Assembly: GCA_002269645.1 (NCBI GenBank)
Contig: NIVC01001484.1
Location: forward strand, 62,001-126,000
Reading direction: 5' to 3'
DNA from: Macrostomum lignano
Taxonomy: Eukaryota
DNA length: 64,000 bases
The notes beneath the pieces were generated by a model that was not told where the DNA came from, did no database searches, and worked only from the letters and a program-made list of their open reading frames with translations. Both the position numbers and the translations under genes were made by a program. Of this stretch, positions 1 to 64,000 are shown in pieces. Within the stretch, counting starts at the first letter, position 1. Every line of letters begins with the position of its first letter.

Positions 1-869
<869 letters not shown>

Positions 870-939
870 GGTCTGTCTGCTCAGTGCTTGGGCGGGGAAC
901 TCGCGCATCCTACAGACCCTGTACTGTATGGTATTCTGC

Positions 940-1320
940 TTCTCTCTCTCCCCCTGCTTCTTTCTCTCCCTGCTTCTCTCTCTCCCTGCTTCTCTCTCTC
1001 CCTGCTTCTCTCTCTCCCTGCTTCTCTCTCTCCCTGCTTCTCTCTCTCCCTGCTTCTCTCTTCCTGCTTCTCTCTCTCCCTGCTTCTCTCTCTCCCTGCT
1101 TCTCTCTCTCCCTGCTTCTCTCTCTCCCTGCTTCTCTCTCCCTGCTTCTCTCTCTCCCTGCTTCTCTCCCTGCTTCTCTCTCTCCCTGCTTCTCTCTCTC
1201 CCTGCTTCTCTCTCTCCCTGCTTCTCTCTCCCTGCTTCTCTCTCCCTGCTTCTCTCTCTCCCTGCTTCTCTCTCTCCCTGCTTCTCTCTCCCTGCTTCTC
1301 TCTCTCCCTGCTTCCCTCCC
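940..1320. repeat. CT-rich minisatellite (CTCCCTGCTT(CT)n)
   Basis: Tandem 16-20 bp units; the source of the spurious ORFs 858-1448. Confidence 0.95.
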
Positions 1321-1944
1321 GACTTCTCAACATTAGCACTCACGCTGGCTCTCACTCATGCGAGAATCGCCAGTTGCACAAACGTGTTGTATTTCTGTTC
1401 AATTTTACCAGTTTTGTAGTTTTGCTTTGCTGTTTTTCCTGTTCTTAGCTGTTCAACAAAAATTGTTATAGATGCCCGAATCTGTGTAGAAAATTCTGAT
1501 TTCTCTCACCTGCTCTAGCACCCCCCGTCTGTCTGCTTGCTCATGCTTTATTTGTAGATACCATTTCCTGATTCTGACTTTTAGCGTATCGTCAAAAAAT
1601 GTTTTGTTTCCTTCTTTGTACCGTGTAGATAATGTTTTTGTACTTTAACTAGGCTGTGCTAGTGCTGTAATTGCAGCTTACTGCAGGCTGTGATCCACCT
1701 CTCCTGCTCTTACCTATTTTTGTCAAGGGATAATTCTTAAAAAACTTTTTGAGAGCATTTTCAGATGATGAAATGCCGGAGTTATTGTTTTTTGAATTTT
1801 TATTTGCCTACTAGTTTTACTTTTAGCAGAATATTTTATCATATTCATGCACTTTATGCCTTGAGTTTGATGCCACCTTTGTTTTGCTTGTTGCGCACCA
1901 GTTAAGCATGTTGATTTTCCACTCCAATGACCCCAACGACTCCA

Positions 1945-2855
1945 CTCCAATGTACACTCTGTGACCCCAACCCCTCCCCACTATAATGTACACTTTCTGA
2001 CCCCAACCCCATCCTCACTCCAATGTACACTCTCTGACCCCAACCCCATCCTCACTCCAATGTACACTCTCTGACCCCAACCCCATCCTCACTCCAATGT
2101 ACACTTTCTGACCCCAACCCCATCCTCACTCCAATGTACACTCTCTGACCCCAGCCCCATCCTCACTCCAATGTACACTCTGTGACCCCAACCCCTCCTC
2201 ACTCCAATGTACACTCTGTGACCCCAACCCCTCCTCACTCCAATGTACACTTTCTGACCCCAACCCCTCCCCACTCTAATTTACACTCTCTGACCCCAAC
2301 CACTCCCCACTCTAATTTACACTCTCTGACCCCAACCACTCCCCACTCTAATGTACACTCTCTGACCCCAACCCCTCCCCACTCTAATTTACACTCTGTG
2401 ACCCCAACCCCTCCCCACTCTAATGTACACTCTCTGACCCCAACCCCTCCCCACTCTAATGTACACTCTCTGACCCCAACCACTCCCCACTCTAATTTAC
2501 ACTCTCTGACCCCAACCCCTCCCCACTCTAATGTACACTTTCTGACCCCAACCCCTCCCCACTCCAATGTACACTTTCTGACCCCAACCCCTCCCCACTC
2601 TAATTTACACTCTCTGACCCCAACCACTCCCCACTCTAATGTACACTCTCTGACCCCAACCCCTCCCCACTCTAATTTACACTCTCTGACCCCAACCACT
2701 CCCCACTCTAATGTACACTCTCTGACCCCAACCCCTCCCAACTCTAATTTACACTCTCTGACCCCAACCCCTCCCCACTCTAATTTACACTCTCTGACCC
2801 CAACCACTCCCCACTCTAATGTACACTCTCTGACCCCAACCTCTCCCCCTCCAAT
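1945..2855. repeat. Minisatellite, ~36-bp unit TGACCCCAACCCCTCCCCACTCTAATGTACACTCTC
   Basis: Tandem copies; the 12-aa periodicity (LTPTPPHSNVHS) in the ORF track matches the unit length. Confidence 0.95.
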
Positions 2856-3850
2856 TTACTCTCACTACTCCTCCAGAGCCACCAAAATCTATAAACGTTC
2901 AGTTTTAGCAGCTAAAGTCTTGTATTTTCTGTCAGGGTCGTTTTTAAACCGGAATTATTCGTTTTCAACTTGATTTTTATATAGAAAATTTTATATGGAT
3001 GTTAGAAAAGCTTTAGATCAAGGTCTGTTGTGATTTTAATTATTATCTTACCTTGTGGTAATTTATTAATACTCTCTGGTATTTATTCTTGTTGACTAAT
3101 CTCGTGCTACATTCCAATTTTTCTGTTCGAATACTTGTGTACTTTTGTGATTGTTTTATTCCTCATTTATTTATGCATATTTTTAATGAATTCATTGACT
3201 GCTCCTCAGTTCTAGTGAAGCTCTTCACCTGCCGCTCCTAAGCTGTAATTCTCCTGGCTTGCGTACTTAACCCAGCAAGTATATTTGTGTGCACCTTAAT
3301 TGCATAAACTCCATACATTCCATTAATGTCCCTCAAACTCATGCTGATTGAAGCCATTGAAATCAGAAACAATATTTGTTTGAATTTACTAAAATCAAAT
3401 ACATGTACATCCTTGCGCTCTGTACAGCATAGCTTTGATAATGTGTAGCAATCCGATAAACTAATTGTGTACATGGTGTCCAGCTCCGTGTCTCCCTCGC
3501 TAATGGGCGGAGGGCTTGGGTAGAGTGCATGTGAACTGACCATTCAGTGGACTATGGAACAGCGTACATACTACTATGCACAGTAGCGGTTGCGTGCATT
3601 GTATATTGATGCATGGCTTTTGGTCTCGACAAATAACAAATAAAGAGTTGTTGCTGCGAGCCATGCAGTTTCAACCAGAACTGGGACGCAGTGTATGTAG
3701 CCTTCAATAAAAATAATATAAGCAAACTGATGCGGTACAGGTAGGGATTAACTGGTCATAAATCTGGTGCTCGATTAAATCCATGCACTTTTATCTGAGC
3801 GGATTTTTCTGTCAAAAAGGATTCAAAATGGTTGCCGTGCAGGGTGCAGG

Positions 3851-6800
3851 TCACTCCTGTTGCTGCTGCTGCACCGGCTCTTGTTGCTGCTGCTGCACTG
3901 GCTCTTGTTGCTCTTGCTGTTGCTGCTGCTGCTGCTGCGGCTCTTCACCTCCAGCGGCCTCGTCCGGCTTGGCTGCAAATAAAAACAGTTTCTTAGAATC
4001 TCTCGTATGTGCGCGAATTCAAAACTGTTTTTTGGAATGCCGAGATGCCAATTGGCTTCAGTGGAATGCCGAGATGCCAATTGGCTTCAGTGGAATGCTG
4101 AGATGCCAATTGGCTTCAGTGGAATGCTGAGATACCAAGAGGCTTCAGTGGAATGTTGAGATGCCAGGTCATTCAACGGGTTCCCTTCAATAATTTGACT
4201 CTTACCGTCACCCTCGCCCTGCTCGCCGGCCTGCCTCTCTTCCTCCAGGTGCTTCTCCTCCTCCACCAGCTTCTGGTTGACGTCCTGGATGGCCCGGTTG
4301 ATGGCGTCAATAGCAAGAGCGTTGTCAACGATGCGCGCGTGCTCTAGCGCGCTGTCGAAGTTGCCCGCCGCGCTGGCATAGTTCTTCAGACGGACCTCGC
4401 ACTGGGCCACCTGAAAATACATGTAGTAGTAGTGTAGTAGTAGTAGTAGTAGTAATAGTAAGCTGCAACACTATGGAATTACATCCAAATATAAAAGTAC
4501 AATCCCCCGCAACGCACCAGCACGTTGGTGTTCAGCAGCCACTGGTTGTCGCCCATCTGGTTGGCGTAGCTCAGCGCCTTCTCCGCCAGCTCCTTGGCCT
4601 TGTTGAATTCCTTGAGCTCCAGGTAGCAGCGGCTGATCTCGTGGTGCAACCAGGTGGACTCCATTGGGCTGAGGCTCTTGGAGGTCTCGAGCCGCTGCTC
4701 CCACACCTGGATGGCCTCGCTGAAGTGGCCCTGCTTGGCCAGCACCCGGCCGATGTTGTCCCTGGAGCGGGCCTGCGACTCCTCGAGTTCGTGCTCCTCG
4801 CCGATCTTCTGGTCGGCCTGGTGGCTGACCAGGGCCTGGTCGTATCGCTCCAGCTCGAACTGCGAGTTGCCAATCAGCGAGTGCAGGTTGGCGCGGATCT
4901 CCTCGCGATTCTGCAGGTCTTCTGGGCTCCACTTTTCCACCGTGCGCAGCAGGCGGGTGGCCTGCTTGATGGCCGCCTCGTGCTCGCCTGCGGTCTGCGG
5001 GGGTTAGGATTGGAGTCAGAGTGAAACTACAAAGTAAAGCGGAAATGGTGATACTACAAAGACAACAGCTACAAAGACTACAGCTATAAAGACTACTACA
5101 GCTACAAAGACTATACAGCTACAAAGCTATAAATACTGCAGCTACAAAGACTGCAGCTACAAAGACTACAGCTACAAAGACTGCAGCTACAAAGACTACA
5201 GCTACAAAGACTGCATCTACAAAGACTACAGCTACAAAGACTGCATCTACAAAGACTACAGCTACAAAGACTGCATCTACAAAGACTACAGCTACAAAGA
5301 CTTCATCTACAAAGACTACAGCTACAAAGACTGCATCTACAAAGACTACAGCTACAAAGACTGCATCTACAAAGACTACAGCTACAAAGACTGCATCTAC
5401 AAAGACTACAGCTACAAAGACTGCAGCTACAAAGACTACAGCTACAAAGACTACTACAGCTACAAAGACTACAGCTATAAATACTGCAGCTACATGTACA
5501 AAGACTGCAGACTGAACGAGTAAAGTTTCTAAAAGTTTGGCTACAACTGTTTTGTTTACAAATACGCTCGATGAAAATATGAGCGAAGTTACAAACACCT
5601 GCTGAAATGTAACTTTCAAGCAACAAAATCTCGTGCCCACCTGCTTGTTGTCGATCTCCTCCAATGTGGCAATGACGTACTTGGCGGCGCTGCTTTTGTC
5701 CTTCTCGGCGGCCTCTCGCGTCGCCGATTTTTTGCGACTGTACAGCGGCTTCTGTTGCTGCCAGAACTCCGAGCGGCTGTCCAGGTAGTTCAGGCCCTCG
5801 ATGCACAGGTCCTGGATCTTCTCGCTGTGCTCAGTTTTTCGAGCCTTAGCCGACTCCTCGCGCAGCAGCTTCTCGAGGTACTCGCGATCGGCATACAGGT
5901 CTCCGAGCATCTTCTTGATGGTCTTGGAGTCCGCTGGCGCCTTGTTGCGCTGAGCTCGCTTCGGCCCGCTGTCCTCCTTCTTGGGCTTCTGGTAGCTGGA
6001 CCGGGCGGCCGGCTTCTTCTTCTGCAAGCAGAAATTGTTTGCTTCAGATTGAAGAGATTCCAATTTAAACAGATTTCGACTGTCCCATGCAGGTCAACAT
6101 GCACTTTAAAGTACAGGTAAAATCTGTTGACTCCAGCGACATCGTAGGCCAAACAGCATTGAAGCGATTCTGCCCATTCTGCAGACTCCTGAGCACACAG
6201 AAGCGCACCAGGGCTGTACGCAGGCACACACTCGTACACGCTCACGCAGGGTGTACAATGCATGTACACTCCCTTGGGTGTGAAAACTGTCCAAACTCCC
6301 AGGTTACCAAAACACAGAGCCAATCACAATGGTGCACAACATGACATTCTGAACATTGCAGGCCTGCCTTTATGCCTTGAACAAATATGATATTACGATT
6401 AGATATACACTGTACATGTAGATACATTAAAACTTTCAACTTGTTAAATTAAAGCATAAATATTGTCAAAAGCGGGTTGAGCCACGGTTGGCAATTATCA
6501 TGCGATATCAAGCAGGAGATGAATCAATAATTCAGAATTGCACGTCACTCATAAATCAATAATCCGTCAATAGTTATGTGACAAATTAAATCGGCAATTC
6601 AATTATTCTTCAACGCTTCCAGAAAGTTTTTTTTTAGAAATTACACGTGGAATTCAACAACCAAAAAGCACTTCAACGGTTGTCAACGAGCACACGAGGG
6701 TGTAGCATAGGCAGCTTCTTTCACTTCTAAATCATCCAAGTGGCCTTACCGTTAGCTGCAAAATGGGATGCGATCAATGAAATTTAAATTAATATTGTAC

Positions 6801-9800
6801 TCATACTCAAATAAGCCAAAAATATCAAATCTTCAGCAAAGATGGCAAAACTTCAAATTAAGCAAAATCTTGAATGGTCTTGTCGAAGTTTAGAAATCAG
6901 TGGTAACTATGCGGTGTTCGGGTTTCGGGTTGGGTTTTTGGTCAGGTTTCGGGTTGGGTTTTGGGTCAGGTTTCGGGTTGGGTCTTGGGTCAGGTTTCGG
7001 GTCAGGTTTCGGGTTGGGTTTTGGGTCAGGTTTTGGGTTGGGTTTTGGGTCAGGTTTTGGGTCAGGTTTCGGGTCAGGTTTCGGGTCAGGTTTTGGGTCA
7101 GGTTTCGGGTCAGGTTTCGGGTCAGGTTTTGGGTCATTTTTCGGGTCAGGCTTTGGGTCGGGTTTCTGGTCAGGTTTCAGGTCAGGTTTCGGGTCGGGTT
7201 TCGGTTATTTTTAGGGTCAGGTTTCAGGTCAGTTTCCGCGTCAGGTTTCGAGTCGGGTTTCGGTCATTTTTAGGGTCGGGTTTCGGGTCGGGTTTCGGGC
7301 CTGGGGTTAAGTTTTGGAATTCCTAGGAGTGCCTAGAGATGAAGGCATGCTGACTTACGAGAGCCTAATTGAGCTGATAGGTGAAGCTACAGGGGTATAA
7401 AGTACTCTGACTACTTTGCTCCCTCTTCCTAAGTTTCTCCACTTTAAGAATAAAAATTAACGGGGAAATTCTACTGGAATGGAACTGAGTAGTATATTCC
7501 GGGTGTAATTTACATTTATAGGCTTTGCAAAGCTTGCAAATTAAAATTGGCAGTTATGCAAGGGTCCTTGCAGAGTAAACTGTTGGAGTGGGCCGAGTGC
7601 AATGAGCAAATTACCTCATTAGACGAGCCATCAGTCTGCAACAGTGCAAATTCACCAAAAATGCATTGAAATGAAATAGCAGCACACTGGGTAGGCATGC
7701 ACCATGACTGTTAGTAGCAATTAGTAATATAGACGTTTCATAGCAACAAGACCTTGAGAGTCGAATGCCTTTGCTACTGTCTAGATTAAAAATACCACTG
7801 AATCTAAACACGGATAATGATTTAAGCCAAGAACTAATTTAAATATGAAAATAAGTATGGGCGTTGATACTACTGATAGTAATATACGCATTGCATGTTG
7901 ACCTGCACCCAAAAGCGAACTGTATAGGTAAGCAAAACGCCACGTACCGCTGAAGCAGCAGGGCGCTGCACATTTCTGGAAAATTTTCCAAGAAACAAGG
8001 TTTCGTGTCCTTCTACTTGAGGAGTCCTTGGTTGCGCCATAGACAAATTCTGTCTATAAAAATCCACTGAAGACTTCCCAACCTTGCTTCCCAGTTTGGC
8101 AGGATTTTTTTAGTTTCAGCGTCCTGCTGCTTCAGTTTTGCCCGCGCCAAATCCTTGGCAAAATATTAAGCTTCAGCGCAGAATTAAGAGGCTAATTTTC
8201 TATCAACATTTTAGTTGCTAGGCGGCTCCCGGTCTCAGAGTCTTAAGCTGTGCGCGCTGAGACCCGGGCAACCAGCTGACCTGATCGCTCATGGGTGCCG
8301 CGTGGCTTCTTCGGCCCGTCTGACCCGCGCCTCCATCCTGCTTTGCCTCTGAAAACTTCAAGCAGAAACGTGTTGTTCCCCCGGGGGAGAAGCTTAGAGA
8401 ACAAAGCGTCGCTACTACTCACTCCGCATTATTAGCAGTAGTATATTAACAAAAAATATTCCAACACGCAAATAATTAGGAATAAACTTCATTCAAAAAG
8501 TGTGGATGGTTGATCCGTGTTGATGAAAGTTGGGTGCTTAAATTGTTAGTTTATGAAAAATACTACTGAAAATGCAAGCCAAATAATAGTAGTATATTAC
8601 AATAATTTAAAGAATACAAATTTACCTCCTCAGCTGCGTAGAAAAACGACAGGTCACCGTCGGATCTCAATTTGATGACGGACGGGTCTGGAATGCAGGG
8701 CAGGGAAGCGATTCGATAATTAAAAATGCTTTTATCTTTACTATGAGTAGAGCAGTCAGGATATTGCTTGCGGCCACACCCACCTCCGACACTGTTATTG
8801 ATGGCCTCCTCGGCCTTCTGGATGCCCAGCCGGAACTCCTCCATCTCCGGGCGCAGCTTGTGGCCTCGGTGGTAGAACACCAGCGCGTTCTCAAAGTCGC
8901 CCTTGAAGTACAGAACTTCGGCCTTTTGAAATATTCCCTGGCGGAGAATAATAAGATAGACATTGTGGCGGATGGTTTCAAAGTGCCTCAAAGTTTCTTG
9001 ATAAAATAGGTATTTTTTTTAAATATGAAACAATAAAAATGATTTATAACATATGATATTTAAAGTTCACCTTGTGAAAGGCGGCGTCCTCCTTTAGGCT
9101 CTCCTCAGCATCGGCCAGGGCCTTGGCGATGTTGCCCTCATTGAGGTAGCACTTCGAACGATTCACCAGGCAGTACTGATCGCCTGGCTTCATTTCTAGT
9201 GCCTAAAATAAGTATTGGTGTTAAAATGTCAATATATATATTTTTAAACCAAACATGATCGCATAGATACAAATAAAATTAGTAAAATAAATAAAATACT
9301 ATTTTTAGTAAAAATAGACAATCAGGAAAATGCCTTATTTAACTAATATATTTCCTTTTGACTTCTTATAAAACTCATAAGCATGCATCATTTTAGAATT
9401 ATCGTTGAGAACATTTATTTATATAAATGGCCAAAATTTTCTTCAATTTGAAGTTTATGTCATGTTATGGTTTTAAAAAATAATTATATAAGTATCAAAT
9501 AATTACTATATAAAACTTATTTTTGCAATATTTAAAATTCTAACGAATTGATAAAATGGATTCATTTCTTCCTTCTTTTGCAGGCTTCCACTGCCTCTAA
9601 ATATAAAAGAGATACTATTGAAATATTAAAAAAATCTTCAATAAGTAATATCTAAAACTGTTCAATGCTACAGAAAATCAGTTAAAATGTTGTCATACTG
9701 CCTGAATTTCTATACCTGGGTGACATGTTCTGTGTAAAAAATATAGTTAGATAATATAATTGCCTCTGTGAAACTGCCGAAAACTTTATGTAGTAGAAAT

Positions 9801-10008
9801 TTTATAGCCGTTTCAGTTTAAAAAAAGTAATAAAACAACAGTTTACGCCAGCTGCAGGCTTAGTTCTTACCTGTGTGTAACATTCGATTGCTTTAAGAAA
9901 GCTTTTGTTTCGGAACTGAGAATCACCTTCAGCGCGGTAGATTTCAAATGTACTCTTTGGAATCTTACCGTGCTCTGACTCAGAGCCTGCATCGTCTTGT
10001 CGCGGCAT
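3851..10008 (-). CDS. ODAD4: TTC25/ODAD4, outer dynein arm docking complex TPR protein; 8 exons, ~556 aa
   Basis: Exons 10008-9871, 9202-9071, 8937-8784, 8687-8626, 6021-5641, 4994-4518, 4410-4206 and 3972-3851, all GT-AG and in phase (1671 nt). Motifs [55 protein letters not shown] and [17 protein letters not shown] match TTC25. Q/E-rich tail ends at TGA 3851-3853. Confidence 0.93.
4031..4165. repeat. Short 29-bp tandem repeat in TTC25 intron 7
   Basis: TGGAATGCCGAGATGCCAATTGGCTTCAG, about 4 copies. Confidence 0.85.
5050..5505. repeat. 15/30-bp minisatellite (CTACAAAGACTACAG) in TTC25 intron 5
   Basis: Tandem copies; gives the [10 protein letters not shown] tail of ORF 5119..6063. Confidence 0.95.
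6915..7305. repeat. 12-bp minisatellite (TCAGGTTTCGGG) in TTC25 intron 4
   Basis: Degenerate tandem copies. Confidence 0.93.
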
Positions 10009-11315
10009 TTTTGTTGTCAAGCCTTACAATAAAAGTGGCTATCTATAGGTACAGTATATACCGAACGGACAAAAATTGCGATGGAAATGAAAATTGAATT
10101 GCACTGAAACGATAGTAGAAATGTGTAAGTGTCATGGATACGAAAAGTAAGTTTTAATCTGAATTCGAGTTGCTAAACAAAGTGTTTTACTAGGACTACA
10201 AAAATAAGAAAAACCTAATTTAATGCAATTTTTTGTTTCCAGTAAGACTAATTTGTTATAACCGTCATGAAAAATTGTTGCGCGACATTCACGAGATTGA
10301 TTAGAAATAATATACACCCAGATATATGCCCAACGTTAATTTGTTAATTTCAATCCAGAAGTTTAGACCTGGACTCAGACTGAAGTAATATTTCCTGATA
10401 AATTTTGATAGTATCAACATGCGGTTTTAGCTAGATCTGAGATATTTTCGCGTTCACTAGCTCGTGTAACTGCATGTATATGCATGTATACTACAGTGGT
10501 CCTTGTGATAAAATGCATCCATATCCACGTCTTTATACATGTATATCCATGACTATGCAGATATGTACATATTCGAAAAAATATATGAACACAGGTTCAT
10601 CTCTTCATGAGCCTCTTAATTTTGCTAAAAGTGCCTTATGTTTTGATCGAGTCCTAGCCGATCGAGTCCTTAGGAATGTTCCTAAAGTACGTGGGGAAGT
10701 TATCTCTTTAAAATACAAAAAACTTAGGAACAGTTCCGAACAAAATTAAACTTATAAAATATAGCGATACAACTTTAAGCAGCTTTGGCCTCGAGATCAG
10801 AGCTTTTAGCGCATTTAGCTGAAAAATACTATTTATTGCTATAGAGTCAGTGCATGCCATGCACACACACATATACACTGCATTCACTGCAGCTGCATCT
10901 ATGTAAAAGTAAAAATGAATAATCACACTGGTTGTAATTAGTTTTTTTCATTAATTTATTGTTTTACATACGATGCAGACTATTAAAATTTACTTCTAAA
11001 CACTGCGCTTTATTTTATTGTCTAATAAATAAATCCAGCCTTTTAAAAAAATTTTGTACTCGTAGACTTGCTATAATTTAACTCACGTGATAGAGAACTG
11101 TACCATTTAAAAAAATTAAACTACTACATGAAAAAGTAGTTATTATTTACGCATGTACATATTGAGCAGATCAATCAAATGACGCGGCACCAGAGTAAAA
11201 AACACCCCAGTTGGAAAGATCATATAATATTTCCATTTAGCAAATTACATTTAGGAATTGAACATTTAATAGCCTTTCAGCAAGTATATTCGAAAATTGA
11301 CTCTGAGCAGATTGG

Positions 11316-11540
11316 CTACACATCTCCAGAAGGCCTGCCGGTGTCTCTGACATGCTGCAGTTTCTTCCTGGCCGCCAGGTAGGCGAGGCACTCCGAGCAC
11401 AGCTGCTGCAGTTTCTCGCCCTGCTGCGTCATCCGAGGACTCGCCTGAAGCTGCCGATTCAGCTGTTCCAGGTATTGGGCATCGGTGCGATGCTCTCTGC
11501 TGTACCTGGCTTTTATCTGCTGGTTTTTTGCAGGTGACAT
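11316..11540 (-). CDS. Small ORF (74 aa) or exon homologous to the central helical segment of TTC25
   Basis: ATG 11540-11538, TAG 11318-11316. Residues encoded by 11486-11367 align without gaps to TTC25 residues encoded by 5892-5773 at 19/40 identity. The 5' structure is uncertain. Confidence 0.6.
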   Translation of the reverse strand: MSPAKNQQIKARYSREHRTDAQYLEQLNRQLQASPRMTQQGEKLQQLCSECLAYLAARKKLQHVRDTGRPSGDV

Positions 11541-12289
11541 CGACAGACAGCAGCGTCCGCGGTAGGTCAGCAGTTATCCACAATGATAAGCCCGGGGTTC
11601 TGGGCCTCTGCTATATGAACTCTCAGGCCTACATTTTGACAATGGGGATTTTGTGACGCAGGCCCCCAATCCAGTGTCCCATATGCATTGTCCTGCGTTC
11701 ACTGCACGTTCAAGCGCGAGCCTGAAGGGTTGTGTAGAATGCCACCATTGTCCCTAAACTGGTACCTGCACTTCTAGTTGAAGCTTGCAAGAAGCTGCCG
11801 GGACCTCTTCAGTAAACATGAACACAGAAAGTCTCGATGTCATCAATGAAGTTAACAGTTTCATTGTTGCTGGCAATCCGCACAATTTCTTTTGTGCAAA
11901 TTTACACTGGCCTGTACGGCAAGCAAGACTGCTGTGCGTGAGCCAACAACAGGCTTATTAAAATGAGGAAGTTTTTTTAAACACTCAATGCTATTGGCAG
12001 TTGCAGCTTCCGCTGAATGCCTTTGGCAGACAATGCCAAGGCTGGCAACCAGGAGCTTCTCTGAATGAACTTCGTAGAGGCACCAAAACTCAATGCTGTT
12101 AGTTGATGGAAGGCTTCCTAAAGGCAGTGATTTTTGCTCTCGCCACTTACTTAGCTCTCTTTTTTTCCGTTTTAGCCAGTTTTCAATGGGAGCCTTCGGT
12201 TGCTGCAGCAAATTGAGCTGGCAGTCAAGCAGCAGCCAAGCAGTCATGTCCATTCCGCCGACCCCTGAGTTCGTTTACAAGAAAAGTTA

Positions 12290-12368
12290 GACTCCTGTGC
12301 ACAAGCTCAAATTCCTGGGTGTTCAGTCGAAAGAGTCAGGCGCGTTACCACTGAGCTGAGCTGCCCTC
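12290..12368 (-). mobile_element. Degenerate tRNA-like head (possible second SINE family remnant)
   Basis: Minus strand GGGCAGCTCAGCTCAGTGGTAACGCGCCTGACT has an A-box-like AGCTCAGTGG; the B-box region is degenerate. Confidence 0.35.
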
Positions 12369-12464
12369 GCGCTCCTCTGGCGTCAAGATCCATGACGCCA
12401 TGCAAGCAAGCAAGCTTCTGCATACAAGTTACTCCGCTCATCTGCTGTACCCCCTATCTGCTAG

Positions 12465-12765
12465 GGGGTTGTAGCCTAGTGGCTAGAGAGTCGGACTCAG
12501 GACTTGAAGGTCGGGGGTTCGATTTCCGATCCAAGTGGAACAATCTGGTGTCCTTGAGCAAGACACTTAACTCTGCATTGCTTCAGTTCGACCGGCTGTA
12601 AAATGTTAAAGGCTGTCTTAGCTCTGAGGGAGTGTGTAGCGACCCCCCAGTCCTTGGACAGAACAGCCGTATGCAGCCTTCAGATGCGCCGCGCAATAGC
12701 TGCGGCTGAGCTGTCGGTTGCACATCTGGCCCAATTGTGGCAGGTGTAATCGATTATTATTATTA
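12465..12765 (+). mobile_element. tRNA-derived SINE with CORE (MIR-like) central domain, copy 1
   Basis: A box TAGCCTAGTGG, B box GGTTCGATTTCC, then GTGTCCTTGAGCAAGACACTTAACTCT...CTTCAGTT...CTGTAAAATG, a unique 3' body and an (ATT)n tail. An inverted second copy lies at ~22985-23298. Confidence 0.8.
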
Positions 12766-13207
12766 CTATCTGATGAGTTTATACAGGCATGAGAGCTCAT
12801 TTTACAGCCACAATCAGGCAATCAAGCATTGAGACAGCTGACTTTTTTGCTGTCTCCGACTAACTACTCAAAGCATATTGCTAAATTTCTGCTCTGAAAT
12901 AATGAAAGCATGAAAACCTTGAAAATCGATAATTCTAAAGGCAAATTCTAGTATCGCAAGTTAGTTCCCTGCTTTGCTTTGCATGAAATCGCCTAGTCGC
13001 AGAATACATCTTGTATCAATCTTTATTAGCTGATCATGGACGCAGAAAAATACGTTTTTTAAAAAGCGGCGAGTTCGCGCGGTTCAAGTTCTGCATACAG
13101 CAGAGCTCTCTGGAATTCGTGTGTTGCACAATATACTGAATGTACAGCAATAACTGACTTTGAATCAGGTCATTGTCACCAAGTATTGAGTGGGCAGAGT
13201 AAGCGGC

Positions 13208-14857
13208 CTACTTGTCCCCAGTCCTGTTCATGTTGCGCATCATGGCAAAGATGTTGCCCTCCCGCGCTCCGCCGGACTTCTCCGTCACCCAGGCGGAGTC
13301 CATGAACTCGGACGTTGACCAGCGGTCCACGGCTGATTGAACAAGCAGGTGGCTCAGAGCGGCTCGACACTCGGCGCTGAGCTCCGAGCAGGTCTTGCAG
13401 CGGTTGCAGAGTCGGCCGTAATTGAAATCTTTGATTTCGTCGATGAGGTCGGACTCGGACCGGCTGGAGTAGGGCAGGCTGCCGTGCACCAGGCTGAACA
13501 TGATGATGCCCAACGACCAGACGTCGCATTTCTCTGTGTAGCTGCTGCACTTCACGATTTCTGGCGCCTGCATGGATTTGGCGGGTTGGTTGAATGGATG
13601 ATTGAAGTCACTGCGGCAGGAATTTCTACCATACCTGATACCTCCTCATGAGATGGCTGAGAGTAGTTAAGTCACAATGAAACCAAATGGGCTTCGAATT
13701 TGAGAGCTGCTCATACACACAGAGGCGCAGCTACGGAGGACTTGCTATGGTGCAAGGGGCCATCATATCTCATTCTTGCGCATGGTAATTGACGGAGTAT
13801 AATGGTCCGTCCCTATCGTGACTAGCGAACTTCATTACTTGCTTGCCCAATGTTTCCCCGCATCGCCATGAAAGCCATGACTATCCGCACCTGATAAGCC
13901 GGGGTGCCGACGTTGTCGCCCAGCGACTGGTCGGAGACGCGCAGTTCAATCGACAAGCCGAAGTCGGTGAGCTTCACCACAAACGGGCACGGGTGGGTAG
14001 CCGGTGACCCCTTGCGGTCCACAGCGGCTTCGCCTCGACGTCGGCAGAAACGCGGACTGCTGCCGTCGGTAGTTTTAGCCGACGGGATTCGTTTCAGCAG
14101 GCAGTTGTGCAGCTTCAGGTCGCGGTGCACAACCCGGTGGCGGTGCAGGTAGCTCAGCGCGCTGCCCAGCTGCCTCAAGGTGCACCTGGCGTCCTGCTCA
14201 GCGAATTGAGTCCGACGCTGCAACTCGTCGGCCAGGTTGCCGCCGTCGCACAGCTCCATGAACAGGTAGCAGCTGTTCTCTGACTCGTAGATGGCGTCCA
14301 CGGCGACGATGTTGGGGTGCCGGTGCCGGCTCAGAACGTGGATTTCGTTCTCCCAGGACTTGCCGTACTGCGTCTTTGGGTCCTTCTTCTTCACCATCTG
14401 AGGCGGCGGAGAGTGAAACAAATAAATAATCCATTAAAAAACAGTAGTAGGACTACAAAGAACGCAACTCTAAGAAGCTTCACTCCTGGTGCTTTGGTGG
14501 GCGCCACTGTCCCTACCTCGACCTGGGCTGGTAGATAGCACGTCGAACTAAGTGGGGGAGGATTTGGGGCCGCAGACAGTCCCCATCTCTTTGGCCCCTC
14601 TCTGACGTGCACTTTGCCCAGGCCAAACTGCATTGAGAAAGGAGAATTCCAGCTTGGCTTCATTCTGACAGCTGATTTACCTTCTTTACGGCGAATTTGT
14701 GCCCGTCGGAGATTCTCAGCGCCAGCAGCACGCTGCCGAAGGCGCCCTCTCCGAGCTTTTCGCCGAACTGGAAGGTCTCCTCAAGCTGCTGACAGGAGTC
14801 GATCTTAACAAATGGCACCACACTTGCCGTGTCGTCAGTGCTCGCCCATTTGGCCAT
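13208..14857 (-). CDS. STK33: STK33-like Ser/Thr kinase (CAMK group); 3 exons, ~347 aa
   Basis: Exons 14857-14681, 14397-13891 and 13567-13208, GT-AG, phase 0. Motifs GEGAFG, AVKK, HRDLKLHN, DFG, GTPAYQ|APE, DVWSLG. The N-terminal VPFVKID...LEETFQFG and C-terminal NIFAMMR resemble STK33-specific flanks. Confidence 0.78.
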
Positions 14858-16929
14858 GGCAGGTGACGGAAGACTGACGTCAACTTACTGAAATTTGGCA
14901 AGAACTGCGTTTTAGGGTGCTTCTGCTTTTCTGTCTGCCTGCCAAGCGTGTCAAGCGAGCAGTTAGGCGCTAAAGAGCTCCGCTCTGTCAGAGTGGCCTC
15001 AGGGAGGGCTTAGAAGGGGGAGCCGCCGCGACTGCTTCGGAGCAGCAAGTCTGGGCTTGTTCAAATCAAAATTTGATGATGCTCAGATTCTGCGTCTCTT
15101 TTTCTACCCCTGAGCACCGCGCGGCCACCCCGCGCCCCAGCTCTCTTGCAGGCACTCTCGCACAATGGAGTCTATTCAGTATGAAGCAGAGCAGCAATAA
15201 AATAGCTGTGAAGACGGCCGCAGGATTCAACAACCAGCCTCCATCGCCCACTCGCCGCCAACGTGTCCCTTAGCCCCGGCATTCAACGGTAATTCTTCTT
15301 TTCATCGGACTTGAACATGCTTAATTACAAGGTTGCCCGCGAGGAGACACAGGGAGGATAGAGGGAGAGAATGCGGCCTTCAAAGCTGATCAAATGCACG
15401 AGATAACTTGAGAGAATTTCAACAATGCAATGTGGGCAGTTGCTCACCCCGAGTAAATTGCCTGGGACCGGAGTTGCAATTTGAAATGACAATAGAAACA
15501 TCAAGAACTTAACCGCTGACACAGCTGCGTTCTTTACAAGTCGAATAGCGTGACTAAGAGCTCTGCTAATGGTTGGGCTCTCTCACGATGGCGTGATGCC
15601 GTGAAGTGGCGGCAGCTCACTTTACAGTTCAAAACGGCTATTAAATTTTTTCTAAAGCAAAAATTCAACTAACCTAATATAAGTGAACGAGCTGACTCAT
15701 GGCTTTAAAAAAAGTTTTAAAAGTCCTAGCATTTCATAAAAAAACCTTGAAACGATAAAATCTGCAAATTCCTGTCTGCAAACAGCATGCAGGCAGCTCT
15801 TTATCAGCCGGACGAGATTCTAACCAGTACCTCACTTGCATGTTATCAGGGTGACTTGGCGGTGCTAAACTTTACAAAATGGAGGTTCACTCACCGTGTA
15901 TTTAACAGTAGCCCAAATAGCTGGGCAGAAGTTGTGGCGGCTCGGTTTGAGGGTGTGACACAGTGATTCGATGCAGTGTACCTTGGACTCGTAGCGAGCC
16001 TCCAACTGCATGGCCAATCCGTACACAAATGACTCAAGAGAAATTCAAGGCGGCAGTTTTGCACCTGTCCGAGAGTGAACTGTCGCGCCACCGGCGACTC
16101 CAGCTGGCCGGCCATTTTCATCCACGACGAGGAGGACTTCCTCCATCTCATGACTCCCGAAGATCTCAGGTCTTAAGACGCACCCTGTGACCCAGAGACA
16201 CAAAGTCAGGCCAATGAGGCCAACAGACCCATTAGAGCAGTGATTCACAGCACTCAAATATGCCTTATATCATAAGGTAGATAGGGCGAATTTTTGCAAT
16301 CGCAGTCAAAGAGAAAATGAGTTAATAACAGGGTATTAATGCACCATAATTATAGATCTCGTGTAGTCTTCGTTCTCACGCTGTCAAACTCTTCTATTTG
16401 AATATTATCACAACAAAAAGACAAAAAATAGGGATTCATTAGGTGCCATCCACCGTACTTATAGTAGACATGCACTACGAAATTCAACTTCAGTTAGAAA
16501 CTTACAGCTCAGAAGTTAAGCTACAAAAAATAACTAAATATGACAGCGAATGCAGATGATTTGCTTAAGTATCATAAATTTATTAACAAGTAAAAATGCA
16601 TTCAAAATTACGCTGCAACCAACAAGCAAAACTTTCTCGACAGATAAAATAATTTGAAAGGAGCACCTTGATGACGCTCAAACTGACTCAAGTTTGATAA
16701 CGAATATCTGAGGCAAAACTTAAAAACTTCCAACCGCAAATTTTACGAAATTTGGACGCAAAATTCACTTCAGTTTGCGATCGGAAACAAAGCAATACTA
16801 TTTAATAAAACTGAATCATTAAGCAGCGAATCTGCATAAAAACATTTCCATCTCACAAAGACAAAAATTAAAGTGCAAAATCCATTGACAGAGCAAAATT
16901 GAGCTCCGCATAGATTTCAAACTCAGCCC

Positions 16930-18136
16930 TCAGCCCTTCCTGTGCACGATGCCCAGGCCGCAGTTGTACTCCTGCCTGGTGATCCACTTGGACTGGAAAG
17001 TGCTCAGCGAGGCCAGGATAGAGCCAACGACCCACATTGAGTACTTCCGCTGGGGCAGCGCCACCACTTTGATCTTGACGTCGGAGGGCGCCAGGCCGGC
17101 GATCTCCTTCTGCAGGCGGTCGGCGATGCCGGGGTACAAGCTGGAGCCGCCGCTGAGCATAATGTTTGAGCACAGGTCCCGTCTGATATCCACGTCGCAT
17201 TCGGTGACGCAGTCAAACACTGTCTGGTGGATGCCCACAGGCTCTAGTCCGAGATCTGACGGCTGGGACAGCGCCTCCGGACAGCGGAAGCGCTCGCTGC
17301 CGACGCTGATCAGCTGACCGTCGGGCAGCTCGTAGCTCTTCTCCAGGGCGTTGCTGGTGGCCGCAATGCGCGCCTCGTGCTCGAAGTCGAGCGCCACGTA
17401 GCACAGCTTCTCCTTGATGTCGCGGACGATCTGAAGTTGAATTCGCGCTGTTTGAGTAAATCCACAAGCTTTTCAGTGAGACTGCGACCAGCCAGATCAG
17501 TTTGGGAGATGGCTTTGGCTATCGGCTTGCCCGCATCGATGGGAACCGCGTCTGTAGAGCCCTCGCCAGAGTCCAGCACGATGCCGGTGGTGCAGCCGCT
17601 GACGTACAGCGACAGCACGGCCTGGATGGCGACGTACATGGCGGGCGTGTTGAAGGTCTCGAACATGATCTGCGTCATTTTCTCGCGGTTGGCCTTGGGG
17701 TTGAGCGGCGCTTCAGTGAGCAGTATGGAGTGCTCCTCGGGGCCACGCGGAGCTCCTTGTGGAAGGTGTGGTGCCAGATCTTCTCCGTGTTTGTCACAAC
17801 GCCGTGCTCGATCGGATACTTCGGTTCCACGAAGCCGCGTCTCTTCTGCGCCTCCTCGCCGACGTAGGTATCCTTCTGGCCTATGCCGAAAGTAACGCCC
17901 TAACCAAGTTCGGAAGTTCGATTGCTTATAGTTTTAGCCTTTAATTCTAAGTTATAGTAATTGCTGTAATCTTGGGCATGTGAAGCTGTAATGTAAAACA
18001 AAAACTTATATTTGTAATTCGGCTTCCTTACAAGGCTAGGGAAAATTTTCCTAGGCCTTTTCTCGCCCACAAAGCCGGCCTTGCAGGTGCCGGATCCGCA
18101 GTCAATCACCAGAACGGCCGAGTTGGCATCGGACAT
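16930..18136 (-). pseudogene. Actin-like gene with two frameshifts and several deletions (probable pseudogene)
   Basis: Actin motifs [69 protein letters not shown]. One intron (acceptor 17900-17901). Frameshifts: 1-nt loss in the G-run at 17739-17742 and at ~17431 (TTTAERE missing). WDD is also deleted, and the expected codon-41 donor is missing. Confidence 0.85.
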
Positions 18137-19193
18137 TGTCAGATCGGCTGGTCACTTATAGCCATCTGTTACTTGGCGCGAGCGAGCGAACTTGTCTGTG
18201 CTCACAAAGTCTGACAAAAAATAGGATTTATTTTCATAAAAGTGTGCAAAGCCCGAGCATCTTCTAACGACTCAAGCGCATACTCAAGACAATGGGTGGC
18301 GTACAGAAGTTTAAGCGAATGCTTCTACTTGAGACTTGGCAGCCTAATGCTTACTAAATAGTTTAGCAAATGCTCACTACTTGTACGAATTTACATAGTT
18401 TTCGAATATGTAATCTCCCTTAGTTGTTAGCCCCGACGCATGTACCGTCGCAGGGAAATTTCTTCGGTGCAAGTTTCACGAGAATCATTTGAGCTGTTAT
18501 TCTGAAATCAATCACATGTAGCTATCTACCTTAGATAAATAGAAACAGCTCGTTTTTAGTGTAGTAGAAGAGGATCTTAGAGCTAGAACTTTAGTCTATT
18601 GTGAAGACGGATGTGGTTTGTAAAGATTAGTAAGCTATAAAGTTGTGAACTCTTAGCTACAGACCCAACCCAGAGACCAATACACAGAGAGTATGTCTTG
18701 TGCAATAGGCACGCAACACTCTTTCCTGTCAAGTTTTTTGTCCGTGGACAAATTTTCTAATCAAATTCTACCGCACGTCAGAAAGTCTTGCACTTACGAC
18801 CAAAGCTTCACTTCTCCAGCTTAAAATAACAAACAAGTTTAGAAGAGGCTTATCTGCTAAGAAGGCGTGCACGCAGTCTGGTTCAGTTTGTCTGCTGGGT
18901 GGGTGCCTGGGTATTCAATGGAAAGGGGAACTCTCGACTTTGTATTGCATAGCTATGGAACGAATGTACATGCAGTTCTACGTACAACAGTCTACGTACA
19001 TTTGACCCCCACCCCAATAAAATTCTCTCCTCTCTAGCGAAATAGCTCGTATTAATGTACACCCTTGCCTCAGAAGAAAACCCACAGCGTTATATCTGCG
19101 CAGACAGACTTTAACTGAAGCAACAAGGTACCAAAACTGTTATTTAGTTTTGCTTAAATCCGTCTCAAGTGTCTTAAGCAGTTCGTGAGACAA

Positions 19194-22130
19194 ATGGCAA
19201 ACCGTTTTGATCCTCAACCCGTGGATATTGACGGCGACTTCGGTCAAGTTGCAAGAGCTGCGGCACAGCACCTCAGCCAGTCTCTGGCTCAAACCGAATC
19301 GCTAGACCGAGAGCAACAGCTGCAGTTGCTCAAGCAGGTGCTGCTCAACAATCCTCTGCTTCTAGCCGTCCTGGAAGATCCCGAATGGCAGCGCAGCATT
19401 CGAGAGGCGGCTGTCCCGGTGCCGGGCGAAGCTCACCTTGGCGTCACCAGTGAGATCGCTCAGAATGTGCAGCCAGGTAAGCTTAGCTGTAAAGCATTCT
19501 GTGCTGTTAAACTGCGCACATCTAATATTGCAAAGGTTATTACCCCGAAACTTTATTAACCAAGCTAAAATAGTCATGGATGCATAGGATTTCAAACTTG
19601 TACATGTACGACTATAACACAATATCCATTCACCTTACTACAATTGACAGGAAATGTTCTAAACTTGTCCTACTACAAGCTTCCGCACAAGGTGGTGGTG
19701 GAGACCTGCAGCTACTCTCCCGATGAGAACAAGCTGGCCGTTACTGCCATCCACTATGGGAGGCTGGGCCTGCTGAGCCCCGTCACTGTGCTGCGTGAGG
19801 ACTTCCAGCTGCCTTGCAACGGCTCCAGTGTGTGGCTGCACACATTCCCGAACTCGGTGCTGTACTCAAACAAGGAATCGCTGTCTCGGGCACTCAGCCG
19901 CCTCGGTGAGAGACAGCACTATCCAACCAGCAACAACGCGCACACTTTGGCCGTGTGGTGTCGAGTTCGGGACTCGAGAAACCTGGACAGCGTTCGGGTT
20001 CCTCTGCTAGACGACAAACGGGAAGAGCTGCACCAGCTCATGCCGGCTGATCACATAGATGTATCGATCGGAAACCAGCAGGTGCACGCCGTCATCGCTT
20101 CGATCGAGTCTCTTGACGAAGTCAACGAAAGAAAAGTACTTTCTGTAGTGGCTCTGTCGGAAAGTCTACAGGTCAACGGAAATGCGTTTCAAACTTTCGG
20201 TAGAACTATGCTCGCTATAAACCCGAATGAGCGCGTTGAAAAACTGCAGCTGGAACTGAAACGCACCAATGTGGAGAAGAATGCGGAAATATTCAACAAC
20301 ACTCACCTGTGCCAGGAGTGTTCGGATTTGATGGCGATAAACTTTTTGGCAACAGGAACGGCCGTCGAGCCCAAGGCGCACGCTCGTTTTACCATCCATG
20401 TCAGCGAACTTCGTTCTAACGAGCTGATTTTCTACCAAGGCCGTATTCACTTCGTGATGAAGGTGGACCAGCCGGAGCGTGACGACCAAACCTATCAGAT
20501 TCACACGGTTTGTTACGCGCCGCTAAACTTGCAGACGGCGCCGAAGACGACCGAAATTCGCCTGCTCGTCAACCTGCGTGAGGCGGGCAAAGTGCAGCTG
20601 GTGCGGCACGCCGAGCCCGACCTGCAGTGTCCAGTTTTGTTGAACTGGAAATCCATGGATTCGCCGTTGATTACTACGCAAGCTGTAGAAGATCTGAGTC
20701 AACTTCAGCCAGGTGACGCTGTCTCAATCCAGGTCCAGGAGTGTAAAGCCAAGTATCCACTGTCGCCACTAATGCCTGGCCTGCACGCTATTGTCAAGAG
20801 AAACAGCACCAGTGATGGTTTTTTGGAAGTGATCTGCTTCAACGCGGGCGGCTCCGGCTTGGTTGAAGTCAAGCGCCTGCCAGTGAGCGATCACAAATTC
20901 AGCAAGATAAACTTCAACGTTAGCCGTGATTTGCTTTCGGACGGAGAGGATCCTTTGAGACGAGCGGAGGTTCGTCTTGGCACTGGTCAGTACTGCATCG
21001 CTTGGAACAACTCGCGTGACTTCGCTCGCTGGTGCTGCGTCAATCACAAGTCCAACGCTTCGTCGCACATCGGAGTAGTGACCAAGCCGGCAGATCTGGC
21101 CACGCTTTCATCTATGCAGCAGTCGGCGAAAGTGAGGCTGCAGCATCAGATTGCTGACCAAAGTGTGCTTCGCGAAGTGAGTCTGATCGATGTGAGCTCT
21201 CCGAACCAATTCACCAATGTTTTGAAGTTGAGCCTGATTAACGTCGATTGGTCAGTTAAGATGGTGCAAATTGTTAAGCTTGAGAACACCAGCCAGCTTC
21301 AAAAAGTACGACGGGTGCCTTACAATGGCAAGTCGGTAAGCGAAGCGCAGGCTCGGATATTGAGCGAAACAATCAACATTCTACTCGACTTGTCCCTTGC
21401 CAATGCCTCTGATCGCCAGCTGGGCTGCGGCCTTTCGGACCAAACTTTCTGTACCTGGCTGCGAGGCTTGAAGCAGGCCGGTCTGGTCGAGCTGCCTGCT
21501 CTGCTGTCGGCCGATGCTGCAGCAGACATTGGCTCGGGGCAAGACCTGGAACAAGTTGCAGATCTGTACGAGCTCAGCCAGTGGGATCATGTAGTTATTG
21601 AGAGACCTCAAGCACCTCAACTACACATGCTAGTTTTGGAGTTCAACGTTGAGTCCGGGGTGCTCTGTGGTTACACCTATGCACCAAGGCCCCAACAGGA
21701 TCCTGGCAAGCGCCTGGACATGTACATGTACTTTCCGCCGGACAAGGCCCCCTATCCAATGCACAAGGTCATCCGACGAACTCCAATAGACACCGACGCG
21801 AGTTCCGAGCTGAGCGCCAGTCTTGCCGCGGGCTCCAACTTCGCCGACAATGTGGCGGCCTGGGCCCAGCTCTGCGCGCTCGAATTGGACTCAAACCTTC
21901 TGCCGCAGTTAGACGACGATCTCAACAAATTGCTCAAGCTGATGCTCAGGTTTGCTCTCCGCTACGCTTCGGGCCAATATCCCGACGATGGCTCTCTGCA
22001 GACTTGCCGCGTCATCCTCGCTTCGGGTGGGTTCGCCAGATCACTGAAGAACGACCTGCGCTGCGAGGCCGCTTCACGACGGTTGTATTTTATTGTCCGG
22101 CTGATGGCTCGCATGGTTGAGTCGGAATAA
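19194..22130 (+). CDS. Multi-LRAT (permuted NlpC/P60, H-box/NC-like) repeat protein, paralogue A; 2 exons, ~920 aa
   Basis: Exons 19194-19476 (G|GTAAG) and 19651-22130 join in frame. LRAT-like motifs QPG|NVLNLSYYKLPH...AIH...RALSRLGE...NNAHTLAVWCR and LQPGDAV...LHAIV...RRAEVRLG...Y..AWNNSRDFARWC. Confidence 0.8.
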
Positions 22131-22984
22131 AACTGCTGTGACGATTTCGTGTTTACATTCATGCTTATTTATTCAGTATAGGCTTGACCCAAACAAGATG
22201 TACTGTACAGCACCTTGGGACCTTCTGGATGAGTTGAATTGCTTCGGAACGTATTAGAAGCTTTCTACCCAGTTTCACCGTCATTCTGAGAGAAAAATTA
22301 ATCAATTCATAGTTCTGCCCAAATCAGACGTACAATGGTTCTGTTGATTGATTTTAAAGCCCAACATCCTATCAGAAATTATTTTTCCTCTGACAATATT
22401 TTTGCTCTGCAACTCTGATTTTCAAAAACTTGCGCCAATAATTTTCATGCGAACCTGCACTGCTCTGTGCATGATTTAACAAATTTCAATGGTTTAAACG
22501 CTTAAAATACAAAAACTGGTTTACTGGATTTGAGTAGAATACGAGCTACTAACCAGATGTTATTCTATTTTTATGTTCGCTTTTAGTCTTGAGTTTCAAC
22601 TCAATTTTCCCTTTATCGTTTTACAAGGATTTCCAAATATATTGTAAGATATTATCGGCGTTGCACTTCCTTGACGCAATTATTCAGCAAAATTGAATAA
22701 TCTTATCTGGACTGGCAGAGACCTGACCTGAGAGACAATTGAGCTTATGGCTTCTCAATGTATTAGCATTGGAATTATGAGCGCTTACTGGAACAGTTTT
22801 TTAAGCATGCACTTCATTGAAGGCTGATCAGTCTGTTAACTTAGATAAGGATTAAAGGCGTTTGTTGGAGACCGACTATGGTCTTTCCATTCTGAGTGTG
22901 TTTGCTTAGAAACGCCATGGTAACAGATACCCGTATATAATTCTGTATTTAAAACATTTAATTTCTTATTCTAATAACATTTTT

Positions 22985-23298
22985 TAATAATTACAATCGT
23001 TACAATTTATTGCACCTGCTTTAATTGGGCCAGATGTGCGACCGACAGCTCATCCGCAGCTATTGCGCGGCGCATCTGAAGGCTGCGTACGGCTGTTCAG
23101 TCCAAGGGGGGGGGTCGCCACACCCTCAATTACCCCAGCTACAGTGTAATGCTGCACCCATTTTACAGCTTGGTGAACTGAAGCAACGAAGAGTTAAGTG
23201 TCTTGCTCAAGGACACCAATTGTCCTCGTTGGTTCGGGAATCGAACCCCCGACCTTCAAATCGTGAGTCCGACGCTCTGACCACTAAGCTACAACCCT
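22985..23298 (-). mobile_element. CORE-like tRNA-SINE, copy 2
   Basis: Reverse complement of the 12465 element: A box TAGCTTAGTGG, B box GGTTCGATTCC, GTGTCCTTGAGCAAGACACTTAACTC, and the same 3' body (CAGATGCGCCGCGCAATAGCTGCGG...). Confidence 0.82.
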
Positions 23299-24815
23299 CT
23301 TAAATTTATTAATTTAGTGAGAACATCCTTTTACGTAGTCATAACTGTCTTGCTTATTTGTTTCTTGTTGGCTGCCTTGCTTTTTACGATCTACGAGTAT
23401 TAGAACCCAAATCGAATTAAGGTTCATTCACTCCGTCATGAATTGAGCCGACAAAAAGCACGACGGGATGTACCAATGTGATTTTTTAATAGTACAAAGC
23501 CACGTGATCGCAGAAAAATGGGCCTTTTTTATTGTGATGTTAACAAAATGGTCTTGAGCGTATAGTGGTGGCTCAGAGTTCAAGAGTAACTTCCCGTCCA
23601 TCTGCTCTTCGAGTTCCTGGCCTACACGAACTGTCTTTGAACTCGATTTTTGAGTAGGCAAAGCCGCTGGGCCAAGTTGCTACAAGTTTAGAGCTGTTAG
23701 AGCTTTTGGGTAGCTTTTAGTAGCGCTCTGGGGCGAGTTTATTTCTCGTATTATGTTCAGGGCTTCCTACTCAGCGTACAGTGTTGTCTATGGTTGATGT
23801 CGAAGATACCAAAGGGAAAAGTACAAAGACAACCAATAGATTAATTTCTATACAGGAAGCTACTATATAATCCCTTTCTACATGATAAAATCCCTACATC
23901 ATTTTGGCAACCGGTACGTGTAGTTAAGACTTATTTTGGCGCCGCCGCAGGGCACTCGATTAGCTATGCGCCAGCTCTGGCAGATACAGCAAGGATTGGC
24001 TTCATGGACTTCTAAAACACTGGGAAAAGGACGTTGCAGGCGTCTCTTACGCATTTTCTCTGTCGAAACAAGGAAAATTCTTTCTTAACAGTAACTCTTT
24101 GAACCTGAACTGGGCTTTAGAACAGTTATTCAGCATCGGCGGTCACTGTCGAAATTGTAGTTTCTGACCTTTTGAGAAATCACATCAATAGTTCTGAGTA
24201 ACAGAATCGATTAGTGCGCGTCAATAGCATAAACTCTAATTAAAGTAGGATTGTAAGGTATGAAAGAAGTTACACTGTCTAGCTTGTACGAGCTACGTGC
24301 CTGTTTTACAGACTAAATAAACTGAAATTCTCAAAACCTCAGACCTTTCTCATACCTTACACGACGCACTCAATAATAGTCAGCCTTAACTCTCTCTCCG
24401 AGAGGGCGCTGTAGTGCTTGGTTAGACAGAGACTGCGAGCCTATGCACAACCAGATACTGCAAGATATGTACAGGCAACTATGCACTTCAAACTGAATGC
24501 TTTGGACAGAAAACAGTGAGGGACAGAGGGTTGAGAGCTGTGCTTGTCTGTCTGGGGCTATGCGACAGCGTACATTGTAAGCCTTGTGCAAATCTCTCAA
24601 TGCTTATCTACTGAGGCGCACGCGCTGGGCTTAGTCCAATTTAGACAACACTTGCCTACAAGTCTTAGATGTTTCTTGGTGCTTTATAATCTTATATTTT
24701 ATATTATAATTATTTATAATCTGCAGTACTGTGACCTTGTAGAAAAACAAAACTACACAGCTGCAGTCCAAAGCGGTGTTGCAACCAGAAGCTCTTAGTA
24801 TAGCAAGACTCGAAA

Positions 24816-27649
24816 ATGGCCGCCCCTGCCGACCTCTCGCAGCTGACGCAGCAGCTGGAGTGCTCAGTCCGCGAGCTGGAGAAGCTCACTCTGATGACCA
24901 GAGAGCAGCAGCTGTGGCTGCTCAAGCAAGCCATAATTAGCAAGCCCTGGCTGCGAGCCGTACTGGAGGACGCCTGCTGGCAGAGGAGCATCCGTGAGGC
25001 TACAACGCCTGTGCCAGACGAGCGTTCCGAAAAAGTAACCAGCGAGCTGGCCAAGACCATCAGACCAGGTAAGAAGCATACACTTTTCTAGTAACAAATG
25101 GTTTGAGTTAAAAAATCTAGGTTTTAACCAATCGACGTACTGGTATTTAACTGGAAATTTTAGGCAACGTTCTAAACTTGTACTACTACAAGATTCCGCA
25201 CAAGGTGGTGGTGGAGACCTGCAGCTACTCTCCCGATGAGAACGAACTGGCTGTTACGGCTATCCACTATGGGAGGCTGCGCCTGATGAGCCCCGTCACG
25301 GTACGGCGTGAGGACTTCCAGCTGCCTTGCAACGGCTCCAGCGTGTGGCTGCACACATTCCCGAACTCGGTGCTGTACTCAAATGAGGAATCGCTGTCTC
25401 GGGCACTCAGCCGCCTTGGTGAGAGACAGCACTATCCAACCAGCAACAACGCGCACACTTTGGCCGTGTGGTGTCGAGTTCGGGACTCGAGGAACCTGGA
25501 CAGCGTTCGGGTTCCTCTGCTCGACGACAACCGGAGAGAGCTGCACCAGCTGATGCCGGCTGATCACGTCAATGTGTCACTTTTTAACCGCGACATTCGT
25601 GCAGTCATCGTTAATGCAAAGCGTCTGGACCCGGTCAGAAAGTACATGATCCTGGATATTGTTGCCGCTACGTCAGATGTTGCTAACCTGCACGCATTCA
25701 CTAGAACATCGATCAGTCTTAATTCAAGCGATCCAATTGATCGGCTGAACCTTCAGTTCCGTAGACAGGATGTTCACCAGACTGTCGAATGCTTCGCAGG
25801 AGTCTGCTTGTCTTGGGGGTGCAGTCCACTCATGGCGATGACCTTCTCTCTCAGCGGCGTTCGCGCGGAACCAGAGCTTCGCCGAACCAGAGTCTCAGCC
25901 AGCCAGCTGGTCTCTGGAAACGTAATCGCGCACGACCACCGCGTCCAAATAGTGCTGTCCGTGCAGCGGCCAGCAGATCCTAAAACTGCGTACAATTTTG
26001 AGATTCTCGACTACCTACGGGTGAATACTGACGTGACGCAACATACTAAGCAAGTCAGTATCGTGATTGATCCAACTGAGCACGATAAAATTCAGCTGAT
26101 TCGGCACAGCGAGCCAGATCTACAGTGTCCGATACTGAGGACGTGGAAGCAGAAAGACCTGCCGTCGATCACAGAGCAGCCAGTGGCGCAAGTCACTGAC
26201 TTGCAGCCTGGCGATGCGGTGTGCATCCGAGAAAAGTCTGACGTTCATCCTTTGGAAACTAGTCTGCCTGGTCTTCACGCCATTGTGAAAGGAGTGAATG
26301 AAGACGACAGCAAAGGCTTGTCAGTTGATGTAGTCTGCTTCGGTGAAGAGAGAACGTTGTGCATCGGCGCTGTCCAAGTGCCAGAAAAGGGGCACGTGTT
26401 TAGTACACTACACTTCCAAGTCAGTGCAGAGCTGCTGGCTCCAAGAGAGCAAGCGCTACAGAAAGCGGTGGCTCGGATTGGCACCTACGGTTACTCCTGC
26501 GCCTGGAACAACTCATGCGACTTTGTTCGCTGGTGCTGCGTCAATCACAAGACCAACGCGCCTAGGCACCTAGGCGTTGTGACTGAAATCAGCCAGCTGC
26601 TCGCCCTGACCGCGCTGGGCCAGGGTCAGCTGAGATTTTCGCACGATCGCTCTGACAGCTCGGAAACGTTGCAGTTTGCCGAAGCTCGCCTTGTTGCCGT
26701 CAGCCCGTGTGGGGAGTGCATCGACCTGGCCAAGTTGAGTCTGACGGATATTGACTGGCAGCCGAACAGCGTGCAAAAGTTGACCATAACCAAGATCAGT
26801 GAAGGTAGCCGCGTGAGCCGGGTGACGTACGGCGATGAGCAAGCTGTGAGCGAATCCAAGGCTCAAATGCTGAGCGACACATCAAAAATTCTGCTCGGCT
26901 CGTCGCTAGCAAACGCCTCGGACAGACGCCTGGGCTGCGGTGTGTCGGACAGCCGCTTCTGCGCCTGGCTGCGCGGCCTGCGCCGACCCGGCCTCGCTGA
27001 ACTGGCCGCTCTACTGTCGGCTGACAGCGCAGCCGCGAGTGAGCCACCGGAAGCGAACGAACTCGTGACGGACTTCGGATGCCTGCACCGCTGGGATCAC
27101 ATTGTAATTGAGAGAGGTGAGGCCGCTCCAATTCACCTGCTGTTTGTTGAGGCGAATCCGGACACCGACTCGATTTGCGGATTCTCCTATGCGCCCAACG
27201 ACGAGCACGATCCCAGCGGCCGCTTGGACATGTATATGTACTTCCCGCCGGACCGGGCGCCCTACCCCATCGAGAAGGTGATTCAACGGGTTCCCCTGGA
27301 CGGCAATTTGAGCTCGGAGCTGAGCTCTAGCCTTGCTGCGACAGCCAACTCACCAGAGGATGCGGCAGCCTGGGCGCAGCTCTGCGTACTGGAGCTGGAG
27401 AACGACCTCGTCAAACTGCCAGCCGAACTGAGCCGGCCGCTCAAGGCGATGCTAAAATTCGGCTTCAGAGTTGCTGCCGGGCTCGGTGAATCAGGCGCTG
27501 GATCGCGCGACGCCTGCGCTAGAGGCTTGGCCTCCGCTAGCCTGAGGCGCCTGGTCTCTGCCACCTTGGAAACCGTGTCGGATGACGTCGGCAGGCGGCT
27601 GCTGTTCCTTCTGAAGCTGATTGCCAGCTTCATCGCTCCAGAGGCTTAG
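24816..27649 (+). CDS. Multi-LRAT repeat protein, paralogue B; 2 exons, ~912 aa
   Basis: Exons 24816-25068 and 25164-27649, with the intron at the same position and phase as in paralogue A (PG|N). Collinear motifs NNAHTLAVWCR, LQPGDAV, WNNSCDFVRWC, DMYMYFPPD..PYP, AAWAQLC.LEL. Confidence 0.8.
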
Positions 27650-27818
27650 GGCCCGAAAAAATCAAGCCATTCTAATACCTGTATCTGAACTCTCTTTTTG
27701 TCTGCAAATAGTTGTTTGTTAACCTGAACAAAAAGCTACGAATATTTGTTCCGTTTGGTGCAAATCTACCGATCTCCTTAACAATACTATTTTATAACCT
27801 TTCTATTTCAATGATTCA

Positions 27819-28620
<802 letters not shown>

Positions 28621-29620
28621 GTCGGTCTATCTATCTATATTTTCAATTTCAAACCGCTGAAATTAAATGTGTGTTAATGAAACAAATTGAAAACTTGATT
28701 AAGAATTAATTAAGAGTTCTCAAACGTAAGATACTGCTGCCATCCATAAGCGTTTTTGATAATTCGTAGTACGAGTACAAGGGAGTTAAAATTGTTTTAC
28801 AAAACAGTAAAAGCAAGTCAGTACATGTATTGAGCTACTCGAATACGCCTTATACATGCGTATCTAGCTTTGTTTGAGTAGCAATGGTACCCAAAGGACG
28901 TCTTTGTTACGATGTTATTAAAGGGTCCTTCGTTAAACGCATGAGTCTTTGAGATCCATTGAGGTTGCGCTGTTAATTTAGTGTGAGTTTACAGCCATAG
29001 ACAGAAATCTGTGTGACCAGACGGGGAGGTCGGGAGCTCGAATATCACCCGCTTCAGCTTTTCAGGTTTGTTGACATGGCAACTCTATACACACCTCAAT
29101 CAGAAATATGGATAGGCAGGGGCAGGCCCAGGGCAGTCCTGGCTCGCAGAACGTTAGCAACGAGCTGCTCCATGTAGCGCAGCAGGGTTGGATCGCGAAC
29201 TTGATCGCTGTCCTGTGGACCGAGGTCCTTCCAGCTTCGGTAGCGATGCACGCCTGCGAGCCGGAAGTTGACATACTCTGTGCCCCAACCTTTGGTGTAC
29301 CGCCACATCAACTGCACGCCCATGAGTTGCACGAAATGCGGCTTGACGATCATCTTTGACGGGGTGCCATGTAGGCGCACCTCGTCGTGGTGCAGTTTCA
29401 GCAGAGCGCTCAGCTTCAGGCCGGAGATCGTGGCGTTGGCTGACATCTCGCTATCGGCGGGCCACTCCAGCCAGAAATCTGCGTGCTGAAGTGACAGGCC
29501 AGCGGCTTTATTGTCCGACATGCGTTCTCGAACCAGGTCCCGCCAGTTGCTAAGACCCTCGCTTCTCGGTACAACGACCTCGTTCATGTCGGTGAATACA
29601 GCGAACTCGTATTTCGTATT

Positions 29621-31608
29621 ATGATCCGCAAAAGGTTTGTGACATCCACACTTATGGGCGTTACCCTCACCCGGGCGGTGATGAAAGGCGGCCCGCAAGG
29701 TGGCGTGCTAACTCCACTTCTCTGGAATCTCGTCATGGACGAACTTCTAACCGCTGACATTCCCAGCAGTATCACCAGGGCGGGCTACGCCGATGACGTT
29801 GCCGCGGTCGTCAGCGGACCCGACCCCGCCACTCTGCGCAACCTGATGCAGCAATTCGCCGACAAGGCGGCCGACTGGGCTACACAGCATGGCCTAAAAA
29901 TCAGCGTCACTAAGACTGTCGCTGTCGTTTTCACCAAGCGCCGTAAGTGGGAGATGAAAAACCTCACTGTCTATGGCAGAAACATCCCCTTCAAGAAGGA
30001 GGTCAAATACCTCGGTGTGACGCTAACGCATGACCTGCGCTGGACGAAGCACCTTGATAACGTCATCGGTCGGGCAAAACGCTGCTTTGCCCAGCTGCGC
30101 AGAGCCATCGGGCCGACTTGGGGCCTCTCGCCTAGAACGGTCCGTTGGATTTATACCGGCATCATCCGGCCCAGTATCACATACGCGAGTCTCATCTGGA
30201 CTAGCGTGCTGGAGCAGAAGGCCGCCCGTCAGCGGCTGTACCAGCTTCAGGGCAGCATTTGCCGTGCCATCACAGGTGCGTACCCGTCCACCCCTTACGA
30301 GGGGCTGAACACTATCCTTAACCTACCTCCGCTTCACCTATTTATTAGGGCGGAGGCTATGAAGTCTGCCTCCCGGCTTATCAGAGATAAAACGTTAAAT
30401 AACGCGCCCTCTGGCTTTATGCCAATGAAAACATTAATCCCGCATATGGACTTTGTCCGCCGCGACCTTAACAACATCCACATGGACCTGGGCAATGTGG
30501 ATAGTCGACCTCCCGCCCTCAACATCAGGAGGGGCTTCAAGACCGCCATCCCTGGCCGAGACAACATTCCGCTGGATGTCGGTGTGAACCGGCGCAGCCA
30601 GGGCATTCACTGCTTCACCGACGGCTCGCTGTTCAACGGCCGCGCTGGAGCGGGTATTGCCATTTTCCACGAGGGTAAGATGCTTCTCCAGGAAAGTCTG
30701 CACCTCGGTGAGAACACCTCAGTTTTCCAAGCTGAAATTTGCGCCATTGAGCAGTGTGCCCAGCAACTGTTTCAGGCGAACATTAATAATTTTGACATTA
30801 ATTTCTACACTGATAGCCAAGCTGCTATTAAGGCCTTAACCACTGAGAATATCTCCGCTGCTACAGTATCTCAATGCCACCGCAGTGTGCAATCTCTCTC
30901 AGTCCTTAACAGGATTAGAATTATCTGGACACCTGGTCACAGCAACATCCTGGGCAACGAGCTCGCGGACTCTCTCGCCAAGGAGGGCAGCAACCCAGAC
31001 GGCAACCACCGTCTGATGAGGCTACCCACCCCCAGGTCGCAAGTCACCCGCCATATCAACAGGTGGCTCCATCAGCAGCACCAGCTCCACTGGAACAGCT
31101 GCACCGAGTACAGGCAGAGCCGCTCTGCCATGCCTAACCTGAACAGGAAAGTCTCTGATTATCTGATTTCGCTTAACAGAACCGACCTCAGGGAGATGTG
31201 CATGGTCCTAACCGGCCACGGATTCTTCCAGAGACATATATCGTTGCAAACCGGTTGCCCTCCCACCTGTCCCTTCTGTGGCATAGGAGAGGAGACCGCG
31301 GAGCATCACGTCACCTTCTGCCCTTACTTCAACAAGGCGCGGCACAAATACCTCGGCCACCCCCAGCGGATGGACGAGCTGACCACCGCGGACAATATCC
31401 GAGACCTCCGCGCCTTCGTCCGGGACTCCGGCCGGATGAGGGTCGCCGATGCCTCCACTGCGGACCTGCCGACTACTGGCGGGGACTGGGCGCACCCCCA
31501 AGGCTAATCCTTGTGCTCTTTTACCTTGGGGTTGCGATAGGGGCCTCGCGGCCTATTCGCGGCGCCTGCGCCCCCCGTCAGTAGTAAGTAAGTAAGTAAG
31601 TAAGTAAG
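29621..31608 (+). mobile_element. 5'-truncated non-LTR retrotransposon (RT C-half + RNase H + C-terminal Cys/His motif; R1/LOA-like, I group)
   Basis: Uninterrupted 628-aa ORF 29621-31507: [24 protein letters not shown]; RNase H residues FTDGS, AE, YTDS, GNELAD; LTGH...CPFC...ETAEH...CP. Short GC-rich 3' UTR, (TAAG)6 tail at 31585-31608, flanking TT on both sides. Confidence 0.93.
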
Positions 31609-33329
31609 TTGGCAGAGGCGCGCATCACACAGTCCTGCAGCATGGCCATCTGGGCGAAGTGTTTCACTTCGACTGTGTTGTTGCTTGGCTGTGGCCACCT
31701 ATCGATGTTTACCGGCGGTTGGAAGGGCAGGACGGTGACGTCCTTGGCATACTGCAGGTGCGACAGGGTGCGGAGGGTGGCTGATGCAGATTCAAGATAC
31801 AAGTCTGAAATGGGACGCTTGCACAAAATTCACAAAGTTTAGATCTCAAAGTGAAGAGCTACACATAAATTCAATTCTTGTCAGAAATCCCAATGGGTAA
31901 TGAGTTGCAATTCATGTACATGTAGCCACCAACAACTATGTTTAACTGCAGTTCCCACAGTGCCACTTCATCACTCACATGTTTGCTAGCAAGCAGCGAG
32001 GCCACCCGCTTGCTCGATGCGAAATTATACACAAAGAACCGGTTGGCACCGAACAGGCGGTTCAACTCGAGCGTCTGCACCGCTTCATCAACATTGTCGT
32101 AAAACGAGTGAAGTGGCGACATGCACACGGCAAACTGGCCGTTGCGGACCGGCGTTGACGGCAGAACGCGCACCGGGAGGAAGCCGGCGGGCTGGGCGCA
32201 GTGCGACCTGCGGAAGCGGAAGCAACTTGCGCCCGGTCGCTTCGTCCAAAGAATTAGTTATGTCCTTTTTCTACATGGGTATTTCACCTCATCGAAGAGC
32301 CGACAAGGACCTTTCTCACCACGGCCTCCTCTACTGTCGGGTTCACAGTCAAACTTCGGAACCCATGTCTAAGGGAACAACCAGCCAAGCACCACGAGGA
32401 TGTGAAATTTTTCGCTTTGAGAACACAAGGTGACAGAATTCGCTAAAGATTGAAGAAGTCCTGGTCGAGGCTCTGCGGTCCCGAGTCACGAACGGGATTA
32501 AAGGACTCCGGCCGCAGCTACTCAGATTACCGATGAGGCGCGCATCCTCATGAAATCCTCATTTTATCCTCTTTATGCCATGGGGTTCTCAAGGGAGGGA
32601 CCGGGATGTGCTGCCAGTCGGACCAGTTATCGATCCCAGTTGGTTTGGTTCGGAGCAGTGATTCTTACATCTTGCTGTCATCTTTAGCTATCAGACTCAC
32701 CTGTTTAGGCACAGTTTTACTCACCATGCAAATGACACAGCACTGGGTATCTCTTCAACCTTGGAGGAAGTGCTGCAGGTAATCAACACAGCCTGGTAGC
32801 GCCGACTGTCTCCCTCTGGCAGGCGTTCCACGTGAGCTTGCATGGTGACCATCACCTGCGACCACCGCCGGTACCACAGCTGGCACATCAGGCCACTCAT
32901 GCCGACATTGCGGGCGATTCCGGTGCTACGGATTATCGGCTTCCGGGGGGCCAGTCTCGGATCGTAGAAGGCCGAATAGATCAACAGGTCTCGGTTTCTT
33001 CTGTGGCTGCTCAGAAATTGGAACTCCTTTTGTGCAGAGTACATGCAGTGAGTGACATTGAAGCTTTGTGTTAATCATTTTTCCAAGAAAGCTTTTACTG
33101 CAGTTTTCTATGGTGATTTCAAAAATTAGCTATCCACAAATGCTTTGCAGTCAGTAACTGCTAAAAGTTCATGCCTGCGGTGCTATACGGCACGGTGTTA
33201 TATGCATATGATAAAATACTACATGTATTTAGTTTGCATATATGGCATTATTTCTTTCATGCAGACAATAGAGCAGGCTATTTATGTGTAGAGCAACACG
33301 CATTGTAGAGAAATAACACCGATTGATCT

Positions 33330-33610
33330 CGGCGGCTGTGGTCTAGCGACTGAGTATCTGGAAGACTAGCCCAGCGACTGAGGATCTGGGAGAGCGGCGG
33401 TGGCCCAGCAGCTGAGGATCTGAGAGGTCAGTGACCTAGCAGCTGAGGATCTGGAAGGTCGGTGACCTAGCAGCTGAGGATCTGGGAGGGTAGTGATGAC
33501 CCAGAACTGAGGATCTGGGAGGGTAGTGATGACCCAGAACTGAGGATCTGGGAGGTCGGTGACCACCAGCTGATGATCTGGTAGGGCGTTGGCCGAACAA
33601 CAGAAGACCC
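33330..33610. repeat. Degenerate minisatellite related to the 28-bp array at 60447-61092
   Basis: Shares CCCAGC(A/G)(A/G)CTGAGGATCTGGGAG; lies in GT92 intron 1. Confidence 0.8.
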
Positions 33611-34644
33611 AGAGCAGATCAGGTTGTAGCCAAGTCCGCAAGCAAAAGGCCTGGGATCATACAGAAAAGGGGATCAAACAGAAAGGGCCCGTTTGTCTTA
33701 TACATTAAGTATATCAGTTTGGAGAAAATACAGAAAAAATGGGGAAATCTCATAAGGGAATCAATTCTGAGTCAAGGACTACCTGAGCGGTAACTGGCGA
33801 TAACAGCCTGGTGTGGCCGCACCAGGGCACCCGACGCCTGACACGCGACTCAGTCAGGTTCACGTTGTCGCTATTGACTGGAGTTTCAAGATGGTCGGAG
33901 CTGAGCAGCATAGCTTCACCTGGAGCCGGTTGGCTGCCAGCAGTCTCTGGCCAGCAAAAGTGCACTGCAGCCCCTGCTGCGATCACCACTGCAGCACAGA
34001 GCAGAATCCGACAGCGGACAACGACTTTGCGAAAGCCGGCAATGCGAACCATTGCAAACCAGAGGAATTCACAATTCCTTCTCTTGCAGTGCTTGCGCGT
34101 GCCAATATTTTGGACTCCTCAGTCGCTCTGTAGTTCTGCCCCTGTGCACCGTCGTATTACAGTTTCCAGGCTTTTGACATCAATGCCCTGTATTTTCTTG
34201 ACCACCCAAGCTCACCTTGCGCCCTACCTGCCCTACTGAGTCCACTGGTAAGAGGGCCAAAAACCCGCCTCCTGCCCCCCCCCACTCAATCTACTGACCT
34301 GTGTCTGTCTTTCGCAGAAGACAGTTTCAACTCAAACCCTTTCTGTGTAGCTCTCTTACTACGTTTTTGTTTAACGTTTGGGTGTGTCCTCAAGTGGCCT
34401 TTATCCTTTATCCTAGATTTTTATTACACATGAGAGCCCAATTAACTAAGCATTAGCTAAGTCGACTGACTTTTCCCTGAAGATGACGATCCAGAGAGTT
34501 TGAACGTAAGAAGCTTCTGGCTTCGCTTTCCAGTTTCGGCTGAGGCAGGGCCAGGGTCGTGTCCTCAGCTTCTGCTGTCTGGGCATTCGCATTGTGTCTT
34601 AAGCGCACTCAGAATACGATGCGAATTTGAAGGCCAAAATTAAA

Positions 34645-35325
<681 letters not shown>

Positions 35326-35829
35326 TGGCTATTTGTCTGCCCAGTGAGTTGAAGACCCAGTTATAAACAATGTACTAATATATAATTACAGGAAAGCAGT
35401 GGGCGCTGCATAAAATACAATATTTATTTTATTCTCCAACTGGATCAATTAAAAAGTGCACATGCGAGCACCCGAACTAAGATCGAACGGTAGATATGCT
35501 CAGTAGTGCAAGATCGCAGGAACAAATATTTAGATACTACAGACTCAGACTCAGGACAGGTCTTTGAGCAGCTTTTGTTTCAACGTTGCCATATTATAGA
35601 AGGCTGTCCTCAGTCTGCTCAAAGAGCCAATTTGAAGAAGAAAAATTATAACTGAAACATGAGAACGCAAACCTGACACCGTAAGACTAGGGAGTTTTTA
35701 GCGGTAAATTGAAAACAGAAAAATAGCAGTTCGGGAGAGAAAAATTGGAGATCTTACATTTGTCTTTCAGTCTGTGCACCTTTCTGCATTCTCTGGCAAA
35801 GGGTCTGGCCTGACTTGCTTTGAGTATTT

Positions 35830-37343
35830 CAGGGGTGCAGCCAGTGTTCTGTATGGGGCGCCATTCGATATGGATTGGCGCCAATTTCATGTGATTTGGC
35901 GCAATTTCGTGTCATTGGGCGCCATTCCATATGATTTGGAGCCATTCCATATGATTGGGCGCCATTTCATATGATTGGGCGCCATTCCATATGATTGGGC
36001 GCCATTCCATACGATTGGGCGCCATTTCATATGATTGGGCGCCATTCCATATGATTTGGGCGCCATTCCATATGATTTGGAGCCATTCCATATGATTGGG
36101 TGTCATTTTATGTCATTGGGCGTTATTCCATACGATTGGGCGCCATTTCATATGATTGGGCGCCATTCCATATGATTTGAAGCCATTCCATATGATTGGG
36201 CGCCATTTCATATGATTGGGCGCCATTCCATATGATTTGGAGCCATTCCATATGATTGGGTGCCATTTTATGTCATTGGGCGTTATTCCATACGATTGGG
36301 CGCCATTTCATATGATTGGGCGCCATTCCATATGATTTGAAGCCATTCCATATGATTGGGCGCCATTTCATATGATTGGGCGCCATTCCATATGATTTGG
36401 CGCCATTACATATGATTTGGGCGCCATTCCATATGATTTGGAGCCATTCCATATGATTGGGTGCCATTTTATGTCATTGGGCGTTATTCCATACGATTGG
36501 GCGCCATTTCATATGATTGGGCGCCATTCCATATGATTTGAAGCCATTCCATATGATTGGGCGCCATTTCATATGATTGGGCGCCATTCCATATGATTTG
36601 GAGCCATTCCATATGATTGGGTGCCATTTTATGTCATTGGGCGTTATTCCATACGATTGGGCGCCATTTCATATGATTTGGAGCCATTCCATATGATTTG
36701 AAGCCATTCCATATGATTGGGCGCCATTTCATATGATTGGGGCGCCATTCCATATGATTTGGAGCCATTCCATATGATTGGGCGCCATTTCATATGATTT
36801 GGGCGCCATTCCATATGATTTGGAGCCATTCCATATGATTGGGCGCCATTCCATATGATTTGGAGCCATTCCATATGATTGGGTGCCATTTTATGCCATT
36901 AGGCGTTATTCCATACGATTGGGCGCCATTCCATATGATTGGGCGCCATTTCATATGATTTGGGCGCCATTCCATATGATTTGGAGCCATTCCATATGAT
37001 TGGGCGCCATTCCATATGATTGGGCGCCATTCCATATGATTTGGAGCCATTCCATATGATTGGGCGCCATTTCATATGATTTGGGCGCCATTCCATATGA
37101 TTTGGAGCCATTCCATATGATTGGGCGCCATTCCATATGATTTGGAGCCATTCCATATGATTGGGTGCCATTTTATGCCATTAGGCGTTATTCCATACGA
37201 TTGGGCGCCATTCCATATGATTGGGCGCCATTCCATATGATTGGGCGCCAGCATTAGGGGCGTCAAAACTTATACTGAATGGAGCACCATATGCTACTTC
37301 CAGTTGATGGGGGGGGAGCTGGCCCCATCCTGGCTACGCCCTG
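35830..37343. repeat. 20-22 bp satellite (GGGCGCCATTCCATATGATT) with higher-order structure, bounded by imperfect inverted repeats
   Basis: Array at ~35860-37250. CAGGGGTGCAGCCAG at 35830-35844 and CTGGCTACGCCCTG at 37330-37343 are imperfect inverted repeats. Confidence 0.85.
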
Positions 37344-37490
37344 GTGTACACAGGCAGACAGACTGCCCTCTCTGTGCCTTCGCAGCAAAAGCCCCAGTCA
37401 AGCATTCACTCATAAAACCACCGATTTCTCAAAAGCCTTTCAATAAGGCAGTCCTTTGTCGGGTCCTCGGAGCCGCGGCGGCTGCCCCAG

Positions 37491-37971
37491 TCACTCCTCA
37501 GGGTTGATGGTGCTCACCAGCACCAGGTAGTACAGCCAGTAGAAGCAGTTGTACAGCAGGAAGCAGGCGGGAAACACGAACCGGCTGTAGGTGTCGATGT
37601 CCGAGTCTGGCGATGGCACCGGAGACGGCGGCGCTCCTTTGTTGTTGCCGTGAGGACCGCCGGCCCCGCCGCCGCCGCCGTCCTCAACGCTGGCAGCCAG
37701 GAGGTCCTCGAGCTCCTCCGGGAAGCCGGGATAGCCGTGCAGGTTGCCGCCGCCGCCGCCGTGGCAGGGCAGGCCGGGCGGGAGGCCGCCGCCGCGGATG
37801 ACGGCCAGCCGCTGCAGCTCTGAGCGGACAACGCCGCGAATCTCGCGCTGCCAGCTCTCCATCTTGGTGCGCCTGGCGCGGAACGAGGCAACAGCAAATT
37901 CGATCAGAGCGCCGATGACGAACATGATGCTAGCGATGATCCAGATGTCTATGGCCTTGATGTACGCCACC
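37491..37971 (-). CDS. Cys-loop ligand-gated anion channel: single terminal exon (TM3, intracellular loop, TM4)
   Basis: Acceptor ccgcAG at 37972-37973 in phase 2. (R)[10 protein letters not shown]...[11 protein letters not shown]...[22 protein letters not shown], stop TGA 37491-37493. Confidence 0.92.
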
Positions 37972-38014
37972 CTGCGGAGTTGCGGTTGGCGGTGCGTGAG
38001 GCTCTGCTTTCTCA

Positions 38015-38320
38015 CTTCATCCATTCGTCCATTCATCCCTTCATCCATTCATCCATTCATCCCTTCATCCCTTCATCCATTCATCCATTCATCCCTTCAT
38101 CCATTCATCCCTTCATTCCCTCATCCCCTCATCCCTTCATCCCTTCATCCATTCATTCATCCCTTCATCCTTTCATTCACTTATCTCTTTATCCCTTCAT
38201 ACATTAATCCCTTCATCCCTTCACCCTTTATCCCTTCATCCATCCATTCATTCATACATTAATCCCTTCATCCATTTATCCATTTATCCATTCATCCTTT
38301 CTTTCCTCCATTCATCCTTG
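38015..38320. repeat. (CATC/CATT/CCCTT)n low-complexity repeat
   Basis: Intronic, immediately upstream (gene sense) of the channel terminal exon. Confidence 0.9.
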
Positions 38321-38644
38321 TTTATTGCCAAGGCCCAAACAGTGAGCCACTTAAAGAGTCTGAGGCCAAATTCTTAAACTGCACCTACCGCATTATCGTG
38401 TTTCATACAGACTAATTAGGAAGTAAGTAGCATGAGTTGCAAATCATCGTTGATTTTTTAAAATGCATCTTCCAAAAACGGACCGCCGAAGCGGAGGAAT
38501 GCTAAACTATCCAAGTCTATCAAGAAACATTTTGTTTTCTAAACGGGTTTCGCAAAGATTTGTTTCCTTTTCGCACAGCGCTGAATGAGGCTTGGCCATA
38601 GACAAATTCTGTTTAGAATTGCTCGTCTAATGCCTGCAGCAAAA

Positions 38645-39351
<707 letters not shown>

Positions 39352-40057
39352 TTGGCATGATATGCGCAGTTTAAGTAGTCCCTGGATATGCGAGGGCAAT
39401 TTCCATCTGCTTCAGCTGGCCTCTCAATGCTCAGAATTGAATAGCAATTAACGTCAATGCCGAATGAAATGAAAATCCTAAACTTTCTGTAAATTTCTTC
39501 CTGCCCCACCTGAAAAGTGCAGTAATAACCGCACGTAACAAACTCGTGCATTATTTCACATTTGCTGCTCATTGACGATGGCTCAGCAGGGATGGAGGGA
39601 TAAAGAGACTGGGAGAATGCCCTACGTTGAGCGTGAATGCTTTATTTCCGAGGCATAATTTAATTAGGCCATAAACAGCGCTGAGGATCGCTGATCCCGG
39701 GAGCTGGGCAGTCTGTTCAGCGGAGATAAGCGGGACTATAATGGAGGGAAGAGATTGACCTGCAGCCCAGGGGCCGACTTGCACTTCCCTGACGCGTTGC
39801 AGTTCGGGATAGATGATGCTGCGCTTGCAACTCCATCCCGGGGGTGGAAATAGATGAACTTACAGGGAGCTGGAATATGGCACCTATGGATGCTGGGGGG
39901 TTTCTATTCACTTGTAACTGCTGGATTTCTGCAGCTGGCAATGTTAGCGATTAACACACTGAGAAACTGAGTTCTCTGAGGGATCAGGGGCGAACAGAGG
40001 TTTCTGTGGCCCGGAGAGTCTGACAAGAGCTTGAGAGCGATTAAATGTTAAAGGGCT

Positions 40058-40362
40058 ACGCTCTGATTGCACCTGAGTCACTAAGCTCTGATTGCACCTG
40101 AGTCACTAAGCTCTGATTGCACCTGAGTCACTAAGCTCTGATTGCACCTGAGTCACTAAGCTCTGATTGCACCTGAGTCACTAAGCTCTGATTGCACCTG
40201 AGTCACTAAGCTCTGATTGCACCTGAGTCACTAAGCTCTGATTGCACCTGAGTCACTAAGCTCTGATTGCACCTGAGTCACTAAGCTCTGATTGCACCTG
40301 AGTCACTAAGCTCTGATTGCACCTGAGTCTCTAAGCTCTGATTGCACCTGAGTCACTAAGCT
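40058..40362. repeat. 25-bp minisatellite GCTCTGATTGCACCTGAGTCACTAA
   Basis: About 12 near-perfect copies. Confidence 0.96.
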
Positions 40363-40439
40363 GTGACAGCACCTATAAAACATCCCTCAGGCCCAACAAA
40401 CGAAACCATATCAGCACGCCAAGAAACCCAGTGCTAAAC

Positions 40440-41421
40440 CTTGGCAGGCTGCCCATCACTGTGGACGCCTGAGTGAGGATGCCCAGCAGGGTGAGCAGCC
40501 CCAGAGTCACTCTGGCGGGCACGGCCTCAATGTTGATCCAGAAGTTGAGCCAGCTCACGGCCACGATCAGGATGGCGGGGATGTAGGTGCCGGACAGGTA
40601 GCTCCCCAGCTGCCGCTCCAGCTTGAAGACGGCCTTCAGGCACGCGTAGCTGCCAGTGGTTGTCGCGCTGTCTCGAGTGCAGTCGCTGACAGCCACGCCA
40701 GCCGGGGTGTTGAACTCGGAGATCTGCATGGATGTGTCCAGCTCCACTGGCTGGCTGGTGCTCTGCTCCCGCTTCCAGTGGAACACCAGGTTCTTGGTGG
40801 TGTACCCGTAGCTGCCGATGTTGATGTAGCACGTCTGCGTGTCCATAGGAAACGTCTGCAGCTGCATCTGGCAGGAGAACTTCATGGTCACCTTCTGCGA
40901 GTACAGAATGCTGCCGTCTGGGTCCACCCTGATCAGGTAGTTCGGCTGCGTCATCTTGTGCAGGTAGCCCTCCTTGCCGTTGCGGAAGAACAGGTCCGGC
41001 AGCCAGAGGTTCTCCTTCTTGGCGGGAATGGCGATGGACTCGTTGTAGAAGCGGAACTGGTTGTGGTGCCACATGAGGCGGTGGTCCTTCCAGTACTGGC
41101 GCAGGTACATGTCCAGCGTGAACTCCATGTTGATGACGTCCACCTTGTTGATGCTGAGGATCTTCATGTTGACGAACACCTCAGTCGGAGGCTCGACAAG
41201 CAACATTTCGTTGCCAGCTTTGGCTGGCGAACCGTCCCTGTCGCAGTGAGGCGACGGCCTCTGGTGCTTGTTGTAGCCGCGGAAGATGTGCTCCACAATT
41301 CTGTCCACCACACCGCTGTGGTTCCCGCCGCCTCCGCCACCGACTCCAGTGGCCGCTCGCCGCTGGCCAAGCAGATGAGGCTGCAGCGGAGTAGCTGCAT
41401 GACAAACCAGTGACTCAGCAT
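40440..41421 (-). CDS. Cys-loop anion channel (GluCl/GlyR-like) exon B: signal peptide, ECD, TM1, TM2; apparent 1-nt frameshift near the N-terminus
   Basis: Cys-loop CQMQLQTFPMDTQTC, loop C DC...TGSYACL, AVPARVTLG, phase-2 donor AG|GTTTAG at 40439. The ATG at 41421 (MLSHWFVMQLLRCSLICLASG) is out of frame with the ECD by 1 nt. Confidence 0.82.
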
Positions 41422-42094
41422 GACTGCCTTGAGCTCTTGAGCTTTTTCGTAGCCGTTAAACTCAGTTTTATACAGAGCAACCGGGACCAGCCAATCCCAG
41501 ATAGAGAGGCCGTCTTGCGGGTCTCAGCCGAGGGTTTTTGCTCTCCAATGCGAGCCGGAGTTTAGCCGAACGATGGCGCTCTTGACGCAGCTTCTCGGGT
41601 GTTTTTTTACAGGTGCGAGGCGAATTTCCATGGGAGAAAAAGTGATTCTGAGAAGCCTGAAGCCTCGTTGTTGCACTGACAACTTGGCGAGTCGATACGC
41701 ATTTTCATTGCACCACGGTTGCCATGGCGCGTCTGTCGAGAGGCCACGAATTTATGTATACAAACCTCTGAGACAACTAATAGCTAAGTTTCAGCGAGAT
41801 ATTGATATATCGTTCTTTGTTTGTTTTACTACTGATAGTAGAGACCCTGGAGCGTGATGAAAAATATTGTGATTTCCATTTTCTTGGATGCATGCGTCTG
41901 ACGCTGATTCCCGGTGACTTGGACCACCTTTTCTGACACGATGTAGCATTTTCCTCTGCGTCAGACTGACTGACCCAGTCCTTTGCGCATAATCCGACTC
42001 ATTTTGCGTGTCTGGCCAATACAGACCATGTAGCTCGTATGTATGCGTCTGACCACACAACCGTGTGCATTTGACTCACTTTGTCTGTTCGTCT

Positions 42095-42360
<266 letters not shown>

Positions 42361-43234
42361 TTTGCTGCACACTCAGACCGCGAGAATATCGTCAATAATA
42401 GATACTCGTAGATTAATAGAATGCTATCATTTCATATAGCAGAAAAACAGTGCATTGCTACTCAGATGTTGCTAACATATTTTGGTCCTGCTAAGCTGCC
42501 ATTGATTTCAGCTTGCGCCACAGCCTGTCTAATTTGCAGACTCATTCTCTCATGCCCGACAGTCTCCGGGCCCAGGCAATACTGCCAGAAATGCGACCCG
42601 CAGTGCAGGAGCGAGAGGCCGTCCCCAGAGTGGGTCATCAAAGGCTCAGCGCTATGCATAGCCTCGCTATATTTATATCACACTTATTGGTATGAGGACT
42701 CATGCTCAAAACTGCATGGAGGACAGCACATCGGTGACTCCCCGGGTAACTAACTCACTCCAGAGCTCCATTTCCCAGCGAGATTGGACTGCGACTTTTT
42801 CAATTTGCCAGGCGTTAGCGGCGGAGGCGGAGAGTTGAGGAAAGTGGTGGAGACCGCAAGATGGCGCAAGTCTCACCGGCACTGTTGGCTACTCAACTCT
42901 CTAGCTTCTCAAGGCCACTATGCTCTCCACTCTTCTCCCAGACCCTCCTACAACCGCTGAGAAGTGTGGAGGTGAAGTTTTGCTTTTCCTCCTGCCCTCT
43001 CAGCAAGGGGTCCCCACCGTCCCCTGCTCACCTGGTGTGCTGTGAGCTCTCTCGCTCTCTCTCTAGTGGCTCAGCGCGCGACATTGAGAGTGAAAATATT
43101 ACAATAATTCTTTTAATATTTTGGAAGAACTTCTAATGATAAGTCATAACAGCTTAGGCAGTGCAGAGAATGCTGACATTGACTGCGTTTTGCCAATAGC
43201 CAATAAATCTAAACTCTCTCAAAGACACCAAACG

Positions 43235-43530
43235 AAGATGGAGATTCCCCAAGGACGCCCAACCAGGATGGAGATTCACCAAGGACGCCCAAGATTCTCA
43301 CAAGGACACCCAACCAGGATGGAGATTCCCCAGTGACACCAATCAGGATGGAGATTCACAAGTCACACCCAACAAGGATGGGGATTCCCACAAGAACACT
43401 CAACCAAAGTGAAGATTCCCCAAGGACGCCCAACCAGGATGGAGATTCCCCAAGGACGCCCAACCAGGATGGAGATTCCCTAGTGACACCAACCAGGATT
43501 GAGATTTCCATCCAAATCAAGATGGAGAAT
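43235..43530. repeat. Degenerate ~30-bp minisatellite (CCAACCAGGATGGAGATTCCCCAAGGACGC)
   Basis: Tandem imperfect copies just inside the intron after channel exon A. Confidence 0.85.
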
Positions 43531-43565
43531 CCTTGCTATTAAACTGCTCAGACTCCGCCACTCAC

Positions 43566-44572
43566 CTGGGCAGGTTGTTGATGACGGACATGCCCTGAGT
43601 GAGGATGCCCAGCAGGGTGAGCAGCCCCAGAGACACCCTGGCGGGCACGGCCTCAACGTTGATCCAGAAGTTGAGCCAGCTCACAGCGATGATCAAGATG
43701 GCGGGGATGTAGGTAGCAGACAGGTAGCTTCCCAGCTGCCGCTCCAGCTTGAAGACGGCCTTCAGGCACGCGTAGCTGCCCGTGCTGGTGGTGCTGCTTT
43801 TCGAGCAGTCGATCACCTTGACACTTTTGGGCGTGTTGAACTCGGAGATCTGCATGCTGGAGTCCAACTCGACGGGGCTCTTCTTGCCCTTCAGCCAGCG
43901 GAACTCCAGGTTCTTGGTGGTGTACCCGTAGCTGCCGATGTTGATGTAGCACGTCTGCGTGTCCATAGGAAACGTCTGCAGCTGCATCTGGCAGGAGAAC
44001 TTCATGGTCACCTTCTGCGAGTACAGAATGCTGCCGTCTGGGTCCACCCTGATCAGGTAGTTCGGCTGCGTCATCTTGTGCAGGTAGCCCTCCTTGCCGT
44101 TGCGAAAGAACAGGTCGGGCAGCCAGAGGTTCTCCTTCTTGGCGGGAATGGCGATGGACTCGTTGTAGAAGCGGAACTGGTTGTGGTGCCACATGAGGCG
44201 GTGGTCCTTCCAGTACTGGCGCAGGTACATGTCCAGCGTGAACTCCATGTTGATGACGTCCACCTTGTTGATGCTGAGGATCTTCATGTTGACGAACACC
44301 ACGGTGGAGTCCTCCTCAATGCGGCCGTCCGGCCGGGAGCGGCGGGCCGGCACCGGACGCTGGTGCTTGTTGTAGCCCTGGAAGATGCTCTCCACAATGC
44401 GGTCAACGATGTTCGTGTAGTTCGGGGCCGCTGCGCCCTGCCGGATGCCGCCGCCGTCCCCGGTGGCCACGGCGGCCAGCACGCTGACTGACGACGGTGT
44501 CGCCGCACTGAGCAGCAGACCGACTGTCAGCAGGACGCCTGCCAGCAGGCCGCCACCCGCCCGGAGCTGCAT
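43566..44572 (-). CDS. Cys-loop anion channel (GluCl/GlyR-like) exon A: signal peptide, ECD, TM1, TM2
   Basis: ATG at 44572 (MQLRAGGGLLAGVLLTVGLLLSA signal), Cys-loop, loop C, AVPARVSLG, phase-2 donor AG|GTGAGT at 43565. Splicing to 37971 gives an intact 495-aa subunit. Confidence 0.9.
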
Positions 44573-45944
44573 AAGTGAAGTGACGGCGTGCTGAAGTTGA
44601 CGCTTGCCGCTGTTCAACAGCCGGGCCAGCTGAGGTGCTCGGCTTGGCGGTTCTCGCCCGCCTCCGGACCCCCCCCCCCGCTCCTTCTTCTTCGCTCCGG
44701 CAGCCGCGCCCGGTTGGCTGCCGCTCCGGACTCAGCTGGTTGGCCCTGCAGCGGGCCGTGACGCAGCCGGAAAATAAATCAATTATTGATCGAGGGGAAC
44801 GGCCCCGACCTCTGAGGACTGTCACTCCTTCTCCACCTCTAAGCTTCAGCCCGTTCCGCTGCTCTCGCATTCATTCTACGGGGCCGACTTGCGCAAGGCG
44901 CCCCCGCGACCTGCGGTGAAAAAGTCTCTTAAGTAGCGAGTGGAGACTGCTGCTGTAGGGCAGAGGCCTTCAGTGCCCCTCTTATCCGGAGGCTGAGGTC
45001 AGGCGCATTGTCTTTACTGCGGCTCAGGATCTGCCTGTCTCCGCCTTCTGATTACTGTGTAGTGAGATGCTCATTTTATCAGGTTAATTAGCTTCTAGTG
45101 TTCAGATATTGGATGTCGAAAAGGTAATGTTCTCTTCTACTTGAGCTAATTGAGCCCTGTGTCTGGGTCTCTGCTCCGATGCCTATGACTCAGTATAGAC
45201 ACTGCTCAGATGCCTATGACTCAATAGGCACTACTCAAGAGATATTTAATTTATAACATCAAATGAGCAACACTACATATCGGCAGATACAAGCACACCA
45301 ATGAGGTGGTGGGGAGGCGGGCACTGCTCTCCTGCCTCTCCTCTCCATCCTGCCTTCCTCTTAAACCAAAAGCTCGGGCTCTTGAAATGCAAACTTTCGG
45401 CTGTATTGGCTAACGAGCTCGGGGCTTGAAGGCCTATTCGAGTTTCGAATACCCACTGAGAGCTCGGGACAGGTGGGGAAAGATTAGAGTCGAGCGGATC
45501 AAAACCGGATTGAGATGGACTTTCGATTGAGTCTTTCCCCCGAGGCCTCTCGGTTCGAATTCCGAGACTAATAGGGGGCAAAAGGGGGGCTTAGGGGAGT
45601 CAGGTGAGAGGTAACTTGAGAGACAATCGGTCCGGATGGAGTTGAAGGGAGCTGGGATGAGCGCGGGGGGGGGCAGCAGAGCACGCGATCCCCAGCTTAA
45701 AACCCCCAACTTTCTGAAGCAAAAATCGCTACAATTTAATCTGGCACCGTGCGCTCCTGGCTTCTGACTGTCGTCTTCGTTTTTAAAGAACTTTAAACAG
45801 CATGAATAAGCTGTAAAACTGTCCTCCCTCTGACTCATGATATCATAATAGCCTAATTAAAATCTTTTTCCGATGCCTGGAAAGCTGTCGAAATCTTTTG
45901 GAAAGGTAGCTAGATACTAGTAATAAGAGTTTAGAAGTAAGTGA

Positions 45945-46325
45945 CAGAAGATACAAGTGAGTGACGGAATTTACAGGTGAGGGACGGAAGATACAGGTGA
46001 GGGACGGAAGATACAGGTGAGTGACAGAAGATACAGGTGAGTGACAGAAGATACAGGTGAGGGACGGAAGATACAGGTGAGGGACGGAAGATACAGGTGA
46101 GTGACAGAAAATACAGGTGAGTGACGGAAGATACAGGTGAGTGACGGAAGATACAGGTGAGTGACAGAAGATACAGGTGAGTGACAGAAGATACAGGTGA
46201 GTGACAGAAGATACAGGTGAGTGAAAGAAGATACAGGTGAGTGACAGAAGATACAGGTGAGTGACAGAAGATACAGGTGAGTGACAGAAGATACAGGTGA
46301 GTGACAGAAGATACAGGTGGACGGT
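45945..46325. repeat. 20-bp minisatellite GTGACAGAAGATACAGGTGA
   Basis: Tandem copies. Confidence 0.96.
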
Positions 46326-47344
46326 ACAAAAAGGTAAGAGTTGCAACTGTGTAAACGGAAGCGCGCTTAGTGAAACATTTAAAATCTTACGTCAGCGAAA
46401 GCAAGTTGCGCAGACCATGCAGCATTCAGCCGAAAGCAGCATCAGATCTGCGAGTTAAAAAAAGCTACAAAATACAGACTGAGAGACCTGAGCGGATCTG
46501 AGAGTCGCGGGAGGCCAATGCAGAGTCCGCACCCCCAAAGCCTCTCTACCCAACCCCTCACCCCCAATGTCGATAATGCGAGCTGCCTTGCGTAGCAGAA
46601 ATTAGAGAGGCTGGCGGACAGACAGTGAGAGACAGAAGATGATGCAGTCCGCAGAGAGGCGCATTAGTATGCAAAGAACCGGGCAATTTTTGCGAGCTGC
46701 ATGGCATGAACTGTTCATCACCAAGAAATAAAGTTCCTCATCCCTCCTTGAAGCAGCGAAATGGCAGAATCGCAGTGTCCATTGCTTGCATGCTGCAGGA
46801 AATCGAAGAAGAGTATTCTGCTTTTGCTGCCTGCAGTCAATATTTCCCGATGCGACGGAGCCGGCCATGGGAGACTGAGGGGGGAGGCCGGGCTCCCACA
46901 GCAGCTGGAAGCCGCTCCTAGCTGGCACAGCGGGGTCTGGGGAGATTTCCCATGGAAATCGAGCGGACACGAAAGCATGGAGATCCGCCTGAGAATAGGC
47001 TTTCCATCTCAACGGTGAAGTTTCTGAGCACAGCAAACAGGGCAATTAGCGATTTTTAAAATGATTTTTCGATTTAGGAACTGAGAACTGTCCGGTGCAA
47101 TCAGCCAGTCCTAATGGAATTGCGAGATCAGAGGCAAGTTACAGCGGGTGTTTGTTTCTAGGAATCTGATGGGAGCTCTGGGGCCGCTTCGCTTGTGCTG
47201 CCGTTTTTGGATTGAATGCCGTGGTGCGAATTTCATTAACTGCTTCTGCGGCTGGGAGAGACGTGCAGAAATAGATAGAGACATACGAGTGGAAAAAGAC
47301 AGAAAGGCGCGCAGGCAGACAGAGAGACTGGGAGAGGGACAGAA

Positions 47345-47410
47345 AGACAAACAGACAGACAGACACTAAGACAGACAGACAGATACAGACAGACAGACAG
47401 ACAGACACTA

Positions 47411-47443
<33 letters not shown>

Positions 47444-47471
47444 CAGACAAATAGACAGACACGGACAGAAG

Positions 47472-47527
<56 letters not shown>

Positions 47528-47607
47528 CAGACAAATAGACAGACACGGACAGAAGGACAGACAGACAGACAGACAGACACAGACAGACAGAGAGACAGAC
47601 AGACAGA

Positions 47608-47702
<95 letters not shown>

Positions 47703-47878
47703 GACAGACAGAAAGACAGACAGACGACAGACAGACAGACAGACAGACAGACACAGACAGACACACAGACAGACAGACAGAGACAGACAGACAGACAGAG
47801 ACAGACAGACAGACAGACAGAGACAGACAGACAGACACTAAGACAGACACAGACAGACAAACAGACATACAGACAAGC
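47345..47878. repeat. Interrupted (CAGA)n microsatellite
   Basis: Tetranucleotide array. Confidence 0.96.
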
Positions 47879-48499
47879 ACAGGCGGCTTTTGCATGACCA
47901 TGGCCATAAGCCGCCTGACGAGCAGCTGCAGCAGCAGCTGCCAACCACTAAGGTTAAAAGGAGCAGAAAGCAGCAGCCCCGGAGCTGCTAACGAGACCCA
48001 GCAGGCTCAGCGGACGAAGGCAGCAGAGGCCTAACGGCCACCCAAGCCCAGCAGCTAAGCTGCTTTCTTTCTTTTCCTCCCCCCCCCTCCATCTTGCTTT
48101 TTTTACGACTCCGGCGGCCGCGTCTCGGCCAGTTGGGGGCTTCAGGCCGGGCGGTAATCGATAGTTTTAATTATTCAACTCGATGGGCCGAGCTGCCGCC
48201 GCCGACTGGGAAGGGGAGCTGGGCAGCCGATGAGGGTGACCGCAGGCATGCAGCTGTCCGCACAGATGGGGAGGGGGTGACGGGCGAATCCTCGCCGGCG
48301 GTCACTACTGCCAAACATGATAGAGAAGCTTGAGAAGCCGTGCGGCTCAATTATGCTTTGAGATGTGACGAGAGCGGCTGACAGTGAAGTAGAGGTGGAG
48401 ATGGAGAGTGAGGGTTAGGGCAGACAAGAGGAACTAGATAGTAGCCAGTAGAGTTTGGCAAGGAGAGGTAGGTAGAGAAGTAGAGTGGGACTGGGAGAG

Positions 48500-49130
48500 G
48501 GAAATAGAGAACTGTAGCAGAGTGGGGCAATCAGAGGGAGAAAGAGAAGTAGAGTGCGGCAGGGAGAGGTAGGTAGAGAAGTAGAGTGCGGCAGGGAGAG
48601 GTAGGTAGAGAAGTAGAGTGCGGCAGGGAGAGGTAGGTAGAGAAGTAGAGTGCGGCAGGGAGAGGTAGGTAGAGAAGTAGAGTGTGGCAGGAAGAGGTAG
48701 GTAGAGAAGTAGAGTGCGGCAGGGAGAGGCAGGTAGAGAAGTAGAGTGCGGCAGGGAGAGGTAGGTAGAGAAGTAGAGTGAGGCAGGGAGAGGTAGGTAG
48801 AGAAGTAGAGTGAGGCAGGGAGAGGTAGGTAGAGAAGTAGAGTGCGGCAGGGAGAGGTAGGTAGAGAAGTAGAGTGAGGCAGGGAGAGGTAGGTAGAGAA
48901 GTAGAGTGAGGCAGGGAGAGGCAGGTAGAGAAGTAGAGTGGGGCAGTGAGAGGTAGGTAGAGAAGTAGAGTGCGGCAGTGAGAGTGCGGCAGGGAGAGGC
49001 AGGAAGAGAAGTAGAGTGCGGCAGGGAGAGGTAGGTAGAGAAGTAGAGTGCGGCAGAGAGAGGTAGGTAGAGAAGTAGAGTGGGGCAGTGAGAGGTAGGC
49101 AGAGAAGTAGAGTGCAGCAGGGAGAGGCAG
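48500..49130. repeat. 32-bp purine-rich minisatellite (AGAGAAGTAGAGTGCGGCAGGGAGAGGTAGGT)
   Basis: Tandem copies. Confidence 0.95.
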
Positions 49131-49861
49131 CCAGTTGAACACTCGGCAATAAAATTCAGCAACCAGAATCAATCGGTGGAAGTGAAAGCCAATTAGCAAG
49201 TGCAGGAAAGACAAAATGGCACAAATAGCCGCTGTCCATTAGAACCACAGTATATATATGATTATATTTCACTAATTATTAATCTTTCGGTTTACAAAAA
49301 AGTGAATTAATTCAATGGACAGCAATTAGAGTCGGATGGTGGCTTCGAAAGTTTCAATTGCCGGTTGTAAGCAGACATATTCATTGGGTACAGCGTATAG
49401 ACAGGGTGATAGCGACAGGTCACAGGCTAACAGCAATATAGGGAGGGTGAGCGCGCATGAGCATACGAATCTCAAACACTAAATCTGAATGTCTGCAACA
49501 ACTATGCATGAAAACATGGTTATATAAGTAAATTCTAGGGTAGCATACGCACTGCATGCTACTGACACAAAATAGTAGAATTATAAGCGAATATCAGCAA
49601 ACGTGCGTTTTTTTCAACAATATGAATCAATCATATTTTGAGGCGAAATCAGACGCCAAGCAGTTTACAGGGTGTTTGATTTTTTATATCAATTTAAAAC
49701 ACGAGTCAGTACTTACTGAACTGTTATTGGGTAATTTTACAAGCATAAATTATATTTATTCACTATATAAGAAAGGGCGGCTTATTTGCAAAGGAGTAGT
49801 TACAATTAAAAATATTATTGTGGAAATTAAACTTCATACCACTAAAATAAATCGGAATTGG

Positions 49862-50477
49862 TGTGAGGTGGTGGGTATGGGGCAGGGGTTGGCGTGAGGT
49901 GGTGGGTCTGGGGCAGGGTTTGGCCTGAGGTGGTGGGTCTGGGGCAGGGGTTGGCGTGAGGTGGTGGGTCTTGGACAGAGGTTGGCGTGCGTGAGGTGGT
50001 GGTTCTGGGGCAGGGTTTGGCCTGAGGTGGTGGGTCTGGGGCAGGGTTTGGCCTGAGGTGGTGGGTCTGGGGCAGGGTTTGGCCTGAGGTGGTGGGTCTG
50101 GGGCAGGGGTTGGCGTGAGGTGGTGGGTCTGGGGACGGGGTTTGGCGTGAGGTGGTGGGTCTGGGGAAGGGGTTTGGCGTGAGGTGGTGGGTCTGGGGCA
50201 GGGTTTGGCCTGAGGTGGTGGGTCTGGGGCAGGGTTTGGCCTGAGGTGGTGGGTCTGGGGCAGGGGTTGGCGTGAGGTGGTGGGTCTGGGGAAGGGGTTT
50301 TGCGTGAGGTGTGGGTCTGGTGAAGGGGTTTGGCGTGAGGTGGTGGGTCTGGGGCAGGGGGATGTCGTGAGGTGGTGGGTCTGGGGAAGGGGTTTGGCGT
50401 GAGGTGGTGGGTCTGGGGAAGGGGTTTGGCGTGAGGTGGTGGGTCTGGGGCAGGGGTTTGGCGTGAGGTGGTGGGTA
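49862..50477. repeat. ~31-bp G-rich minisatellite (TGAGGTGGTGGGTCTGGGGCAGGGTTTGGCC)
   Basis: Tandem copies with several G-runs per unit. Confidence 0.95.
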
Positions 50478-51164
50478 GTATGATTGGTTATAACCCAAGC
50501 AAGAAAATCATACTAATGGGATGGGTCAGCATAGTATAAATTAAAACCAAATGTTAGCATAGCTTTTTTTAGCAGCTGAAGACGCGGCACAGACAGCGAG
50601 GGAACGGTGGCCAATGCAGAGTAGCAAAAGGAAGACATTAACTAATTCTGCATATATTATATTGCGCAAGCGAGACTCCTATTGCCGGTCTGAATAAGCA
50701 AATATAGTTGTATAAAACTTGCATCTCTACTAAGTAAGTAGCGACTGGTGAAAACGGATGACACGCAGTAGGGAGAAACTCAAATAATAAAAAAGCGAAG
50801 TCTGTTTATCCAGTACTGCAGACATTCAATGATAAATTCTCATGATTTTAACCGTGCAAAAGCTTGTGACATTGTGCGCGTTGATGTCTACTGACAGTAC
50901 GCAAAGACGACTGGGAGAAATGGATTAAATATAGCCAAACAAACGGATAAAAAGAGATGGGTACAAGTTAATTTAGTAGTCATATTTACGATGCAAGCGA
51001 GCAAAAGCGACAATCATCAATGCTGGTTAGATAAGCGATGAGGAAATTTCAGTCATCAGAGGAAAAACGTCTTGCGCAATTTTCCGCGCCAAGCAATTAT
51101 TAACAGGCTGACTGGTCTACGAAACTAACGATATCAATACTGACTTGATAAAGGCTGTTGCTAA

Positions 51165-52110
51165 GCGAAGCTACTGTTGCTAAGGGAGGATACAGTTGCT
51201 AAATGAGGATACTGTTGCTGGGGGAAGATACTGTTGCTAAGGGAGGATACTGTTGCTAAAGGAGGATACTATCGCTAAGGGAAGCTACAGTTGCTAAGGG
51301 AATGCATCAGTTGCTAAGGGGAAGCTACTGTTGCTAAGAGAAGCTACTGTTGCTAAGAGAAGCTACTGTTGCTAAGAGAAGCTACTGTTGCTTAGGCAAT
51401 AATTTAGTTGCTAGGAAAAGCTAATGTTGCTAAGGGGAAGCTACTGTTGCTAAGGGAAAGCTACTGTTGCTAAGGGGAAGCTACTGTTGCTAAGGTAATG
51501 ATTCAGTTCCTAAGGGAAGCTACAGTTGCTAAGGGAATGCATCAGTTGCTAAGGGGAAGCTACTGTTGCTAAGGGGAAGCTACTGTTGCTAAGGTAATGA
51601 TTCAGTTCCTAAGGGAAGCTACAGTTGCTAAGGGAATGCATCAGTTGCTAAGGGGAAGCTACTGTTGCTAAGGGGAAGCTACTGTTGCTAAGGGGAAGCT
51701 ACTGTTGCTAAGGGGAAGCTACTGTTGCTAAGGGAAAGCTACTGTTGCTAAGGTAATGATTCAGTTCCTAAGGGAAGCTACAGTTGCTAAGGGAATGCAT
51801 CAGTTGCAAAGGGGAAGCTACTGTTGCTAAGGGGAAGCTACTGTTGCTAAGGGGAAGCTACTGTTGCTAAGGGAATGCATCAGTTGCTAAGGGGAAGCTA
51901 CTGTTGCTAAGGGGAAGCTACTGTTGCTAAGGGAAAGCTACTGTTGCTAAGGTAATGATTCAGTTCCTAAGGGAAGCTACAGTTGCTAAGGGAATGCATC
52001 AGTTGCAAAGGGGAAGCTACTGTTGCTAAGGGGAAGCTACTGTTGCTAAGGGGAAGCTACTGTTGCTAAGGGAATGCATCAGTTGCTAGGAGAAGCTACT
52101 GTTGCTAAGG
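51165..52110. repeat. 20-bp minisatellite (AAGCTACTGTTGCTAAGGGG) with higher-order blocks
   Basis: Tandem copies with recurring variant units (GGTAATGATTCAGTTCCT, GAATGCATCAG). Confidence 0.95.
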
Positions 52111-52254
52111 GGACTAATTAACCTTTCAAGCTGCTTTTTACATCGTCAATCGGGCAGCAAGACCAACGCGACTGTATTAAATTTCAATTCAAAAATCGGG
52201 TGTCAATATTTTGAACAATCGTACACAGACAAGCATTAGGCTGAGAAGTACTAC

Positions 52255-55200
52255 TCAAGCCAAATTAAGCTTTAAGCCTTCGTGAAACTCGAAGTCCCAG
52301 CAAGACATGCGGTAGCCCTCGTACACGTGATCCAGCAGGGCGGCGGAGCGGGTCTCGCAGAACCGGAACTTGTCCTGCACCAGCCGCTTGAGCTGGGCAA
52401 CATCCTCCAGCTGCATTTCCCGTTCCAGCACCTCGCTGAGATCTTCCGTGGCTAATTGCAAATTTCGCTGATTGTCCTCGAAGATTTTCTGCTGATTGCT
52501 GGGCTTCAGGTAGTAGGCGAACACGTAGGTGTACATGAGCACCCGCCGGCAGTTACACAGGACGGCCACAGCGTCGCGGAGGAACTTCACCTCGATCCAG
52601 CTGAGTCCGTGGTACTGCATCTCGTCCATCTTGGAGTGCACCGTCTCCTGCAGGCGGGCCTCGAACTCCAGCGATTTCAAATGGTTCATGTACAGGTCGT
52701 AGTAGTGCAGGTAGCGGGACAGGTAGTTGCGGGACAGCGCCTGCTGCCGGCGGACGCGCTCCGCTCGCTCCTCGTCGAAGCTGAGGAAGAGTTATACAGA
52801 GTGCAGGGAGACAGCTGGCTATTATGTACATTATCGATACATATCGGCAGATACAACCTTACTCAAAATTTCCCATAATTTCCAATGCCATTTAAATTAA
52901 GTTTAATATTCAAATGTCTTAAAAACTAAGGAGGGGGGAATTGCTAAAATATCAAGGCTCACGGGGGAATTGCTGAGATATCAAGGCTCACGGGTGAATT
53001 GCTGAGATATCAAGGCTCATAGAAGGGGAATTGCTAAGATATCAAGGCTCATAGAAGGGGAATTGCTGAGATATCAAGGCTCACGGAGGGGAATGGCTGA
53101 GATATCAAGGCTCATAGAAGGGGAATTGCTGAGATATCAAGGCTCATAGAAGGGGAATTGCTGAGATATCAAGGCTCACGGAGGGGAATGGCTGAGATAT
53201 CAAGGCTCATAGAAGGGGAATTGCTGAGATATCAAGCAAGGCTCACAGAAGGGGAATTGCTGAGATATCAAGGCTCACGGAGGGGAATGGCTGAGATATC
53301 AAGGCTCATAGGAGGGGAATGGCTGAGATATCAAGGCTCATAGGAGGGGAATGGCTGAGATATCAAGGCTCATAGGAGGGGAATGGCTGAGATATCAAGG
53401 CTCATAGGAGGGGAATGGCTGAGATATCAAGGCTCATAGGAGGGGAATGGCTGAGATATCAAGGCTCATAGGAGGGGAATGGCTGAGATATCAAGGCTCA
53501 TAGGAGGGGAATGGCTGAGATATCAAGGCTCACGGAGGGGAATGGCTGAGATATCAAGGCTCATAGGAGGGGAATGGCTGAGATATCAAGGCTCATAGGA
53601 GGGGAATGGCTGAGATATCAAGGCTCATAGAAGGGGAATTGCTGAGATATCAAGCAAGGCTCACAGAAGGGGAATTGCTGAGATATCAAGGCTCACGGAG
53701 GGGAATTGCTGAGATATCAAGGCTCATAGGAGGGGAATTTCTTAGATATCAAGGCTCACGGGGAATTGCTGAGATATCAAGGCTTATAGGGAAATTTCTG
53801 AGATGTCAAGGCTGAGGTAAAAAGCTACATTTAGTTTATTAAAGAATTTATTCCATTATTTGTTGGTTCTCCAATGAGGGGGCGCTGATTTTAGGTTATG
53901 GCTACTAACAGTAGTTTACTAATGTCTCACCGATTGCAGTTGTACCACTCTTTGCCGTGCGGCTGCCAGTCGTCCATGCAGACCCAGCAGAATTCGTGAT
54001 TACAGGTGGCATTGCGGCATTTCATGTGATTGCAGCCGCCGTTCTTTTCTATTGTTGCGTGGCATTTCGGGCACTCCTTGGTGTTGGCCATGAACCACTG
54101 GGTGCTCATCGATTCGCCTGCGTTCTTCTGCTGCCAGCGGCGCAGCATGGAGCAGCTGATGGGCTCGTGCCAGTCCTGTTGGAGGAGGCAGCGAACGGGC
54201 GAAGTGGTGGTTAGGTGAGCGAGTAGGGGAAGCGCTGACGGTGGGCTGGCCGGATTGTGGGCTAGCGGGGACTGCGCAGCGGGTTTAGAGATGGAAGAAT
54301 CCAGGATTTGGCGGATCTACACGAAGGCTGGGGCGGATCAAGTTCGGGGGCGGATTCAGTGTGGGACATTTTTTTAGTGGGAGCGGATTTGGTGTGGGGC
54401 GTATTTAGGTTTTAGGTGAATCTAAGGCCGGAGCAGATCTAAGGTGGGGCGGATCTAGGGTCAGGGGGAAGATCTAAGGTCCGGGGAAGATCTAGGGTCA
54501 GGGGGAAGATCTAAGGTCCGGGGAAGATCTAGGGTCAGGGGAAAGATCTAAGGTCCGGGGAAGATCTAGGGTCGGGGCGGTAAGATCTAGGGTCGGGGGG
54601 AAGATCTAGGGTCAGGGGGGAAGATCTAGGGTCAGGGGGGAAGCTCTAGGGTCGGGGGAAGATCTAGGGTCGGGGCGGTAAGATCTAGGGTCGGGGCGGT
54701 AAGATCTAGGGTCGGGGGGAAGATCTAGGGTCGGGGCGGTAAGATCTAGGGTCGGGAGGAAGATCTAGGGTCGGGGCGGGAAGATCTAGGGTCGGGGCGG
54801 GAAGATCTAGGGTCGGGGCGGGAAGATCTAGGGTCGGGGCGGGAAGATCTAGGGTCGGGGCGGGAAGATCTAGGGTCGGGGGGAAGATCTAGGGTCGGGG
54901 GGGAAGATCTAGGGTCGGGGGCGGATCTAGGGTCGGGGGCGGATTTCGTAGTCTCACCTGAGCGCAGGCGAAGCAGAAGGTCTTGCCGCAGCGGCAGGTG
55001 ACCCGGCAGGCGCGCACGGCGTCGTCAAGCAGGCGCACAACGCACTCGCAGTCGGCCCCGGGGCAGAAGGCCAACCGGCGGTTGCAGGTGACAAAGTTGG
55101 TGACCAGCGCCTTCTGGAACTGTCCGCGCAGCTTCGGGGAGCCCTCAAGCAGGCGCAGCACCAGCTGGTCGTCAAGTAGGGCGCGGCAATCGAACGCGGG

Positions 55201-58200
55201 GCACTGCAGGCCCTCGAACTGGCCGGCCTGCAGCATCCGCTGAGCGACATAGGAGCGGTAGCAGTCCACGCAGAACACGTGGGCGCAGCCGCTGCCGACC
55301 ATGCCGCTGTAGGGCCGGCTCTGGCAGCAGATCTCGCAGATCACCGTCTGCGGGAAGAGGGAAGGAGGAGATGCAGCTGATGGGGAGCTCTGCGCTTGCC
55401 GTTGAGGTGCCGCTGCGATCTACCTACTACCATTCTATTTATCCCTTAATCTGTCTACCATTGTATCTACTTCTCACCTCATCTACCATTCTATCTGCTG
55501 ACTAGAGCCTGTATACCATTGTATCTACCTCTCAACCTGTCTTCCATGTTATTTATCACTCAACCTGTCTACTGTTCTATCTACCTCTCATCCTATATAC
55601 CATTCTATTTACTTCTCAGTCTGTCTACCATTTTATCTACCACTCAGCATGTCTTCTTTTCTACCTACCTCTCAACCTGTCCACCAACCTATCTAATTTT
55701 CGGTATATTAGCTAACAACCAGTATTTAACTTTCAGTTTGTCTACATCCACATAACAGCCATGCTTTTGATATCCTCTTCAATACCGCTCTCCCCCGCAA
55801 AGAAGCTCTCACACACAGAGCTCCATCACAGAACCTCAAATCACGCTAACCTGTGTGCCACTGCCGCCTGCGGTGCCGCGGGAGCCGGACTCGGCGGGAG
55901 CGGCAGCGACGATCCGCCACTGACTGGCCGGGATGTTGTGCCTGGCCAGGAAGTCCTCCGGCTCGCGCTCGTAGAATCGCTCCAACAGCAGGTCTTTGTC
56001 CCAGCGGTATTTGCTGAGCAGAAGACGCAGTACCCTGCTGGGTAGCTGGACAATCTGGCAGACCTCCTGTTTAGATAAGGCTGCCTGTATAGACTGTGAT
56101 AGCAATCCACTTATATGTGAGCTGTGAGCCTCTCTCCCGTGTCTCAGTGAGCTGTGAGCCTCTCTCTAGTGTCTCAGTGAGCTGTGAGCCTCTCTCCCGT
56201 GTCTCAGTGAGCTGTGAGCCTCTCTCCCGTGTCTCAGTGAGGTGTGAGCCTCTCTCAAGTGTCTCAGTGAGCTGTGAGCCTCTCTCCCGTGTCTCAGTGA
56301 GCTGTGAGCCTCTCTCCCGTGTCTCAGTGAGCTGTGAGCCTCTCTCCCGTGTCTCAGTGAGCTGTGAGCCTCTCTCCCGTGTCTCAGTGAGCTGTGAGCC
56401 TCTCTCCCGTGTCTCAGTGAGCTGTGAGCCTCTCTCCCGTGTCTCAGTGAGCTGTGAGCCTCTCTCCCGTGTCTCAGTGAGCTGTGAGCCTCTCTCCCGT
56501 GTCTCAGTGAGCTGTGAGCCTCTCTCCCGTGTCTCAGTGAGCTGTGAGCCTCTCTCCCGTGTCTCAGTGAGCTGTGAGCCTCTCTCCCGTGTCTCAGTGA
56601 GCTGTGAGCCTCTCTCCCGTGTCTCAGTGAGCTGTGAGCCTCTCTCCCGTGTCTCAGTGAGCTGTGAGCCTCTCTTCCGTGTCTCAGTGAACTGTGACTA
56701 CCGTGCTTTAGTTAACTGCGACCACTCACAGTAATCCTTTCAGTGATCAGTGAAATGCGACTATTTCAGTGAAAGGTGAAGTGTGACACTTTCACCAAAC
56801 AGCGAAATGTGACTTACAGTGCTCAGTGAAATTTGATCTTCTCAGTGAACAGTGAAGTGTGACCCTTTCAGGTGAGCAGTGAAGTGTGATTCTTTCAGTG
56901 AGCAGTGAAGTGTGATCCTTTCAGTGAGCAGTGAAGTGTGATCCTTTCAGTGAACAGTGAAGTGTGACCCTTTCAGGTGAGCAGTGAAGTGTGATCCTTT
57001 CAGGTGAGCAGTGAAGTGTGACCCTTTCAGGTGAGCAGTGAAGTGTGACCCTTTCAGGTGAGCAGTGAAGTGTGACCCTTTCAGGTGAGCAGTGAAGTGT
57101 GACCCTTTCAGTGAACAGTGAAGTGTGATCCTTTCAGGTGAGCAGTGAAGTGTGACCCTTTCAGGTGAACAGTGAAGTGTGATCCTTTCAGGTGAGCAGT
57201 GAAGTGTGACCCTTTCAGTGAACAGTGAAGTGTGACCCTTTCAGTGAGCAGTGAAGTGTGACCCTTTCAGGTGAGCAGTGAAGTGTGACCCTTTCAGGTG
57301 AGCAGTGAAGTGTGATCCTTTCAGGTGAGCAGTGAAGTGTGACCCTTTCAGGTGAGCAGTGAAGTGTGATCCTTTCAGGTGAGCAGTGAAGTGTGATCCT
57401 TTCAGTGAACAGTGAAGTGTGATCCTTTCAGGTGAGCAGTGAAGTGTGATCCTTTTAGGTGAGCAGTGAAGTGTGACCCTTTCAGGTGAGCAGTGAAGTG
57501 TGACCCTTTCAGGTGAGCAGTGAAGTGTGATCCTTTCAGGTGAGCGGTGAAGTGTGACCCTTTCAGGTGAGCAGTAAAGTGTGACCCTTTCAGTGAACAG
57601 TGAAGTGTGATCCTTTCAGGTGAGCAGTGAAGTGTGATCCTTTCAGGTGAGCAGTGAAGTGTGATCCTTTCAGGTGAACAGTGAAGTGTGATCCTTTCAG
57701 GTGAGCAGTGAAGTGTGACCCTTTCAGGTGAGCAGTGAAGTGTGATCCTTTCAGGTGAGCAGTGAAGTGTGATCCTTTCAGTGAGCAGTGAAGTGTGACC
57801 CTTTCAGGTGAGCAGTGAAGTGTGATCCTTTCAGGTGAGCAGTGAAGTGTGACCCTTTCAGTGAACAGTGAAGTGTGATCCTTTCAGGTGAGCAGTGAAG
57901 TGTGACCCTTTCAGTGAACAGTGAAGTGTGATCCTTTCAGGTGAGCAGTGAAGTGTGACCCTTTCAGGTGAGCAGTGAAGTGTGACCCTTTCAGTGAACA
58001 GTGAAGTGTGACCCTTTCAGTGAACAGTGAAGTGTGATCCTTTCAGGTGAGCAGTGAAGTGTGACCCTTTCAGGTGAGCAGTGAAGTGTGATCCTTTCAG
58101 GTGAGCAGTGAAGTGTGACCCTTTCAGGTGAGCAGTGAAGTGTGACCCTTTCAGGTGAGCAGTGAAGTGTGATCCTTTCAGTGAGCAGTGAAGTGTGACC

Positions 58201-59081
58201 CTTTCAGGTGAGCAGTGAAGTGTGACCCTTTCAGGTGAGCAGTGAAGTGTGACCCTTTCAGGTGAGCAGTGAAGTGTGACCCTTTCAGGTGAGCAGTGAA
58301 GTGTGATCCTTTCAGGTGAGCAGTGAAGTGTGACCCTTTCAGTGAACAGTGAAGTGTGACCCTTTCAGGTGAGCAGTGAAGTGTGATCCTTTCAGGTGAG
58401 CAGTGAAGTGTGATCCTTTCAGTGAGCAGTGAAGTGTGACCCTTTCAGGTGAGCAGTGAAGTGTGACCCTTTCAGGTGAGCAGTGAAGTGTGATCCTTTC
58501 AGGTGAGCGGTGAAGTGTGACCCTTTCAGGTGAGCAGTAAAGTGTGACCCTTTCAGTGAACAGTGAAGTGTGATCCTTTCAGGTGAGCAGTGAAGTGTGA
58601 TCCTTTCAGGTGAGCAGTGAAGTGTGACCCTTTCAGGTGAACAGTGAAGTGTGACCCTTTCAGGTGAGCAGTGAAGTGTGACCCTTTCAGTGAACAGTGA
58701 AGTGTGATCCTTTCAGGTGAGCAGTGAAGTGTGATCCTTTCAGTGAGCAGTGAAGTGTGACCCTTTCAGGTGAGCAGTGAAAAGTGAGCCTCTGACAAAG
58801 CAGACACGGCAGCTCACCTGCACTATTCGGTGCATCTCCTCGTGCACGCTGTCTGGGCTCAACAATTCGAAATGATCGTTGGCGCCGTTGTCCCGCCGGA
58901 GCTGGCGGACATCCTCGCTCATTGGCAGATCCTCGTCGCCCTCGCTATCGTCTCCCTCCTCTTCCTCTTCCTCCTCGTCCTCTTCCCCGTCGTCGGCGTC
59001 ATAGAACTCCTCGGCTGTCGAGTCGAACTGGTCGCCGCCAAAGCGAGCGGCGGCGCCGTCTTGGGCGAGTCGGTGCGCCAT
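52255..59081 (-). CDS. ARIH1: Ariadne-family RBR E3 ubiquitin ligase; 5 exons, ~546 aa
   Basis: Exons 59081-58818, 56066-55851, 55347-54958, 54175-53931 and 52780-52255, GT-AG and in phase (1641 nt). Acidic N-terminus, UBA-like [15 protein letters not shown]1 CEICC...[18 protein letters not shown]...[20 protein letters not shown]2 TKECPKC...[10 protein letters not shown], Ariadne domain KSLEFE...[11 protein letters not shown]. Confidence 0.92.
52930..53815. repeat. ~32-bp minisatellite (ATGGCTGAGATATCAAGGCTCATAGGAGGGGA) in Ariadne intron 4
   Basis: Tandem copies filling most of the intron. Confidence 0.95.
54430..54945. repeat. ~21-bp G-rich minisatellite (AAGATCTAGGGTCGGGGCGGG) in Ariadne intron 3
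   Basis: Tandem copies ending ~12 nt from the donor at 54957. Confidence 0.95.
56112..56700. repeat. 30-bp minisatellite GAGCTGTGAGCCTCTCTCCCGTGTCTCAGT in Ariadne intron 1
   Basis: Near-perfect tandem copies. Confidence 0.97.
56820..58790. repeat. 26/27-bp satellite GTGAGCAGTGAAGTGTGACCCTTTCA(G) in Ariadne intron 1
   Basis: About 2 kb of tandem copies with a few recurring variants. Confidence 0.97.
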
Positions 59082-59289
59082 TTTTAATTAGCAGCTGCTT
59101 GAGTCGGAATCAAGTCTTTGTTGCAAAGGCAAATGCAGAGATGATCCACTGAAGCAAGTTTTTAGCAATACTTGTGCTTGGCAATCATGAATTAATGGAT
59201 TTTAATATGCGCGACAAAATTGCTGCTGGCTACTTGTAGTAACTGAAGTCTGAATTTTAACAAAAAATGGAAAAGGAACTGATAAGGGC

Positions 59290-59890
59290 GGTTAATAGTG
59301 ATTCTCTAAGGGCGGAATATGGAGGGGGGTTATTCTGGTGGGGTCCGAAAAAGGGCGGCTAAGGGTAAGTCCTGGGGGCGGAATAAGGGCGGTTAAGGTT
59401 AAGTCCTGGGGGCGGAATAAGGGCGGTTAAGGTAAGTCTCTGGGGGCGGAATAAGGGCGGTTAAGGGTAAGTCCTGGGGGTGGAATAAGGGCGGTTAAGG
59501 TTAAGTTCTGGGGGCGGAATAAGGGCGGTTAAGGTAAGTCTCTGGGGGCGGAATAGGGCGGTTAAGGGTAAGTCCTGGGGGTGGAATAAGGGCGGTTAAG
59601 GGTAAGTCCTGGGGGCGGAATGAGGGCGGTTAAGGGTAAGTCCTGGGGCGGAATAAGGGCGGTTAAGGTAAGTCTCTGGGGGCGGAATAAGGGTGGTTAA
59701 GGGTAAGTCTCTGGGGGCGGAGTAAGGGTGGTTAAGGGTAAGTCCTGGGGGCGGAATAAGGGTGGTTAAGGGTAAGTCCTGGGGGCGGAATAAGGGCGGT
59801 TAAGGGTAAGACCTGGGGGCGGAATAAGGGCGGTTAAGGGTAAGTCCTGGGGGCGGAATAAGGGCGGTTAAGGGTAAGTCCTGGGTCGAA
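59290..59890. repeat. ~34-bp minisatellite containing GGGCGG boxes, upstream of Ariadne
   Basis: Unit TTAAGGGTAAGTCCTGGGGGCGGAATAAGGGCGG. Confidence 0.93.
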
Positions 59891-60446
59891 ATAATAAGGT
59901 TTTAAGGACATCACTATATCGGATTGAGACTTAATCAGATGGACGATCTCATAAATCGGATACCGCAGGAACGAGGAACTGCTACATCCAGTATAGTGGC
60001 GTATTTAGCTAAATGTAAACAAAATATTTTCAATACAAACTTCACATTCAAAAGGCTATCAATATGATGACGCATGGCGATGTTTATTACATACTCATAG
60101 GATAGTGAAATCAACAGAGAATCGGAGCATAATGCTTCACTGTCTGTGCGTACAGATTCTATAGGGGAAAATAATTGCAGATCTACAATACAGCAACGTT
60201 AATAAATTTGAAGCAATGTCCTGAATACGAGCGGATTGACATAGCAAATAGTGACGTCATTGATATACATTTGAAGTGCAATAAGAGCTTGATTTTTATC
60301 GTAAAATTGCACCAACTTCTGGGGACAATAGTGCGAAAAATAGTAACAAAAAACTACGAAACTAGCTTACTCCATTACTGACAGTAGATACAATGAAACG
60401 TTAATAATCTTGCAATGAAATTCAAGACTCAAAATTGATTAACCAC

Positions 60447-61092
60447 GCTGGCCCAGCAACTGAGGATCTGAGAGGCTGGCCCAGCAACTGAGGATCTGGG
60501 AGGCTGGCCCAGCAACTGAGGATCTGGGAGGCTGGCCCAGCAACTGAGGATCTGAGAGGCTGGCCCAGCAACTGAGGATCTAGGAGGCTGGCCCAGCAAC
60601 TGAGGATCTGGGAGGCTGGCCCAGCAACTGAGGATCTGGGAGGCTGGCCCAGCAACTGAGGATCTGGGAGGCTGGCCCAGCAACTGAGGATCTGGGAGGC
60701 TGGCCCAGCAACTGAGGATCTGGGAGGCTGGCCCAGCAACTGAGGATCTGGGAGGCTGGCCCAGCAACTGAGGATCTGGGAGGCTGGCCCAGCAACTGAG
60801 GATCTGGGAGGCTGGCCCAGCAACTGAGGATCTGAGAGGCTGGCCCAGCAACTGAGGATCTGGGAGGCTGGCCCAGCAACTGAGGATCTGAGAGGCTGGC
60901 CCAGCAACTGAGGATCTGAGAGGTTGGCCCAGCAACTGAGGATCTGGGAGGCTGGCCCAGCAACTGAGGATCTGGGAGGCTGGCTCAGCAACTGAGGATC
61001 TGGGAGGCTGGCCCAGCAACTGAGGATCTGGGAGGCTGGCCCAGCAACTGAGGATCTGGGAGGCTGGCCCAGCAACTGAAGATCTGGGAGGG
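60447..61092. repeat. 28-bp minisatellite GGCTGGCCCAGCAACTGAGGATCTGGGA
   Basis: Near-perfect tandem copies about 100 nt downstream of the RagA stop codon. Confidence 0.97.
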
Positions 61093-61190
61093 AGTATTAA
61101 GGATTTAAAAGTGCCCAAGAGAAGCCCAGCAAGTTAAAAAATAGAAATCTCATACAGCAGTCCCCGAAACCCCCACGTAAACACAGCCGC

Positions 61191-62120
61191 CTACAGCGGG
61201 CGGCCCAGTGCGGACGGCCGGTCCTCGGGCCGCTCGAGCCGCTCAAAGTGCTTCCTAGCGTTGCGGATGTTTAGCATGGTGAGCGCCGGGCACACGTGCG
61301 TGTCGGAGACAACCACCATGACGTAGGTGTTGGCGGTGAACTGGTCGATGAAAGCGCCGAAGGCCCTGTTCTGCACGTGCATGCTCTGGAAGGCGGCGGC
61401 CACCTTGGAGCAGCTCAGCTTGAACTGCTTGATGATGTTGCTGATCTTCTCGAATCTGTGCGGATCGCGGTGCTGCTTCTGCTGGCAGTGCGAGATTACC
61501 AGGAAGGTGGCCCGCTCGAACAGCAGCACCTCGTCGGCGTCGATGATGTCGCCAAACTGCCGGAGATTCTCCTCGAGCAGGCGGACATTGGGGATGAGCG
61601 CGTAGACGATGCTGGACCAGGCCTTGTAGAGCGTCTCGTCCCAGATGCTGGTGGCGTAGCAGCGGCACTGCAGCGGCTTGCTGAGGGTGCGAAGCTCTTC
61701 GGAGCGCTGCGAGTACAGCTGCTCACGCTGCTCCTCGGGCACCAGGTCCATCTTGTGGATGAGGCAGAATATCTGAGCCTGCGGACTGTTCTGCATGATG
61801 GCCTCCAGACAGGTCTGGTAGTAGTGCAGGTCCTTCTCGAACTCGCGGCTCTCAACATCGAACACGTAGATCATGACCTCGACGCTGCGGAAGATGTTCT
61901 CCCGCTGGCTGGCGAAGTAGTTCTCCATGAAGGCCTCCTGGCCGCCGCAGTCCCACAGGTTCAGCACCAGGTTGCCAAGGAAACGCACGTGCGAGTGCTC
62001 AACATCGATGGTGGCGCCGAGGCGGCGAGTGTCGCGAGCGATGAAATTGGCAAAGATGATGGAGCGCATGCTGGTCTTGCCGGAGCCAGACTTGCCCATG
62101 AGCAGCACCTTCTTCTTCAT
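61191..62120 (-). CDS. RRAGA: Ras-related GTP-binding protein RagA/B (Gtr1), intronless CDS, 309 aa
   Basis: [25 protein letters not shown]...[27 protein letters not shown]...HKMD...[13 protein letters not shown], followed by the roadblock domain. Confidence 0.96.
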
Positions 62121-62719
62121 TGCGGCATGAGAACGAATGAAAATTAGTAATCAGCGAGGTAAGATACCAGATTATTCACTGGAAGGTGGGGCTTCGTTTG
62201 ATCTTTCTGACTGAGCTTTGTTTTATGCTTTTGGCCTTGGTCTGTGCTTTAGCTAATCGTAAGCAAGACAAATTACTATAAAAAATCAAAAACAAAATAA
62301 AAAGTCTACTATTTGAATGATAAACTGGTTCGTAGGCAAAACTGTATTTTTATAGAAACATTGGAAGGAAACAGTTAAAAACTGGAATAACAGCGGCTCT
62401 GTGATAAAAAACAAGCGTAGGAAAGCGTTTCATGTGGTTAATAAAAAACGTTGCAAAATTGAAACATAAACTTCAAAAAAGGAAAGTCTAAACTCTTAAA
62501 AATAGAATTAAGACAAAATATTTTTGTATCTGGCAAACAAAAAGTTCAATCTGAAAAAAAATATAAATCTGATTAAAAAGTACATCCAATGTATCTAAGC
62601 AATGAAAGATTTTTCCTATTGATTCGATTTTTCGACCCGTTGTTTATATCTCACGCAAAACTATTATTTTTTGTGGTTGTCGCCCAATCTTTGCACCAAA
62701 CTTGCAAAATAATAAAAAC

Positions 62720-64000
62720 TCAGTAGGGTCTCGGAAGATGCAAAATATTTCCACAATTGCGACACATAAAATTCGATGAGTCTCTTTTCAAATATGTATC
62801 CACATGGACACGACATCTCGTGCACCGCATGAACTGAATCTGTGCACTCCCAGGTCGGCTCACAGAGCCACGCTTTGGAGAAGGGGCTACTTCTGGAAGA
62901 CTGTCAAGTTCTTTGCACTTTCTGCCTGTATGCACATCTTCCCAAGGCCGGCCGCACATCTTGCAAGTGTGCTTGTAGCAATTAAAGCACTGAAAACCAA
63001 CAGGTTTAATAGGGCCCGTAATGGCTCTGTACTTGCCGCAGTGAGCGCATTGCGGTTTCGTCCCAGCCTTTTGAGCTTTCATTCTGCAAGTAACTCGAGT
63101 AGACGAAATTTTTGGCTCATCAAACTCATCAGATTCATCAGATGTATTTGCCTTCTCAATGTCATTTTCAGGGCCATAAATCCCATTAAGCAACTTTTCA
63201 GCAGCATCAACAGGCTCAGAATCCTCAACTCGCCTCGCTGAAACTGTTGCCGAAGATTCAGCACGGGATGGAAATGAGCTCGCATGGGCCTCAAACTGCA
63301 GACCGCTGGCATGAGTAACCGCTGCCATCTGCCAGGCCGTATCATCTGCCCTTCTCTGCCTCGCTTCGTCACCTTGATATATTCTGGGATTTTCATCCAG
63401 CGGCACCTGCTTACCTCTTTGCAGCCTCGTCTTTCTGATCAGCTGCAGGTCATTCTGCATGGCTTCAGCCGCTTGCTCTTGGCGCAGCCGCTCTTCCTCT
63501 GCCCTTTCCCATCGCCCTACTGCTGCCGACGCGTTCCGCAGAGATTGGTTTCTTCGTTGTCGCTCAGCCTCCTCTCTCTCCCACAGTCGCTGCGCCTCTT
63601 CTGTCTCCTTTCTCAACCGCTCAGCCTCTTCTCTCTCCCACAGTCGCTGCGCCTCTTCTGTATCCTTTCTCAACCGCTCAGCCTCTTCTCTCTCCCACAG
63701 TCGCTGCGCCTCTTCTCTCTCCTTTCTCAACCGCTCAGCCTCTTCTCTCTCCCACAGTCGCTGCGCCTCTTCTCTCTCCTTTCTCAACCGCTCAGCCTCT
63801 TCTCTCTCCTTTCTCAACCGCTCAGCCTCTTCTCTCTCCTTTCTCCACCGGTCAGCCTCTTCTCTCTGCTGTCTCAACCGGTCAGCCTCTTCTCTCTCCT
63901 TTCTCAACCGGTCAGCCTCTTCTCTCTGCTGTCTCAACCGGTCAGCCTCTTCTCTCTTCTTTCTCAACCGATTAGCCTCTTCTCTCTCCTTTCTCAACCG
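62720..64000 (-). CDS. 3' end of a protein with (R/E)-rich coiled-coil repeats, an IBR-like zinc finger and a C4 zinc ribbon; 5' end beyond the window
   Basis: Open frame from the window edge to TGA at 62720. REEAERL repeats; CAHC...FQCFNC..HTCKMC..PWEDVHTGRKC (63049-62915); CTRC...CRNC (62824-62751). Confidence 0.7.
   Translation of the reverse strand, partial: RLRKEREEANRLRKKREEADRLRQQREEADRLRKEREEADRLRQQREEADRWRKEREEAERLRKEREEAERLRKEREEAQRLWEREEAERLRKEREEAQRLWEREEAERLRKDTEEAQRLWEREEAERLRKETEEAQRLWEREEAERQRRNQSLRNASAAVGRWERAEEERLRQEQAAEAMQNDLQLIRKTRLQRGKQVPLDENPRIYQGDEARQRRADDTAWQMAAVTHASGLQFEAHASSFPSRAESSATVSARRVEDSEPVDAAEKLLNGIYGPENDIEKANTSDESDEFDEPKISSTRVTCRMKAQKAGTKPQCAHCGKYRAITGPIKPVGFQCFNCYKHTCKMCGRPWEDVHTGRKCKELDSLPEVAPSPKRGSVSRPGSAQIQFMRCTRCRVHVDTYLKRDSSNFMCRNCGNILHLPRPY

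What the first reader, a model, noticed from the sequence alone, without database searches (positions are those of the whole stretch)
11316..11540. Stand-alone micro-ORF copying the central helix of the neighbouring TTC25
Seen: TDAQYLEQLNRQLQASPRMTQQGEKLQQLCSECLAYLAAR aligns ungapped with TTC25 [40 protein letters not shown] (5892-5773) at 19/40 identity. It lies on the same strand, 1.3 kb upstream of the TTC25 ATG. The frame is open and GC-rich, with AATAAA signals downstream (~11030, ~10960). Inference: an old partial duplication kept at the protein level. It could be a TPR-less microprotein that mimics or competes for an ODA-docking interaction, or one exon of a larger diverged paralogue.
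Basis: partly seen in the sequence, partly recalled or inferred. Interest (0 to 1): 0.7.

Follow-up and report, generated by a model that had tools for sequence, protein, structure and literature searches.

The report
Orphan copy of ODAD4 helical hairpin
A 74-codon open reading frame just upstream of a flatworm's cilia gene ODAD4/TTC25 is a genuine, old, partial copy of that gene's central helix-loop-helix and is intact in two genome copies, but sequence alone cannot say whether it is an expressed small protein or a slowly dying relic.

Summary
The window is Macrostomum lignano contig NIVC01001484.1 (62001-126000). The ORF at 11316-11540(-) matches ODAD4/TTC25 residues 190-248 (38% over 60 aa, 19/40 ungapped). 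It beats every shuffle, and an ODAD4 profile built without M. lignano sequences also finds it (E=1.5e-6).

The ORF is a solitary copy of the helix-loop-helix between the two TPR blocks. No other ODAD4 exon remnant lies nearby. It sits in an unannotated 3.2-kb spacer between an STK33-like kinase gene and ODAD4.

A second subgenome copy carries the same ORF intact: 9 substitutions, no indel, pN/pS 0.36. Keeping the frame through about 60% residue change is unlikely under neutral decay (about 6e-4; range 6e-2 to <1e-5). That points to past selection on a translated product.

Recent evolution cannot be told from neutral, and amino-acid change runs 3.6 times faster than in neighbouring genes. GC3 does not discriminate. 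No transcript, protein or homologue was found. Nine of 13 family-invariant residues are lost, including LLGELY and FWRQQKP.

Verdict: a lineage-specific partial duplicate, either a young, fast-evolving small protein (about 0.45) or a relic (about 0.35). The "ODA-docking mimic" idea is untested and weakened. The "exon of a larger paralogue" idea has no support.

The parts
11316..11540 (-). 74-codon ORF (ATG 11538-11540, TAG 11316-11318). Equals NIVC01001484.1:73316-73540, complement.
   Evidence: Searches give the ORF. It is intact with the same start and stop in subgenome copy L002 8466-8690. Its codon-usage score is the highest of 66 stop-free segments in the spacer.
11358..11537 (-). Stretch homologous to ODAD4 residues 190-248. 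The profile-supported core is 11361-11489.
   Evidence: tblastn in both directions. Family HMM without M. lignano sequences, E=1.5e-6. hhalign E=1.4e-5. Shuffle test.
5764..5940 (-). Parent segment: the central helix-loop-helix inside the exon coding ODAD4 residues ~162-296.
   Evidence: In the AF2 model of M. lignano ODAD4 the segment is helices 197-222 and 226-250, flanked by low-confidence linkers 165-196 and 252-270. No Pfam family covers it.
3851..10008 (-). ODAD4/TTC25 gene (PAA67409.1, Mlig006729g2), CDS range.
   Evidence: Best PDB relatives are the ODAD4 chains of 7RRO and 8J07.
11265..11270 (-). ATTAAA, a candidate poly(A) signal 46 nt after the stop, kept in both subgenome copies.
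   Evidence: This is only a motif match; no 3'-end data were available.
11009..11019 (-). Overlapping AATAAA motifs about 300 nt after the stop. Another lies at 10955-10960.
11296..11549 (.). 254-nt indel-free block between the two subgenome copies. It brackets the ORF closely, running from 9 nt before the ATG to 20 nt after the stop.
   Evidence: Only about 3% of 225-nt windows in this spacer are indel-free.
11574..11576 (-). In-frame stop 11 codons upstream of the ATG. It limits any 5' extension of the frame.
   Evidence: the stop-to-stop segment starts at 11573.
13208..14857 (-). Upstream neighbour: an STK33-like CaMK-group kinase gene, annotated as 347 aa with its own stop at 13208.

Best explanation
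The ORF is a lineage-specific partial duplicate of the helix-loop-helix module that links the two TPR blocks of ODAD4/TTC25 in Macrostomum lignano. A piece of about 180 nt from the middle of one ODAD4 exon was copied into the spacer 1.3 kb upstream of the parent gene.

The copy then diverged fast, with about 60% of residues changed, but kept its reading frame. Today it is a 74-codon ORF bounded by an ATG at the 5' edge of the homology and a TAG 14 codons past its 3' edge.

I think it most likely is, or was until recently, a single-exon gene for a small, fast-evolving, all-helical protein. It keeps the hydrophobic face of the hairpin (YLExL ... L..LC.E.L.YL..R). It has lost the TPR blocks and the two strongest ODAD4 motifs, so it cannot do ODAD4's job. 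If it acts, it would do so as a free hairpin that binds whatever that retained face binds.

Shown: homology, position, solitary nature, intactness in two subgenome copies, loss of motifs, predicted helices.
Inferred: past selection on a translated product.
Not shown: transcription, translation, any binding partner, present-day constraint.
For: Homology is real and does not depend on the M. lignano parent sequence.

Most of the divergence lies on the copy's lineage. At 39 family-conserved columns the copy differs from the consensus at 28 and M. lignano ODAD4 at 15. The copy keeps the consensus where ODAD4 lost it only once.

Under neutral decay to this divergence, the chance of no stop and no frameshift over the 59 homologous codons is about 6e-4. 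The range is 6e-2 to <1e-5, using indel:substitution ratios bracketing the 0.14 measured between the two local copies.

Second codon positions are better kept than first positions (41/59 vs 27/59 identical, Fisher p=0.015), the pattern of conservative replacements.

Comparison with the second subgenome copy:
- It has the same ATG and TAG, 9 substitutions (4 synonymous, 5 not) and no indel.
- Indels occur 10 nt upstream of the ATG and from about 25 nt after the stop.
- Only about 3% of 225-nt windows in the spacer are indel-free.
- A control 137-codon ORF 400 nt upstream is broken by about 7 indels.
- The overlapping alternative frame gains a stop in the other copy.

AF2 predicts helices 20-33 and 39-67 (pLDDT 76-88). 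They map onto ODAD4 helices 197-222 and 226-250, a module flanked by disordered linkers in the parent.

Lack of annotation is not evidence against expression. The GenBank annotation kept only TransDecoder-positive 'coregenes' and dropped transcripts judged non-coding (PMC5730564). TransDecoder's default 100-aa minimum is my own knowledge.
Against: No evidence of transcription or translation could be obtained.
- No gene call with this product exists in any assembly on record.
- No homologue turned up in the word-indexed search.
- The exhaustive search of 1.84 billion representatives gave one hit, a spurious tandem-repeat protein.

Recent evolution cannot be told from neutral.
- pN/pS is 0.36 from 9 changes (p=0.12).
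- The nonsynonymous count does not differ from the intergenic expectation (p=0.16).
- pN of 0.029 is significantly above the 0.008 of neighbouring exons (p=0.013).
- The overall rate of 4.0% is about the intergenic 4.8%.

GC3 of 0.69 matches local genes, but neutral decay from a parent with GC3=0.85 would leave 0.64-0.76.

Three other blocks of 238-254 nt in the spacer are also indel-free.

I saw no convincing splice acceptor, Kozak context or promoter upstream of the ATG when reading the sequence.

Nine of 13 family-invariant residues of the segment are lost.
Confidence: 0.45

Rival explanations
1. It is a non-functional relic. In one version, a larger (perhaps whole-gene) tandem duplicate of ODAD4 evolved under selection for a time, then died and was mostly deleted in this indel-rich genome. 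In another, a fragment was copied once and never used. Either way, the 74-codon ORF is what happens to be still open.
For: - The substitution rate in the ORF is close to the intergenic rate, and pN is 3.6 times that of neighbouring genes.
- The strongest ODAD4 motifs are lost.
- There is no transcript, gene call or homologue anywhere.
- The GC3 level fits simple inheritance from the parent.
- Other indel-free blocks of similar length exist in the spacer.
- The genome turns over fast by indels (PMC10733133), so the other exons could have been deleted.
Against: A fragment that was never used should have lost its frame (joint probability about 6e-4).

The version with earlier selection inside a full-length paralogue explains the frame. 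It then needs three coincidences: an ATG at the 5' edge of the homology, an indel-free block that just brackets the ORF in both copies, and no trace of any other exon.
Confidence: 0.35
2. It is part of a larger transcript rather than a gene of its own. It could be an unannotated terminal exon of another gene (for example an alternative 3' exon of the STK33-like kinase). It could also be an upstream cistron or uORF in a long or polycistronic ODAD4 transcription unit, a unit type common in M. lignano.
For: - It is on the same strand as both neighbours.
- M. lignano has many polycistronic precursors resolved by SL trans-splicing (PMC5730564).
- GC stays near 0.52 for about 250 nt upstream of the ATG.
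Against: - An in-frame stop lies 11 codons upstream, and a 1-nt indel between the copies lies 10 nt upstream.
- I saw no pyrimidine-rich acceptor near the 5' end when reading.
- The kinase has its own stop at 13208, and a SINE-like insertion lies in between.
- The candidate upstream exon (donor at 12150) is frame-broken in the other copy.
- Poly(A)-like motifs and 1.3 kb of 30%-GC DNA separate it from the ODAD4 ATG.
Confidence: 0.15
3. The similarity is a chance match between two Q/E/K/L-rich helical sequences.
For: Both segments are helical and rich in L, E, K and Q. The exhaustive single-sequence search did not return ODAD4s at database-wide significance.
Against: The composition-corrected E-value is 7.5e-8. 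None of 5000 shuffles against ODAD4, and none of 300 against the whole six-frame window, reached the observed score (z about 10). Independent profile hits give E=1.5e-6 and 1.4e-5 at the matching ODAD4 positions. At the DNA level, 51 nt match at 72.5%.
Confidence: 0.01

Closest known systems
[quoted passage not shown]
   Same: The ORF matches ODAD4 residues ~190-248 (helices 197-222 and 226-250 in the AF2 model). It keeps D207, Y210-L211-E212, L214, the GEK turn, the L..LC.E.L.YL..R face and the same 13-residue loop length.
   Different: It has no TPR blocks. It lacks the LLGELY and FWRQQKPxYAR motifs and keeps 4 of 13 invariant residues. It is 74 aa against 556 aa, and its last 14 residues are unrelated to ODAD4.
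microProteins (miPs): small single-domain proteins derived from larger multi-domain proteins that interfere with their complexes, such as Id proteins and plant LITTLE ZIPPER (named from my own knowledge, not tested here)
   Same: It is small, it is related in sequence to one module of a larger complex-forming protein, and it lacks the rest of that protein.
   Different: No expression, interaction or dominant-negative effect is known. The copied module is not an established interaction domain, and its most conserved residues are gone.
Partial gene duplicates: gene relics or young genes born from gene fragments
   Same: A short internal piece of an exon was copied next to its parent, diverged fast, is restricted to one lineage and is unannotated.
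   Different: A plain relic would have lost its frame. This one kept it through about 60% residue divergence and in two subgenome copies.

Membership tests
ODAD4/TTC25 family | N-terminal TPR block (about residues 20-140) | tested here: not met
   Pfam places TPRs at ODAD4 22-124. tblastn and a full-length ODAD4 HMM find no such sequence near the ORF.
ODAD4/TTC25 family | C-terminal TPR block (about residues 270-510) | tested here: not met
ODAD4/TTC25 family | Invariant central motifs LLGELY and FWRQQKPxYAR | tested here: not met
   The ORF reads 'RYSREH' and 'KKLQHVRDTG' at those positions. Only D207, L211, L242 and R245 of the 13 invariant residues are kept.
ODAD4/TTC25 family | Central helix-loop-helix (YLEKLL ... 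GxxIxDLxxxGLxYLDxR) | tested here: met
   Profile E=1.5e-6 and 1.4e-5. Predicted helices coincide with those of ODAD4.
microProtein (miP) class | Small protein related to one domain of a larger multi-domain protein and lacking the other domains | tested here: met
   74 aa, homologous only to ODAD4 190-248.
microProtein (miP) class | Is expressed and binds the parent protein or its partners | not testable with these tools
   No RNA-seq, Ribo-seq, proteomics or multimer modelling was available. No gene call is on record.
Retrocopy / processed pseudogene | Copy of the mRNA extending to its 3' end, with a poly(A) remnant | tested here: not met
   Only an internal 180-nt piece (residues 190-248 of 556) is present. 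Nothing 3' of it is copied, and no A-tract follows.
Protein-coding gene under purifying selection | Reading frame kept and dN/dS below 1 across copies or species | tested here: inconclusive
   The frame is kept against the parent and between two subgenome copies. However, pN/pS of 0.36 rests on 9 changes (p=0.12), and pN is 3.6 times that of neighbouring exons.

The most novel reading that the evidence does not exclude
The ORF encodes an expressed, Macrostomum-specific microprotein born from the ODAD4 hairpin. It binds an ODA docking-complex component, or ODAD4 itself, and tunes docking-complex assembly. That would make it an animal ciliary example of a microProtein regulator encoded next to its parent gene.
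Probability: 0.07. Interest if true: 0.7.

Novelty: new member of a known kind. Interest (0 to 1): 0.3.

Why it matters
If the ORF is translated, it would be a dated, clean case of a new small protein made from an internal fragment of a conserved ciliary gene. It would sit beside its parent in a transgenic and RNAi-tractable flatworm with three subgenome copies to compare. It would also give a handle on the uncharacterised central hairpin of ODAD4, a primary ciliary dyskinesia gene.

If it is a relic, it is an ordinary by-product of a duplication- and indel-rich genome. Its main lesson is then that an open, GC-rich frame with real homology is not enough to call a gene.

Tried and rejected
- Word-indexed protein search with the ORF: nothing.
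- Exhaustive phmmer against 1.84 billion representatives: one hit, P0124. It is a tandem-repeat protein matching 'HVRDTGxSG' ten times and was rejected as spurious.
- Exact-product look-up of the ORF: not on record.
- Pfam on the ORF: only sub-threshold hits (Raf1_N and others), ignored.
- Foldseek of the single-sequence AF2 model against the PDB: best E=0.76 (Tad1 helices). This is meaningless for a helical hairpin.
- GC3 and codon usage as proof of coding: the ORF scores highest in the spacer. The neutral-decay simulation shows the parent's GC3 of 0.85 would leave 0.64-0.76 anyway, so I dropped it as evidence.
- Upstream exon with the GTAAGT donor at 12150: rejected, because its frame is broken in the other copy.
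- Remnants of other ODAD4 exons: none found by tblastn or full-length HMM.
- An 'AFWR' in another frame near the ORF's 3' end looked like the lost FWRQQKP motif. It lies 9 codons out of place, is unsupported by nucleotide alignment, and reads as a stop in the other copy.
- Third subgenome copy: ODAD4 g3 lies at a contig start, so its upstream spacer is missing.
- Rebuilding the annotated kinase protein to reach that spacer gave more than 200 possible splice models.
- The bacterial-type promoter/terminator scan is irrelevant for a eukaryote.
- ODAD4 papers gave no contact map for the central hairpin.

Full report
**Where the window comes from.** The ODAD4-like exons of the window retrieve PAA67409.1 (Mlig006729g2) of Macrostomum lignano as by far the best protein hit. 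The contig that encodes it, NIVC01001484.1 of assembly GCA_002269645.1, is 100% identical to window 1-20008. Window position x equals contig position 62000+x. In the GenBank annotation ODAD4 occupies window 3851-10008(-). The next gene upstream on the same strand is a 347-aa CaMK-group kinase at 13208-14857(-), whose best solved relative is STK33. The ORF in question lies in the unannotated 3.2-kb spacer between these two genes.

**Checking the observation.** The ORF and the quoted 19/40 ungapped alignment are exactly as described.
- The match extends to 60 residues: ORF 2-61 against ODAD4 190-248, 38% identity, one single-codon gap.
- It is the only hit of the ORF in the window (E=7.5e-8).
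- The Smith-Waterman score is 95. Shuffles against ODAD4 give 34.9 +/- 5.0. The best score of a shuffle anywhere in the six-frame window is 45.4 +/- 4.8, and no shuffle reached 95.
- A profile of this ODAD4 segment from 119 other animals, with M. lignano excluded, finds the ORF at E=1.5e-6. hhalign gives E=1.4e-5 at the matching positions.

So the homology is real and does not depend on the neighbouring paralogue. The ORF scores best against M. lignano ODAD4 (40.8 bits), followed by fish ODAD4s (about 38 bits). It shares the lineage-typical Cys of 'DLC' with M. lignano ODAD4. This points to a duplication within the flatworm lineage.

**What was copied.**
- In an AF2 model of M. lignano ODAD4 built on 34 orthologues, the segment forms helices 197-222 and 226-250 with pLDDT of 71-78.
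- Low-confidence linkers (165-196 and 252-270) flank it, between an N-terminal TPR block (21-138) and a C-terminal one (272-512).
- No Pfam family covers the segment.
- The ORF modelled alone gives helices 3-16, 20-33 and 39-67, with the last two at pLDDT 76-88. These map onto the parent's two helices.
- The copy is therefore the whole hairpin module and nothing else. tblastn and a full-length ODAD4 HMM find no other ODAD4-like piece outside the real gene.
- The copied piece is internal to one exon (residues ~162-296), so this is not exon shuffling.
- It is not a retrocopy, because nothing 3' of residue 248 is present.

**What was kept and what was lost.** At 39 columns conserved across ODAD4s the ORF differs from the consensus at 28, while M. 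lignano ODAD4 differs at 15. Only once does the ORF keep the consensus where the parent lost it. Most change therefore lies on the copy's own lineage.
- Kept: D207, the YLExL stretch, the GEK turn, the loop length and the hydrophobic face of helix B (L..LC.E.L.YL..R).
- Lost: both strongest family motifs, LLGELY and FWRQQKPxYAR, and 9 of the 13 invariant residues of the segment.
- The last 14 residues of the ORF have no counterpart in ODAD4.

**Was the frame maintained by selection?** I simulated neutral decay of the parent segment until it reached the observed amino-acid divergence.
- That needs 30-86 substitutions, depending on how much change is assigned to the copy.
- The chance of no stop is 0.11-0.33.
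- The indel:substitution ratio measured between the two local copies is 0.14, and I bracketed it from 0.07 to 0.3. The chance of no frameshift is then 0.19 down to 1e-9.
- The joint value is 6e-4 for the central case. It ranges from 6e-2 under the most lenient assumptions to below 1e-5.
- Second codon positions are more conserved than first positions (41/59 vs 27/59 identical, p=0.015), as expected for conservative replacements. This signal weakens if many changes belong to the parent lineage.

I conclude that a translated frame was probably under selection for much of the copy's history.

**Is it still under selection?** M. lignano DV1 carries about three paralogous subgenome copies of most loci (PMC10733133). 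The g1 copy of this locus (NIVC01001037.1, locus L002) has the same kinase-spacer-ODAD4 layout. It carries the ORF with identical start and stop, 9 substitutions (4 synonymous, 5 not) and no indel.

Evidence for constraint:
- Indels lie 10 nt upstream of the ATG and from about 25 nt after the stop.
- The spacer has 61 indel events in 3.1 kb, and only about 3% of 225-nt windows are indel-free.
- A 137-codon control ORF at 11864-12274 is destroyed by about 7 indels in g1.
- The overlapping alternative frame gains a stop in g1.

Evidence against constraint:
- pN/pS of 0.36 is not significant (p=0.12).
- The substitution rate of 4.0% is about the spacer's 4.8%.
- pN of 0.029 is well above the 0.008 of ODAD4 and kinase exons, whose pooled pN/pS is 0.21 (p=0.013).
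- Three other indel-free blocks of 238-254 nt exist in the spacer.

Present-day constraint is therefore weak at best and unproven.

**Coding signals.**
- GC is 57% in the ORF and drops to 30% right after the stop.
- GC3 is 0.69, the same as in local genes.
- The ORF frame has the best codon score of the six frames, and the best of 66 stop-free segments in the spacer.
- I do not count any of this as evidence. A neutral copy of a parent with GC3=0.85 would still show 0.64-0.76.
- ATTAAA lies 46 nt after the stop and is kept in both copies. AATAAA motifs follow at about 300 and 356 nt.
- Reading the sequence, I saw no clear splice acceptor, SL acceptor or promoter upstream.
- An in-frame stop lies 11 codons upstream of the ATG.

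**Expression and relatives.** No gene call with this product exists in the assemblies on record. The word-indexed search found nothing. The exhaustive search of 1.84 billion representatives returned only a spurious repeat protein. These databases seem to hold no other Macrostomum species, because the ODAD4 hits fall from the M. lignano protein itself straight to 46% identity. The lack of orthologues is therefore uninformative. The lack of annotation is also uninformative. The deposited annotation kept only transcripts that TransDecoder judged coding (PMC5730564), and that program's default minimum of 100 aa (my own knowledge) would exclude a 74-aa ORF.

**Interpretation.** My best reading, at about 0.45, is a lineage-specific single-exon small-protein gene born from the ODAD4 hairpin, fast-evolving and possibly under weak constraint today. 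The main rival, at about 0.35, is a relic: either a fragment of a once-functional larger duplicate or a piece now drifting. Membership of a larger transcript (kinase 3' exon, ODAD4 upstream cistron or uORF) has about 0.15. Chance similarity is excluded.

It is weakened by the loss of the segment's most conserved residues. The published bovine structure describes TTC25 only as part of a TPR/ARM solenoid bridging CCDC114/151 coiled coils, and it says nothing about this hairpin (PMC8595878).

**Comparison with known things.** The ORF is not an ODAD4 family member, since three of four defining features are absent. Formally it fits the sequence definition of a microProtein, but none of the functional criteria could be tested. 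It is a new member of a known kind: a partial gene duplicate that is either a candidate young gene or a gene relic. The question would be settled by existing M. lignano RNA-seq and poly(A) data, peptide searches, and the syntenic spacer in other Macrostomum genomes.

Noticed in passing
window 12463-12750 and 23009-23300 (tRNA-like part 23227-23299, minus strand): A ~290-nt element is present twice in inverted orientation at 82% identity. One copy contains a tRNA-Val(CAC)-like sequence that passes the Rfam tRNA threshold. It is probably a tRNA-derived SINE, and one copy sits between the kinase gene and the micro-ORF.
   Followed up: partly
window 19644-22130(+) and 25178-27649(+), with leader ORFs 19185-19559 and 24816-25091: Two tandem paralogous long ORFs of 828 and 823 aa, annotated as a 920-aa gene with no Pfam domain. 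Each is preceded by a related short ORF. The only Pfam signal is a sub-threshold LRAT/NlpC-P60-type hit at residues 434-467.
   Followed up: partly
window 16930-18136(-): An actin gene lies upstream of the kinase (Pfam Actin E=5.7e-46).
   Followed up: partly
whole window, e.g. 1928-2863, 5054-5494, 27819-28636, 35856-37250, 56736-58781: The density of mini- and microsatellite arrays is very high (40 TRF rows with score of 200 or more). The 15-nt array at 5054-5494 lies in an ODAD4 intron and makes the mechanical ORF 5119-6063 run on as '[10 protein letters not shown]...'. The strong GC skew at 46-60 kb coincides with such arrays.
   Followed up: partly
L003 (NIVC01001904.1:1-5605), protein P0121: The third ODAD4 copy (g3) starts at a contig end. 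Its annotated protein has a garbled N-terminal part that looks like frame errors, so this is either an assembly problem or a degenerating copy. Its upstream spacer, and hence a third micro-ORF copy, could not be retrieved.
   Followed up: no
window 11319-11345(-), alternative frame: The +2 frame over the 3' end of the ORF reads 'QAFWRC', which recalls the lost ODAD4 motif EFWQQQKP. It is 9 codons out of place, is not supported by nucleotide alignment, and reads 'QAF*RC' in the other subgenome copy. It is probably chance, or possibly the trace of an old frameshift.
   Followed up: yes
window 13211-13560(-): The C-terminal exon of the annotated STK33-like kinase, used as a protein query, found no hit at all in the 5.8-billion-protein index, although the gene is annotated in GenBank. 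This is unexplained.
   Followed up: no
window 3851-4100(-), ODAD4 C-terminus: M. lignano ODAD4 ends in a poly-Q/E tail ([20 protein letters not shown]...) whose length differs between the g1, g2 and ML2-assembly proteins (556, 557 and 548 aa).
   Followed up: no

What the first reader, a model, noticed from the sequence alone, without database searches (positions are those of the whole stretch)
19194..27649. Tandem pair of ~915-aa poly-LRAT pseudoenzymes
Seen: domain 1 aligns with PLAAT/LRAT, with PGNVLNLSYYKLPH matching PGDLIEIFRPFYRH in His spacing, then AIH, V.RE.F, RALSRLGE and NNAHTLAVWCR where the family has NCEHF. A second clear copy reads LQPGDAV...LHAIV...R..RLG..Y..AWNNS(R/C)DF.RWC. 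Further degenerate openers (HQLMPADH, SQLVSGN, LSQWDH/LHRWDH) and a closer (FC(T/A)WLRG) suggest up to 5-6 modules. The catalytic Cys position is Ala (19938, 25451) or Ser (21012, 26513); paralogue B has a Cys one residue later (26516). Established: FAM84/LRATD proteins are single-domain Cys-to-Ser pseudoenzymes of this fold. Inference: a lineage-specific, fast-diverging multi-LRAT scaffold family, possibly a lipid-binding or immune sensor.
Basis: partly seen in the sequence, partly recalled or inferred. Interest (0 to 1): 0.75.

Follow-up and report, generated by a model that had tools for sequence, protein, structure and literature searches.

The report
Tandem dead multi-LRAT genes in flatworm
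Two neighbouring flatworm (Macrostomum lignano) genes each encode a ~915-residue protein made of six lipid-acyltransferase-like (LRAT/PLAAT) modules that have all lost the catalytic cysteine; this is an uncharacterised, probably non-enzymatic offshoot of a flatworm gene family whose other members keep one live module and a membrane anchor.

Summary
The window is Macrostomum lignano DNA. It holds two intact, two-exon, head-to-tail paralogues: A (19194-22130, 920 aa) and B (24816-27649, 912 aa). All quoted motifs and residue coordinates are correct.

Profile comparison shows six LRAT/PLAAT-type modules per protein. D1 and D4 are unambiguous (E about 1e-18 against catalytically intact LRAT domains). 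D6 is clear (1e-9). D2, D3 and D5 are degenerate but beat all controls. No module keeps the catalytic Cys.

New context:
- Seven or more paralogues, all in M. lignano, share this six-module layout. Most keep a canonical NNCEHF motif in D6 plus 2-3 C-terminal hydrophobic helices. The window pair lacks both, so it is a soluble, fully dead derivative.
- D1 is 93% identical in DNA between A and B, against saturated divergence elsewhere. This is a roughly 417-bp gene-conversion tract that starts at the splice acceptor.
- Bivalves and a hemichordate carry other poly-LRAT arrays, with one live domain and up to 10 Ser-substituted ones.

Structure prediction was low-confidence and the fold search was uninformative. 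Function is untested; I infer a binding or regulatory scaffold. This is a new variant of a known kind, of moderate interest.

The parts
19194..19476 (+). Gene A exon 1: ATG, an N-terminal helical region and the first residues of module D1. Ends on the first base of the Gly95 codon.
   Evidence: Sequence read and splice junction. The spliced product is 98% identical to the GenBank model P0001.
19477..19650 (+). Gene A intron (GT..AG, 174 nt).
   Evidence: It is not conserved with the intron of gene B.
19651..22130 (+). Gene A exon 2 (stop codon 22128-22130). Modules: D1 19458-19997 (spans the intron), D2 19998-20381, D3 20382-20663, D4 20664-21065, D5 21066-21503, D6 21504-21905, helical tail 21906-22127.
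   Evidence: Module limits come from the family alignment and the AF2 secondary structure. hhalign against LRAT profiles is.
24816..25068 (+). Gene B exon 1.
   Evidence: matches P0002.
25069..25163 (+). Gene B intron (GT..AG, 95 nt).
25164..27649 (+). Gene B exon 2. Modules: D1 25050-25510 (spans the intron), D2 25511-25882, D3 25883-26161, D4 26162-26566, D5 26567-27013, D6 27014-27415, tail 27416-27646, then the stop codon.
19938..19940 (+). Ala191 of A, at the position of the catalytic Cys in D1 (NNAH). The two His positions are kept: H107 at 19686 and H129 at 19752. The B equivalents are Ala at 25451 and His at 25199 and 25265.
   Evidence: hhalign alignment to NNCEHF domains; coordinates.
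21012..21014 (+). Ser549 of A, at the catalytic Cys position of D4 (WNNSRDF). In B the Ser is at 26513 and a Cys follows at 26516. Across the paralogues this position reads S, D, R or G, so no nucleophile is conserved.
21780..21850 (+). D6 catalytic-helix region of A (..SLAAGSNFADNVAAWAQLC..; coordinates approximate). It is nine residues shorter than in the paralogues, which read ..Y.LLFNNCEHFVNYLIYGR.. here. No Cys or His remains.
   Evidence: Family alignments. The D6 family profile hits PLAAT2 (4dpz) at E 1.9e-6.
19649..20065 (+). Gene-conversion tract, copy in A. It is 93.3% identical over 417 nt to 25162-25578 in B, starts at the splice acceptor, and covers D1 and the start of D2.
   Evidence: blastn, alignment and windowed dS of 0.07-0.3 against more than 1.3 elsewhere.
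25162..25578 (+). Gene-conversion tract, copy in B.

Best explanation
Shown:
- The region holds two intact paralogous genes of Macrostomum lignano in tandem; their GenBank counterparts are RNA-seq-derived models, so both are taken to be transcribed.
- Each encodes a protein with no signal peptide and no hydrophobic segment. The layout is an N-terminal helical region, six consecutive LRAT/PLAAT-type modules (circularly permuted NlpC/P60: an N-terminal beta-sheet half and a C-terminal helical half), and a four-helix tail.
- The six modules form a duplicated unit, [D1-D2-D3][D4-D5-D6].
- None of the six has the catalytic cysteine: D1 has Ala, D4 has Ser, D6 has a nine-residue gap or substitution across NCEH, and D2, D3 and D5 are degenerate.
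- The closest paralogues in the same genome have the same six modules but keep a canonical NNCEHF cysteine in D6 and 2-3 C-terminal hydrophobic helices.

Inferred:
- The window pair is a soluble, catalytically dead branch of a family of membrane-anchored multi-LRAT phospholipid acyltransferases or phospholipases.
- It most likely acts by binding rather than catalysis. The candidates are acyl chains or membranes held in the vestigial active-site grooves, or the live paralogues themselves, in the manner of other pseudoenzyme regulators.
- D1 is probably the key working part. It is the best-conserved module, keeps both His residues, and is kept nearly identical between the two genes by gene conversion.
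For: - Gene structure and integrity. The overall pN/pS pattern indicates purifying selection (dN 0.44 against a saturated dS of about 1.3). The GenBank models are built from RNA-seq (PMC5730564).
- Organism and family.
- Six-module layout shared by eight paralogues.
- hhalign of module alignments against 36 NCEH-intact LRAT domains gives D1 1.3e-18, D4 7.8e-19, D6 9.3e-10, D5 2.7e-4, D2 1.1e-3 and D3 2.7e-3. The N-terminal, tail and reversed controls give 0.013-0.87.
- Against the wider LRAT-like set the values are D1 2e-34, D4 3.6e-25, D6 2e-7, D3 9e-7, D2 9e-5 and D5 1.2e-4.
- The real scores (21-58) exceed all 40 column shuffles in every test; shuffle maxima were 14-21.
- The reference domains are bona fide LRAT: Pfam scores of 64-85 bits and hits to PLAAT2/3/4 structures at about 5e-6.
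- A D1-only Macrostomum profile retrieves proteins whose only Pfam domain is PF04970.
- The paralogues pass the Pfam LRAT gathering score.
- D1-D2 aligns colinearly with D4-D5.
- The AF2 secondary structure repeats about five strands plus two helices six times. This matches the permuted NlpC/P60 description in PMC3142127.
- Hydrophobic segments are present in the NCEH-bearing paralogues and absent in A and B.
- Conversion tract.
Against: - No structural confirmation. The full-length AF2 model is low-confidence (pLDDT 57, pTM 0.32), Foldseek against the PDB gave no hit at E<=0.001 and no PLAAT chain among the top hits, and the D5-only model was unusable (pLDDT 43).
- Single-sequence Pfam finds only D4, below threshold.
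- The D1 and whole-protein profiles give no direct PDB sequence hit.
- D2, D3 and D5 rest on weak profile scores (E 1e-3 to 1e-7), and D3 matches only the beta half.
- The binding or regulator function is pure inference: there are no expression, localisation, interaction or lipid data.
- The exact alignment of the D6 gap is ambiguous.
Confidence: 0.6

Rival explanations
1. Only D1, D4 and D6 derive from LRAT. D2, D3 and D5 are unrelated beta-rich spacer domains, for example SH3-, Tudor- or Agenet-like barrels, so the protein is a three-LRAT scaffold with other modules between.
For: - D2, D3 and D5 give only E 1e-3 to 1e-7 in profile comparisons and no Pfam hit.
- D3 matches only the beta half.
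- The top, non-significant Foldseek hits of the whole model are KOW, Tudor and SH3-like barrels.
- UniRef labels one relative 'Agenet-like'.
Against: - The real scores beat all 40 column shuffles by 7 or more SD, as well as the reversed and N/C controls.
- The alignments are colinear over nearly the whole LRAT profile for D2 and D5.
- D1-D2 aligns colinearly with D4-D5.
- The same strands-then-two-helices pattern appears in all six units.
- In the paralogues D5 carries Y.H.AILRE and S.DFC.WLK at the His and Cys-helix positions.
- The Foldseek hits are not significant and come from a low-confidence model.
Confidence: 0.2
2. The proteins are still enzymes. A non-canonical nucleophile would carry out acyl transfer or hydrolysis: Ser549 with His473 in D4, the adjacent Cys of B, or the invariant Cys of the WC(K/R) motif.
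For: - His1 is retained in D1, D4 and D6.
- Ser sits at the Cys position of D4 in both genes.
- B has a Cys one residue later.
- W-C is invariant in D1 and D4 across the family.
Against: - The Cys-equivalent position is not conserved among paralogues: S, D, R or G in D4 and A, S, G or P in D1.
- The WC cysteine is also present in intact NCEHFxxWC domains, so it is structural.
- The one module that is catalytic-looking in the paralogues (D6) has lost NCEH in A and B.
- The membrane anchor that LRAT and PLAAT enzymes use to reach their substrates is absent (PMC5133064).
Confidence: 0.1
3. The pair are decaying duplicates with no function of their own. On this view they are non-functionalised copies kept open only by recent duplication or conversion.
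For: They have lost the catalytic motif and the membrane anchor, and large parts diverge quickly (34-48% identity between A and B in D2-D5).
Against: - Both reading frames of about 915 codons are intact even though synonymous divergence is saturated (dS above 1.3).
- pN is about half of pS or less throughout.
- Both correspond to GenBank models built from RNA-seq transcripts.
- Further near-identical copies in the GenBank assembly are also intact (P0001, P0002).
Confidence: 0.05

Closest known systems
PLAAT1-5 (HRASLS) phospholipase A/acyltransferases and LRAT (Pfam PF04970; permuted NlpC/P60)
   Same: The domain type is the same: an N-terminal PGD..H strand region, then a helix carrying NCEHF. 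The paralogues' D6 reads FNNCEHFVNYLIYGR and hits PLAAT2/3 structures. As in PLAAT and LRAT, those paralogues end in hydrophobic helices (PMC5133064).
   Different: PLAAT and LRAT have a single domain with a Cys-His-His triad and are membrane-anchored enzymes. The window proteins have six modules, no catalytic Cys in any of them, and no anchor.
LRATD1/LRATD2 (FAM84A/B)
   Same: They are soluble and their molecular function is uncharacterised.
   Different: They are single-domain vertebrate proteins, whereas this is a six-module array from a flatworm-specific expansion. No specific sequence relationship was tested here.
Unnamed poly-LRAT proteins of bivalves (Mercenaria, Potamilus, Sinanodonta, Mytilus) and Ptychodera ('LRAT domain-containing' or 'uncharacterized protein')
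   Same: They are tandem arrays of LRAT-like modules in which most modules have Ser or Ala in place of Cys. D1 of the window proteins matches their pseudo-modules at E 1e-24 to 1e-10.
   Different: Their single live NCEH module is N-terminal and is followed by 1-10 RSxH or RSWD modules. The Macrostomum family has its live module last (D6) with a membrane anchor, and the window pair has no live module at all.
The M. lignano six-module paralogues (Mlig011640, Mlig034298, Mlig027402, Mlig000580, Mlig023781 and others)
   Same: They share the six-module layout and are colinear over positions 88-790, at 20-23% identity. They are also often arranged as neighbouring genes: PAA47238 with PAA47239, and PAA65928 with PAA65929, lie on the same contigs.
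   Different: They retain NNCEHF in D6 and 2-3 C-terminal hydrophobic helices. They lack the N-terminal helical region (REQQL..LLKQ...AVLED..WQRSIREA) that is specific to the window pair.

Membership tests
LRAT / PLAAT family (Pfam PF04970) | The single sequence reaches the Pfam gathering score (24.3 bits). | tested here: not met
   A scores 22.7 bits and B 19.9 bits, and only on the D4 helix. D1 alone gives no hit. The paralogues P0004-P0009 do pass, at 35-57 bits.
LRAT / PLAAT family (Pfam PF04970) | Homology to bona fide LRAT domains at profile level over the whole domain. | tested here: met
   Against 36 NCEH-intact domains that themselves score 64-85 bits on PF04970 and hit PLAAT structures, D1 gives 1.3e-18, D4 7.8e-19 and D6 9.3e-10. 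A D1-only profile retrieves PF04970-only proteins. D2, D3 and D5 are weaker (1e-3 to 1e-7) but beat all controls.
LRAT / PLAAT family (Pfam PF04970) | Catalytic Cys in the NCEHF motif at the start of the C-terminal helix. | tested here: not met
   D1 has Ala (19938 and 25451). D4 has Ser (21012 and 26513). The D6 motif is lost in a nine-residue gap. D2, D3 and D5 are degenerate.
LRAT / PLAAT family (Pfam PF04970) | Upstream His residues of the Cys-His-His triad, in permuted order (His before Cys). | tested here: inconclusive
   His1 is present in D1 (H107), D4 (H473) and D6 (H753). His2 is present only in D1 (H129). The alignments in the loops are uncertain by 1-2 residues.
LRAT / PLAAT family (Pfam PF04970) | Permuted NlpC/P60 fold: a beta-sheet N-subdomain and a helical C-subdomain. 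| tested here: inconclusive
   The AF2 secondary structure shows six units of about five strands plus two helices. However, pLDDT is 57, Foldseek gave no significant PDB hit, and the D5-only model failed.
LRAT / PLAAT family (Pfam PF04970) | C-terminal transmembrane anchor. | tested here: not met
   The maximum Kyte-Doolittle 19-residue mean is 1.18 for A and 1.51 for B. The NCEH-bearing paralogues have 2-3 segments above 2.0.
LRATD / FAM84 pseudoenzymes | A single LRAT domain with Ser replacing Cys, and vertebrate orthology. | not tested
   No LRATD sequence was compared. The architecture (six modules) and the taxon differ, so I treat this as analogous rather than orthologous.
Macrostomum six-module LRAT family (unnamed) | Colinear D1-D6 layout with the conserved linkers and motifs RA.SRL.E..WC(K/R), VP(I/L), WN.S.DF.RWC and DH(I/V)V..R. 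| tested here: met
   The profile search aligns positions 88-790 with P0004-P0007 at E 1e-42 to 1e-37.
Bivalve-type poly-LRAT arrays (unnamed) | An N-terminal live NCEH module followed by an array of RSxH or RSWD pseudo-modules. | tested here: not met
   There is domain-level homology only. The order and number of modules differ, and the window proteins have no live module.

The most novel reading that the evidence does not exclude
Poly-LRAT proteins would be an unrecognised class found in spiralians and a hemichordate, in which one live PLAAT-like phospholipid-remodelling domain is tethered to an array of dead LRAT modules. The dead modules would act as lipid- or membrane-recognition or substrate-presenting units. 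The window pair would then be the first fully dead, soluble members, working as trans-acting regulators or decoys of their membrane-anchored live paralogues, with D1 kept identical by gene conversion because both must dock to the same partner.
Probability: 0.25. Interest if true: 0.6.

Novelty: new variant of a known kind. Interest (0 to 1): 0.45.

Why it matters
LRAT/PLAAT domains are known as single-domain lipid acyltransferases and phospholipases (retinoid storage, N-acyl-PE synthesis, organelle clearance). Their Cys-less vertebrate relatives, LRATD1/2, remain mechanistically unexplained.

Here the same fold is concatenated six times. A graded series exists within one genome: membrane-anchored paralogues with one live module, and this soluble pair with none. 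That gives a natural system for asking what dead LRAT modules do, in a flatworm that supports RNAi and transgenesis.

The finding also flags larger poly-LRAT arrays in bivalves that are not described in the searched literature. The practical value is annotation and a hypothesis. No long-standing question is resolved.

Tried and rejected
- Whole-protein and D1 profile searches against PDB sequences found nothing at E<=10.
- Single-module Pfam scans hit only D4, below threshold. The few other hits (zf-CRD, FAN1_TPR, Ig_CFAP65) had E>0.02 and I dismissed them.
- The AF2 model of full-length P0001 with eight paralogues had pLDDT 57. Foldseek against the PDB gave no significant hits, and I do not accept the top KOW/Tudor/Pelota barrels as evidence.
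- The AF2 model of D5 alone had pLDDT 43 and was not searched.
- The word-indexed homologue searches with the full protein and with the eight-sequence family alignment returned only the two GenBank counterparts. The exhaustive representative search was needed to find relatives.
- Self-hhalign with only two sequences detected just the D1 and D4 helices, at E 0.01.
- The UniRef names of family members ('SHR-BD', 'SET', 'Agenet-like') were not reproduced by Pfam scans and I treat them as automatic labels.
- A search for the gene identifiers in the literature found nothing. Searches for multi-LRAT or LRAT pseudoenzyme arrays found nothing relevant.
- The look-up of the P0005 locus gave no neighbouring gene calls.
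- I considered a transposon or viral origin and pseudogene status and rejected both. The ORFs are intact, there are only two copies in the window, and the flanking genes are ordinary host genes.

Full report
**What is there**

The window is Macrostomum lignano (free-living flatworm) nuclear DNA. The spliced product of the first gene is 98% identical to GenBank BOX15_Mlig026335g1 (P0001), and the second corresponds to BOX15_Mlig006580g1 (P0002).

- Gene A: exon 1 19194-19476, a GT..AG intron, exon 2 19651-22130, 920 aa.
- Gene B: exon 1 24816-25068, an intron, exon 2 25164-27649, 912 aa.
- Both are on the + strand, head to tail, 2.7 kb apart. There is no third copy in the window.
- The GenBank annotation of this genome was built from RNA-seq transcript assemblies (PMC5730564), so both genes are transcribed.

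**Are these real, constrained genes?**

A and B are about 50% identical. Outside one tract, synonymous sites are saturated (dS above 1.3) while pN is about half of pS or less. The overall figures are dN 0.44 and dS about 1.3. Two intact ORFs of about 915 codons at that divergence argue against pseudogenes.

**LRAT relationship**

Single-sequence Pfam gives only a sub-threshold LRAT (PF04970) hit on the WNNS(R/C)DF helix of D4: 22.7 and 19.9 bits against a gathering score of 24.3. It gives nothing for D1.

The exhaustive search of 1.84 billion representatives with the A/B profile found 62 relatives. P0004-P0009 align colinearly over positions 88-790 at E 1e-42 to 1e-30. All of them are M. lignano proteins, and they pass the Pfam LRAT threshold at 35-57 bits. 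The remaining hits match mainly D1 and are multi-domain proteins of bivalves (Mercenaria, Potamilus, Sinanodonta, Mytilus), Ptychodera and unnamed transcript contigs.

I seeded from a canonical LRAT domain (P0057; Pfam 84.8 bits; NNCEHF) and collected about 200 LRAT-like domains from these proteins. I then built two reference profiles. One uses all 183 non-Macrostomum domains. The other uses only the 36 domains with an intact NCEH motif, and a profile built from 11 of those hits PLAAT2/3/4 and the LRAT chimera in the PDB at about 5e-6.

| Module or control | E vs wider LRAT-like set | E vs 36 NCEH-intact domains |
|---|---|---|
| D1 | 2e-34 | 1.3e-18 |
| D2 | 9e-5 | 1.1e-3 |
| D3 | 9e-7 | 2.7e-3 |
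| D4 | 3.6e-25 | 7.8e-19 |
| D5 | 1.2e-4 | 2.7e-4 |
| D6 | 2e-7 | 9.3e-10 |
| N-terminal region | 0.52 | 0.47 |
| Tail | 0.29 | 0.35 |
| Reversed modules | 0.005-0.34 | 0.013-0.87 |

In 40 column shuffles per test, no shuffle reached the real score. Real scores were 21-58, shuffle maxima were 14-21, the shuffle mean was about 10 and the SD about 2. A profile made only from the eight Macrostomum D1 sequences retrieves proteins whose sole Pfam domain is PF04970, at 4e-6 to 1e-4 in 5.8 billion sequences.

I conclude that D1, D4 and D6 are LRAT domains beyond reasonable doubt. D2, D3 and D5 are probably degenerate LRAT modules. D3 matches only the beta-sheet half.

**Architecture**

- D1-D2 aligns colinearly with D4-D5 over 247 columns. 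One paralogue, P0008, carries an extra N-terminal D1'-D2'-D3' block. The array therefore looks like a duplicated three-module unit.
- The AF2 model of the full protein is low-confidence overall (pLDDT 57, pTM 0.32). Its secondary structure nevertheless repeats the same pattern six times, about five strands followed by two helices, at 97-199, 229-329, 353-428, 451-557, 587-699 and 741-839.
- Helices flank the array at 15-72 and 850-917.
- That pattern matches the published description of permuted NlpC/P60 domains: a beta-sheet N-subdomain and a helical C-subdomain bearing the Cys (PMC3142127).
- Foldseek of the whole model against the PDB gave nothing significant and no PLAAT chain. A D5-only model failed (pLDDT 43). 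Structural confirmation is therefore still missing.

**Catalytic status**

| Module | Position of the catalytic Cys | His residues |
|---|---|---|
| D1 | Ala (19938 in A, 25451 in B) | both His kept |
| D4 | Ser (21012 in A, 26513 in B); B has a Cys one residue later (26516) | His1 kept |
| D6 | lost | His1 kept |

Across the paralogues the Cys-equivalent position is not conserved: S, D, R or G in D4 and A, S, G or P in D1. These modules are therefore dead family-wide.

In D6, the paralogues P0004, P0005, P0007, P0008 and P0009 read ..FNNCEHFVNYLIYGR.., which is PLAAT-like; the D6 profile hits 4dpz at 1.9e-6. A and B are nine residues shorter exactly there (..AGSNFADNVAAWAQLC..) and have no Cys or His.

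The NCEH-bearing paralogues whose models are complete at the C-terminus also end in 2-3 strongly hydrophobic segments (P0005 itself, a shorter model, shows none). A and B have none. LRAT and PLAAT enzymes use a C-terminal transmembrane helix and a thioester on the NCEHF cysteine (PMC5133064). The window pair thus lacks both the nucleophile and the anchor that the family's live members retain.

**Gene conversion**

A 417-nt tract (19649-20065 in A, 25162-25578 in B) is 93% identical, and 97.5% identical in its core. The rest of the genes are 40-65% identical. Within the tract dS is 0.07-0.3. The tract begins at the splice acceptor, covers D1 and ends at the start of D2. The introns are unrelated.

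I read this as gene conversion confined to the exon by loss of intron homology. A nucleotide-level constraint cannot be excluded.

D1 is also the module best conserved with the other paralogues, at 33% against 17-25% for the rest.

**Mechanism (inferred)**

These are soluble, non-catalytic six-module LRAT-fold proteins derived from membrane-anchored enzymes that have one live module. Permuted NlpC/P60 domains have hydrophobic, lipid-binding S1 pockets (PMC3142127), and LRAT-type domains can dimerise by domain swapping (PMC5133064).

The most economical reading is therefore a binding scaffold. It would bind lipids or membranes, or it would bind the live paralogues as a regulator or decoy, with D1 as the critical interface. 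No tool here can test this.

**Comparison with known families, and novelty**

- The domain kind (LRAT/PLAAT) and the idea of Cys-less LRAT pseudoenzymes (LRATD1/2) are known.
- Concatenated LRAT modules are not described in the literature I could search. That covers both the Macrostomum six-module family with a C-terminal live module and the bivalve arrays with an N-terminal live module followed by up to ten Ser-substituted modules. Databases label some of these proteins 'LRAT domain-containing'.
- I rate this as a new variant of a known kind, of moderate interest.

**Genomic context**

The flanking genes are ordinary animal genes, and the window is rich in tandem repeats:
- a protein kinase and an actin gene upstream;
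- a (CTGT)n array and a truncated LINE downstream;
- two Cys-loop receptor genes;
- a RagA GTPase gene.

Nothing in the neighbourhood points to a function for the pair.

Noticed in passing
window 19649-20065 and 25162-25578: The two paralogues share a 417-nt tract at 93% identity (core 97.5%), while the rest of the genes are saturated at synonymous sites. The tract starts exactly at the splice acceptor and the introns are unrelated. This is probably gene conversion limited by intron divergence, but why the boundary is so sharp is not explained.
   Followed up: partly
proteins P0010-P0063 (for example P0013 Potamilus, P0011 Mercenaria, P0029 Mytilus, P0034 Ptychodera, P0018 unnamed): Bivalves and a hemichordate encode proteins with one N-terminal intact LRAT domain (NCEH) followed by 1-10 tandem LRAT-like modules with Ser or Ala in place of Cys (RSxH, RSWD, SAWE). 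This class of poly-LRAT arrays was not found in the literature searched.
   Followed up: partly
protein P0008 (M. lignano Mlig000580g1, 1379 aa): This paralogue has an extra N-terminal D1'-D2'-D3' block, nine modules in all. That suggests the three-module unit is the unit of duplication.
   Followed up: partly
window 27819-28636: A (CTGT)n microsatellite of about 205 copies lies directly downstream of gene B. Similar tetranucleotide arrays are at 34651-35339, 38646-39351, 42082-42360 and 47312-47875.
   Followed up: no
window 45900-61100: There is a dense series of unrelated minisatellite arrays (periods 20-161 nt, for example 56734-58781 with a 27/134-nt unit). The strand shows strong G over C skew, with GC skew up to 0.42.
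   Followed up: no
window 29096-31507: A truncated non-LTR retrotransposon ORF (the RT from profile position 113, plus RNase H) lies at 29621-31507 on the + strand. It abuts or overlaps a glycosyltransferase family 92 fragment on the - strand (29096-29698).
   Followed up: no
window 40373-41311 and 43562-44617 (- strand): Two tandem Cys-loop ligand-gated ion-channel gene fragments (ligand-binding domain plus the start of the membrane domain) form another local tandem duplication.
   Followed up: no
window 13822-14421, 16930-17678 and 61191-62120 (- strand): Neighbouring host genes: a protein kinase domain exon, actin exons and a RagA/Gtr1 GTPase. None has an evident link to the LRAT pair.
   Followed up: no
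database names of P0001, P0009 and P0058: UniRef labels family members 'SHR-BD domain-containing', 'SET domain-containing' and 'Agenet-like domain-containing'. Pfam scans of the window proteins and the paralogues show only LRAT, so these names look like automatic or fused-model artefacts.
   Followed up: partly
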